The notes under the pieces were generated by a model. That model searched no databases. It was given only the letters and a program-made list of their open reading frames with translations, and was not told where the DNA came from. The translations under genes were made by a program, and so were the position numbers. 64,000 nt of DNA, taken from NCBI GenBank assembly GCA_030390025.1, contig CM059432.1, positions 83,826,001 to 83,890,000 on the forward strand, given 5' to 3'. Origin of the DNA: Squalus acanthias. Taxonomy: Eukaryota. Shown here in pieces: positions 1-64,000 of this stretch. The first letter of the stretch is position 1. Each line of letters begins with the position of its first letter.

Positions 1-510
1 GCTAAAATAATGCACTCCATGTTTGAACCCCTCCAATCAGGTTTCCGCCATTGCCACAGCACTGAAACGGCCCTTAGCAAGTCACAAATGACATCCTATG
101 TGACTGTGACTGTGGTAAACTACCATATCATCCTTCTCGACCTGTCTACAGCCTTTCACATGATTGACCACACCATCCTCCTCCGTTGTCCAGCTGGGTG
201 GGACTGCCCTTGCCTGGTTCCATTCCTGTCTATCCAGTTGTAGCCAGAGAATCACCGGAAATGGCTTCTCATCCCACTCTCACACTGTTACCTCTGGTGT
301 CCCCCAAGGATCTATCCTTGGGCCCCTCCTATTTCTCATCTACATGCTGCCCCTCGATGACATCATCTGAAAACTCAACGTCAGGTTCCGCATGTATGCT
401 GACGATATCCAACTCTACCCCACCGTCACCTCTCTCGACCCCTCCACTGCCTCTGATTTGTCACGCTGCTTGTTTGCATCCAGTATTGGAAAAGCAGAAA
501 TTTCCTCCAA
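1..510 (+). mobile_element. L2-type LINE reverse transcriptase fragment (decayed)
   Basis: Frameshifted pieces [44 protein letters not shown]; same family as the minus-strand copies at 53.7-55.9 kb and 58.2-61.2 kb. Confidence 0.85.
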
Positions 511-744
511 TTAAATTTTGGGAAAGTATTTTAAAATTTATTGTTGAAGTTTTAATGCAAACTTGCTGTTACCTAAATCATTATTTTCTAATGTTAGTTT
601 GTCTTTGTTTTGCTCTTTATTATTTCTTTCACACCAATTTTCTCTCCACCTCTCGTCTCCTGAACACATTAACTCCTTGCCGGGTATGGTTCCACTGGTG
701 TTGCTTATCTCCCTCCAGTACCTCACCCAAGGGCTCTTTATTTA

Positions 745-3700
745 TGGTCAGTCTAGACAGTAGGCCTGAGACCAGAAGGAGCGGACCTGGAGGGAACACA
801 GCGAAAGCGGAGCAGTTAAAAGGACCAGCCCAGAGCGGCAGCAACCTGAAACCAAAAGGAGCGGACCTGGAGGGAGCACAGCGAGAGCGGAGCAGATAAA
901 AGGAGCGGCTGCAACTCAACAGAGGCAGTTTTTGAAAAAGTGACATCAGAATAAAAAAAAGTAACATCGGCACAAGGAAAGGAGCTGATTGGTGAGTAGC
1001 TGATGAGTGTATTTTATTTTAAGTTTAGAAGTTTATTTCTGCTAAGTTAGTTAATAGCCTATTAAATAGAGGGAAAGAGCTGATTGGTGAGTCGCTTGGG
1101 AGTGTCTTTTGTTAAGTTTTAAGTTTATTTTGGCTGGGTTAGTTTTTTGTCTATTAACTAGAGGTAGGGCAGCTCAGTCCTGTGGAGTGCACATCCTGTG
1201 CCATGTGGGAAGTCCTGGATGCTTCACGTAGCCTGGACGACCACATGTGCGGGAAGTGTCGCTAGCTACAGCAACTCGAGCTCTGGGTTTCGGAGCTTGA
1301 GCGGCAGCTGGAGTCACTGCGGTGCATCCGCGAGGCTGAGAGTTACGTGGATAGCACGTGTCTAGAGGTGGTCACCCTGCAATATAAGAGTATGCAGGCA
1401 GAGAGGGAATAGGTGTCCGCCAGACAGAAGAGGAGGACCAGGCAGGTAGTGCAGGAGTCCCCGGAGTGCATCGCGCTCTCCAACCAGTATTGTGTTCTGA
1501 GTACCGGTGAGGGTGATGGTTTCTCTGGGGGGTGCAGCCAGAGTCAAGTCCACGGCACCAATGGTGGCTCAGCTGCACAGGGGGGGGAGGAAAAAGAGTG
1601 GATGAGCAATAGTGGTAGGGGATTCGATAGTTAGGGGAGCAGACAGGCGTTTCTGCGGCCGTAGACGTGACTCCAGGATGGTATGTTGCCTCCCTGGTGC
1701 CAGGGTCAATGATGTTACTGAGCGGCTGCAGGACATTCTGAGGGGGGAGGGTGAACAGCCAGAGGTCGTTGTCCATATCGGTACCAATGACATAGGAAGA
1801 AAGAGGGATGAGGTCCTGCAGGCAGAGTTTAGGGAGCTAGGAGAGAGATTAAAAAGCAGGACCTCAAAGGTAGTAGTCTCCGGATTACTCCCGGTGCCAC
1901 ATGCTAGTGAGTACAGGAATAGGAGGATAGAACAGTTGAATGCGTGGCTGGAGAGATGGTGCAGGAGGGCGGGCTTTAGATTCCTGAGGCATTGGGACCG
2001 TTTCTGGGGAAGGTGGGACCTGTACAAGCCGGACGGGTTACACCTCAACAGAGCCGGGACCAATATTCTCGCGGGGAGGTTTGTTTGTGCTGTTGGGGAG
2101 GGTTTAAGTTAGCTTGGCAGGGGGATGGGCACCAGCATATAGGAGTAGAAAAGAGGAATAAGGTGCATAAAAGAGTGAGTGTGTTGGATAGTACTAGAGA
2201 AGATAGTACTGGAGGCGATAGTAGTACCATATTAGAAAGGAGCAGACTAAGAAAGACTACGAAAAATTCAAGAATGGGTTTAGAATGCATGTACGTAAAC
2301 GCACAAAGTGTGGTGAATAAGGTTGGTGAGCTACAAGCACAATTAGCCATCTGGCAATATGATGTTGTGGCAATAACGGAAATGTGGCTTAAAAATGGTG
2401 AGGACTGGGCACTTAATATTCAAGGTGTTCAGAAAAGATAGGGAAGGAAAAAAGGGAGGTGGAGTGGCAGTACTGATTAAGGAAGCCATTGTAGTGTTGG
2501 AAAGGGAGGATGTTCTTGAGGGGACAAGGACAGAATCCATTTGGTTAGAGTTGAGGAGCAAAAAGGGTATGATCACACTATTGGGGGAATTCTATAGGCC
2601 TCCAAATAGTGAGAGGGAGGTAGAGGAGCAAATCTGAAGGAAAATCGCAGAGATATGCAAGAGCTATAGAGTAGTGATATTGGGGGGCTTTAATTACCCA
2701 AATATCGATTGGGATAATGCTAGGGTAAAGGGAAAGGAGGGGGAGGAATTTCTGGAATGTGTTCAGGAGAATTTCCTTGACCAATATGTTCTTGGCCCAA
2801 CTAGGAAGGAGGCATTGCTGGATCTGGTGCTGGGGAATGAGGTGGGCCAGGTCGACCAAGTGTCTTTAACAGAACACTTGGGTACGAGTGATCATCATAT
2901 CATAAGATTTAGATTAGCAATGGAGAGGAGCAAGGGACAATCTAGAGTGGAACTTCTAAACTGGAATAGGGCTAACTTCAATGGGATGCAAAAGGATCTA
3001 GCCAGGGTAAAATGGAACCAAAGACTGACAGGAAAACCTGTAACGGAACAATGGGTGATCTTTAAGGAGGAGATGTTCCAAGTACAGGCTAGGTACATTC
3101 CAACAAGAGGGATGGGTAAGGGAACCAAAGCAAGGGCTCCTTGGATGATGAGGGAAATAGAGATGATGAAACAAAAAAAGAGGGTGTATGATGCATGTCA
3201 GGTGAATTCTTCAAGGGAGAACCAGACCAAATACAATAAGTTGAGAGGGGATGTGAAGATGAAAATATAATTGGCAAAGAGAGAATATTAGAGTAGAATG
3301 GCAGTTAACATAAAAGGGAACCCAAAAATCTTCTACCGGCATGTAAACAGTAAGCGGGTAGTAAGAGACGGGGTGGGGCCTATTAGGGACAAAGAAGGTG
3401 TTATATGCTGAGAGGCGCAGGGCAAGGCAAGAATACTCAATGAGTACTTTGTATTGGTGTTTACTAAGGAGGTGGATGCTGACAAAATATCAGTAGAAGT
3501 GGAAAAGGTAGAAGCAATGGAAGGGGTGAAAATTGATAGACAGGATGTACTAGAAAGGCTGGGTATGCTTAGAGTGGACAAGTCGCCTGGTCCAGATGGT
3601 TTGCATCCCAGGTTGCTAAGGGAATTGGGGGAGGAGATAGCGGAAGGGCTTGCCATAATTTTCCAATCTTCCCTAGATGCGGGGGAGGCGCCTGAGGATT

Positions 3701-5145
3701 GGAAAGTGGCAAATGTGACACCATTGTTCAAGAAAGGGTGTAAGGACAATCCTAGTAACTACAAGCCGGTCAGTTTAACATCAGTGGTGGGTAAAGTTTT
3801 TAGAAACAATAATCAAGGAAAAAATTAACGGGCACTTGGATAGGTTTAAGTTAATTAAGGAGCGCCAACACGGATTTGTAAAAGGCAGATAGATCGTGTT
3901 TGACTATTCTAATTGAATTTTTTGATGAAGTAACAGAGAGGATTGATGAAGGGAATGCAATGGATGTTGTCTACATGGATTTTCGGAAGGCGTTTGACAA
4001 AGTACCACATAGAAGGCTGGTTAACAAAATTGAGGCTCATGGAATAGGTGGGTCAGTGGCAGCTTGGATAAGGAATTGGCTTAAGGACAGAAAACAGCGA
4101 GTTGTGGTAAATGGCTGTTTTTCAGACTGAAGGATGGTAGACAGTGGTGTTCCCCAAGGGTCAGTGCTGGGGCCACTGCTTTTTTTGATATATATAAATG
4201 ACCTGGATATTGGAATGCAGAGTAGAATTTCTAAATTTGCCGATGACACCAAACTTGGGGGTGTGGCAAACAGTGATGATGATACCAATCGACTGCAACA
4301 GGACATAGAAAGGCTAGCAGAATGGGCAGACAAGTGGCAGATGGAATTTAATACAGAGAAGTGTGAGGTGATGCATTTTGGCAGAAGGAACAGGGAGAGG
4401 CAAAATACACTTAATGGCACAGTTTTAAAGAGTGTTCAGGGACAGAGGGACCTGGGAATTAATGTGCACAGTTCCCTGAAGGTGGTAGGACATATTGAGA
4501 GAGTGGTTAACAAAACATATGGGATCTTGGGCTTCATAAATAGAGGTATTGAGTACAAAAGTAGAGAAGTTATGCTGAACCTTTATGAAGCGCTGGTTAG
4601 GCCACAACTGGAGTATTGCGTCCATTTCTGGTCACCACACTTTAGGAAGGATGTGAAGGCACTTGAGAGGGTGCAGAGATTTACCAGAATGGTTCCGGGG
4701 ATGGGGGATCTTAGCTACAAGGACAGGTTGGAGAAGCTGGATTTGTTTTTATTGGAGCAGAGGAGGTTGAGGGGTGATTTGATAGAGGTGTACAAGATTA
4801 TGACGGGTTTGGATAGGCTAGACGGGGAAAAGCTGTTTCCACTAGTTGATGGTACAAGGACTAGGGGACACAGATTTAAGGTTTTGGGCAAGTGATACAG
4901 GGGGGAACGTGAGGAAAAACTTTTTTACGCAGTGAGTGGTGAGGACCTGGAACTCGCTGCCGACGGACGTGGTGGAAGCGGAGACACTCAATGTTTTCAA
5001 GGGGAGATGGGATAGGCACTTGAGGGAAATAAATTTGCAGGGCTATGGGGATAGAGCAGGGGAATGGGACTGACTGGATTGCTCTACAGAGAGCCGGCAC
5101 AGACTCGATGGGCCGAATGGCCTCCTTCTGTGCCCATATGACTCT
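745..5145 (+). mobile_element. Near full-length CR1 LINE (5'UTR, ORF1 zinc-finger/coiled-coil/SGNH esterase, ORF2 APE endonuclease + RT), inactivated
   Basis: ORF1: VECTSCAMWEV..CGKC, then GDSIVRG..VVVHIGTND..DGLHLN (1612-2112). ORF2 fragments: [36 protein letters not shown]1 3' end gggccgaatggcctccttctgtgc. Many stops and frameshifts. Confidence 0.93.
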
Positions 5146-5665
5146 AGGAAGGTGTGATTTGTGTTGGGCAGTAGCAGGCATTAGCGAATCAACAGCCTGT
5201 TTTACACACCACCCGATTTTCTTTTCCATTGACCTCGCTATTGCCCATTTTGCGCTGCGACCCAAGACGACTTTCACCCCCTAAGCAATAGCCACTTACT
5301 TGACTTGCAGGATACATTACTGCTGAGCATGATTCGGTCCTCACCTAATGCTCACACGTAGATACTTCCAGCACGCGGGAGGGGGGTCACTAGATAGTGA
5401 TCAGAACCCACTTTTTTCATCCCTAATCTAATTTTAGCATGAGTATTGCTGAATCTGCTAGTTCAGCACAGACTAGAAATCGAACTTGTGATTTTCCTGC
5501 ACACCTAAGCTCACCACTGTCAAGCTATTGAAGAAGTTACTGATCTGTTTGGAACTTCTCTCATAACTATTCATTCACCTAAAATGTAACGTATAGAATC
5601 ATCAAAACACAGAAACAGAAATTTGGTCCATCAAGTCTGCACCAATGTTTTTCTCCACATGAGCA

Positions 5666-6904
5666 GACTCCCACAGCTACCTGGACTACACTTCCTCCCA
5701 CCCCGCCTCCTGTAAGGACTCTATTCCCTTCTCCCAGTTTCTCCGTCTCCGCCGCATCTGCTCCGACGATACCACCTTCCATACCAGTGCTTCCGACATG
5801 TCTTCCTTTTTCCTCAACCGAGGATTCCCCTCTACCGTGGTCGACATGGCCCTCGACCGTGTCCGTTCTATCTTCCGCACTTCTGCCCTCACCCCGGCCC
5901 CTCCCTCCCGGAACCACGATAGAGTTCCCCTTGTCCTCACCTTTCACCCCACCAGCCTCCACATTCAACGGATCATCCTCCGCCATTTCCGCCACCTCCA
6001 GCGTGATCCCACCACCAAACGTATCTTCCCCTCACCTGCCCTTTCAGCATTCCGTAGGGACCGCTCCCTCCGAGACACCCTAGTCCACTCCTCTATCACC
6101 CCCAGCACCCCTTCCCCCTCGCCCGGCACCTTACCGTGCAAGCGCAGGAGATGCAACACCTGCCGTTATACATCCCCCCTTCCCACTCTCCAGGGCCCCA
6201 AACACCCCTTCCAGGTGAAACAGCGATTTACTTGCACTTCTTGCAATCTAGTATACTGTATTCGCTGCTCACGATGTGGTCTCCTCTACATTGGGGAGAC
6301 CAAACGCAGATTGGGTGACCGCTTTGCGGAACACCTCCGTTCAGTCCGTAAGGGTGACCCCGAGCTGCCGGTCGCTTGTCATTTTAATTCACCTCTCCAC
6401 GCCCACTCAGACCTCACCGTCCTCAGCCTCGTGCATTGTTCCACGGAAGCTCAGCGTAAGCTCGAGGAACAGCACCTCATCTTTCGTTTAGGCACTTTAC
6501 AGCCTTCCGGACTCAATATCGAGTTCAACAATTTCAGATCATAACCTTGGCCCCTACCACATATATATACATTTTATCCACCCTTTTGGTTCGTGCCTTT
6601 TTCCTTTTTTTTCTCTCTCTCCCCCTACGGCAGCTGTCTCTCATTCTGCCAGCATTTCACACTTCACCTTTTGTTTCTTAACCTGTCCCATTACCATCTT
6701 GTCTTGCCTTGAGCATCTCTTAATGTCTCTACTTACCATCGTTATTCCTCCTCCCAGCCTCCCCCTTGCATTTTTATCTGTTTCATTTCTTGCTCTTTTC
6801 TCAGTTCTGACGAAGGGTTTCGACCTGAAACGTTAACTCTGTTTCTCTCTCCACGGATGTTGCCTGGCCTGCTGAGTTTTTCCAACATTTTCTGTTGTTG
6901 TTTC
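5666..6904 (+). mobile_element. Penelope-like retroelement, 5'-truncated (RT C-terminus + GIY-YIG endonuclease + 3' repeat region)
   Basis: ORF 5798-6544 with PLVLTFHP, CxxxxCxxC, NLVYCIRCSRCGLLYIGETKRRLGDRFAEH, VACHFN, PSGLN; upstream DSHSYLDYTSSHP. Confidence 0.92.
6803..6838 (+). ncRNA. Minimal type-I hammerhead ribozyme in the Penelope 3' region
   Basis: AGTT-CTGACGA-AGGGTTTCGACCT-GAAA-CGTT-AACT: both core boxes, helix II hairpin, helix I AGTT/AACT, palindromic AACGTT in place of helix III. Confidence 0.75.
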
Positions 6905-7422
6905 GTCTAATCTCCTGCTTGATCCACATATCCTTTAATATTAATCTTTTTCAAGCAACTGTCTAATTCCCTTTAAAAATATACTTAAAGACTATGCTTC
7001 AACAATGGTTTTTGGTAAAGAATTGCATATTTTAATGACCCTCTGTTAAAGAATTTTTTTAACCTTCCCTTTAATTCTTTGTGTGATTATCTCAAATTTG
7101 TTACCTCTTGTTACCATCTTGCCAACAAATGGAAATCTCAGTCCCAGTGAAAAAAGCCCTAATTTCTCAATTGTCTCTTCATACCTGTCACTCCTGATCC
7201 TAGTGAATCAAAGTTGCACCTTTTCAATTGCTTTTTTTCCTTCCAATAATGAGTACACAACACTCCAACTGTGGACTAATTAAGGTTTTGTACAAATTCA
7301 ACATTACCTACCTGCTTGTGTATTTTATGCCCCTAGATATAAAACCAAGGGTTCTACTTGCATTTTTGTGGCCTTATCTATGCATGCCCACTCTTAATTA
7401 TCTGTGTGGCTGCAAAATCAAA

Positions 7423-8132
7423 GGGCTGGATTTTCATTGACCCATGGAGGTGGGTTTGGAGGCGTGTGGGGGGTTAAAATTGCGAAAACTGGCAGGCGGG
7501 CACAAGCCCGACTCCATCCCACCTCCACGCAATTTTCATTAAATCGTGTCTGCTGGGCCCGACTCCGTCCCGCCTCTTAGAGGCGGGATAGGGTGTTCAG
7601 GCCCTTAACAAGCACTAAATTGCCTCTATAATGCCATTTTGAAAGGCCTTTGTGATTTTAACCCTTTTTCTACGTGAAGCACGCCTGTTCTGAACCACGA
7701 ATGTGAAACCTGGTGGGAGCACATTTGGATAGCTGATGCTGGCTGGCTGGCTGGCTATTGGGATGCATATATGGATGGCTATGTGGATGGATGCATATAT
7801 GGATGGATGGGGAGGAGACATATCTGGGAGTGGTGATGTAAAAATATCTGGGAGCAGACTTAGGGCTGCTGCTGCTCATTTTGCATCCAGGTCCTCTCAC
7901 AGCAAAGGCCAGGCAGTCTTTGCAGACCTTCAATGCAGCAGCAATGATGACATCATCAGAGGCGACTTTCAGACTGAAAACACTAATTGGTTCATGGGTT
8001 CCCACATGCTGGAACTCAATTGCCCAATTAGGTGAAAATTGCATCAATCTCCCACATCCAATTGCAGTCGGGTGGATAACACAAAAAGTGGATGACACGA
8101 CCCCAACCCGCCCCAGTATCAAAATCCAGCCC
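7423..8132. mobile_element. Non-autonomous Harbinger (MITE), derivative of the 28891-33220 family
   Basis: Perfect 12-bp TIR GGGCTGGATTTT/AAAATCCAGCCC, 3-bp TSD AAA; both subterminal regions resemble the full-length element. Confidence 0.9.
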
Positions 8133-8762
8133 AAAGTCTCTCTGCTCCTCTACTTCATACTATTTAATGTGCACTCCCTTTCACCATATTATCTCACATT
8201 TCTCTACACTGAACTGCAGCTTCCACCTATCTGCCCAGTTTACCATCCTATCTGCCCAGTTTTCCTATCTGTACTTCTGAAGTCTTTTACAGAACTTGTC
8301 ACAAATTGGCATGTCGCCAAATCGGTGTCATCAGTAAGTTTTAATCCTGTTCTCTCAACTCCTAAATCCAGCTCATTTATGCATAAAGTAAATATGCATA
8401 GTCCCAACATAGACCCTTGTGGAACACCACTAATCAAATCTTTTCAGTCTGAGAAACATACCTCTACCCTTTATGTTATAGCATCAAGAGTAGGTTTTTA
8501 TGCAGTGAGGTGAAGAATTTATATTTGGAGGTATATTGTTATCTATTATGATTGCAAATTGTTCCTGATTTTTATAGTTGCTACCTGCAATCTTTGAGAC
8601 ATACAAACTGATTGTATTCCCCGGTCTTGCTGCAGTGCAATATGGATGCATGCAGTAATACTTGCTTAGAAGCAATTTCCTTTTAGTTAACAGACTCTGC
8701 TTAAGAAACTAACCCATAGGTACTATGTAGTAAAGAGAGCATTAAAATCTTTGATCATTTAC

Positions 8763-8863
8763 CTTTTTCGATGCCTGTTCTTCTTCTATGCCATCTCCCA
8801 CAACAACATACACTACTTTTCTGCCAAACCTTTGAATTATTCGTTCAAAGCAGCTTTCCTTTC
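8763..8863 (-). CDS. EYA1: EYA1 penultimate coding exon (101 nt; [34 protein letters not shown]), C-terminal HAD motifs
   Basis: actttag|GA AAG GAA AGC TGC...AAA AAG|gtaaat; catalytic K and GDGxEE motifs are present. The last exon was not found in the window. Confidence 0.95.
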
Positions 8864-8985
8864 CTAAAGTAAAGTATGTAAATTGTTAACTTAAAATAAC
8901 TTCATTGTTTCACTATTGCACCAAAGTCAAATATTTTGTTTAAGTGCAGCATGGTGGCTCAGCAGGTTGAAGCTATAACATGCAC

Positions 8986-9265
8986 ACAGGGTCGGCCATT
9001 TAGGACTGAGATGAGGAGAAATTTCTTCACTCAGAGGGTGGTGAATCTTTGGAATTCTCTACCCTAGAGGGTTGTGGAGGCTCAGTTGTTGAGTCTGTTC
9101 AAGACAGAGATCGATAGATTTTTGAATATTAAGGGAATCAAGGGATATGGGGATAGTTCAGGAAAGTGGGGATGAGGTAAAAGATCAGCCATGATCTTAC
9201 TGAATGGCGGAGCAGGCTCGAGGAGCCAAATGGCCTCCTCCTGCTCCTATTTCTTATGTTCTTAA
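8986..9265 (+). mobile_element. CR1 3'-terminal fragment
   Basis: Nearly identical to 35380-35655; tail ttcttatgttctt. Confidence 0.88.
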
Positions 9266-9910
9266 AGGATGTGGGTTGTTGCTTAGAATTCCTTGTATGA
9301 TGAGCTGCCAATATCAGCTATGTCATCAAAGGGAAGCACAAAGTGCAGGCAAGACATTTATCTACATAAAGGCAGAGAAAATGAGAGAGAAATAGCATTT
9401 TCTAGTAACCAGTCATAGAGCAGCATTAGCAAACAAATGGGAGCAAGTCAATCAGTGTCTTCCTGGCTGGGAATAGTGGGTGATAATGGAGATCAAGTAA
9501 GGGGAAGTTAACCAAAAAAAAAGTATTTTATAAGTAGATTGTTACATAAAATAAAGTAATTAATATTGTGTATTATTATGAAATGAATTAAAAACTCCAA
9601 ATGACCTCAATTCAACGTACACAAAGAAATGCAAGTGACTTTATACCATTCATGTGATCTCCTATTGTTATACCATATATTTCAAAGATCTGAATGATAT
9701 AACAATTAACTGCAGTTTATTCTGTCTCATATAAAAGCTTTTCTTACAAATACAGCCAGAATTTAACATTAATGTGCTTATAATCATATCTGTAATGGGG
9801 AGATAAATGTAGTAAATGAAACTGGAGAAGTGCCAGATATACTTGAACTGAAGATGAAGTGAAATGTAAGTACTTCTATTAATTGCAATTCATATTCTGA
9901 TATGACTCAC

Positions 9911-10032
9911 CTATTTTTGTTGCACTATAGACGTTTTCAATTGGAAAAACAATTCCTAATCCATACAGCAAGACTTTGGCAAGAGCAGGTATCAGTTGTG
10001 TTGTTGTTACTAAAATATTTATACAGTTTGAC
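9911..10032 (-). CDS. EYA1: EYA1 coding exon (122 nt; [40 protein letters not shown]), HAD motif II region
   Basis: tttcag|G TCA AAC TGT...AAA ATA G|gtgagt; contains [20 protein letters not shown]. Confidence 0.95.
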
Positions 10033-10772
10033 CTGAAAGACAACATATTTTTGGCATTACTAAAGGTTGCACTATAAAGCTCGTATGATTAATCAGTTGT
10101 AAAACCAAGTAAAACAAATTCTGCCATTTTGTTACAATGCAGGTACCACAAATGATGTCATATCTCTACCCTTTTTATATAAATGCACTGCTCTGCACTT
10201 AGTACAGATAAAAAAACGGTTTTGGATTGTATTATAGAGAGATGGTTAACAACAACAACGTGTATTTATATAGCGGCTTTAACTTAGTAAAACATCCCAA
10301 GGCGCTTCACAGAAGGCTTTTAGGCAGAATTTATATTTGCTAAACTATTATAACAAAAGACTGCAAAGAAGAAAGGACTTAAGCCCTCACACATTTTACA
10401 AATGCAACCAATGTGTAATTAGAACTATTTAAGTAGAATAAACAACAAAGTGAATTTGATTGTAAGGGTGAGATTCATAAATCTTTTTAAGTTATTTTCT
10501 CTCATTCCCTTTACTTGGCTCTCCTCTTCCTCATAGCTCCCCTACTTAAGTAGGCAGTTGGTGATCTGCTACTACACCACTGCCAATGCTGCTGCAAGAA
10601 ACAGTCATTGGGATGTGAAGGACATCAAACTGAGGTGACTTTCTCTAATTTTCCCACTGTCTATGTTTTGAAGTTATGGTTTCTTGTCACTACTTCCCTA
10701 CAATATAGCATGGTTGAGATTGACAATTCAGCCCATGGAGAACTGTGGTTGTAAATCTAGTTTCTAATACTC

Positions 10773-10949
10773 TGGGAGGAACTTTCAATTAGGCAGGAAC
10801 GTAAAACTTCCATTGAAGTCAATGGAAAGGAAAATCAGGCGGGCTGTATAACGGGTGGCCAATCCGATACGCCAATCCGATACGCCAATCCGATACGCCA
10901 ATCCGATACGCCAGTTTTACGGCCCCACCGAAATTGAACGTTCCGCCCC
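10773..10949. mobile_element. Short MITE (Harbinger-like ends) containing a 13-bp tandem repeat
   Basis: Imperfect TIR gggaggaactttcaatt / aattgaacgttccgcccc; (GCCAATCCGATAC)x4 at 10858-10909. Confidence 0.65.
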
Positions 10950-11630
10950 ATGTCATAGCACTTATAGTAACATAATAACAGCTTATAACAGTTTCATGCA
11001 GAAGAAGACGTTCGGTCCATCTAGTCCACCTATCCACAGCGTTCACTTGATGTATTTCTATTAACCCTGAATCCCATTTGTTGACAAATTACTGTTTCTT
11101 GTTTCACCACCTGTGACAGCAAACTGTTCCATGTACTTATCACCCTTTCAGTTAAAAAAGTTTATCTTTATTTTTTATGTTCTTTTGTTGTGCTTAATTT
11201 GTAAATATGACCCCCTTGTGGTTATATTCTATACATGGCAGTAAAGCTTATGGATCCAATTTGTCCAAACCGTTCAAAATTTCTTTAATCATAGCATTTT
11301 ACAGCACAGAAGGAGACCACTCACTTTCTTAGTCTTCTCTTTTCAAGACAGAAAAGAACCAAGTTAGTCAATCTTTCTTTATACATGGAGCCCTAATGTG
11401 CTTTACTACTGAACCACTCCACTTCAACTTATTTTTTTTAAATGCATACAACTATCAGCAAAAATAAGGACAAAATAATATATTTATGCTTTGCTTTCTA
11501 TCTCTTTACTTGTCAAAGTTTTTTTGCAGATAAACCTACTTTTTGAGGCTGATGTCTTTTATTTTAAAATGTTTTCATTAATGGAATGACTTCAGTTCAC
11601 TGGAGACTGCAAGTTCACTTCCACCCTCAC

Positions 11631-11745
11631 CTTGAATGAATGAGTGTGAGCACTTTCAGTGCAAGTGTTAACCATGAATCTGTTAGAGCTTCAATTTCTG
11701 CTCGCAACTGCAACCATGATTCCCTTTTAGTTGGACCAAGGAGAC
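11631..11745 (-). CDS. EYA1: EYA1 coding exon (115 nt; [39 protein letters not shown])
   Basis: cttag|GT CTC CTT GGT...CAT TCA AG|gtgagg; phase 1 to phase 2, in frame with both neighbours. Confidence 0.95.
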
Positions 11746-13574
11746 CTAAGATTTAGAACATAATTATTCTGAGTTAAAGATTCATTTGTTATTTATAGCA
11801 CATATTTCAACAACAACTATTCCAATATTTATTAAAGTAAAACAAAATCACTCAATGTAATTCTGTCACAAAACATAATGAAGAGAAAAGATCTATTTTT
11901 CCAACAACATGCTATTGGCAGAGCTAAGAGATCCACAACCAACGGATCAGATCAAAGCTCCTGCCACATCCAGTCGTGAATGGTGGTGGACTATTAAACA
12001 ACTAACGGGAGGAGGAGGCTCCATGAACATCCCCATCCTCAATGATGGCCGAGCCTAGCACGTGAGTGCAAAAGCCAAGGCTGAAGCGTTCGCAACCAAT
12101 TTCAGCCAGAAGTGCCGAGTGGATGATCCATCTCAGCCTCCTTCTGAAGTCCCCACCATCACAGAAGCCGGTCTTCAGCAAATTTGATTCTCTCCAGGTG
12201 ATATCAAGAAATGACTGAACACACTGGATACAGCAAAAGCTGTGGGCCTCGACAACATCCCGGCTGTAGTGCTGGAGACTTGTGCTCCAGAACTAGCCAC
12301 ACCTCTAGCCAAGCTGTTCCTGTACAGCTACAAAATTGGTCCCTACCCGACAATGGGGAAATTGCCCAGGTATGTCCTGTCCACAAAAATCAGGAGAAAT
12401 CCAATCCGACCAATTACTGCCCCATCAGTCTACTCTCAATCATCAGCAAAGTGATGGAAGGTGCCGTCGACAGTGCTATCAAGCGGCACTTACTCACCAA
12501 TAACCTGCTCACCGATGCTTAGTTTGGGTTCCACCAGGACCACTCAGCTCCAGACCTCATTACAGCCTTGGTGCAAACATGGACAAAAGAGCTGAATGAG
12601 ATGAGAGTGACTGCCCTTGACATCAAGGCAGTATTTGACCGAGTGTGGCATAAAGGAACCCGAGTAAAATTTAAGTCAATGGGAATCAGAGGGAAAACTT
12701 TCCACTGGCTGGTGTCATACCTAGCACAAAGGAAGATGGTTGCGGTTGCTGGAGGCCAATCATCACAGCCCCAGGACATCGCTGCAGGAGTTCCTCAGGG
12801 CAGTGTCCTAGGCCCAACCATCTTCAGCTGTTTCATCAATGACCATCCCTCCATCATAATATCAGAAGTGGGGATGTTTGCTGATGATTGCACAGTGTTG
12901 AGTTCCATTCGCAACTTCTCAGATAATGAAGCAGTCCATGCCCGAATACAACAAGACCTGGATGACATTCAGGCCTGTGCTGAGAAGTGCCAAGTAACAT
13001 TTGCACCTTACAAGTGCCAGGCATTGACTATATCCAACAGAAAGAATCTAGCCACCGCCCCTTCACATTCAATGACATTACTATCGCCGAATCCCCCACC
13101 ATCAACATCCTAGGAGTTACCACTGACCAGAAACTTAACAGGACCAGCCACATAAATACCGTGGCTAAAAGAGCAGGTCAGAGGCTGGGTATTCTGTGGC
13201 GAGTGTCTCACCTCCTGACTCCCCAAAGCTTTTCCACCATCTACAAGGTACAAGTCAGGAGTGTGATGGAATACTCTCCACTTGCCTGGATGAGTGCAGC
13301 TCCAACAACACTCAAGAAGCTCGACACCATCCATGACAAAGCAGCCCGCTTGATTGGCACCCCATCCACCACCTTGAACATTCACTCCCTCCACCACCGG
13401 CATACCGTGGCTGCAGTGTGTACCATCTACAAGATGCACTGCAGCAACTCGCCAAGGCTGCTTCGACAGCACCTCCCAAACCCACGACCTCTTCCACCTA
13501 GAAGGACAAGGGCAGCAGGTGCATGGGAACACCACCACCTCCAAGTTTCCTTCCAAGTTGCACACCATCCTGAC

Positions 13575-13899
13575 CACTGTTCCCTCTAAGGTGTGCGAGT
13601 GCGCGTGTGCACTGATCCTAAACTCGCACACAGTTGATTTGAAATGCCGTGCAGTGAGCTGGACAGTAGCTGGGGTGGGGGAGGGGCCCAATATACAATG
13701 GCCCCGGGAATCCAGACAGACTCATTGGCGAGTCTTGCGACCTCAGAGCCGATCCCAATTGCAGCTCTTGAAGTGTGTGTTCCAATGGTTGATGGGGGGT
13801 AGAGAGAGAAAAAGACTGGGGGGGCGGGGGAGAGAGAGAGAGAGAGACTGGGGGGGAGAGAGAGACTGGGGGGGAGAGAGAGAGAGAGAGAGAGACGGG

Positions 13900-13931
<32 letters not shown>

Positions 13932-16695
13932 GGGGAAAGAGACTGGGAGAGAGAAATTGGGGGGAGAGAGAAATTGGGGGGAGAGAGAGAGAGACTGGGG
14001 GGGAGAGAGAGAAAGAGACTGGGGGGGAGAGAGAGAGAGACGGGGGGGAGAGAGAGAGAGAGAGACTGGGGGAGAGAGAGACTGGGGGAGAGAGAGAGAG
14101 AGAGACTGGGGGAGAGAGAGAGAGAGAGAGATAGAGACTGGGGAGAGAGAGACTGGGGGAGAGAGAGAGAGAGACTGGGGAGAGAGACTGGGAGAGAGAG
14201 ATTGGGGGCAGAGAGAGAAAGAGAGACTGGGGAGAGAGAGAAAGAGAGAGAGAGACTGGGGGAGAGAGAGAGAGAGACGGTGAGAGAGAGAGAGAGAAAG
14301 AGAGACTGGGGAGAGAGAGAAGGACGGGGAGAGAGAGAGGGACGGAGAGAGAGAGAGAGGGACATAGAGAGAGAGAGAGAAGGATGGAGAGAGAGAGAGA
14401 GAAGGATGGAGAGAGGGAGGGGGATGGAGAGAGGGAGGGGGATGGAGACAGGGAGGGGGACGGAGAGAGAGGGGGACGGAGAGAGAGAGGGGGATGGAGA
14501 GAGAGAGAGAGGGATGGAGAGAGGGACGGGGAGGGGGATGGAGGAAGAGAATGGGACGGAGGGGGGGGATGGAGGGAGAGACAGAGAGGGGGACAGAGGG
14601 ATGGAGAGAGGGGGAGAGAGAGAGAGAGAGGGAATCGGAGGGAGAGAGAGAGAGAGATAGAGAGAGAGAGGGAGTCGGAGGGAGAGAGAGAGGGGGACAG
14701 AGAGAGGGGTGAGGGTCCAGACGTGTGTAGTCCGTCTCCGGTTACTGAGTGGTGGCCACACTTTGGAACAACACAGGTAGAGGCGCAGCACATGTACAAT
14801 GGCTGCTGAAAGGAGGTTAAAGCAAACAAGTTTTAGGCCCCTGGTGAAACAAAAATGAGAATTAAAAAAAAAAATTCACAAAATTGTTTAAAGCCGGAAA
14901 AAAACAGGGCGCTAAGTCAAGGGGAGATGGCATGTGGGGAAAACCAAAATCGGCCGATTTACTTGTTGAAGCCCGTTGCGTCATTGAACGCGGGGTCCGT
15001 GCCGTGATCTGGCAGCCCGGCACTCCTCTTGTGTGCCGGGCTGCTGGCACGGCACCCCGCTCCCTGGTGGTCCAGGTCGGGCCCCGCAGAGCTGTGGGCT
15101 TGGGCCCTCCCCTTTAATGAGGGGAAGAGCCCTTCTATGCATCAGCGCTACGTGGCCCAGTGCGAAGCGCTGCAGAATGCACCGCCCCGATATTCGGGGT
15201 TAGCGCTCTAAGAAGGAAGTGGAGCGCTTGAATTAGCGCTCCACCTCCCTCTTGGGGTGCTAAAACTGAATTTCGTGGTTGCCGGCGCTAAAATTAGCGC
15301 CCAGGCGATGTTAGCACCCCAAAATGGTCGATACTGAATTTTAATGTACAATTTTGATTTGGTATAAATGTTTGAAATAGGAGATTAAAAATTGAGAGTA
15401 CAATGAAGTTTGTTACCCAATATTTAATTGGGAAGTACCGAAAATAATTAAATATTTTTTGTGATAAGAGCAGGGATTAATATTGTGGAGAATGTTTGAG
15501 AGAAAAACATTAGAAGCGAAATTTGTAAATTAACATCTTTACATCAACATATTAGTAAACATTTCCAAGTCATCCTGATTGGTTGTCCTGTCCAGGTGGT
15601 TCTCCTGTCCAGGAAGAAAGATGAATGTTTATTTCTGTTAAATCATAGCTTTTCTGCTTTTTGTTAATTCGGTGACGCAAATTGTGTATGTGTTTTTCTG
15701 CACTTGTGAATAAGTGCTGCATTTCTGACATGTTACATGGGGGGTGTGCTGGTTCAAGAAGACAACGTTTATTAATGGAAGTGATTGAAGTTGGAAATAC
15801 AGATACCCGTTTTTGTTCAATTCTTTTTAATACTATGAACTAAAGAACTACAGCTCTTTATTGGTTGTCTGGTTGCATTGTGATTAATATTCTAATTACT
15901 TAGTGGATGTACAGCACGTCCGCGCCATAGGAAAGCCGCTGCTCCTGCTGCTTGTGCAGCCACTGCTATAGTGACATGAGGGATGGGCTTATATGTTGAA
16001 AACTTTAAAATGAATACAAATTGCATGAATAGATATGCCTCTTTCAGCTCACCTTGGGCATTTGGATTGTTTGTCGATGCACAACCGTGTAACTGAGTGA
16101 CGTTTCTGAACTGTTAATGCATTATTATGCAGTTCTTTTATATCCCACTCATTTCTGATAAGTAATTTTTTATTAAATAGAGTTTGTACATGATGAACTA
16201 AAAGCTTTTAATTAATTCTACCGTAAACAAACTTGCAGAATGGGCATGTAAATGACAAATGAATTTCAATATAGGTAAGTGTAAGGTGGTGCATTTTGGT
16301 GGGAGGAATAAGGAGGCGACCTACTCCTTGGAAAATAAGAGTCAAAATGGGGTAGAGGTGCAAAGGGATCTTGGGGTATAGATTCACAAATCATTAAAAG
16401 TAGCAATGTAGGTTAAAAAAGCCATAAAAGTGCAAATAAAGCACTGGTGTACATTTCTAGAGGAATAGAATTCAAAAGCAGAGAAGTTATGTTAAACTTG
16501 TATAGAACCTTGTCTGATTGTCTCATGATTTGAGACGGTGTGTGGCAATATGGCATTACTGTATATATGCTTTTAAGTGGTTGCTGTTGTTGTTGAAAAG
16601 TTGTTGTTGTTTTAAAATTTGCTCACGGACGAAAAGGTCGCGCTCAAAGGAGTTCGTGGCCCGCTCAGTACAAAAAAAAATTAGAGGGAACATTG
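13575..16695. mobile_element. Non-autonomous hAT DNA transposon (3.1 kb) with cargo
   Basis: 15-bp TIR CACTGTTCCCTCTAA / TTAGAGGGAACATTG (1 mismatch); perfect 8-bp TSD ATCCTGAC at 13567-13574 and 16696-16703; no transposase ORF. Confidence 0.92.
13795..14710. repeat. Compound GA-rich microsatellite/minisatellite (GAGAGACTGGGG and GGGATGGAGA units)
   Basis: About 900 bp that is almost purine-only on the + strand. Confidence 0.95.
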
Positions 16696-17761
16696 ATCCT
16701 GACTTGGAAATATATCGCCGTTCCTTCATTGTCACTGGGTCAAAATCCTGGAACTCCCTCTCTGACAGCACAGTGGGAGTACCTTCACCACACAGACTGC
16801 AGCGGTTCAAGAAGGCGGCTCACCACCACCTTCTCAAGGTCAATTAGGGATGGGCAATAAATGCTGGCCTTGCCAGCGACACCCACATTCCATGAACAAA
16901 TAAAAAAAAACTGGTATATCTAACCATTATATAAAAGCCATACAAGTTAAAATAATGGTTCCAAAATGTTTAATATAGTTTTTTAAATGTATATTTTGAC
17001 TCTCTTTTTCTTCCCCATGAGTGGCACAAATCCACATTCAGGCAGAAGGATAGAACAACATGGATCACATACATCTCCATGGTTACCCAATGAACTGCCG
17101 ATTGAATCAAGCCTCTTGTTGGTTACTTTTGTAACTTGTCAACTGGAGACATAAATCAAGCAGGGTAGTGGGGAAATTGAGTTCTGCTGGATTTTTTAAA
17201 ACATTTTCTGACATGTAAACATCTAATCTCACTAGTGTGCTTCAAATACCAGTCTACCTGAGAACTAATGGATTTCAAGCAAGGTATATGAACTTGACCA
17301 AGAGGCAACCTTCAGACTCAAAGTCACAACCTAATGGTTGGAATTGTTTAATTTAAAAAAATGGCATAGAATATTATGCCAATTGGTTGTAAAATGCAGA
17401 TACTTTTGTTCAACACAAACATCATTTCATTCGGTAAGTCTATGCAGAGGAACTGAATAATCAGATCAAGATTAAGAACCACATATATGAGTTTATATTT
17501 TTTGCAACTGGTAAAGATTTGAATATTCTAACACTGACAGACTAAGAAAAGAAACAAGATGGCATTTTATTCCAAAACTGAGATAAATTAAATGAATAAA
17601 ATACTGAATTTGAGTTTTCACTTTTAAAATTCTATCTATACATCATTACTTTTACTAGATAGTAGGGATCATAACTATCAATCCAATATTTAACCAAAAC
17701 TGTGTTCACAAATGTTACTTATTAAATTATTTAATTTCTTGCAAGTTAACCAACTACTTCA

Positions 17762-18019
<258 letters not shown>

Positions 18020-18060
18020 TTATCTAAGAAGTAGATTTTATTGTTTAGGGATTAACATAC

Positions 18061-18119
18061 CTCAAATCCTGCCCATTATCATCTGATGATACATCATCAA
18101 TGTGAACTTGATCACATTC
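18061..18119 (-). CDS. EYA1: Eyes absent homolog 1 coding exon (59 nt; [20 protein letters not shown])
   Basis: Minus strand reads ctttacag|GAA TGT GAT CAA GTT CAC...GAT TTG AG|gtatgt. The peptide is the conserved Eya-domain segment; the exon starts in phase 0 and ends in phase 2. Confidence 0.95.
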
Positions 18120-20764
18120 CTGTAAAGAATTAAGGATGTTAGTAAGATAATTGTAATATAGGATTGAAATTAAATTCTGGTTGAAGCAACTTTGTAAACA
18201 ATGGGGAATTTGTACATATGGCTGAATTTCTGTCCAACTATTTTAATTCTTTGCTTTATTAAAATATGCTTGTAAAATCCAAATGAAAATATTTACTGAT
18301 TTTTTTTATTCATACATACATAGCATGTGAACAAAAATCAACATGGCTGTTATGGTGCAATTTTTAAACAAACAAGCATTAAATAATCTGTACTCCAGGA
18401 GAATAAGAGTAATCAGTAGATGGCAGCTTTATAAAACTACCATTTTATTTGCTTTGCTGCAAAAAAAATGATTCACCAAAGCATCACTTGGGATAGACGA
18501 CAGCAAAGTTAATGGAAACTTTTTTAATATTCATTAGTGTCATACTCTTCTACTAGCAGGTACTTGCTTTTGAGTGTTATGCAAACACAGAAGAGAATCC
18601 TAAAGGAACGAAAGATGATAATATAGAAAGGTATTAGTTACTTCTTTGAGGACTATAAAAGCATGTATAAATTATGTTCAAACATAAATTAAATCTATAA
18701 TTCTCAATTTTCTCTCACAGGTACTAAAAACCCACTTACGTTCTTGTGCCCCAGATTTTATTCTGATCACGTGGCAATATCTGACAAGTTTTTAACAGAA
18801 TTTCCTTTCAGACAAAAATAATAGAAAACATGATTTTAAAAAACAAAATCATCTTCAAACGATTAAGTAAGAAAATACGTGAGAACTGAAAGAAGACAAA
18901 TGGAAAGTTACTCTCTCTGGGTTACTTTGCTAACTTGAAATTATATTTGCAAGTATGTTTTGAACTGATGATCTTAGTTATGCCATTATGATATCTTAAA
19001 ATCCCTTTTCCTATATTTTAAAGAGACCAAAACAGTTGCAAATGAAATCCCTTACTTTCCATTTCACTGTTAGGATTTGAATTTAAATATCATGTTTAGC
19101 TAAGTTGTTTCAGTCAATTTTCAGAGTAACAAAGCACAGACTTAATGTTGTTGGATACTGCACGATAGAAAAATTGAACCTGATGCAAACTGCCAATGAA
19201 ATTAGGACCCCTGATTGCTGTTGAGCCACACACCAGCATTGCCTCAGGCCTGCATTTAGAAGGCAAGTAGACAAAAATCTGCAACTAGTTTGCCATAGAC
19301 GTTCTATTTTCATGTCTTGTTAAATTGTATACAGCAAAAGAGTTTAACACGGGGCACTGCTAATAAAGCATGCTAGACCCTCTCTACAAGGCTGTCTTTG
19401 GGAATCATACAAAATATGTGTTATAATGAGGGGCCCATTACAGGGCTGACATTTTATATGGTTTTTCTATTACAGAGAAAGAGAGAGGGAGGGAGAGAAA
19501 GACAGAAACGTATCAGAAGTTATGGTATATCTGACAATGCTACAGTGAATCTTTTGTTTTACAGTGGAAAGTGCTGCTTTAGTTGGGCAGAAAATAATTT
19601 GTAAACCTCTCTGAATATGCTAAATAAAACTGTTCACTCTTGAACATTTTCATTTTACCGGATTTCTTCAGCACACATTTTTCATCTCCCTGGATTTGTG
19701 GGTAAGGGAGGGAGAGGAGTGCAGAGAAACTAAAACCAGCTGTTCCTTAACAGAATTAAAATCCTGACCCTCAACCTCTGTTCTAATACATCTATTCTGC
19801 AATCAAACCTCTCCCAGCAAGCAGTGAGGGCCAAGGAGGAAAAGACTTTGACCCTGTAACCTTCTCCTTCTTCCTAGAGGTCAACAACTTCAGATAAGCG
19901 AGAAAGAAAGTCAATGTGGCCTCACAGGAGGGCTGTGAATTTAACATTTTAAAACATAAGCCACCAGTTGAAGACATGGTTCAGGAACTTTTTAAGTTGT
20001 TTGTTTAATCTGTTTCAAGACAACTCATGAAAACCCCTCTAATATGATGGTTTTGCCAATTTGTCATGGGCAGAGCTGATTCAATGGTACAGCATTTGAG
20101 AGACTTGTGATATGCAGGCACTTCCAAATATATTTGTTAGAAACAATTTTGGCAGAGAAAAAAGAATGAAAACCATGGCTGCGGGAGGGATAGGCACATT
20201 CAGTTGTTCCCAAACTACCACACAGGGCTATAATCCTTTTAATCAGAGTAGGAGTGCTTGTGTGCACAAACAGAAGCAAAACCTGAAATTATACAGTTAA
20301 CATCATTAGAGACAAAAGCCCTTCACCAGGAGCTATTTAGTGGAACTGCCAGTACCCAATTAGCTACTAATTGCCTGTTAATGAATCTATTATGGCTATT
20401 CTTCTTCAACATCCTGTGTTTGTTTTCTCCCGCTTGCTTTGTTTGGGTTGTCAGCCACAAGTGGGAGCAACTGTTTGCAGCATTGTTCAGAAAGCAAGCC
20501 TTCTATAATTATGTGACGCCAATTGTCACTCTTCTTACCTACGTAAAACATTCAACAGATGTGTCAAGTATTGTGGTAGAGATTAAATATGGTAGCTTTA
20601 ATGATCAGTGATTGCAGATGGTGTGGTTACAGTTTACAACTGTAATGTTTCTTTGTCCCTTACTTGGAATGTTTAATTGCCATCCCTGTCAGGTGAAAAA
20701 AGTGTTTCGCCTTCAGGGGGCTATATTATCTTACTTGTCCAAAGTTGCAAGAAAAGCACATCTT

Positions 20765-21340
20765 AATTTCATAGAAATTACAGAGGTTTATAGCACAGAA
20801 GGAGACCATTTGGCCCACTCTGTCTGTGCTGGCTCTATGCTAGTGCATTCCAAAACAAATATAACTGCCCGTGTTCTCCCCATAACCCTTTATCATCCTC
20901 TGCTTCAAATATTCAACACTTTCCCCTTAAAAGATACAATGGTCTCTGCCTCAACCACAGCCTGTGGCAAAGCATTCCATGCTCCAACAACCCTCTGAGT
21001 AAATACATGCCTTCTAACCTCTCTCCTCACTCTTAAAGTGACAATTTTTAAATTAATGACTCTTCCTCACTAACTCCCCAAATAGAGGAAATAGTCTTTC
21101 CTTATTCACTCTATCAAAACCCTTCATAATTTTGAAAAATCTCTATTAAAACTCTTCTTGGCCGTCATTGCTCCTGTAGAAATAGTCCCAGTATCTCAAG
21201 TCTGTCCTCTAAACTATAGTTATCCCTGTACCCTCTCTGTAAGGTATTAATGACTTTCTATAATGGGGTGCCCAAAACTGCACACCGTACTCTGATACAA
21301 ACTGTATCCTAACCAATATTTGGTACAAATTTATCATTAA
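20765..21340 (-). mobile_element. Decayed CR1 3' fragment
   Basis: catagaaattacagaggtttatagcacagaaggagaccatttggccc tail followed by reverse-strand RT C-terminal remnants. Confidence 0.7.
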
Positions 21341-21904
21341 GGGGGGAATTTTTCAGGGGGTCAGCGGGCGCAATCGGTGGCGGGTTGGGTGGGAAAATGT
21401 TTTTTTTTTGACAGCGAGTCGGGACCCCGCTGTCAACCCGCTGTCACATGTTACAACCTATTCCAAAAGTTTATTTTATCCAAATGTGTTGGTGCTGATT
21501 TATTAGCTTCCTTGTTAATTTTGCAGAGCATCCCTGTTACTACTTGAACATAATTCCCTACAACCCCTATCTCAAATTCTCCATTTCTCCGATTGCCCCC
21601 TCCTTCCCTTGACCTTCCATTGGCGGTCATGCCATTAGCCGCTAGGCTTCATTCTCTGAAATTCTTTATCTAAACCTCTATACCTCCCTCTCCTTCTGTA
21701 AGATCTTCCTTTAAACCCACCTCTTTGACCAAGCTTTTGGTCACCCTTCCTAATATTTCCTTCTTTGGCTTGGTGTGTGTGTGTGGGGTGGGGGTGGGGG
21801 CAAAAAGTGGGAAAAATGGGGGTTTTGATCATAAGTCCAACTATCAGGGTGAAAATTAAAATATTTTTGATGCAGTATTTGTAGAGTGTCTTTGCTTTAG
21901 TCTG

Positions 21905-22620
21905 CCTGCTTAGGTGGACGTGAAAGCTCTCTTGGAACTATGTGAAGAAGAGCAGGGGAGTTTTCTTGGACAACATTTATCCCTGAATCAACACCACTAA
22001 AAGAAGAGATTATCATTTATCTCTGTTTGTTGGACCTTGCTGTGCGCAAATTGGATGCCGTGCTTGCCTACATTACAACAGTGACTGCACTGCAAAAGTT
22101 CTTAATTGGCTGTGACGCGCTTTGGGATGTCCTGAGGATGTGACAGGCACTATATAAATGCAAGTTTTCTTTTGGACTTGGGTCAAAAAAATATTTGTGT
22201 TCACTGACATTCCACTCCAGGATTTGAGCACATAATGTAGGCTAACACTTCAGTACAGTACTGAGCAGCTGCTGCATTGTCAGTGGTTTTATCTTTTGGA
22301 TGAAATGCTAAACCAAAGCTTCTGTTCGCCCGTTCGGCTGGACACAGAAATGCTCATAGCACTATTTGAAGAAGAGCAGGGACTTCTCTCAGTGTCTTAA
22401 CCAACATTTTTACCTCAGTCAACATCACTAAAACAGATTAAATGACCATTCCTCTCATTTCCTGTTTCTGGGACCCTGATGTGTACAAATTGGCTGTCGT
22501 GCTTGTTTACATAACAGCAGTGAATGCACTTCAAAAGTAATTAATTGGTTGTGAAGTTCTTTGGGATGTCCTGAGGATGTGATGAGGTGCTATACAAGTG
22601 CAAGTTCATTTTTTCTTTCT
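21905..22620 (+). mobile_element. Two tandem partial Deu-domain SINEs (SacSINE1-like)
   Basis: gaagaagagcagggg core and tail ctttgggatgtcctgagg...ctatataaatgcaag, present twice. Confidence 0.8.
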
Positions 22621-22919
22621 TCCTGTATGCCAAAAATATGCTGTAACTCCAGTCTTAAAAGAGTAATTGAGAACTCGCTACTGTGCCAGTGAGAGATTTT
22701 CCTTATCCTACACATATTATTATGGGTTCTCTGAGAGAAAGGGCCAATTTATTACTAACTTGTGCTAATTAGGTATAATTCTGTGTTGTAGTCCCATACC
22801 CACTAGAACATAGTTGACAATATCCAAACGCATTTCATTGATGATGTGTACAGGTAGCAGAAAAGGGAGACTTTCACTGCATCACTTTCTACTTAATCTG
22901 GCCTCCATTATAGAAAGAA

Positions 22920-23372
22920 GGAAAGAAAGATTTGCATTTATGTAGCATCTTTCAAGACCACCAGATGTCTCAAAGCACTTTACAGCCAATGAAGTACTTT
23001 TTGAAGTGTAGTCACTGTTGTAATGTAGGAAAAGCGGCAGCCAATTTGCGCACAGCAAGCTCCCACAAGCAGCAATGTAATAATGACTAGATAATCTGTT
23101 TTAATTATGTTGGTTGAGGGATAAATATTGGCCAGGACACTGGGGATAACTCCCCTGCTCCTCTTCGATATAGTGCCATGGGATCTTTTAAGTCCACTTG
23201 AGAGGGCAGACGGGGCCTCGGTTTAACATCTCATCTCCGAAAGGGCAGCACTCCCCTCAGTACTGCAGTGGAGTGTCAGCCTAGATTTTTGTGCTCAAGT
23301 CTCTGGTGTGGGACTTAAACCAACAACCTTCTGACTCCGAGACGAGGGTGCTACCAACTGAGCCACAGCTGA
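22920..23372 (-). mobile_element. tRNA-derived Deu-domain SINE (SacSINE1-like), full length
   Basis: Reverse strand has tRNA-like head gtggctcagttggtagcac, core aaagatcccatggcactat and an L2-like tail. Confidence 0.85.
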
Positions 23373-23772
23373 TTACTTGACTAAAACTGCATGAACTGAT
23401 TTGTTGAACATCAAAATGTTAAAGCTGACAGAAATACTTGATCAATTTTAATTGCAGCCATTCTAAAAGTTCAGCGTTATTCATCTGTAAAGGTATTTTT
23501 ATTTTAAGCTTTTGCATTAAAAATGGGTAATTTGGAAGAGTGACATATTTTGGTAACGTACTGCTGTATCAATATACAGTTTTAATAAAAGTATTTTTAG
23601 CTAGCAGTTATGTCATAATTATTGTTCCATTGAAAACTTACTGCCTGTTCATGTCTCACTTGTTCAAACTGTAAAATTAAACATCCACATTTGCCATTTG
23701 GTGTATGATGCAATCATACAATAATTAACAGCTAAACCTCAAAAATACATATCACTCAACAAAATTAACTAT

Positions 23773-24311
23773 GGGGGTATTTTTAACATAACCTGCCTGG
23801 CAGGAAACGGACAGGATCAGACTGGCTGCCCGTTTTACATTCTGCACCTTTCTACTTTCCATTGAAATCCAATGGGTTAAATTAAAATGACCCCTATATT
23901 TTAAAGGACGATTTTAACCCTGTCTGTCGGCCCCAATTTTAACTCCAGGTGGATTCTCCGCTCAGGCCTGAGTTAAAATTACAGTCGGATCTCAATGATG
24001 TCATCAGGCTGCAACACGCATATGTAAAGAAGGACCCTGTTGGCTCTGGGCGCATGTCCTTGCTGACTGCTCAGGAGAGCAGGTTAAAATTGCAGATGTT
24101 GCGATCATGGCGGCTTTCGGACAGGTAAGCGCCAATGTTCCCTGTGATTTTTTTTAAATACCGTGCATGCGCATTCTATTGAAAAGCCAGTTGTGCAGGA
24201 CCCTTGGAGTGCTGCGGAGCCATGCAGCTTACAGGGAACATTGGTAAGAGCCAGGGTGATTTTAACTGCCCACTCGCCAGGTTTCTGCAAGTAGGGCTAA
24301 AATCGCCCCCT
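23773..24311. mobile_element. Two adjacent Harbinger-type MITEs (23773-23894 with TAT TSD; ~23905-24311)
   Basis: ggggtatttttaa/ttaaaatgacccc flanked by TAT; ggacgattttaa/ctaaaatcgcccc. Confidence 0.65.
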
Positions 24312-25589
24312 CTAAAGTAACAAAAAAAATATATATTCGTTATAAAGGTAAACTTAAAATTAAAAACGATAAATAAGGGAGGGAATGGGCAAAATAGAAG
24401 ATAAGCCAAGCAAAACTAAAATATTTGAAATTAAAAAAAAGTTTTACTGTAATGTATTTTGGATATGTCAGGCTAATATTACAGCAATAAAACTATCCTG
24501 ACATCTCAGTAGCTTGATTACTGTAATTTTATTTTAGTGTTACAGTGAATGAGCTAAAATGATCACAAAATAGCTGTAGCAGGGAAGTTTTTAATTCCTA
24601 GAAGCTGCTAGTAGTTGAAAGGTTACATTTTCTAATGAGATGAATAATGATTGGAAATCTGTTTTTCGATAAAAGACCAGACATAAACACAATAAGATGG
24701 GCAAGTTCTGGTGCTTCAATTTGATTTCACCAACCTTACTGATGTAATTTATGGCCTATTAAAATGCATAATTCCCCCTCACACACACAATAATGTTATT
24801 TAGAAAGTTTTTTTTACTCTGTTGATATACATGCAATTCAATGTGGTGTTCACATTACAATTTGTATTGCAAAAACTTAATTGCACTGCTCTCTGAAATT
24901 CTGGATTTCAGGGTTGTACATGAAGGTAATATCATTACGAGGCAGCTTTGTTGTCAGTTATCCTGCTTTCATGTTAACTCTTCACTTTACTTACACCTAA
25001 CTGTGTCTGCTTGTGATGGAGTGAATGTGTGTGTTTGGAATTGTGATTCAATGTCAGAGTACCAGCAGTAACAGATAAAGTCATGATTCGGATTTTCTTT
25101 CCTTTCCCTGAAGTCTGTTGACAATCACATTGCTGGACTGTATGAGTAGACTGAGCACGGAGACTTGTTATTTGTAAATGTTATTTACATTTGTACAATA
25201 GACCTGCTGCTGCCAGATGCACAGGGAAAAAAGCACCTCTTGAGAGATGGCATTCTGTGCTGGTGGCAGCATTGTTGCCTCATGCACTGCTGCCAAAGCC
25301 AAGGCTTCCACTTTTGGCAGTTCTATAATGAAAATGCATCATAAAATTTAGTTGGTAACATTGATAACAATCCTGTGAAGCACCTTGGGACGTTTTGCTA
25401 CATTAAAAGTGCTATATAAATGCAAGTTGTGGTTATACTTGCTTCTGAGTCTGAAGATTGTAGGTTCACCACTCCAGGAGCTGAACACAGAGGGGGATTT
25501 TTAACTGTGACAGGGTTTCAAGGGGGTGGGTGGGTGGGGGGGGGGGTGGCGGTGGTGGTGGTGGTGGTGGTGGTGAGAGGAGTGTCCAC

Positions 25590-25751
25590 CAATGTATCCC
25601 CTAATTTTTTTTTGGTTGCGCAGTCCCTTTAATGGCTGCGCGGCCCATTCAAAATTATGCGCATGCGCAAAATTCCCATTCAAAAGCCTGTAAGCAGCCT
25701 ACGCGGGACCTCCAGACAGCTGCGCGACCGCACAGCTTAGCGGGAGCGTTG
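25590..25751. mobile_element. 162-bp hAT MITE, same TIR family as 13575-16695
   Basis: Degenerate TIR caatgtatcccctaa / ttagcgggagcgttg; perfect 8-bp TSD GTGTCCAC at 25582-25589 and 25752-25759. Confidence 0.85.
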
Positions 25752-26084
25752 GTGTCCACCGCCTCCCCCTTCAATGGTATCAATTTGATGCCAGGGATAC
25801 CTTAACCCCTAGGCCACAATTGCATTCCGCCAGCCAGCTGTCCTCCTAAAATGGAGGCAAACAACAACAACTTGTATTAAAGAGGCAATTGGCCAGTGGC
25901 TGGCTGTTTAAAATTGCACAGCCCAGAGGCTGACTGCTGGCTGGAAGGCAAGTAGTGGGTAGAGGGTTTTTGCATGGTCTAGCGGGTGGGTAGGGTTGGG
26001 GAACCTGGGGCATCAGAGGCTGAGACTTTCATTGTGGGGCTTGCTCCACTTGGAACCCACAACAGAAAGTTTAACACTTACCTT

Positions 26085-26720
26085 TTAAGAACATAAGACG
26101 TAGGAGCAGGAGTAGGTCATTTGGCCCCTCAAGCCTGCTCCGCCATTCAATAAGATCATGGCTGATCTAATCTTGGCCTCAACTCCACTTCCCTGCCCGC
26201 TCCCCATAACCCTTGACTCCCTTACCTTTCAAAAATCTGACTATCTCCACCTTAAATATATTCAATGACCCAGCCTCCACAGCTCTCTAGGGAAGAGAAT
26301 TCCAAAGATTCACGACCCTCTGAGAGAAGAAATTCCTCCTCATTTCTGATTTAAAAGGGTGCCTTCTTATTCTGAAATTATGCCCGCTAGTTCTAGATTC
26401 TCCCACGAGGGGAAACATCCTCTCTGCATCTACCCTGTCGAGCCCCTTCAGAATCTTATACGTTTCAATAAGATCCCCTCTCATTCTTCTAAACTCCAAT
26501 GAGTATAGACCCAACCTGCTCAACCTTTCTTTATAAGACAACCCCTTCATCTCCGGAATCAACCTCGTGAACCTTCTCTGAACTGCCTCCAATGCAAGTA
26601 TATCCTTCCTTAAATAAGGAGACCAAAACTATACGCAGTACTCTAGGTGTGGTCTCACCAACACCCTGTACAGTTGTAACAGGACTTCCCTGCTTTTATA
26701 CTCCATTCCCTTTGCAATAG
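26085..26720 (-). mobile_element. CR1 3' fragment inserted in a Harbinger-type MITE (~25491-26980)
   Basis: ORF 26287-26592 (-) VQRRFTRLIP..RVVNLWNSLP; tail taagaacataag. Confidence 0.88.
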
Positions 26721-29418
26721 GCTGGATGGCCTCTTTAGTCTTCAGAGCTGCTTTCACTGAGTGCAACAGCCGCCCCGCTCAGATTGTGGTTAAAAAGCCA
26801 TTTGTGTCTTAGTGACGTAATAGAACACCAATTTGCATAAATTCATGAGGCGCCTGCCTGCTTTAGATGGCCGTCTCATCCGCCTGCAGAACCTTGCAGG
26901 TTAAAATCAGAAATGGCGGAAAAGGGTCAAATTCTGAGCAAATATGTAACCTGGGGGTAAGGGTTAATATTAACCCAGGAGTGTTGTCTGGGACTATAGG
27001 GAGTGAAATTTAAATATCATATGAAAATTCCTTCTACCTCCCCAAAGTTATAGGACACAGGAGTATCACAAACAAAGGAAGGTGCAACTCAGAGCCAGGC
27101 AGAGAAGGTGGCCAAGAAATTTGACTATAAATTTACACTGTCTCATGTAATAAATCACTAAATTAAAATAAAGTAGTAAATGCCTATTTTAAAATAGCTG
27201 AGAAAAGAACATCACACGAATGCATTAAGAGTCTCAAGGTGTAATTTCAAGGCCAATGTGTTTCTGCTCCTCCTAGCCCCACAAAAAATAAATCAAAAAA
27301 GACTTGGGGCCATTTTACGACGTTACCGCTGTAGACAAATGGGCGGAGCATGTGCCACGCACCATCCGCCCATTTGTCCCTCAAAATTTGAATCAAGGTC
27401 CTATGTATGTCACAGGATCCTGATTTGCATATTAAAAGTTGTACCGCCTAAACAGGCAATGCACCGGCCGCCCATTGAAAGGCCTCTTCCAAGATGTTGG
27501 CAGCCGGACTGCCAGCATAAGCAAGGCAATAAGTGACCCAACTCTATTTTGGGGTCACTTGCATTCTATTTATGCTGGATGGGCCAGCTTTAAATCAGGC
27601 CCATGTTATGCTGTTTTTTAAAATTGCTGAATTTGAATTTCTGGATTTTTTTTGGAGCAAAAACGACTTTGAATTAACAGGAACAGAATATATATGTTTA
27701 CTACTGTTGTATCTCCTGTCAATCATTCTGGTGTCTTTAGGCAAAGATAAATCAGAAAAGAAAATGCAAAAAGTTGTCGCACGTTGTAGAATTTAAATAG
27801 TATTTAGTGCAGTAAGACTGGAAATATTCCAATATATAATATTTTGTTAGTGGTCTCTGAGACTCTGAGAATGGAATGAGGAAAATGCAGAAAAACATTA
27901 CCAGGTGCTACTGCTACTTCTGAAAATTACAATATTTTATCAAGTCTCAAGCACACTTCTAATTGTGCCTGCACCAGTAAAATAATAATTTTATTGTAAT
28001 AATAACACTTATGTGGTCTGGAAACTAAATAAATGCCATAGTCCGCCATTTATTAAGGTATCAATGCATCCACACTATTTCTCAAGAAAATGGTTTGTTT
28101 AGTAACTGAAGATTTGCTACATTGTTCTTCTGCCTGTATTCAGTCTCTGTATGGTACTAGTGCTATGTTTATGACCTGTCTGACCTAACTGAAGTTGAAA
28201 GACCAGCTCTCATTCCATCTGGCAGCCAACAACAAATTAGAACATATATTTACTTTTTTTTGTCTTTATTTTGTGTTGAAAAATGTATACTAACCTCATG
28301 GCTTACTGTGAATTTAGTATTTACTTACTCCGGACAGGTTTAGGTACCTCTTAAAAGACGAGAGAGCATGTATGTGTTTTAATAGGGTGCAGTAAAGCAC
28401 CCTCTGTATTTAATAATCATTAAAACAAAATATAAAATAAGAACTTAAGTGAATAGTAAAATTATTTAATTAAAATACTGCAGGAGTACTACTGGCAAAT
28501 TATGCCGTAAGAAGACACTGAAATATTATTCTAATCTCTACTATGACAGATCCAATCTCTTTCAGGGAAATGAAAATCATATTTCAATGTCCTCTCTCAA
28601 TATAGCTTTTCCTGCCCTCTGATTTCCCAGTGATCCAGTTCATTTTTAACCCCACTGTTATTTGTAATTTTCTATTCTGACTTGCTTTTTGAAATTCCTG
28701 CCCTCTTTTATTTATGAAGTCCTGATGGGGAGACATAGGCCTCATGAGAAAACAAACAGGACATTTGATTGAAGACTAACATATTTTTATTCAGGAACTG
28801 TTAAGCAAAGTCCACAAAATTACCCAACATTGCTTGCGTTAGTTTGATTTCTATTTTCAAAATTTCATGAAAGCAGACTATAGAAAATAAGGGCTGGATT
28901 TTGCCAGACCTGAGGAAGTGGGTTTGGAGGCGTGTGAGGTGTTAAAATTGCAAAAAAATGGCGACGGCTCCGATCCTGCCTCCAGCCCGCCTCTGATCAA
29001 TTTTCCCAAAAGCGGCCATTCAGACCCTGTTTCGATCCCACCTCCAAGAGGCGGGATAGGCACTTAAGGCCATTTAACAAGCACTTAATTGCCTCTATAA
29101 TGCCATTTTGAGAGGCCTTTGTAACTTTAACACATTTCCCCCGTGCTGCACGTCTCCTCTGGAACACGCCAGTTAATCCTGGCGGCGTCACAAGTGGATG
29201 GCTTACTAACAGCTGCAGCTCCACCATTAAAAAGGAATTTTCAACAATGATCATTTGCAGGTGGTAGAACTTTGTTTTCTCAGGTCTGGGAGAACTTTTT
29301 GCAGGCCTACTCATTGTGGAAGTTTTGAGGCTGAGATCCATCTCCAGTGTGACCTCCTGGGAAACCCCTCTCCCCACCTTGACTGAGCGCTTCCTCAACT
29401 GAGGTATATACCAGAAGC

Positions 29419-30669
29419 ATGGGAACCATTTATTTCCTTTCCTCCTGGATATCAGATTCAGATGAAGACCAGCCGCGGCAGCAGCAGCACCCAGAATGAC
29501 AGCAGCACCAACAGCAGGAGCAACAACAGGAGCGCCAAGCTGCTGCTTACCCACCTGAAGCTCCACAGGCCAGAAAACGCCAGTGCATGGAAGCATGTCG
29601 CCGCAGGAGATACCCCCAAAACAGGTTTTATAGACAGAGGATGAGCTACCTCAACATGACTGAGCAGCAGTGCCAAAGGAGGCTCAGACTTTCACGAGAG
29701 GTAGTGGGTGACAGCAAGACCTGGAGCCCAGAGGAGCGGGTGGACACCCCTTACCAGTGGCCGTCAAAGTCACCACCGCACTCAACTTTTTTGCTTCAGG
29801 CTCATTCCAGGGATCAACAGCAGACATCAGCGACATCTCCCAGGCGGGCGTACACACTTGCATCATGCAGCTAACCGATGCCCTCTTTGCCATTGCGCAG
29901 AATTACATCAACTTCTCCAAGGATCAAGCAAGTGTAACCGTGCGTGCGGTTGCATTTGTTAATCTGGCAGGCTTTCCAAGGGTGCAGTTGCGTTGTTGAC
30001 TGCACACATGTGGCCCTTAAGGCACCCCATCACAATCCAGGTATGTTTGTCAACCGCAAGGGCTTCCACTCCCTCAATGTGCAGCTGGTGTGTGACCACA
30101 GAAGGAAATTTTGCATGTTTGCGCCAAGTACCCTGGCAGTTGCCATGACTCTTTTATCCCGTGCCAGTCTAGTGTGCCTCCGCTCTTCAGTCTGCCAGAC
30201 CAACATTTTGGATGGCTACTTGGAGACAAGGGCTATCCCCTGAAGACGTGGCTGATGACGCTGTTGAGGAGGCCATTCAACGCAGCTGAGGAGCGCTACA
30301 ACTCCAGCCACATTTCCACCAGATCCATAATCGAGCAAACCATCGGCTTGCTGAAGATGCAATTTAGATGCCTTGATAGATCAGGTGGAGCCCTGCAGTA
30401 CTCAACAGCCAGGGTCTCCAGAATCGTCGTAGTCTGCTGTGCACTTCACAACATGGCACAGCATCGTGGCTTGCAGCTGCCTGAGGTACAAGTGGCTCAT
30501 CACATAGCCTCCTCAGATGAGGATGAGAATGATGATGAGGAGGAGGAGGAGGAGGAGAGAGAGCGACAACGAACAACTTGCGGAGGCGCATCAACCAGTG
30601 GCAGCAGCATGCGAGCACATTGCTGCCCAGGAGGCAAGTGGCGCACTCATTTTGGCCAGATTTGCTTAG
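29419..30669 (+). pseudogene. Harbinger DDE transposase (HARBI1-like), with frameshifts and a stop
   Basis: MGTIYFLSSW start; [78 protein letters not shown] spread over three frames. Confidence 0.93.
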
Positions 30670-30927
30670 CCTGCCCAATCAAACACTTTTGCCTCGCACC
30701 TTCTTACCAGAGCATCGACAATGGCCAAGAACCTGCGGATTCCTATCACTCTGACCACCATACTGACAATTCCAAGTCGCCCTGAGCCCTCAATGTGGAA
30801 GTCCCATTAGCGAAATGACACAGCCCACAACTTCAACAGTTTGCCATCAAGTTTTTTTATCACATAAAGTCACGGATGGCTTTTCAAAAATAAACACAAC
30901 AGAACACCCAAGTGTCTACCCTTGTGA

Positions 30928-32935
30928 CTACTTGTGCATTATCTCCCTCTTATGCGTGCTCCTATGTGGTGCTTCCCCTGTGGCTTCAGCAGATGTGGAG
31001 GCCCCTTGCTCACTTTCTTGCTGCTCCTGCCTCGACACCTTTGGCGGGCGTCCTCTGGGGTTGCGAGCCTGTGAGGGCTCGGCAACAGTCTGCTGCTCCT
31101 GCGGCTGTGCAGGGGCTGAGACGCCGATCTCAGTTGGGTGTGGACTCTGGTGGGGCTCTGACCGAGGGCTCTGCAGTGGCATGGTCGTGTGAGCACTTGG
31201 AGAGGAGCTCCCACTTCCTTGTTCTCTGCCACCAACATCCCTCTCATGGGTCAGCCCCACTTCAGAGCTAGCAAGTGGCTTGACAGCACCTTGCTGCACT
31301 TCAGGGGGGCCATGAGGACCTGTTTCTGCACTGGAAGTCCTACTCCAGAGGACTTCCATGAAGGTCTGGTTTCTCTGCTTAATAGCTGACCATCGCTCCT
31401 CAAGAGATGTCAGTCTATTCTGAACAATGACCATGTTTTCAAGACCCTGGCGACTTAGCTCCTCCATGGCCGTGGCCATCCTCTCCTCTACCATAGCCAT
31501 CCTCTCCTCTATGGTAGCCAACCTTACCACGGAGGTAGCCATCCTTTCCACGGAGGTTGCCATCCTTTCCGTGGTGATGCGTCCATACGCCAATGCCTCC
31601 ACAAAGGCTCTGCTCATGTTAGCGATGGACTCCTCCATTCGCTCCACACTCGCAGCGACCCTGGAGACAAAACCTGACAGAGACTCCTGTACCTGTTACT
31701 GGAGTTCCAGCACCGCTCTCCTTCTGGATGGACCCGGAGGCACAGGGTTGACATGCAGCTGAGCCGAGCTGGGAGAGTCCTGCACCCTCCGATGAGGACT
31801 CTCCACTGCTGTCCCTGTCTCCACCATCTGCTGATACTCACTTGTGAGCTGTGATACACCAGGTGACAACACTACTCTATCTCCCGAAGGTCCCACCGAG
31901 GTGTGAGTGTCTGCGCTGGTGCTGGGTGCGCTTAATTCTGCTGACGCTGCGCCCTCAGAGGCTGCAGCTTCCTCTGAGGAGTCTGGGGGCTCAGGCTGTT
32001 CCACCTGGACAGTGGGGAGGGGGGCTGTCGATGGTCCTGTGGGGGAGTAAAGGAAAGAGTTAGACATGTGAGATAAACTTTGCATGCACATTGAATTGTG
32101 CAGATGATCATAAGTCAATCTGTTAGAGCATTAGAATCAATATCAGTCACTCATGCAATGTCAATGAGAGAGATGAAAAACTATTCTGTCACCAGCTTGC
32201 TCTGATGTGCCCGTCTGTCCGTCCCCCACTTGCGCATCCTCCTCGACTCCCACGATCTCCAGGGCCGCCTCCTCTGCAGTGGTGAGCTGGGCTATTGAGG
32301 GTGGCCCTGCTCCGGTCCTCGCCCTCTCCCTCTTATTGTAGGCTCTCTTTTCCTGCAATGAGGGACACAAGTGGAGTTTGAGTGAGAATGAAGGAGTGAG
32401 TGTAGAGAATCCATAGCATAGATGCTTAGAAGGACACAAAGATGGAGTGAGGTCCCAAGACCAAGGGCACTCCCTGAGTGTTGTAAGTTGTTGTCATAGC
32501 ATCACAGTGATAGGGAGCGTGAGGGCTGCATAGTCGAATAGTTAAGTGAATGTGAACATACAGAGAGAGGGAATGGTTAAGGGTTCAGGGATGTAGGGGT
32601 CAAGTGGGATGTGGAGGAGGAGGTTGACAAAGCAGAGTGCTGGTGATGAGAGGCGATGGAGATCAGATTGAGGGTCATGTGGATGGAATACTCACTTTTC
32701 CTGTGCGGAGAAGTTCATGAAACGTCTTTCTGCACTGCAGCCAGGTTCTGCTGCACATTGAAATGGCATTCACCTCCTGTGCCACTTGCAGCCACACAGC
32801 TTTGGTCTGTTGGGGAGGCTTTTTCCTCCCTGAAGAAGGAAACAGCACTTCCTTATTCGCTCTTGCTCCCTCTACCAGAGCTTGGAGGGAGTTCTCATCG
32901 AATCGGGGTGCACACTTTGGTCTGCTGCTAGACAT
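30928..32935 (-). pseudogene. Harbinger Myb/SANT-like DNA-binding protein gene, 3 exons (32696-32935, 32193-32352, 30928-32036), one in-frame TAA at 31696-31698
   Basis: APRF..L..LV..LFP..W..VA.EVN..RTW.QCRK.F motif; GT-AG sites give phases 0 and 1. It has 502 codons apart from one stop, where the second copy has GAA. Confidence 0.9.
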
Positions 32936-34689
32936 GGTTGGAGCACGAATCCCTCAGAAGTATAATGCAAAAGTTGTAAGGCAGAAAAAGAACCAAGGCT
33001 GCTTGCAGGCCTTAAATGCAGCTGCATAGATGACGTCATCAGAGACGAGTTTCAGCACCAAAATACTCATTGGGCCAGGGGTTCCCACACGCTGGAAATC
33101 AAGTGCCGAATCAGGGGAAAATCGGTCAATTGTCACGCCTCACATTGGAGGGGGGGGGGGTCGTGACCTGCCGACCACCTGACTCGCCCCCAGCCCGCCC
33201 CTAATGACAAAATCCAGCACAAAGTGTCATGCTGAATTGGTATTTTGCTAAATATGTGTATTAATGTTATGGACAATATGCTAATTAATACTGGTAATTG
33301 TTTGATTTTTTTAATGCTTTGTTTATATATTGGTATGATATTAGCAAATATTGAGATTTTTTTTACATTTGAATGCACTGAATGCTAAAATTAGCTATAG
33401 TAGTTCAAGAGAAATGACAATTAAACAGGTACAGTATTAAGCGGATGAGAAAAAACATGTCAGTTTAATGGCACTTTTTTATTTCAATGTCAATGATTGT
33501 TTTTCAACAGAAATTTGTTGTAACTGAACACATTTCTATTGAAAATTAAACAATGAAACAGCAATAAAGAGAACCTCTGTCATGAATTTTATAAAATACA
33601 TAATGTGATAACTTATTATTGGAAATATTAATAAAACACTTTTACGGATTAAAAAATACAAAATATTGGGGTAAATAAACTCATCGATTAGCAGCAGTCG
33701 TGGTGGGGAAAGAGGGATGGAATGATTGCAACAGGGTTCGGTTGGTAGAAATAGGAAACTTTATTAGTATATATGTATATTTCCTAAAAAACTGAAAATC
33801 AGACAAAAATCTTAAATACAAAGAAGGGAAATCATTCATTATTATTTGTTTTAAAAGTATGATTACTTATGTGAAGTACATGTTTTGACAATACAAATGT
33901 AACTGAGGTGCCATATGTGCTTGCAATAACTTCATTATTCTTATTTTTTTAAATCTGCTCTAGTTCACCTTTTTGGTTTTTTTTGCTGTACACATTTCTT
34001 CAAGTCAAATCTGCAATGTTCATTCCCAACAGTAGTACTATCACACTGAAGCTGTAGCAAAACCAGAAACATCTGTATATAACTTAACCAGCAGGCTTTG
34101 TCACTCCACAGTGATAAATCGAGTACTGGCCATCACTCATCATTCCAGAATTAAAGTTGATTTGAACTAAAAATGAATCATCACAAATAAAACTGTGTGT
34201 TATCATCTTTGTATTACTTATTTGCTGTTATCTCGGCCATCAACTAAAAATATAGGCTCAGAGTGCGGGTTTGGAGGCGGATCCGCTGTCAAAATCACAA
34301 AGATTGCCTCGTATGGGGTCTCATATGGGGTTCTCCGATCGCGGGGGTTGGGCTAGGCAGGGATCCTGGATCCAGGAGGTTGGTATAAAGGCACGTACCT
34401 CCTGGAAGCAGCAGTCCTCGCCTTGCTGTAACTGTCGGGTTTTACGAGGTGTGTAAAACCCGACCAGCTACAGTTAAAAACAAAATGGAGGTTCAAGAGG
34501 CTTTCAGCTTCATTAAAATATTTTTAATTGACGTCCAGCCTACTGGCAGCGGAATGGCTGCCCGCCCCCGTCCGCCACCACCCACCCCCTCCCCTCCACC
34601 CCCCCCCCATCGTTCCGCCTCCGTTAAAACCGGAAGTGGGTGGGTTTGAGGCGGGTTCAGGTTGGGATTACGATTTTTAACAATTTAAA

Positions 34690-35655
34690 ATGATTTGGAT
34701 GAGGGGACCAAATGTAATATATCCAAGTTTGCCGAGGATACAAATCTGGGTGGGTATGTAAGTTGTGAGGAGGATGCAAGGAATCTTCAGGGGGATATAG
34801 ACAAACTAAGTGAGTGGGCAAGAACATGGCAAATGGAATATAATGTGGAAAAATGTGAAGTTATCCACTTTGGTAGGAAAAATAGAAAAGCAGAGTATTT
34901 TTTAAATAGTGAGAGATTGGGAAATGTTGGTGTTCAGAGGGACCTGGGTGTCCTTGTACACAAATCACTGAAAGTTAACATGCAGGTACAGTAAGCAATT
35001 AGGAAAGCAAATGGTATGTTGGCCTTTATTACAAGAGGATTTGAGTATAAGAGTAAAGACGTCTTACTGCAATTATATAGGGCCCTGGTAAGACCACACT
35101 GGAGTATTGTGTACAGTTTTGGTCTCCTTACCTAAGGAAGGATATACATGCCATAGAGGGAGTGCAACGAAGGTTCGCCAGACTGGTTCCTGGGATGGGG
35201 GGATTGTCCTATGAGGACAGATTGAGTAGACTAGGCCTATATTCTCTAGAGTTTAAAAGAATGAGAGGTGATCTTATTGAAACATACAAAATTCTTACAG
35301 GGCTTGACAGGGTAGATGCAGGGAGGATGTTTCCCCTGGCTGGGGAGTCTAGAACCAGGGGTCACAGTCTCAGAATAAGGGGTCGGCCATTTAGGACTGA
35401 GATGAGGAGAAATTTCTTCACTCAGAGGGTGGTGAATCTTTGGAATTCTCTACCCCAGAGGGCTGTGGAGGCTTAGTCGTTTGAGTATATTCAAGACAAA
35501 GATCAATAGATTTTTGAATATTAAGGGAATCAAGGGATATGGGGATAGTGCAGGAAAGTGGAGATGAGGTAGAAGATCAGCCATGATCTTATTGAATGGT
35601 GGAGCAGGCTCGAAGGGCCAAATGGCCTACTCCTGCTCCTATTTCTTATGTTCTT
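34690..35655 (+). mobile_element. CR1 3' fragment (RT C-terminus) nested in a MITE (~34255-35720)
   Basis: ORFs 34695-34994 and 35162-35476; tail ttcttatgttcttatg. Confidence 0.9.
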
Positions 35656-35918
35656 ATGTATGTTCTTAACTACCCACATGCTCCAAACCCACCTGTTTTG
35701 CAGGTTAAAACTCCCCCCAATGTGATTGTGACAAGATTTTGTAATCTTTGAAGACAAAGCAAAATCTAAGAAGATTTTAGTATTTTCTGGTAATATCAGT
35801 GTGCACAATGAACATTTAATTTTCTACTTTCAAATCAGAAAATTAAAGGCTAATTTTAGTGCTTCAGTAGATCTACTCGATTGGATTGATCTATCGAACA
35901 GAAAGTTCTGCATATAGG

Positions 35919-36360
35919 TGTCAGACTTGGATCAGTGGTAGCTCTCTCGTCTTTGAGGTAGAAGGTCGTGGGTTCAAGCCTCTTTCCACAGACTTGCTCG
36001 CATAATCTAGGCTGACATTTAAGTGCAGGACTGAGGGAGTGCTGCACTGCCGAAGGTGCCATCTTTCAGAGGAGATGTTAAACCGACACCCCATTTGACC
36101 TCTCAGATGGATATAAAAGATCCCATGGGAATTTTAAAGAAGAGCAAGGAAGTTCTCCCAGTATCCTGGCTAACTTATATCCCTCAACCAACATCACCAA
36201 AAACAGATTATCTGGTCATTATTCCATTGCTGTTTGTGTGACCTGGCTATGTAAAAATTGGCAGCTATATTTTCCTCCACTCCAAAAGTACTTCATTGAC
36301 TGTGAAGCACTTTGGGATGCCCTGAGGTCGGGTCAATATAAATGCTAGCTCTTTCTTCTC
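35919..36360 (+). mobile_element. tRNA-derived Deu-domain SINE (SacSINE1-like)
   Basis: A-box-like ttggatcagtgg, B-box-like ggttcaagcc, core gatgttaaaccg..aaaagatcccatgg, L2-like tail. Confidence 0.85.
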
Positions 36361-36607
36361 TTTATATTACCAGAAACCTTAGATACTTTTGCTTATTTAG
36401 AGTTCAACTTCAATCATTAGCTAATGATTGGCTAGATAATCATAATGTTGAAAGAGAAGAAGGAATAGGGTACACTGCAGCAAATTTATACAATTCCTTT
36501 TTTAAAAGTGTACTTTTTTAAAACAAAGTATGTTTAAAAATAAATTCCTGTCCAGAAAATCACACATGATGATGTCTCTTGCAATATTGTAATATGTCTC
36601 TTTGATA

Positions 36608-39600
36608 TATAGAGTCATAGAGTTATACAACACAGAAAGAGGCCCTTCAGCCCATCGTGTCTGCGCCGGACATCAAGCCCTATCTATTCTAATCCCATTT
36701 TCCAGCACTTGGTCCGTAGCCTTGTATGCTATGGCATTTCAATTGCTCATCTAAATGCTTCTTGAATGTTGTGAGGGTTCCTGCCTCTACCACCCTTTCA
36801 GGCAGTGAGTTCCAGATTCCAACCATCCTCTGGGTGAAAAGGTTTTTCCTCAAATCCCCTCTAAACCTCCTGCCCCTTACCTTGAAACTATGCCCCCTGG
36901 TTATTGACCCCTCTACTAAGGGGAAAAGTTCCTTTCTATCTACCCTATCTTTGCCCCTCATAATTTTGTACACCTCAATCAGGTCCCCCCTCAGCCTTCT
37001 CAGCTCCAAGGAAAACAACCCCAGCCTGTCCAGTCTCTCTTCATAGCTGAAACGCTCCAGCCCAGGTAACATCCTGGTGAATCTCCTCTGCACCCTCTCC
37101 AATGCAATCACATCCTTCCTATAATGTGGCGACCAGAACTGCATGCAGTATTCCAGCTGTGGCCTAACTAGCGTTTTGTACAGGTCCATCATAACCTCCC
37201 TGCTCTTATATTCTATGCCTCGGCTAATGAAGGCAAGTATCCCATATGCCTCCTTAACCACCTTATCTACCTGTCCTGTTGCCTTCAGGGATCTATGTAC
37301 ATGCAAACCAAGGTCCCTCTGATCCTCTGTCCTTCCTAGGGTCCTACCATTCATTGTGTATTCCCTTGCCTTGTTAGTCCTCCCAAAATGCATCACCTCA
37401 CACTTTTCAGGGTTAAATTCCATTTGCCACTGTTCTGCCCATTTGACCAACCTGTCTATATCATCCTGTAGCCTGAGGCTTCCCTCCTCGCTATTTACCA
37501 CTCCACCAATTTTCGTGTCATCTGCGAACTTACTGATCATACCTCCTACATTCATATCTAAATCATTAATGTACACTACAAACAGCAAGGGACCCAGCAC
37601 CAATCCCTGCGGTACACCACTGGACACAGGCTTCCAGTCACAAAAACAACCTTCGACCATCACCCTCTGCCTCCTGCCACTAAGCCAATTTTGGATCCAA
37701 TGTGCCAAATTTCCCTGGATCCCATGGGCTCTTACCTTCCTGACCAGTTTCCCATGTGGGACTTTGTCAAAAGCCTTACTGAAGTCCATGTAGACTACAT
37801 CAACTGCACTACCCTCATCCACACACCTAGTCACCCCCTCGAAAAATTCAATCAAATTGGTTAGACATGATCTCCCCCTGACAAAGCCATGCTGACTATT
37901 CTTGATTAATCCTTGGCTCTCCAAGTGGAGACTAATTCTGTCCTTCAGAATTTTTTCCAATAATTTCCCTACCACTGATGTTAGGCTCACTGGCCTGTAA
38001 TTCCCTGGTTTATCCCTACTACCCTTCTTGAATAATGGTACTACGTTAGCTGTCCTCCAGTCCTCTGGCACCTCACCTGTGGCCAGAGAGGTTCTGAAAA
38101 TTTGTGTCAGAGCCCCTGCAATCTCCTCCCTTGCCTCACACAGCAGCCTGGGATACATCTCGTCTGGGCCTGGGGATTTATCACTTTTAAGCCCACTAAA
38201 ACCGTTAGTACCTCCTCCCTCTCAATGCTAATTTGTTCAAGTATATCACAATCCCCCTGCCTGATTTCTATGCCTACATCGTCCTTCTCATAGTGAACAC
38301 AGATGCAAAATATTCATTTAAAACCTCACCTACATCTTCCGGCTCTACACACAGATTGCCACTTTGGTCCCTAATGGGCCCTACTCTTTCCCTGGTTATC
38401 CTCTTGCCCTTAATATACTTATAAAACACCTTGGGATTTTCCTTTATTTTGCCCGCCAGTGTTTTTTCATGCCCCCTCTTCGCTCTCCTAATTTCTTTTT
38501 TAAGTACCCCCCTGCACTTTCTATACTCCTCTAGGGCTTCCACTGTTTTTAGTCCTTTGTATCTGCCAAAAGCCTCCCTTTTTTTCCTAATCCATTCTTG
38601 TATATCCCTTGACATCCAGGGTTCCCTGGACTTGTTGGTCCCACCCTTGACCTTTATGGGAACATGTTGGCGCTGTACTCTCTCTATTTCCTTTCTGAAT
38701 GACTCCCACTGCTCTGATGTGGATTTTCCTACAAGTAGCTGATCCCAGTCCACTTTGGCCAGATCCTGCCTTATCATATTAAAATTGGCCTTCCCCCAAT
38801 TTAGAACCTTTATTTCCGGTCCATCTTTCTTCTTTTCCATGACTACCTTAAATCTCACCGAATTATGGTCACTGTCACCAAAATGCTCTCCTACTGACAT
38901 TTCTACCACTTGCCCGGCTACATTCCCTAGAATTAGGTCCAGTACCGCCCCCTCTCTTGTAGGACTTTCTACATGCTGGCTCAAAAAGCTCTCCTGGATG
39001 CACTTTAAGAATTCCGCACCCTCTAAGCCTTTCACACTCTGACTATCCCAGTTAATATTGGGGAAGTTGAAATCCCCTACTATTATTACCCTATTATTTC
39101 TATACTTCTCTGAGATTTGCCTACATATCTGTTCCTCTATCTCCCCCTGACTGTTTGGGGGCCTATAGTACACTCCCAGCAAAGTGCTTGCTCCCTTTTT
39201 GTTTTTAAGTTCTACCCATATGGCCTCATTAGAGGAACCTGCTAAGATATCATCCCTCCTTACTGCAGTAATTGACTCCTTGATTAATATTGCGACACCC
39301 CCTCCTCTTTTACACCCCCCTCTGTCTCGGAATATTGAGCTGCCAGTCCTGCCCCTCCCTCAACCATGTCTCTGTGGTAGCAACAATATCATACTCCCAT
39401 GTGTTCATCAACACCTTCAATTCATCTGCCTTACTCGCAAGACTCCTTGTATTAAAATAAATGCCATCCAGCCTTGCCATACTCCCTTGTGCCGTTACAT
39501 ATTTGCTCTGCCTTCCAGACTGACTTGTTTTTTCCTCTATATTTGGCTGTGCATCACCCCCTACTATAGCTCCACTCCGTATCCCATCCCCCTGCCAAGT

Positions 39601-40315
39601 TAGTTTAAACCCCCCCCCCCCCACCAGCACTAGCAAACCTCCCGCAAGGATGTTGGTCCCGTTCCGGTTCAGGTGCAACCCGTCCGACTTGTACAGGTCC
39701 CACCTTCCCCAGAAACAGACCCAGTGATCCAGGAAACTAAAGCCATCCCTCCTGCACCAACTCTTTAGCCACGCATTCATCTGCTCTATCCTTCTATTCC
39801 TATACTCACTAGCACGTGGCACCAGGAGTAATCCAGAGATTACAACCTTTGAGGTCCTGCTTTTTAATCTGCTACCTAGCTCCCTAAATTCTTGTTGCAG
39901 GACCTCATCCCTCTTTCTACCTATGTCGTTGGTACCAATGTGAACCACGACCTCTGACTGTTTGCCCTCCCCCTTCAGAATGCCCTGCAGCCGTTCAGTG
40001 ACATCCTTGACCCTGGCACCAGGGAGGCAACATACCATCCTGGAGTCATGTCTGCGGCCGCAGAAACACCTGTCTGCACCCCTCACTATTGAGTCTCCTA
40101 CCACTATTGCCCTTCCACTCTTACTCCTCCCTCCTTGTGCAGCTGAGCCACCCACAGTGCCGTGAACTTGGCTCTGGCTGCACTCCCCAGAGGAACCGTC
40201 ACTTTCACCGTTTTCCAACACAGAAAAACGGTTCAGTGAGATGCACTCTGGGGCTTTCCTGACTACCTGCCTGCCCCCCTTCTTCTGACTGGTGGTCTCC
40301 CATTCCCTCTCTGAC
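36608..40315 (-). mobile_element. CR1 LINE, 5'-truncated within ORF1; RT ORF of 489 aa uninterrupted
   Basis: Esterase ORF 39310-40317, endonuclease ORF 38274-39182, RT ORF 36689-38158; frameshifts between them; ctctatga-type tail. Confidence 0.94.
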
Positions 40316-40730
40316 AAAATATGAGTAGATTTTTGTTTTTCAGTGTTTATTATTGCTGATTTTTGCTCATTATTTTCACTGTTGTTTCAGGTGCACTACT
40401 TTCAGGTCTTTTGGCCCTTTGAGTTTTGTCAAAAAAGTTAATTTTGGAGTAAATATTTTAATATTACTCACCTCACTTGTCTAGCTGTGTTCATTCAAAT
40501 ACTTCAAATGACAGCCATTAATTCTGGTAATTACAAGTGCTGGAATTAAAAGCAAATAACCATTCTATGCAGTAAATTTATCTTACTAGTTAGAAGAATG
40601 TTCAGTAAAATCTTGTAAAATCATTACATGTAAAGTATATTCTACAAATTGAAACAATGTTTAACTTTAGTTGTTAGCAAACACTACAGTACTTCCAACA
40701 TTTTTCAGTTGGTGGGTTGGGTGGGGTGGC

Positions 40731-40790
40731 CGGGGGTGGGGCGGGGGGGGGGGGGGGGGGGGGGGGGGGGGCGGGCGGGGAGGGCAGGGG
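40731..40790. repeat. Poly-G tract (29 consecutive G at 40743-40771)
   Basis: Direct read. Confidence 0.9.
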
Positions 40791-41121
40791 TTAATTAGTT
40801 TAGATTGGTTTAAACCAAAAACCAGAAAGCCTATAGACAAATAAGTAATTCTATTTTACATTAAAACCAAAAAGAAATGAAGGAGTTTGATGTAATGTTC
40901 TATCACCTTAACTTCCTGAGAGATTATTACAAATGAAATAAAGAGCGGTCAACTGTGGAACATTCTCTCAACAGGGTCATGCAATACAGTAGACCTACTG
41001 AAACATAAAAATTAAACTTTAAATGATTTAATTTGTAAATGGGAAATTAAATCACGAAGTTAATTTGTGAAACTCATTGATAACTGATAAAGAGGAGTTA
41101 AGCCAGCTTGGAAAACTGAAA

Positions 41122-42129
41122 GGCCTAGAAATTCCCTACCTTAACGCGTGTGTTTGCGCCGTATTTCTGCAAAAAATGACGGCTGCCTCACTTCCGCTCG
41201 GTTCCGGTGCGGGACACGCCGTCCGCCATTTTGGTGAGGTCCATAGCACTGCTGTTGCTGGCGCTGGCCCCTCAAATTCAAATGAGCAGATCGTGATGTC
41301 AATTGGCATGCAACACCTGACTTGATGCACAACTACTATTTTTGACGTCGCTGCATGCCATAATGCCCTCTCCAAACCACGCACATGTAGCAGCAGAGAC
41401 GCTGTCAGCGCTTCTTAGAGGGACACACTCATCGTTCAGGTAAGTTTGGATTTCAACTTTTGGAATGTTTTTATTATATTTTATTGAAGTAGTGGCTTGG
41501 TGGAATACATTTTAAAAGTTGTTGAAGTGTGCAGGGCATGCTGCTGGATGATTGCAAGGCTTTGGATTGTAAAGGAAGGCCTCTGAGAAGACAGAAAATG
41601 CTGGAAATACTCAGAGGACCTCTCTTCCAGAGTTGACCCCCTGCACAAATCTGGAGTGCTGCATGCAATACCCTGGGTGCCCTTACCCTAGCCTCTTGAG
41701 CCATTAGTGTTAGTGCTGAAGCACTTTTACCATTTTTCAGCTTTAAGAGCTGAAGACTGCCATTTTGGAATTATTTTTAATGTTTTTCTTTTTTTCAGAA
41801 GGCAGTTGAGCTCTAAGGACTAAAGACTGCCTATTTTAAAATGATTTTTATTTTTTTATTTTAAGGGCTCGAGACTGCTTTCTAAAATGACAGCCTTGTT
41901 TTAAGAAAAGGCTGCCTCGCTCCAGGGACGCTACGGCCACACTACATTGGGCCACCTGCTGAGCGCACAGCCTGAAGCAGCATGTTCCATGTTAGGCTGT
42001 GTGCTGTAATAATTCCAATCAGCAGGCAGCACCAAAATAACGATGCTGCCTGCGCTCTTTTTACAGGCGTGAGCAAACCTCGCCCCGCGGTGGCACCACC
42101 CGTTTTCGGGCCTTATCGGCTTCTAGGCC
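41122..42129. mobile_element. ~1 kb Harbinger-type MITE
   Basis: TIR GGCCTAGAA / TTCTAGGCC, flanks AAA/TAA; CpG-rich subtermini and AT-rich centre. Confidence 0.7.
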
Positions 42130-43465
42130 TAACTATCCAAAGTTCTGAAAGAGGAAATATTCTGTGATTTAATGTTTCTCCGTGTTCTTTCTTTCTAATA
42201 CATTGTGTAGTAAAGTTAATGACAATCAGTCTTCTTACTGAACATAAGTAAAGGGGTGGTGCCACCATATTCGGAAGCTTTTGGATTCTGGAACAATTTG
42301 TTCCAAAAACTCTTCAACAAAGCCATTATGCTGGTGGCTGAGGAACCATTCACACTGTAACAGGCATCACAGGGCTGATTTTCTGCTCCTGGCTAAGTTT
42401 AGGCTTTATGTGCCTAGCTCCTGGTACAACGATAGCCAGTGCAACATTGAGCTGTGCAGTTTGGCCTTGTGCAGGGAACTACATCAATCAGGCATTCGAG
42501 AAGCCTGGCCAACAGGTAACATTTTAAAAGATGCACACACTTAAGGCATGAAGCTACATATGGGGACAAATATTGTTTCAGCCTTTATAAAACTTCAATA
42601 TGAATTTCAATATTTGTCAGCTTTTGCCAAGGTTGGTGAGAGGATGGGAAGAAGTGTCTGACAACAATGAAGTGAAAGGAAATCTAACGTGAAAGCACAC
42701 AATGGCATTTTATGGACTAGTGAAGAGGTGCTACAACATTTGTCTCACTGCTTAATGGCTGGCAAAATGGACCTGCAGCTGCATGAGGAGGGTGCGAGGT
42801 AGGATGCCTAGTTTGGCAATTCAAAGGATCCTCCCCCAGAGGTCAGCAATGCACGATTCCTTGCAGTAGATAGTGACCAAGCCCAACTCTGTGCAAATTA
42901 CCTCCAGTACTGGGAACAGACGCATAGGAAGATGGTACACTTTAAGGATTCTGGCAAGGTAAGACTACCCAACAGCATTGTGGTACTACCATCCCCACAA
43001 GAACCATAGCAGTTCAAGGAGAAGACCCACCATCACATTTTGAAAAAAAGTATCATGTATTGGGTAGACAATCCAAGATTGCATGCATAAAGTGTTGCCT
43101 ATCAACCTGTTCCACATTTACTGCTTGCCCATTCCAAACCCTCAAACAGAGCAACAGCATTGCATCTCATCCATACCCATACTGTAGTAGGGCACACTTT
43201 CAAGATGTTGCATACAATTCAAACTCTTGCCACATTAACACCGTCCAAGGTCATAACACCTCAAGTCATTGTAAAATAACCAAGCTGCATGATGCATAGT
43301 CACTTATTGCCATCAGTGTGGCATGCAGGTTGTGCACATGTATAACATTGTGGTTGTGGTCCTTTAGCTGTTAGCATCTCTAGACTACTTTTCTGCTTGT
43401 ACAACAAGATGGCACATTGACTGCATAATGTGACTTGCAGAAAGGTCTCCCTACACACACTTAAC

Positions 43466-46400
43466 GGGCTCGATTATAATTCCCGAGGCGGGTTGGAGTC
43501 AGGTTGCATGGTGGGCTGGTTCCGGAGCCACTTCCGGCGGGATCAGTGCAGATGTCCGATTTTGATTCAATGAGCTTGTTGATTTCAATGAGGCGCGCTG
43601 GCCAGTCCAATGAGTGCGATCGGGTCGACTGGCCGCCTCTGATGACGTCATCATAGCTGCTGTTTTTATAGCTGCCATCCAGCCTGAGCCTTTCTCTTGT
43701 GGATTCCTGGACCCATTGAAATTGATTTAGACGCAATGACTTTTTCCAGAGGCAAGGCAGCTCTTCGTTTTAATGATGACTCCCTCCATGTTCTTGTGGA
43801 TGCTGTCAGAGGGCGCAGGATGATTTTCTTCCCTCCTGATGGCCGGAGGAAGCCTCCTCAGCAGACCAAGGCAGCCTGGCTGCGCATTGCTGAGGAGGTC
43901 AGCACAAGGTCCATATGTTCATGCTCATGGATCCAGTACAGGAAACGCTTTAATGATCTTGTGCGAACATCAAAAGTGAGTATTCCCATCACACTTACCT
44001 TCAATCTGCTTCCCTTCTCTTCTCATCACCAGCACTCTGCTTTGTAAGCCTGCTCCTTCACATCCACCTTACCCTTATTTCCCTTGCACCCTTACCTATC
44101 CATCTCCGTCTCTGCACTGAATCATTTCAGCATCCTGCCTATGCACCCCTTAGACTTGCTCTCACTGTCATGCAGTGACAACAACTAACAACGCACAGGG
44201 AGCTAGCTTCCTCTTGGCACCTTACCCCATCCTCATCTCCCTCAAAGCTTCTATGGTAGGGATTATTCACACTCACTCCATCACTGTGGCTGAAACACCG
44301 CTTGTGTCCCTCCTTGCAGGAAAAGATAGCCCACAATAAGAGGGCGAGAGCAATGACTGGAGGAGGAACACCTACCCTAGCCACATTGACCAGTGCTGGG
44401 GAGGCTGCAAACGAGCTTGTTGGTGGTGGCGAGGACCTGGAAGTGGGCATTGGAGAGACGGGCACACTAGAGGAAGGTGGTGACATATAGAGTTTCATCC
44501 CTCTCAGAATGCAATGGCATATGATGTTCATAGAGAATTGCATTGTATCAACTGCTCAAAAGGATGTATCTGCTACATCAATATCAGATGTCTAAATCAA
44601 GCCTTTACTCTCCCACAGGACCATCGAGCGCCCCCCTCCCCACGATCCAGTACGAAGAGCCAGACAACTCCTCAGAGGAACCTGAAGCCTCAGAGGGAGG
44701 AGCGTCACCAGGACTCAGTGCACCCAGCACCAGCGCAGCAACGCACACCTCGGTGGGGCTCTCGCAAGTTAGAGTAGTGTTGCCACCTGGTCTATCACAG
44801 CGCACAAGTGAGCATCAGCAGATGGTGGAGTCAGCGATAGCGGTGGAGAGTCCTCGGCGGAGGTCGCAGGACTCTCCTAGCTCTGCTGAGCTGCATGTAG
44901 ACGCTGTGCCTCTGGGGCCATCCAGAAAAAGAGCGTCACGGGAAATACAGGAACAAGTGCAGTTGTCTCTGGAAGGGTTTGCCTCCAGGGTTAGTGCGAG
45001 TGTGGAGAGAATGGAGGAGTCCGTCTCTAAAACCAGCACTGCCGTGGTGGAGGCAATGGCGCATGAACGCACCACCATGGATAGGATGGCAACCTCCGTG
45101 GAAAGGCTGGCTACCTCAGTGGAAAGGATGGCTACGGCCATGGAGGAAATAAGTCGCCAGAGTCAGGAAAACATGGTGACTGTTCAAAATAGAATGTCAT
45201 CTCTGGAGGAGCGATGGGCAGCTATTGAGCAGAAAGACCAGAGCTTCATGGACGTCCTTTTGATGAGGACTGCCAGTGCAGATACGGGTCCTCATGGTCC
45301 CCCTGAAGTGCAGCAAGGTGCTCTCCAGCCACTTGCCAACACTGAGGTGCGGCTGACCCATGAGAGGGATGTTGTTGGCAGGACAGAAGGAAGTGTGGGC
45401 TCCTCTCAAAGTGCTCACACGACTATGCCACTGCGGAGCCTTCGGTCAGAGACCCACTTTGCGGAGACAGCTGAGATGGCCGTTTCAGCTCCTGCACAAC
45501 CGCAGGAAGAGCAGACTGTTGAAGAGCCCTCCCAGGCTCCCAAATGCAGAGGACGACCGCCAAAGGCGTCTAAGCAGGCGCAGTATCCTAGTCAGCAAGG
45601 TGCCTCTACATCTGCTGAAGCCACAGGGGAAGCACCACATAGAAGCACACAGATTAAGCACCTATAGTCACAAGGGAGTCACTTGGGTGATTTATCTTTT
45701 TCTTCTGACTGTGGCTGGTTTAAGAGTAAGCTTATGCTAATGTGGCATGGCTGTGTGCATACCCTGGTTGACAGGCAGCAGTGAACTGGAGGGATGCTGC
45801 ATTGGTCACAACAGGGCATGCATGGCGGCCCTCGTCCTTTTCCTACTCCTCTTCCCAGGAAGATCTGCGCTGAGCCACGCGGCTGCTACTCCTCCGATTA
45901 TGAGGACCAGGATGAGAGGGCATAAATGTTTCCCATCCCCTTGCTATAGATTTCATTTGAGGCAACAAGCTTGCAAGCGTACAGTTGAAGTGGCCTGAAA
46001 TTATTCCATTCATGTCACACTGCAGATAGGTGTCAGCTTGAACAGTCACAAGGTCAGTAGATGTGCAAAATCTTATCCCATACCTACAACAGCAAAGTTG
46101 TTGCATTTGAATGTCAGCCATGTTTCAGGGGCACTTTTAAAGTGCTCCACCAATGCATACAAATCATGTCCTCCAACAACTCGTCTCCTTGAACCTGGCC
46201 TGTTTCTGACAAGTCGGGAAACAGGAGCCAGAAGCCAGAAGCACAAAAATGGGAAACCACTATGAAAATAGGATTAGCAAGGCAGTTAACAGGCTTTTAA
46301 CTGCCTTAACTACCTGTCCCACCGGTTCCAGTTGGGTCAGTTTGGGAGCGGCTGAACAGACACTCACGAAAATCGGGTGGGGGCGGTATGGAGGCGGGTT

Positions 46401-46482
46401 GGGTGTCTGAAGCCATTTTTTCCAATTTTTGCTACAGACCTGCCTCCAAACCTGCCTCCTCAGGGCTATTAAAATCGAGCCC
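43466..46482. mobile_element. Harbinger deletion derivative (3.0 kb) retaining the Myb/SANT gene but lacking the transposase core
   Basis: 15-bp TIR GGGCTCGATTATAAT / ATTAAAATCGAGCCC (1 mismatch); only a decayed transposase N-terminus (MGNIYALSSW, ATG at 45936, minus) remains. Confidence 0.88.
43736..45667 (+). CDS. Harbinger Myb/SANT-like protein, intact spliced ORF of 482 aa (exons 43736-43975, 44320-44479, 44619-45667)
   Basis: Exons 1 and 2 (240 and 160 nt) and splice phases are identical to the 30928-32935 copy; canonical GT-AG; no stops or frameshifts. Confidence 0.85.
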
Positions 46483-46519
46483 ATCATTTTAAAAACTTTA
46501 GAATCTTTTCTTTCCACAG

Positions 46520-49500
46520 AATTGGGCTATCCTAGATTGGGTATTGTGCAAAGAGAAGGGGTTAATTAATAATCTAGTTGTGCGGGGTCCTTAAGGGAAG
46601 AATGACCATAACATGATAGAATTCTTCATTAAGATGGAAAGTGAAGAAGTCCAGTCTGAAACTAGGGTCCTAAATCCAAACAAAGAAAACTACGAAGGTA
46701 TGAGGAGTGAGTTGGCTATGATAGATTGGGGAGCTTCATTAAAAGGCATGATGGTGGATAGGCAATGGCTAATATTTAAGGAACGAATACATGAATTGCA
46801 ACAGTTATACATTCCTTTCTGGCGCAAAAACACAAAAGGAAAAGCAGCCCAACCATGGCTAACAAAAGAAATTAAGGATAGTATTAGATCAAAGAGGAGT
46901 CATATAGGCCCAAAAATTTGTGTTGATACGCGAGAGTACGCACTGTGTACTCTCGCGTATTCTGTCTCCAATTGCCGGTTTTCTGCATGCACTGCGCATG
47001 CGCTGAAAACCGGCACTTGGTGAATGGAAAAGGGGGCGGTTCCTAGGTGAACCGCGTGCGCGCTACAGGCTGCGCGCATGCAGTGCACTTAGTGGTTTCA
47101 ACGCGCAGGTAAGTATGGAAGATTTTACACATAAAAAAAGGAGGAGTAAGACCCACTTTTAACAAGGTAAGTAGTGAATTAAGTATTATTTAGAATTTTT
47201 TTTAACAGGTATATCTTTTTTAGAGACTTTAAAGACAGGTAAGTTTATTTTTATAACTTTTTAAAAGACTTTAAATTTTTTCAAAAATTTAATTTTTTAT
47301 TTAAAATGGTTAATTTATTTAACTATACTTATTTTATTAATGTGATGGTTTTTTTAAAAATTTAATTGAGGTTTAGCTGTTCTTTTGGGGGGCTATAGTA
47401 TTCATAGCTTTCACAGCACTTATGTGAAAGTTATGAATGGAAGATGGTGTGCTGCCATTGGCTCTAACTGAGTCACGTGATCCCACAGCTCGCACGAATT
47501 AACTGCGCCTGTGGGATACGCAAGCCCAGCACAGCAGCTGTCCAGAACATCAAGTTCGTGCAAGCTGGAACTGAAAAAGCCAACGCGCAGTGAGAGATCG
47601 CGGGGAAGCCTTACCCTCGCACGAAGGCTTCCTCACGAATTTTTGGGCCAATAAGTTGTCAGAAAGAGTAGCAAGCCTGAGGATTGGGAACAGTTTAGAA
47701 TTCAGCAAAAAAGGACCAAGAGATTGATTAAGAGGGGAAAAATAGAATGAGAGTAAACTTGCAAGGAACATAAAAGCGGACTGTAAAAGCTTCTACAATT
47801 ATGTAAAAAAGAAAAAGATTAGTGAAGACAAATGTAGGTCCCTTACAGTCAGAAATGGGAGAATTTATAATGGGGAACAAGGAAATGGCAGAGCAATTAA
47901 ACAAATACTTTGGTTCTGTCTTCATGGAAGAGGACACAAATAACTTCCCAGAAATGCTAGGGAACCAAGGGTCTAGTGAGAAGGAGGAATTAAAGGAAAT
48001 TAGTATTAGTAAAAAAAATAGTGCTGGAGAAATTAAGGTGACTGAAAGCCGATAAATCTCCAGGGCCTAATCTGCATCCCAGAGTACTAAAAGAGGTAGC
48101 CATGGAAATAGTGGATGCATTGGTTGTCATCTTTCAAAATTCTATAGATTATGGAACAGTTCCTGCAGATTGGAGGGTGGCAAATGTAACCCCACTATTT
48201 AAAAAAGGAGGCTAGAGAGAAAACCGGGAACTACAGACTGGTTAGCCTAACATCAGTAGTAGGGAAAATGCTAGAGTCTATTATAAAGGATGTGATAACA
48301 AGACACTTAGAAAATATCAACGGGATTAGACAAAGTCAATATGGATTTATGAAAGGGAAATCATGTTTGACAAACCTACTGGAGTTTTTTGAGGATGTAA
48401 CTGGTAGAATAGATAAGGGAGAACCAGTGGATGTGGTGTATTTGGATTTTCAGAAGGCCTTTGATAAAGTCCCACGTAAGAGATTAGTGTGCAAAATTAA
48501 AGCACATGGGATTGGGGGTAATATACTGGCATGGATTGAAAATTGGTTAACAGACAGGAAACAGAGAGTAGGAATAAATGGGTCTTTTTCGAGGTGGCAG
48601 GCGGTGACTAGGGGGGTACCGCAGGGATCAGTGCTTGGGCCCCAGCTATTCACAATATATATCAATGATTTGGATGAGGGAACCTAATGTAATATTTCCA
48701 AGTTTGCTGACGACACGAAACTAGGAGGGTTTGTGAGTTGTGAGGAGGATGCAAAGAGACTTCAAGGCGGTTTAGACAAGTTGAGTGAGTGGGCAAATAC
48801 ATGGCAGATGCAATATAATGTGGATAAATGTGAAGTTATCCACTTCGGTAGGAAAAAGAGAAAGGCAGAGTATTATTTAAATGGTGATAGATTGGGAAAT
48901 GTTGATGTACAAAGGAACCTGGGTGTACTTGTATACCAGTCACTGAAAGCAAACATGCAGGTGCAGCAAGCAGTTAGGAAGGCAAATGGTATGTTGGCCT
49001 TCATTTCAAGAGGATTTGAGTACAGGAGCAAGGATGTCTTACTACAGTTATACAGGGCCTTGGTGAGACCACACCTGGAGTACTGTGTGCAGTTTTGGTC
49101 TCCTTACCTAAGAAAAGATATACTTGCCATAGAGGGAGTGCAGCGAAGGTTCACCAGACTGATTCCTGGGATGGCAGGACTGTCGTATGAGGAGAGATTG
49201 GGTTGATTAGGCCTGTATTCACTAGAGTTTAGAAGAATGAGAGGGGATCTCATTGAAACGCATAAAATTCTGACAGGGCTAGACAGACTGGATGCAGGGA
49301 GGATGTTTCCCCTGGCTGGGGGGTCTAGAACAAGGGGTCACAGTCTCAGGATATGGGGTAGGACATTTAGGACTGAGATGAGGAGAAATTTCTTCACTGA
49401 GAGGGTGGTGAACCTGTGGCATTCTCTACCACAGAAGGCTATGGAGGCCAAGTCACTGAATATATTTAAGAAGGAGATAGATAGATCTCTAGACACAAAA

Positions 49501-49637
49501 GACATCAAGGGGTATGGGGAGAGAGCGGGAATATGGTTTGAGATAGAGGATCAGCCATGATCATATTGAATGGCGGAGCAGGCTCGAAGGGCCGAATGGC
49601 CTACTCCTGTTCCTATTTTTCTATGTTTCTATGTTTC
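46520..49637 (+). mobile_element. 5'-truncated CR1 LINE ORF2, interrupted by a MITE at 46907-47649
   Basis: [46 protein letters not shown]; tail (tttctatg)2. Confidence 0.93.
46907..47649. mobile_element. Harbinger-type MITE
   Basis: TIR GGCCCAAAAATTTGTG / CACGAATTTTTGGGCC; CR1 sequence is continuous on either side; TSD ambiguous. Confidence 0.82.
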
Positions 49638-49847
49638 AGTGCCGAGTGTGTGGTGGCCCATTCATGCAATTCTGTGAACTACGTGTGCTACTGGTTAGAG
49701 CCGCTACTAAAGGACATTATTATGTAATCGGCCCTCGGGTTACAAATGTGGAAGCGCATTTCATTTAAGAATTTACAGACAAGGGAGGAGACTTTCATTC
49801 CATCAGTTTGGGCTGGATTCGTATCCTGGCCTCAGGGTTGAAAAAAA

Positions 49848-50292
49848 GAAAGTAATTGCATTTATATAGTACGTGTCACATCCTAAAGGCATCCCAAAGT
49901 GCTTTATAGTTAATTAATTACTTTTCAAGGATAATCATTGTTGTTTTGTAGGCAAATGCAACAGGCAAATTTGTGCATAGTAAGGCCCAACAAACTGCAA
50001 ATGAGATAATTGACCAGTTAATCTGTTTTTGGTGGTGCTGATTGAGAGATGAATGTAGTCTAGGACACCGAGAGAACTCTGGTTGTCTTTGAATAGTGGC
50101 ATGGGACCTTTTACATCCACCTGTAAAGGACTCAGTTTAACATCTCATCAAAAGATGGCACTTCCAACAATGCAGCCCTTATTCAATGCACTGAAGTGTC
50201 AGGCCTTGATTATGTGCTTAAGTCCTATAGTGGGGCTTTAATCCTTGAGCTTCAGACTCAAAGGCGATAGTTCTACCAACTGAGCCAAACTG
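49848..50292 (-). mobile_element. Deu-domain tRNA SINE (decayed)
   Basis: Reverse-strand head ttggctcagttggtag, core and ctatataaatgcaa tail. Confidence 0.8.
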
Positions 50293-52772
50293 ATCCACTT
50301 TGTCACAGTCATGAAACTAATTCATTAAAAAAAATTAACAGGGAATAATACTGAAGAAATGTATTGTGCAGCAAAGATAAAATACTTCTAACTTGCAGTT
50401 TGCTTTAATTTCCTCTTTGTACATCCTTATTTGGGGTCAATGTTCTGTGCCTATCAAAGAGAGTGATGCCAATGCTAGGAATTAAACATTTCTCCTAATT
50501 AGCACCTAATGGCGGCATCAAGCAGTACCAGTTCTGGTATACCATGGGTCAGATACAGAGAGGCAGCGCTCAATAGGAGACCTGTGATCTTCATGTGCTG
50601 TTTGCCATTTGTCTTACCTGGTGCTATCATTCTTAAAGAAAATCTATTGGAAATCATAGATTATAAGGGTTTAAATTGCTAAAAGTGGCTTACTCTTAAA
50701 AGGAAACCCAATGGGAGCTCACGAGACCTAGAAAAAAGAGCAGGCCTTTCATATTTACCAGAGCAGTTGTTGGTGAGAAAACTGCACATTTTCTGTCAGC
50801 TGCACTCTTCTAACGTAAAATGGCCTAGAAAACGGTAGTTTGTTGTTTATATTGGTTGTGAGGATGGAGTGATTGAAAGGTTGCTGTTTCTCTGATTGAC
50901 ATCTATGTTTGCACATTATATATCACATGATATAAAGCAGGAGTTTGGAAGACAAATGCAATGGCAGTTGTAACAGTAAACCACTTCAAATGAAGAATTA
51001 ATTTCAGTGCACACATGTGGTATTAGATATACAAGGTATGCTGCTGCAAGGGAGAAAATATTGTAAGACAATGCACATTTTCGGAAAGTATACTAGCGTT
51101 TTTCTTCCACAAAAAAATAAAATGATATGTTTGACTTTAAAAGTCAGTCAAAGCAAAACACAGAGCTGACTAGAAGAAAATGTTCAGGATTCAGCCTATT
51201 TTCATTCACACTTTATATTCCCCTGTTCATTCAGAAAGACTGGTTGGATCTTCTCCAGTTTAAAGGAAGCCATCAGTAGCTCCTTTGTTCTTTCTATGTC
51301 TGTCACCAAGCAATTAACATCCACCATTTCAGTCTTCCTGTCGAGCATGAGAGAAGGTTATCGTCTACTGCAATCTATCAATCGGCATCATGTTTATGGA
51401 ACGCTTAGAAAACGGAACTTTTTTGTAACAGTAGCTTTTATTATTTTTAAATATTACTTGTAATTTTATTTTTAATTCTTAACCGCAATTTTTTTTGCAA
51501 CACTGAATGTACTTTCTGTAAAACCTAAATGTCTCATTTGACATAGCCTTTTTGAAACTTCAAATGTCTTCAGAATTGACAGTACAGCACTTCAGTTACC
51601 TTGAACGCTTCCAGCCATCATCACAACATTCCTCTTACCATACAAGTTAATACCATGTGAAAAACCTGAATCTACGGTTCGCAGGTTCTCAATGCTGGCA
51701 CTCAATTGGCAGAACCTGTCATCCCTGTCTGGTCTATGGTTCGTGACCCTTGCATTTTCTCTGCTTTCCCACTACAATTATTCTATGTTGAAAATGGGGG
51801 TGCAGATTACCTGTGGGTCAGCACAGGATATAAAGAACAAAAGGAGTTCTTGAAACCCACTTCATTCCATTCTACAATTTTTGGATGAACAGTAAAGGAA
51901 TTAAAACAGGCTGTAAGGGGTCCTAAATAATCCATTTGAAGTACAACAAGTGAATACGCATACCCTTTGTAACTGGGATCAAGTCATACAAAGCTACTTC
52001 TTAAGTAGTAAGCATAAAATATACTCATGCCACCTAATTTTTAATTTTCACACTACATTAAATGCCATTGATTATCATTAGCACTCCTATGCAGACCACC
52101 ACAACAAGGAAAACTGATTTTTCTTACTTTGTGTGATTCTCCTTGAAAGGCACGGAATAATCCTTCAGGCGGTCAAGTAGTGCTTCTGTTGGATAATTGG
52201 GTTTTAATCTGGTAATTTGTTGTGTATTATGGGAAACCATGGTGTCAACGTTTAAAATGCATTGTGTTTAAGAATTTAATGTATATAAACTTAATTATTC
52301 TTACTTTGGAGAAACTATTACTTCTCAAAAATATTCAGATTTCATTTGCTGATTTGAACTAAACAATGCAGTTATTTTGATATACTTAATGAACTGCAAA
52401 TCTTTAACAAATACATTGCAGCAATAATTGGACATTCATAAAAATGGTAAGTTAACTTCCTCGCCTATACATTTAAAGATATTAAAACACACAAAACAAT
52501 GACATTTTACAGGTTTTAGGGATTGTTTGTTACCCAATACAAATTCTTAGAATATCTCCTAAAACTTTAAAATGACCGTGACCCAGTTTGCTGCTATCAG
52601 TTGTGGGAACAAGGTTAAGCAATTAACTTTTTTATGGATGTCATGTCTACTGTCTATTTACTGCTTGGAATAATAGGAACGGGTGAAAATCCTGGCAACT
52701 AGCCGTCCAAAACGGCAGAATTTGATATTAAATAGAAAGTCACTCTATCTTATCAACATATTGAACTACAAA

Positions 52773-53700
52773 GGGCTAAAAATTGGAGAAGGCCTGAAAA
52801 CGGGTGCGAGGATTGTGATGTGTGATCGGCCTGTGCCCATTGAAAGTAGTGCAGGCAGCATGTGACATTCATGCTGCCTGCTAATTAACATGATTGATGT
52901 ATGCAGCCCAGCGATGAGAGCGCTGCTCAGTGGCTGAGCGCTCAGCAGGAGGCCCAAGTTCGTGGGAGGCTAGCTCTATTTAAAGCTAGCCTCCAATTTT
53001 AAACACAGTCTGCACTTCTTAAAAGGGAGGTGCATCTGCTTTCAGAACCCCATTGTACTTGTTGTCAAAGCAACTGTCAGGAAGTTATGACTCAACATGG
53101 TCGAAAAGGGCAGTTAGGTTCTCAGATGCAGCACTGGATGCCTTCGTGCTGGGGGTTGCATGGAGGAGACAGATCCTCTACCCACAGGGGGCCAGGAGCC
53201 CGCTAGACTCACAGTAAGAAGGCAGTGGGAGCAGATAGCTGAAATGGTCTATGTCTTGCCCTGAGGAACTGGATCCAGTGCCAAAAGAAGTTTAATGACC
53301 TCACATAAGTGGTCTAGGTCAGTGAATGCATCTTCAAATTCCATATCCCACCAACTGCACCATTAGCCTCACACACTGTTCAATGTACCACACCCCCATC
53401 ACTCACCTAGCAATAATCTCTATCAATCACGACTCGTACATCACATTCATAGCTTCACCTCACCCTCACACACTTACCACTGCTACAAATCTCACACCCA
53501 CATCTCACACCTTGCACACACTGCTAGCTATTCAACCATCACAGGCACATAAGCCAAACACATTGCACCACACTCACTGATACACTTCCCTTCCCTTTCT
53601 CTTGCAGGGCAAGATGGCTCATAACAGGAGACAGCAGCAGCTAACCGGTGGGGGACAGGCATGGCTGCATATCCTGACCCAGCTGGAGGAGATGTGCTGA
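52773..53700 (+). pseudogene. Old Harbinger remnant with decayed Myb/SANT exons 1-2 (third family), truncated by L2
   Basis: RFSDAALDAFV..RRQILYP..QWEQIAE..NWIQCQKKFNDLT at ~53090-53315; exon 2 cttgcag|GKMAHNRRQQQLTGGG at ~53608. Confidence 0.8.
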
Positions 53701-55925
53701 GGCAGGGCAGAGACAGCAATGCTACTGAGGTGGAAGTAGGCAGTCTTGGTGATAGAGAGGGTATGGAGTCGGAAGCTCAGCTCATGATCAAAAAGGACGC
53801 CGAGTTTGCGTACTGTCTGGTTTAGCCTCAGACTGTCGCCAAGGAGAGGGATTGAGTCGGTGGCTAGGATACGGAGTTTGTGGTGGGGACGAAAGACAAT
53901 GGCTTTGATCTTCCCAATAGTTAATTGGAGGAAATTTCTGCTCTACAAATACTGGATGTCGGACAAGCAGTGTGTAAAATCAATGGCAGTGGAGGAGTTG
54001 AGGGAGGTGGTGGTGACGTAGAGCTGGGTGTCGTCAGCATACATGTGAAACCTGATGTGTTTTTGGACGATGTTGCTGAGGGGCAGCTTGTAGATATGAA
54101 ATAGGAGGGGGACAAGGATAGCTCCTTGGGGGACTCTAGCAGTAACGGTGTGGGAGTGGGAAGAGAAGCCTCTGCAGGTGATTCTCTGGCTACAACTGGA
54201 TAGATAAGAATAGAAGCAGGCGAGTGTAGTCCCATCCAGCTAGATGACGGTGGAGAGATATTAGAGGAGGATGGTGTGGTCAATCATGTCAAAGGCTGCA
54301 GACAGGTCAAGAAGGATGGGGAGGGATAGTTTACAGTCACATAGGATGTCATTTGTGATTTTGATGAGGGCCATTTCAGTGCTGTGGCAGCAGCTGAAAC
54401 CTGATTGGAGGGGTTCAAACATGGAGGGCTGGATTTTCATAGGGCCGTGGAGGCGGGTTTGGAGGCGTGTGGGGGGTTAAAATTGCGAAAAGTGGCGGGC
54501 GGACCTGATTCCGCCTCCACGCAATTTTGATAAAATCGTGTGCGGTGTTCCCGACTCCGTCCCGCCTCCAAGAGGCGGGAGAGGCCATTAAAGCCCTTAA
54601 TAAGCCCTAAATTGGCTCTGTAATGCCATTTTGAAATGTTTTAGCTAGTTTAACCCTTTTCCCACGTGAAGCACGCCTGATGTGAAACACGCCAGTGAAA
54701 CCTGGCGGGAGCACAAGTGGATAGCTGACTATCAGCTGCCGGTCCACTATTACAGCGGAGATGTGATGAAGGTAGTAGTAGTATTAGGTCTGAAAGTCGC
54801 CTCTGATGCTGCTGCATTGAATGTCTTCAGAGGCTGCCTGGCCTTTGCTGTGAGAGGACCTGGATGCAAAAAAAAAATTCTCTCTCTCTCTCACTCAGCT
54901 GCTGCTCATTTTGCATCCAGGTCCACTCACAGCAAAGGTCAGGCAGTCTCTGAAGACCTTCAATGCAGCAGCAATGATGACATCATCAGAGGCGACTTTC
55001 AGACTGAAACCACTAATTGGTTCATGGGTTCCCACATGCTGGAACTCAATTGCCCAATTAGGTGAAAATTGCATCAATCTCCCACATCCAATTGCAGTCG
55101 GGTGGATAACACGAAATGCAGATGACACGACCCCAACCCGCCCAGTATCAAAATCCAGCCCGGAGTGTGGGAAAGATGAGCAGGGATTTAGGAGGCGACA
55201 ACATGTTCCAGGACTTTGGAGAGGAAAGGGAGGTTGGAGATGGGGTGGTAGTTTGCAAGGACGGAGGGGTCAAGGATTGTTAATTGAGGAGAGGGGAGAT
55301 GACGGCAGATTTGATGGGGAGGGGAACAATACCTGAAGAGAGGGAACTGTTAACAATATCAACTAACATGAGGGCCAAGAAGGGAAGCTAGGTGGTCAGC
55401 AGCTTGGTGGGAATAGGATTGAGGGAGCAGGAGGTTTGTCTCATAGACCAGATGAGTTCGGAGATGGCATGAGGGGAGATAGGAGAGAAATTAGAGAAAG
55501 ATGCGAGTTCAGGGCTAGGGCAGGGGGGAACCTTAGGGAAAGTTCTGTTTGGTGGACTAGGGAAGGGAGGGAAGCAGCAGAAGCAGCTGAATGGATGGTC
55601 TCAATCTTAGTGGCATAGAAGTCCATGAGCTCCTCGCACTTGTTATTGGAGGTGAGGGTGGAGGACGCAGGGGAGAGGGGTATAAGAAGATGGTTTTAGT
55701 GGAGAAGGGAAGCCAGGGTTTATCTTTGTATTCCAGAATGATCCTGGAATAGTGCGCTGTTTTGGCAGAGGAGAGTAGGACCCGATAGTGCTTTATGTGG
55801 TCCAGCCAGATCTGGTGATGCATGGCTAAACCAGTTGTCCACCATAAATGTTCAAATCAGCGTCCATTGGACTTAAGGGAGCAGAGATGGGGGCCGTACC
55901 GGGGGAACGACTTGGGTGAGAGAGA
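53700..55925 (-). mobile_element. L2-type LINE ORF2 fragment split by a Harbinger MITE
   Basis: Reverse-strand [15 protein letters not shown] and WLDHIKHYR motifs. Confidence 0.85.
54426..55161. mobile_element. Non-autonomous Harbinger (MITE), sister of 7423-8132
   Basis: Perfect TIR GGGCTGGATTTT, TSD GGA (54423-54425 / 55162-55164); the right ~250 bp is nearly identical to 7870-8132. Confidence 0.92.
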
Positions 55926-58240
55926 GTAATAGTCTTAGTGTGGCCAAGGGCATTAAAGGTGGAGCTGAGTGTGTGATTGAGCAGATTGGTAGCTGCAGAA
56001 TTGTCATGGTGTATGGTGGGCCAAAGAGCATTATTATAGGCATGTCCTGGACAAAATCATCCACAGCAATATTGTATGAACCTACCATTTTGAACTGAGT
56101 TTGCTAAAAGCTATGATATGGTCGTTAATTTCTTTATTTGAAAAGGAGAAAATTCTGGACATTATTTTTTGGGGGAATGGCATAAATTATACATTATGAT
56201 TACATCACAGAAAAGTTTGGTCGTGGGAAATATAAAGTACTGAACATAAACCACTGGTATAGAAGCCATATATATTGATGGGGAAAAAATGTAGATAGCT
56301 TGTAATAATTACAAGGGAGTAATCTCATATGAAAGTTCAGATTATGTCATAAATCACAAAGATATTTTGTAGTTTTAATTTGAGCACAAGGATAAGTTTA
56401 CAATCTTAAAATCACTCTAGGGTGTCTATTATTTCTATCATATATACACTGTAAAACTCTTGGGATGGCGTTGTTCAGACTTAGGTCTGCTTTTGCAATT
56501 GCAGTAGCTCTTATGCTGAACACCAATGCACAATGTAACAATATCAAAGTGGCTGTGCAACTTCTACAATGAAGGATTAACAATTCTGACATAATCACTG
56601 TAAGGTTATCATATGCTAGTCAACAGTTGATTATTCAGAATATTCATAGTCAATATATAGTAGAGAATTTAATCTGAAACAACATAGGACATAAAAATTA
56701 TTGGAAGAAATAAGATAGATAGGAAGTTTTTTTCAGATGACTTTACAGTATTTGACTGGCAGACTGCTGTGGCAATTGCCTCTTAATTAAAGCATTTTTG
56801 AAAAACAGCAGAAATAAGTACAGTGCTTTTAAATCATTTTATCAATGTGCCAGCTCCCAATATGTCTGTAATTGGTTTCATCAAAGATGAAAGAGGTCAA
56901 AATGTGGGACAGATGTTCAATGAAGCACATTTAAGCTCTCTTATAATCTAGTATTTTAAATTGATTTTGCTTCATCCGTGAAAGAAGGTACACTTTGCTG
57001 GGTTTTGAAAAAGAAAACATCAGGAACGATTTAAAGAGAAATTGCAGTTAATTAACTTTGATAAGCAAAACTGGTATTGATTGAAATCTTTTAGATTCTT
57101 CCTTCCTCTGAAGAAAACAGATGCAGATTTGTACACAAGACAAATTTAATGAAAACTTCAAAAAAAATTAACATGACTACTCTGCGTTGAGTCAGGCTAG
57201 CCAACTTTCTTGAGATTGAACATTTTGAAAGAGCAGTATGTCATAATTTTACCAGAAATAAGATCTTTAAACCAAACACACATATTTCACCTTGTATTGT
57301 ATGACTAGAGCAGCACGGTGGTGTTTGTAATGGGGTGAACCTACTCTGTATCTTAATACTCTTCACTGAGTGCTCAGTGGTCAAACAGCAGTCAAGATTT
57401 TCACAGCTATTCATCAAAATCTAATAAAAACCACAAAAACTCTTCCAACCAGGCATTCTGTGCAATAATCAGTACTGATAATGCATGACAAACCATATTT
57501 TTGCAGGCGCTCATATTAAATACTCACAGTATGATACAGACAGACAAGACTGACACAGAAACCCAAGAATCTAACAAATTGTACCTACTGATGCAAGAGG
57601 CATAGGAACAGCAGTATAAGACTATGGCACGGGCACAAAGACTGACAGCCTATGTAAAATTCATGCCCCATGGGCTTGAAGGTAATACTGCTCCACAGTG
57701 GGATGTAACTGAGGAATCTGCACCTTGCTACTAAATGTTTATGGATACCAAAGTTTAATATTTAATAGTGTGCAGCCTTCATCAGCATTCGGTACTTTTA
57801 AAGTAGATTCAAATGCTTTCAGTAGCTAGTCACAACATTAACAAATTAAACTTCTAACAGATGCCTTTAATGCATTTTATTTCTGTCTTTCACCAGCATA
57901 TTGAAAACTAGTTAAGACTTTTATCTGCTTTAAATTTTTTAGAATCTTCTGACATTTTCAGCCAAGGGACAAATAAACATGAAATATGAATTGGTGTTTA
58001 AAATAATAGACAGATAAATGCCACCACTGAGTGACAGGAGAGAAGTTTGTGGCAGTGATTCTACATATATTAGGCTATGCTGGTAAGGAACATCACAAAG
58101 TGGAGATCAGTAACTTTCTCACATGAGGGATAGGAAGCTTGGAGAGGGAAACTCAGGACTAGTTTTATGTGCTTCCTAGTGGCCAGATACAAATTGGCAA
58201 TAGCAAGTGCTTGGGAGCAGATCAGCTGCATGTCCTCTTC

Positions 58241-61200
58241 AACAACAACAACAATAACTTGCATTTATATAGCGCCTTTAACCTAGTAAAATGTCCCAAG
58301 GCACTTCACAGGAGTGTTATCAAACAAAACTTGACACCGATCCACATAAGGAGATATTAGGGCAGATCACCAAAAGCTTGGTCAAAGAGGTAGGTTTTAA
58401 GCAGCACCTTAAAGGGGGAAAGAGAGGTAGAGAGGCGGAGAGGTTTAGGCAGGGAATTCCAAAGCTTAGGGCCTCGGCAGCTGGAGGCATGGCCACCAAT
58501 GGTGGATCGATTAAAATTGGGGATGCGCAAGAGGCCAGAATTGAAGGAGTACAGATATCCCGGAGGGTTGTACAGCTGGAGGAGGTTACAGAGATAGGGA
58601 GGGGCGAGGCCATGGAAGGATTTGAAAACAAGGATGAGAATTTGAAAATCGAGGTGTTGCTTAGCCAGGTGCCAATGTAGGTCAGCAAGCACAGAGGTGA
58701 TGGGTGAACGGGACTTGGTGCGATGTAGGATACGGGCAGCAGAGTTTTAGATGACCTTAAGTTTATGGAGGGTGGAAGATGGGAGGCCAGCCAGGAGAGT
58801 GTTGCAATAGTCAAGTCTAGAGGTAACAAAGGCATAGTTGCGGGTTTTAGCAGCAGATGAGCTGAGGCAGGGGCGGAGTCGGGCAATGTACCGGAGGTGG
58901 AAATGGGCAGTCTTAGTGATGGCGCAGATATGTGGTCGGAAGCTCATCTCGGAGTCAAATACGACACCAAGGTTGCAAACAGTCTGGTTCAGCCTCAGAC
59001 AGCTGCCAGGGAGAAGGAAGGAGTCGGTGGTGGGGACCAAAGGCAATGGCTACGGTCTTCCCAATATTTAGTTACAGGAAATTTCTGCTTATCCAGTACT
59101 GGATGTCAGACAAGCAGTCTGACAATTTAGAGACAGTGGAAGAGTCGAGAGAGGTGTGAGTGAGGTAGACATGTTAGCGTATATGTGGAACCTGACATTG
59201 GGCTGGATTTTCCCGGGTCCCACCCGCACGGTTGGGGGCTACCCGGAAGATGACAGGAAACCTGGAAGGTCGGGTTTCCCGGCATGCTGTGGTGTTTTAA
59301 CTCCACAGCGTGCGTGTGACGTCAGGGGCGGGTTCCCCGCCTGGAAGTCAGCCTGATTGACAGGCTGGCTTCCAGTCGTGTGGGGTACTCGGCGAATGAG
59401 GCCGCAGCAACAGGTAAGTGCTGGGCCCAGGATGGTGGGGGGGGAGGGGATCCAAGCCGGGGGGGGGAGGCGATCCCCCAGGGGTGGGGGTGATCTGATC
59501 CCCGACCCCGGGGCTCAGTTGCGATCCCGGGGGGGTGTCCGATCCCCGACCCCGGTGCTCAGTCCCGATCCTCGGGGGGGTGGTGTTCCAGGCCCGGGGT
59601 GGGGGGTCCAATCAAGGGAGGGTGGGGGGTGGGTCAGGCTGATGGTGGGGGAGCTTTGCTCCCTGAGGAGCATTGCTCCCCGAGGCTGAGGCCGCCTCGT
59701 TGCAGCCACCAGGAATCCCGAGCCCCGGGATCCCCAGCCGCCTGCAGTAAAACCTGCAAAGCAGGTTAAAGCAGAGGTTTCAGGCCTAACTATAATATGT
59801 AAATTGCCAACCCGCCTCTTGGCAGCCCGCCCCCCATCCCTCCTGAGTGAAAGGTGAAAGTGGGCGAGTTGGAGGCGGGTTGGGGTCGGGGTTCACATTT
59901 TTTCAACTTTCACTTCCCCCCACGCCTCCAACCCATCCGCTCTTACCTCAGAAAATTCCAGCCATTGTGTTTTCGGATGATGTCGCTGAGGGGCAACAAG
60001 TAGATGAGAAATAGGAGGGGGCCAAGGATAGATCCTTGGGGGTCACCAGAGGTAACGGTGCGGGAGCGGGAAGAGAAGCCATTGCATGTGATTCTCTGGC
60101 TACGACTGTATACATAAGAATAGAACCAGGCAAGTGCAGTCCCACCCAGCTGGACGACAGAGGAGAAGCGTTGGAGGAGGATGGTGTGGTCAACCGTATA
60201 AAAGGCTGCAGACAGGACGAGAAGGACGAAGAGGGATAGTTTACCATGGTCACAGTCACATAGGATGTAATTTGATACGAGCTGTTTTGGTACTGTGGAA
60301 ACCTGATTGGAAAGATTCAAACATGGCGCTCTGGGAAAGATGTGCACGGATTTAGGAGGGCAGCACGTTCAAGGACTTTGGAGAGGAAAAGGAGGTTGGA
60401 GATGGGGGCAGTAGTTTGCAAGGATGGAGGGGGTCAAGGGTTATTTTTTTGAGGAGAGGGGTGATGACGGCAGATTTGATGGTGAGGGGGACAGGAGAGA
60501 GAACTGTTAACAATATCTGCTAACATGGGGGCCAGGAAGGGATGTTGGATCATCAGCAATTTAGCAGGAATAGATTCAAGGGAGCAGGAGGTGGGTCTCA
60601 TGGACAAGATAAGCTCGGAGAGGGCATGAGGAGAAATAGGAGAGAAATTAGAGAAAGATGCGAGTTCAGGGCTAGGGCAGGGGGGGATCCTTAGAGGAAA
60701 TCTGCCCAGTGGGCTAGGGGAAAGGAGGGAAGTGGCAGAGACAGAGGCAGCTGAACGGATGGTCTCAATCTTAGTGACAAAGAAGTCCATGAGCTCCTTG
60801 CACTTGTTGTTGGAGGTGAGGGTGGAGGAGGCTGGGGACAGGGGTTTAAGAAGACGGTTAGCAGTAGAGAAAAGCCGGGGGTTAGCCGGGGATGATCCTG
60901 GAATAGTGAGCAGTTTCGGCAGCGGAGAGCAGGAGTCGATACCGCTTTATGTGGTCCAGCCAGATCTGGCGATGAATGGCTAAACCAGTTGTCCTCCATA
61001 TATGTTCAAGTCTGTTCCCTTGGACTTAAGTGAGTGGAGATGACGGCTGTACCACGGGAATCACCAGGGTGAGAGAGAGTAATGGTTTTAATAGGGACTA
61101 GAGCATCAAAGGTGGAGGTGAGGGGGTAGTTGAGCAGATATGTCGTGGTGAATGGAGGGTCAAAGGCTAGATAGTTGGGATTTTGAAAGTGCAGTTGTAA

Positions 61201-61250
61201 GTGAATTGGGAAAGAGTTTTTTCCAGGGGTGGACCCAGAAGGACGCAGGG
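58241..61250 (-). mobile_element. L2-type LINE (3' ~2.2 kb) split by a MITE
   Basis: Tail aacaacaacaataacttgcatttatatagcgcc; FVTSRLDYCNTLL, LHW, KLWNSLP, PQGSILGPLLF on minus. Confidence 0.9.
59200..59963. mobile_element. Harbinger-type MITE
   Basis: Ends gggctggatttt / aaaattccagcc, TSD ATT (or ATTG); removing it restores the L2 sequence cctgacattgtgtttt. Confidence 0.85.
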
Positions 61251-61806
61251 TTGAGAGTAGTGCATAGCACAGAATGGAGAAAATAAGTACCTTTAAAATG
61301 AATGAGCTCAGTTGGTAAATGCACCAGATGGCGTAGTGTAGTACTGAGCCATATAGACCGGGAAAGTTTCAGTTTTGATTTCTAGTCTTGAGTTGAATTT
61401 GTTGGGAAAGAATATTGGGCAGAGTGTAAAAAGGGTTGATGATTTGCTAGCATCCGCTTTGCACTACCACCCAAGAGGAATTTCACCCTGATTTTAACCT
61501 CTCCCTTCATTCTTTTGCAATAATCTTAAATTGATACTTTCTAGCAACCAAATCACTGGCCGTTGGAAGTGGTTTTTACCGTATCAAAACTCCTTATAAT
61601 TTTTGATCGAAACCCTTTATAATTTTGAATACCTCTAACAACACTCCTCTTAATTTTCTCTTTTCCAATAAAAGATTTCCAGTTTTTCTAGTCTCTCCTG
61701 ATAACTAAAGCCTCTCAAGCAGGTATCATCTAAATGAATCTCTTCTGCAGTCTCTCCATATATTTGACAGCCTTCTTAAAATACAGTACCTAAACCTGGT
61801 CACAAT

Positions 61807-62944
61807 GGGAGAAATTTCAACCCCAAAAAACAGGTGGGTTGGGGTCAGCTGCGAGGTTAAAGAGTTAAAACACTGAATGCCAACCCCAAACCGCTTCCAC
61901 CCGCCCACTTCCGGTTTTAACGGAGCCGGGAGTGGGGGTGGGGGGCAGCCAACATGCCCTCAGCAGGCGGGTCGCCTATTTAAATATTATAATGAGGCTG
62001 GCGTGCCTCAGAGTGATCCACCATTATAAATTTAACTCTGGCTGGTTAGGTTTCCCAGGCCTCAGGGAACCCGCCAGCTAAAGGGAGGCGAGGACTGCTG
62101 GATCCAGGAGGTAAGTGCTTTTCCACTTACCTGCTGGATTGGCATTCCTGCCTCACCCGCTCCCCCTGACCCATTCGATCTCCCACCGACCACCCCCCTG
62201 AGCTCTCTGACCTCCCCCTCGAGGCCTCCGATCTTCCCCCACGAGGCCTCCGATTCCCCCCTCCGGCCTCTGACCACCCCCTTCAGCTCCCAATCACCCT
62301 CTCAGCTTTCTGACCTCCCCCTCCGGCCCCTGATTGCCTTCCCGACATCCCACCTCTGGCCCCAATCCTCCTCCAGCCCCGATCCTCCTCTGGCCACCAC
62401 CCCCAATCCTCCTCTGGCCCAGATCCTCCTCTGGCCACTGACCACCCCCTGATCCTCCTCCAGCTTCCGAACACCTCTCTGATACTCCTCCGGCCCCAAT
62501 CCTTCAGCCCCAATCCTCTTCCAGCCTCTGACCACCCCCCTGATCCTCCTCCGGCCTCCGAACACCTCTCCAATACTCCTCCGGCCCCAATCCTTCAGCC
62601 CCAATCCTCTTCCAGCCTCTGACCACCCCCTGATCTTCCTCCAGCCCGATCCTCTGGCCCCAATCCTCCTCCGGCCTCCAAACAACTCCCCCCCCCCCCC
62701 CCGATCCCTCCCTCCCTCCTCTCTGCGACCTAGTGTCGCAGGCCTACCCTCGCCTGACAGCCAGCCAGCCTCTCCATCTGGCTGGCTGTGCATGGGAAAC
62801 AGAGCTTTGTAATGCTAATAAGGCCCTGCTGTTAAATTCAGCAGGGCCTGCGGGAAACCCGTTCTTCGTGGTTTTCCGACCATTTTCCAGCACCCCACCC
62901 ACCCCACCCTGCTCCCTACCCGGCTCCAAATTAAAATTTCGGCT
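61807..62944. mobile_element. Harbinger-type MITE with internal C-rich minisatellite
   Basis: Degenerate TIR gggagaaatttcaa / ttaaaatttcggct, flanks AAT/AAT; ~90-bp higher-order repeats at 62435-62650. Confidence 0.68.
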
Positions 62945-63139
62945 AATATTCTATCCGCTTAACCATTTTTTTGACTAGATTTAGCATTACTTCTTTGCTT
63001 TTGTACTTGATACCATATTTATAAGATGTAGGATTTTTTTTTACAGCTGGAGAAACTTGTCTTCCCACTTTTGAAGATTTATGCATTTGAATGCCTAAGT
63101 CTGTCTGCTCCTCTGCTTGTTTTAAGGCTTTACCATTTT

Positions 63140-63640
63140 AGAGCCCCAGCACCACACTTTAGGAAGAATGTCAAGACCTTAGAGAGGGTGCAGAGGAGAT
63201 TTACTGGAATGGTATCAGGGATGAAAGACTTCAGTTATGTGGAGTGACTAGAGAAACTGGGATTGTTCTTCTTAGAGCAGAGAAGGTTAAGTGGAGGTTT
63301 TATAGAGGTGTTCAAAATCTTGAAGGGTTTTGATGGAGTAAATAAAGAGAAATTGTTTCCAGTGGAAGAAGGGTCAGTAACCAGAGGACACAGATTTATG
63401 ATGATTGGCAAAAGAACCGGAGTCGCCCTGCAGAAATATTTTTTTTTTACCTGGAATGCACTGCCTAAAAGGGTGGTTGAAGCAGATTCAAAAATAAATT
63501 TCAAAAGAGAATTGGATAAATACTTGAAAAGGAAATATTTGCTGGGCTATGAGGAAAGAGCAGGGGAGTGAGACGAATGGGATAGCTCGTTCAAAGAGCC
63601 GGCACAGGCACGATGGACCGAATTCTGTGGTGTATCAGTC
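63140..63640 (+). mobile_element. CR1 3' fragment
   Basis: ORF 63263-63571 LEQRRLSG..WNALP..FKRELDKYL. Confidence 0.85.
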
Positions 63641-63643
63641 TAT

Positions 63644-64000
63644 GGGGGAGAAATTCAATATCGCCCCGTTTGGAGCACTAACTTCTGAAAGCTTTTTCAA
63701 AATTCAGTGTTTGTGCTCCGGGAAGGAAGTGGAGTGCTAAATCAAGCGCTCCACTTCCTTCCTGGAGCGCTAAAGGGCGCAGGCGGGGCGGTAGTGGTGC
63801 AGTGCTGCACAATGTCCCGTGCAGCGCTGCTGCGATCCGAGGCTCCTTCCCTTCCTGGAAGGGAAGGGCCTTCGTTGCAGGCTCTGCATTGGGACCAGTT
63901 AGCTGGTCCCCGATGGCAGCCGCGATCTGGCCCGATCAGCCCCATGCACTCCAGCAGAGTGCCGGGCTGATTGATCGCGGCCCAGGAGCAATCAAACAAA
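63644..64000. mobile_element. MITE-like element (runs off window), inverted homolog of ~14990-15345
   Basis: Starts gggggagaaattcaat; shares the hairpin ggaagtggagcgct..agcgctccac with 15212-15250. Confidence 0.7.

What the first reader, a model, noticed from the sequence alone, without database searches (positions are those of the whole stretch)
43466..46482. Transposase-less Harbinger that keeps a fully intact, spliced Myb/SANT gene
Seen: both TIRs are present. The transposase is deleted except for a stop-riddled N-terminal stub (ATG 45936, minus). The 3-exon Myb/SANT gene (482 aa) has no lesion and canonical splice sites. Known: Harbinger transposition needs both proteins, and Harbinger Myb genes have been domesticated in vertebrates (NAIF1, MSANTD family). 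Inference: this is either a Myb-only semi-autonomous family that supplies its own end-binding protein and borrows transposase in trans, or an incipient domesticated gene antisense within an EYA1 intron.
Basis: partly seen in the sequence, partly recalled or inferred. Interest (0 to 1): 0.7.

Follow-up and report, generated by a model that had tools for sequence, protein, structure and literature searches.

The report
Decaying Myb-only shark Harbinger copy
This is one old copy of a multi-copy jumping-gene family, in what is likely a shark genome, whose members share one deletion of the cutting enzyme but keep the DNA-binding helper gene; this copy's helper gene still reads open but carries changes at conserved positions and is likely decaying, so it is probably ordinary.

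Summary
The anatomy is real: 15-bp TIRs at 43466/46482, an open 3-exon GT-AG Myb/SANT gene of 482 codons, and no transposase core. The deletion junction is at 45878/45879, not 45700-45800. It removes about 1,015 nt relative to a full-length two-gene Harbinger in the same window (28891-33220) and leaves both N- and C-terminal stubs.

The deletion is not unique. Eleven listed contigs, diverged from this copy, bridge the same junction in runs of five organisms; depth suggests a few hundred copies.

This copy does not look domesticated. Its private coding changes are 15 non-synonymous to 2 synonymous, and several hit conserved Myb columns (R63C, C68Y, P10L). At its roughly 2.4% private divergence, an open frame survives by chance 3-7% of the time.

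One point stays open: premature stops in the transposase stubs look family-wide while the Myb frame stayed open. That means either recombination with full-length elements (favoured) or family-level selection.

Myb-only Harbinger variants are published for sea kraits and Caenorhabditis inopinata, and this scan noted this kind of element at eight or more other loci of this genome. Verdict: new member of a known kind; interest 0.25.

The parts
43466..43480 (+). Left terminal inverted repeat (15 bp); preceded by AAC
   Evidence: pair I9, 93% complementary; flanks
43736..43975 (+). Myb/SANT gene exon 1 (80 codons, Myb_DNA-bind_5 domain) with P10L, E29M, L31F, R63C, C68Y departures from conserved columns
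44320..44479 (+). Myb/SANT gene exon 2 (donor at 44480 is co-linear with element B; an in-frame alternative donor at 44477 also exists)
44619..45667 (+). Myb/SANT gene exon 3 (low-complexity, with a 21-nt repeat at 45071-45133), stop at 45665-45667
45732..45878 (-). C-terminal transposase remnant: acidic tail, one premature TAG at 45845-45843, natural stop at 45734-45732 aligned to the natural stop of element B
   Evidence: local score 83; 0 of 1000 shuffles reach it, maximum 77
45878..45879 (.). Deletion junction; about 1,015 nt of transposase core (B 29478-30492) missing; shared with many other copies
   Evidence: bridging contigs, counted
45879..45936 (-). N-terminal transposase stub (ATG 45936), stops at 45900-45898 and 45888-45886
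46468..46482 (-). Right terminal inverted repeat; followed by ATC
28891..33220 (-). Element B, used as reference: full-length two-gene Harbinger in the opposite orientation; Myb gene 32935-30928 with one internal TAA; transposase about 29419-30669 (+) broken by stops and frameshifts; DDE_Tnp_4 at 85.9 bits
8780..18130 (-). Exons of the EYA-family host gene; element A lies upstream of them, in an inferred long intron, with its Myb gene antisense

Best explanation
The element is one copy of a multi-copy Harbinger family whose members share a roughly 1-kb deletion of the transposase core; it was likely moved by transposase from full-length relatives, and its Myb/SANT frame is open but likely drifting without selection since insertion. 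Shown: TIRs, the open gene, the junction, its sharing by diverged copies, and the mostly non-synonymous private changes. Inferred: (a) mobilisation in trans by a full-length sister family; (b) the master element's Myb gene was open because it was inherited from, or renewed by recombination with, full-length elements, not because it was selected in the transposase-less lineage; (c) this copy escaped stops and frameshifts by chance.
For: Shared junction: 9 of 32 listed pieces (32 of 15,894 laid records were listed) bridge 45878/45879 with at least 31 nt on each side. They come from runs of organisms A, C, D and F and carry 8-24 other letters each (count). Two more of 32 listed pieces bridge it (organisms A and G). 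No joint or loose end was listed at the junction (24 of 479 loose ends shown). Depth at 45839 divided by the median depth of listed pieces gives 589, 475, 440 and 64 in the four runs; the tool warns that depth is not a copy number, so this is an order of magnitude only. Neutral drift of this copy: of the coding positions where at least 99% of depth in the organism-A run shows another letter, 15 are non-synonymous and 2 synonymous (P = 0.18 under dN/dS 1; 0.016 under 0.5; 0.0008 under 0.3). In the fully listed stretch, 3 non-synonymous changes in about 112 sites (2.7%) match 9 changes in 381 non-coding nt (2.4%). Five of 12 departures from conserved Myb columns score negative in BLOSUM62, against 0 of 11 in element B (P = 0.037); C68 is C in 20 of 21 homologs. 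Chance survival of an open gene is 3-7% at 2.5% divergence and 6-13% at 2% (simulation). Signs of exchange between subfamilies: A-versus-B identity is uneven (exon 1 56-65%, intron 1 75%, exon 3 82-85%, ends 56-63%). Depth at the A-type Myb 3' end (45673) is one third to one sixth of that at the C-stub, so the same scar likely sits beside more than one Myb end. Precedent: PMC8437027, PMC13668399.
Against: The three premature stub stops (45900, 45888, 45845) have no alternative letter at 60% share or more in any of 4 runs (all 18 rows shown). They therefore look family-wide, while the Myb frame has none (2 of 20 codons against 0 of 482, Fisher P = 0.0015). Passive carriage alone does not explain this; it needs recombinational renewal, which I could not test directly without a genome. 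The rows are the best-supported 40 of 722 and favour sites conserved across subfamilies, which inflates the non-synonymous share. The unbiased coding stretch holds only 3 private changes. By plain count, A (12) and B (11) depart from conserved columns equally often. No full-length element with A's exact termini was seen. Chance survival of a single copy is still only a few percent.
Confidence: 0.66

Rival explanations
1. True semi-autonomous lineage: after the transposase died, master elements were selected to keep a working Myb/SANT protein that binds their own ends and recruits borrowed transposase. This copy is a now-decaying offspring of such masters.
For: Stub stops appear shared by most junction-bearing copies while the Myb frame is open. 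A-versus-B dN/dS is 0.20 in exon 1, 0.38 in exon 2 and 0.51 overall. A's termini differ from B's and from the MITEs', so a matching Myb protein could be needed. PMC13668399 proposes, but states it has not demonstrated, the same division of labour.
Against: The A-versus-B dN/dS cannot separate selection before the deletion from selection after it. Mosaic identity and mixed Myb 3' ends allow a swapped-in gene. DNA-transposon proteins act in trans, so selection on a carried helper gene is expected to be weak (established knowledge, recalled). Earlier notes on this genome report recombination of the scar between families (AI notes, not checked by me on genome data).
Confidence: 0.26
2. Incipient domestication: the host keeps this particular Myb gene, antisense in an EYA intron, as a new gene like NAIF1 or MSANTD.
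For: Open 482-codon frame with GT-AG introns. The insertion is shared with organism B: piece 26 spans 43096-43519, with 54 nt inside the element. A related Myb protein is conserved as a 90%-identity cluster across four ray species, so the wider family may have been domesticated elsewhere.
Against: Private changes are 15 non-synonymous to 2 synonymous. Radical changes fall at conserved domain columns. Both TIRs are still present. The flank divergence to organism B (7 of 307 and 25 of about 420 letters) is similar to the copy's own divergence from its family, so sharing needs no selection.
Confidence: 0.04
3. A one-off internally deleted copy of a full-length element, intact by chance.
For: Chance survival of the frame is plausible.
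Against: Eleven listed, diverged contigs from runs of five organisms cross the same junction, four of them in one run (X9).
Confidence: 0.02

Closest known systems
Harbinger-Snek solo-ORF variants, sea kraits Laticauda (PMC8437027; passages and part 1 of 2 of Results read)
   Same: Vertebrate Harbinger with multi-copy variants that encode only the Myb-like protein (452 intact DNA-binding-only copies in L. colubrina), attributed to large deletions.
   Different: That family is young and horizontally acquired, and also has transposase-only variants. Here the copies are older and diverged, the junction is shared across several organisms, and the stubs carry stops. Sequence relatedness was not tested.
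Harbinger-1M_cIno and -2M_cIno, Caenorhabditis inopinata (PMC13668399; abstract, one Results section and Discussion read)
   Same: TIR-bearing elements that keep the MADF/Myb gene without a transposase, are amplified more than DDE-bearing copies, and are proposed to be complemented in trans.
   Different: Nematode family with TWA duplications and a documented recent insertion. No recent activity is shown here, and the 3-bp flanks in this window are variable (AAA, GGA, ATT, AAC/ATC).
Element B (window 28891-33220) and elasmobranch Myb-like proteins XP_067827223.1, XP_067830712.1 (Heptranchias perlo) and XP_067897782.1 (Heterodontus francisci)
   Same: Same 3-exon Myb gene layout in B; full-length alignment to XP_067827223.1 at 39%.
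   Different: B has the whole transposase and different termini, and is 76% identical over the Myb region; it is a relative, not the direct parent.
NAIF1 and MSANTD1-4, domesticated Harbinger Myb genes (PMC9392472; passages read)
   Same: Myb/SANT domain of Harbinger origin.
   Different: Those genes are syntenic across jawed vertebrates, expressed and under negative selection. This copy keeps its TIRs, belongs to a repeat family and shows no sign of negative selection since insertion.

Membership tests
PIF/Harbinger (PHIS) superfamily | Terminal inverted repeats | tested here: met
   15 bp, 14 of 15 complementary
PIF/Harbinger (PHIS) superfamily | Myb/SANT DNA-binding protein gene | tested here: met
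   PF13873 at 25.5 bits, cut-off 21.7; ESM Atlas top hits PF13873
PIF/Harbinger (PHIS) superfamily, autonomous element | DDE transposase gene | tested here: not met
   Core deleted in A; present but broken in relative B (PF13359, 85.9 bits). A is a derivative, not an autonomous member.
PIF/Harbinger (PHIS) superfamily | Short target-site duplication | tested here: inconclusive
   A has AAC/ATC (2 of 3 match); related short elements have AAA/AAA and GGA/GGA; B has TAA/AAA. No empty site was available.
PHIS subgroups of Han et al. 2015 (NuwaI CWG, Pangu ANT, NuwaII 5-bp) | Group-specific target sequence | tested here: inconclusive
   The GGG start of the TIR fits the NuwaI description (PMC4482050 passages), but none of the flanks read here is CWG; no transposase tree was built.
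Myb-only (solo-ORF) Harbinger derivative | Many copies sharing loss of the transposase with ends kept | tested here: met
   9 of 32 and 2 of 32 listed pieces bridge the junction
Myb-only (solo-ORF) Harbinger derivative | Mobilised in trans by a full-length partner with compatible ends | not testable with these tools
   No genome held; needs a genome census and a transposition assay
Semi-autonomous element (helper gene under selection) | Purifying selection on Myb after transposase loss | tested here: inconclusive
   Shared stub stops beside an open Myb frame, but mosaic divergence allows a swapped-in gene
Domesticated Harbinger Myb gene (NAIF1/MSANTD type) | dN/dS below 1 at the locus | tested here: not met
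   15 non-synonymous to 2 synonymous private changes (row selection biased); radical changes at conserved columns
Domesticated Harbinger Myb gene (NAIF1/MSANTD type) | Same locus kept across distant species | tested here: inconclusive
   Left end shared with one other organism only (piece 26); the state of its reading frame is unknown
Domesticated Harbinger Myb gene (NAIF1/MSANTD type) | Spliced expression | tested here: inconclusive
   Only contigs from runs guessed to be RNA were available

The most novel reading that the evidence does not exclude
An old elasmobranch Harbinger lineage lost its transposase, let the stubs fill with stops, and still kept its Myb/SANT gene under purifying selection while amplifying to hundreds of copies across several shark species: a helper-only transposon that pays for borrowed transposase by supplying the end-binding subunit.
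Probability: 0.26. Interest if true: 0.55.

Novelty: new member of a known kind. Interest (0 to 1): 0.25.

Why it matters
As it stands, it adds a shark example to the short list of Myb-only Harbinger families and warns that such copies can be annotated as intact host Myb genes. If family-level selection on the Myb gene were shown, it would be rare evidence that a non-catalytic subunit of a two-protein DNA transposon can be maintained in a lineage without its enzyme. PMC13668399 proposes this but says it has not demonstrated it.

Tried and rejected
Genome census: not possible, no assembly held.

Word-index protein searches with exon 3 and exon 1 (longer proteins) found nothing at E 0.001 or better. 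The full HMMER scan did find 27 relatives, so those blanks mean nothing. The ESM Atlas search with exon 3 gave only leads under 0.9. The findings look-up by sequence was empty.

Expression: no RNA holder was listed. In two runs guessed to be RNA (X17, X18) no joint at 43975/44320 or 44479/44619 appeared among the 15 of 175 joints shown, and one contig crosses the exon 1 donor unspliced (piece 10). These are contigs from many copies and count neither for nor against expression.

Left-end piece 17 of run X2 has only 30 nt inside the element, one short of the tool's 31-nt rule, so it is not counted as bridging.

Rejected: the junction position 45700-45800; element B as direct parent (ends only 56-63% alike); A-versus-B dN/dS of 0.51 as evidence for selection on this copy (it sums the whole history of both lineages); summed depth over exon 3 (1.7-4.5 x 10^5 over most of it in X2) as a count of this family (it includes other subfamilies, as the loose ends at 45648 show).

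Literature: a search for harbinger + myb + non-autonomous + shark returned 0 papers. The listings showed no paper on a shark Myb-only family; most listed papers were seen as title and abstract start only, and subscription journals and Repbase were not searched. No supplements were read; those of PMC8437027 and PMC13668399 may hold selection tests on solo-ORF copies.

Full report
Observation. The element (A) runs from 43466 to 46482 between 15-bp inverted repeats, 14 of 15 complementary, with AAC and ATC as flanking triplets. Exons 43736-43975, 44320-44479 and 44619-45667, joined at GT-AG introns, give an open frame of 482 codons. Exon 1 passes the Pfam cut-off for Myb_DNA-bind_5 (25.5 bits against 21.7). 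A scan of 1.84 billion proteins gave 27 relatives. I looked up names for 8 of them; all 8 are from sharks or rays, which is my basis for calling the host a likely shark. One of them (XP_067827223.1) aligns across all three exons at 39%. EYA-family exons lie on the minus strand from about 18116 down to 8780 (structure hits EYA2 and EYA3).

A reference element in the same window. A self-comparison showed a second Harbinger (B, 28891-33220, opposite orientation), 76% identical over the Myb region. It has the same three-exon Myb gene with one internal stop, and a DDE_Tnp_4 transposase (85.9 bits) broken by stops and frameshifts. Aligning A to B puts a 1,015-nt gap at A 45878/45879 (B 29478-30492). 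A therefore keeps 20 N-terminal codons with two stops, joined to a 48-codon C-terminal tail with one premature stop and the natural stop (tail-to-B score 83; 0 of 1000 shuffles reached it).

The deletion is shared. No assembly was held, so I used public runs and laid 8 of the 24 listed (85% likeness; all contigs). In one search, 9 of the 32 listed pieces (of 15,894 laid) bridge the junction with at least 31 nt on each side. They come from organisms A, C, D and F, four of them from one run, and carry 8-24 other letters each. Two of the 32 listed pieces also bridge it (organisms A and G). No joint or loose end was listed there (24 of 479 loose ends shown). Depth at 45839 over the median depth of listed pieces is 589, 475, 440 and 64. 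The tool states that summed depth is not a copy number, so I read this only as tens to hundreds of copies. One contig of organism B crosses the left end (43096-43519), so the insertion predates that split.

This copy looks neutral. At coding positions where at least 99% of depth in the organism-A run shows another letter, 15 changes are non-synonymous and 2 synonymous (from 22 coding rows and 5, one in both; 9 rows under 99% were left out). This fits dN/dS of 1 (P = 0.18) and not 0.3 (P = 0.0008). Caveat: one search showed only the best-supported 40 of 722 rows, which favours conserved sites. In the fully listed stretch, 3 non-synonymous changes in about 112 sites (2.7%) match 9 changes in 381 non-coding nt (2.4%), but the numbers are small. 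Against 21 homologs (B and 20 of the 27 hits), A departs from 12 conserved columns and B from 11. By count they are alike, but 5 of A's changes (P10L, R63C, C68Y, E107G, L111N) score negative in BLOSUM62 and none of B's does (P = 0.037). Simulated neutral decay leaves the gene free of stops, frameshifts and splice damage in 6-13% of trials at 2% divergence, 3-7% at 2.5% and 1-5% at 3% (assumed transition bias 2, CpG rate x4, 0.03-0.08 indels per substitution). Among 100-500 copies, 3-65 would be open by chance.

The open question is at family level. None of the three premature stub stops (45900, 45888, 45845) shows another letter at 60% share or more in any of four runs (all 18 rows shown), so they are probably older than the amplification. 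Two stops in 20 stub codons against none in 482 Myb codons gives P = 0.0015. Either the Myb gene was selected after the transposase died, or an old scar was joined to fresher Myb halves by recombination with full-length elements. A-versus-B dN/dS (0.20, 0.38 and 0.67 by exon) cannot decide, as it sums both lineages. Two results lean to recombination. Identity to B is uneven: exon 1 56-65%, intron 1 75%, exon 3 82-85%, ends 56-63%. Depth at A's own Myb 3' end is one third to one sixth of that at the scar in all four runs, though poor laying of this T-rich stretch could also lower it. I had listed a chimera as a rival before seeing earlier notes. Those notes (AI-written, unchecked) report recombination of the scar in this genome and moved my odds towards it; I could not repeat their genome analyses.

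How it most likely works. Shown: ends, open gene, shared junction, non-synonymous drift. From the literature: the Myb-like protein binds the TIRs and brings in the transposase, and both are needed (passages of PMC9392472 and PMC9179366). Inferred: master copies without transposase were cut and pasted by enzyme from full-length sisters, carried the Myb gene as a passenger, and left this copy in an EYA intron, where it has drifted since (0.66). Family-level selection on Myb gets 0.26, domestication of this locus 0.04, a one-off deletion 0.02.

Comparison with what is known. Multi-copy Myb-only variants are described in a vertebrate (Harbinger-Snek: 452 intact DNA-binding-only copies in Laticauda colubrina; PMC8437027, passages and part 1 of 2 of Results). 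They are also described in Caenorhabditis inopinata (PMC13668399, abstract and sections 8 and 12), where supply in trans is called hypothetical. Domesticated NAIF1 and MSANTD genes are syntenic across jawed vertebrates with dN/dS below 1 (PMC9392472, 12 of 21 passages), which this locus does not match. The PHIS subgroup stays open (PMC4482050, 12 of 27 passages). PMC9179366 (12 of 26 passages) found no Harbingers in elephant shark. PMC5741667 (9 of 9 passages) added nothing on Myb-only elements. Searches showed no paper on a shark Myb-only family; no supplements were read. This scan has noted the same kind of element at eight or more other loci of this genome and once in another genome.

Verdict. 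Real feature, partly misdescribed; a new member of a known kind; interest 0.25. The boldest reading not excluded, a helper-only lineage with its Myb gene under selection, has probability 0.26 and would deserve 0.55.

Noticed in passing
window 28891-33220 (minus): Full-length two-gene Harbinger (element B) with one stop in its Myb gene and a broken DDE transposase; used here as reference.
   Followed up: yes
window 7423-8132, 54426-55161, 59200-59964: Three 710-765 bp non-coding elements with the same type of TIR and 3-bp flanks (AAA, GGA, probably ATT). The first two match the ends of B better than those of A; the third gave no BLAST match to either. The second holds an inner palindrome at 54788-55004.
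   Followed up: partly
window 43736-45667 against 32935-30928: Synonymous divergence between the two Myb genes is 0.69 in exon 1, 0.48 in exon 2 and 0.22 in exon 3, while the introns differ by 0.24 and 0.32. Intron 1 is more alike than the synonymous sites on both sides of it; this is unexplained beyond mosaicism.
   Followed up: partly
proteins P0007 and P0028-P0035: A Myb protein related to this family forms one 90%-identity cluster across Hypanus, Hemitrygon and two Mobula species, which suggests a truly domesticated Harbinger Myb gene in rays.
   Followed up: no
window 42922-43404: The left flank of the element is itself a low-copy repeat (depth 350-970 against about 75 next to it in run X2); not identified.
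   Followed up: no
window 46926-46960 and 46965-47023: Two adjacent palindromes (arms of 17 and 22 nt) at the start of a very high-depth repeat that interrupts a LINE-like fragment right of the element.
   Followed up: no
window 13750-14700: Long purine-rich simple repeat that gives several spurious long ORFs.
   Followed up: no
window 36689-40386 (minus), 168-4895 (plus), 5663-6544 (plus): Long open frames that read like reverse-transcriptase and endonuclease pieces of retrotransposons; labels recalled, not tested.
   Followed up: no
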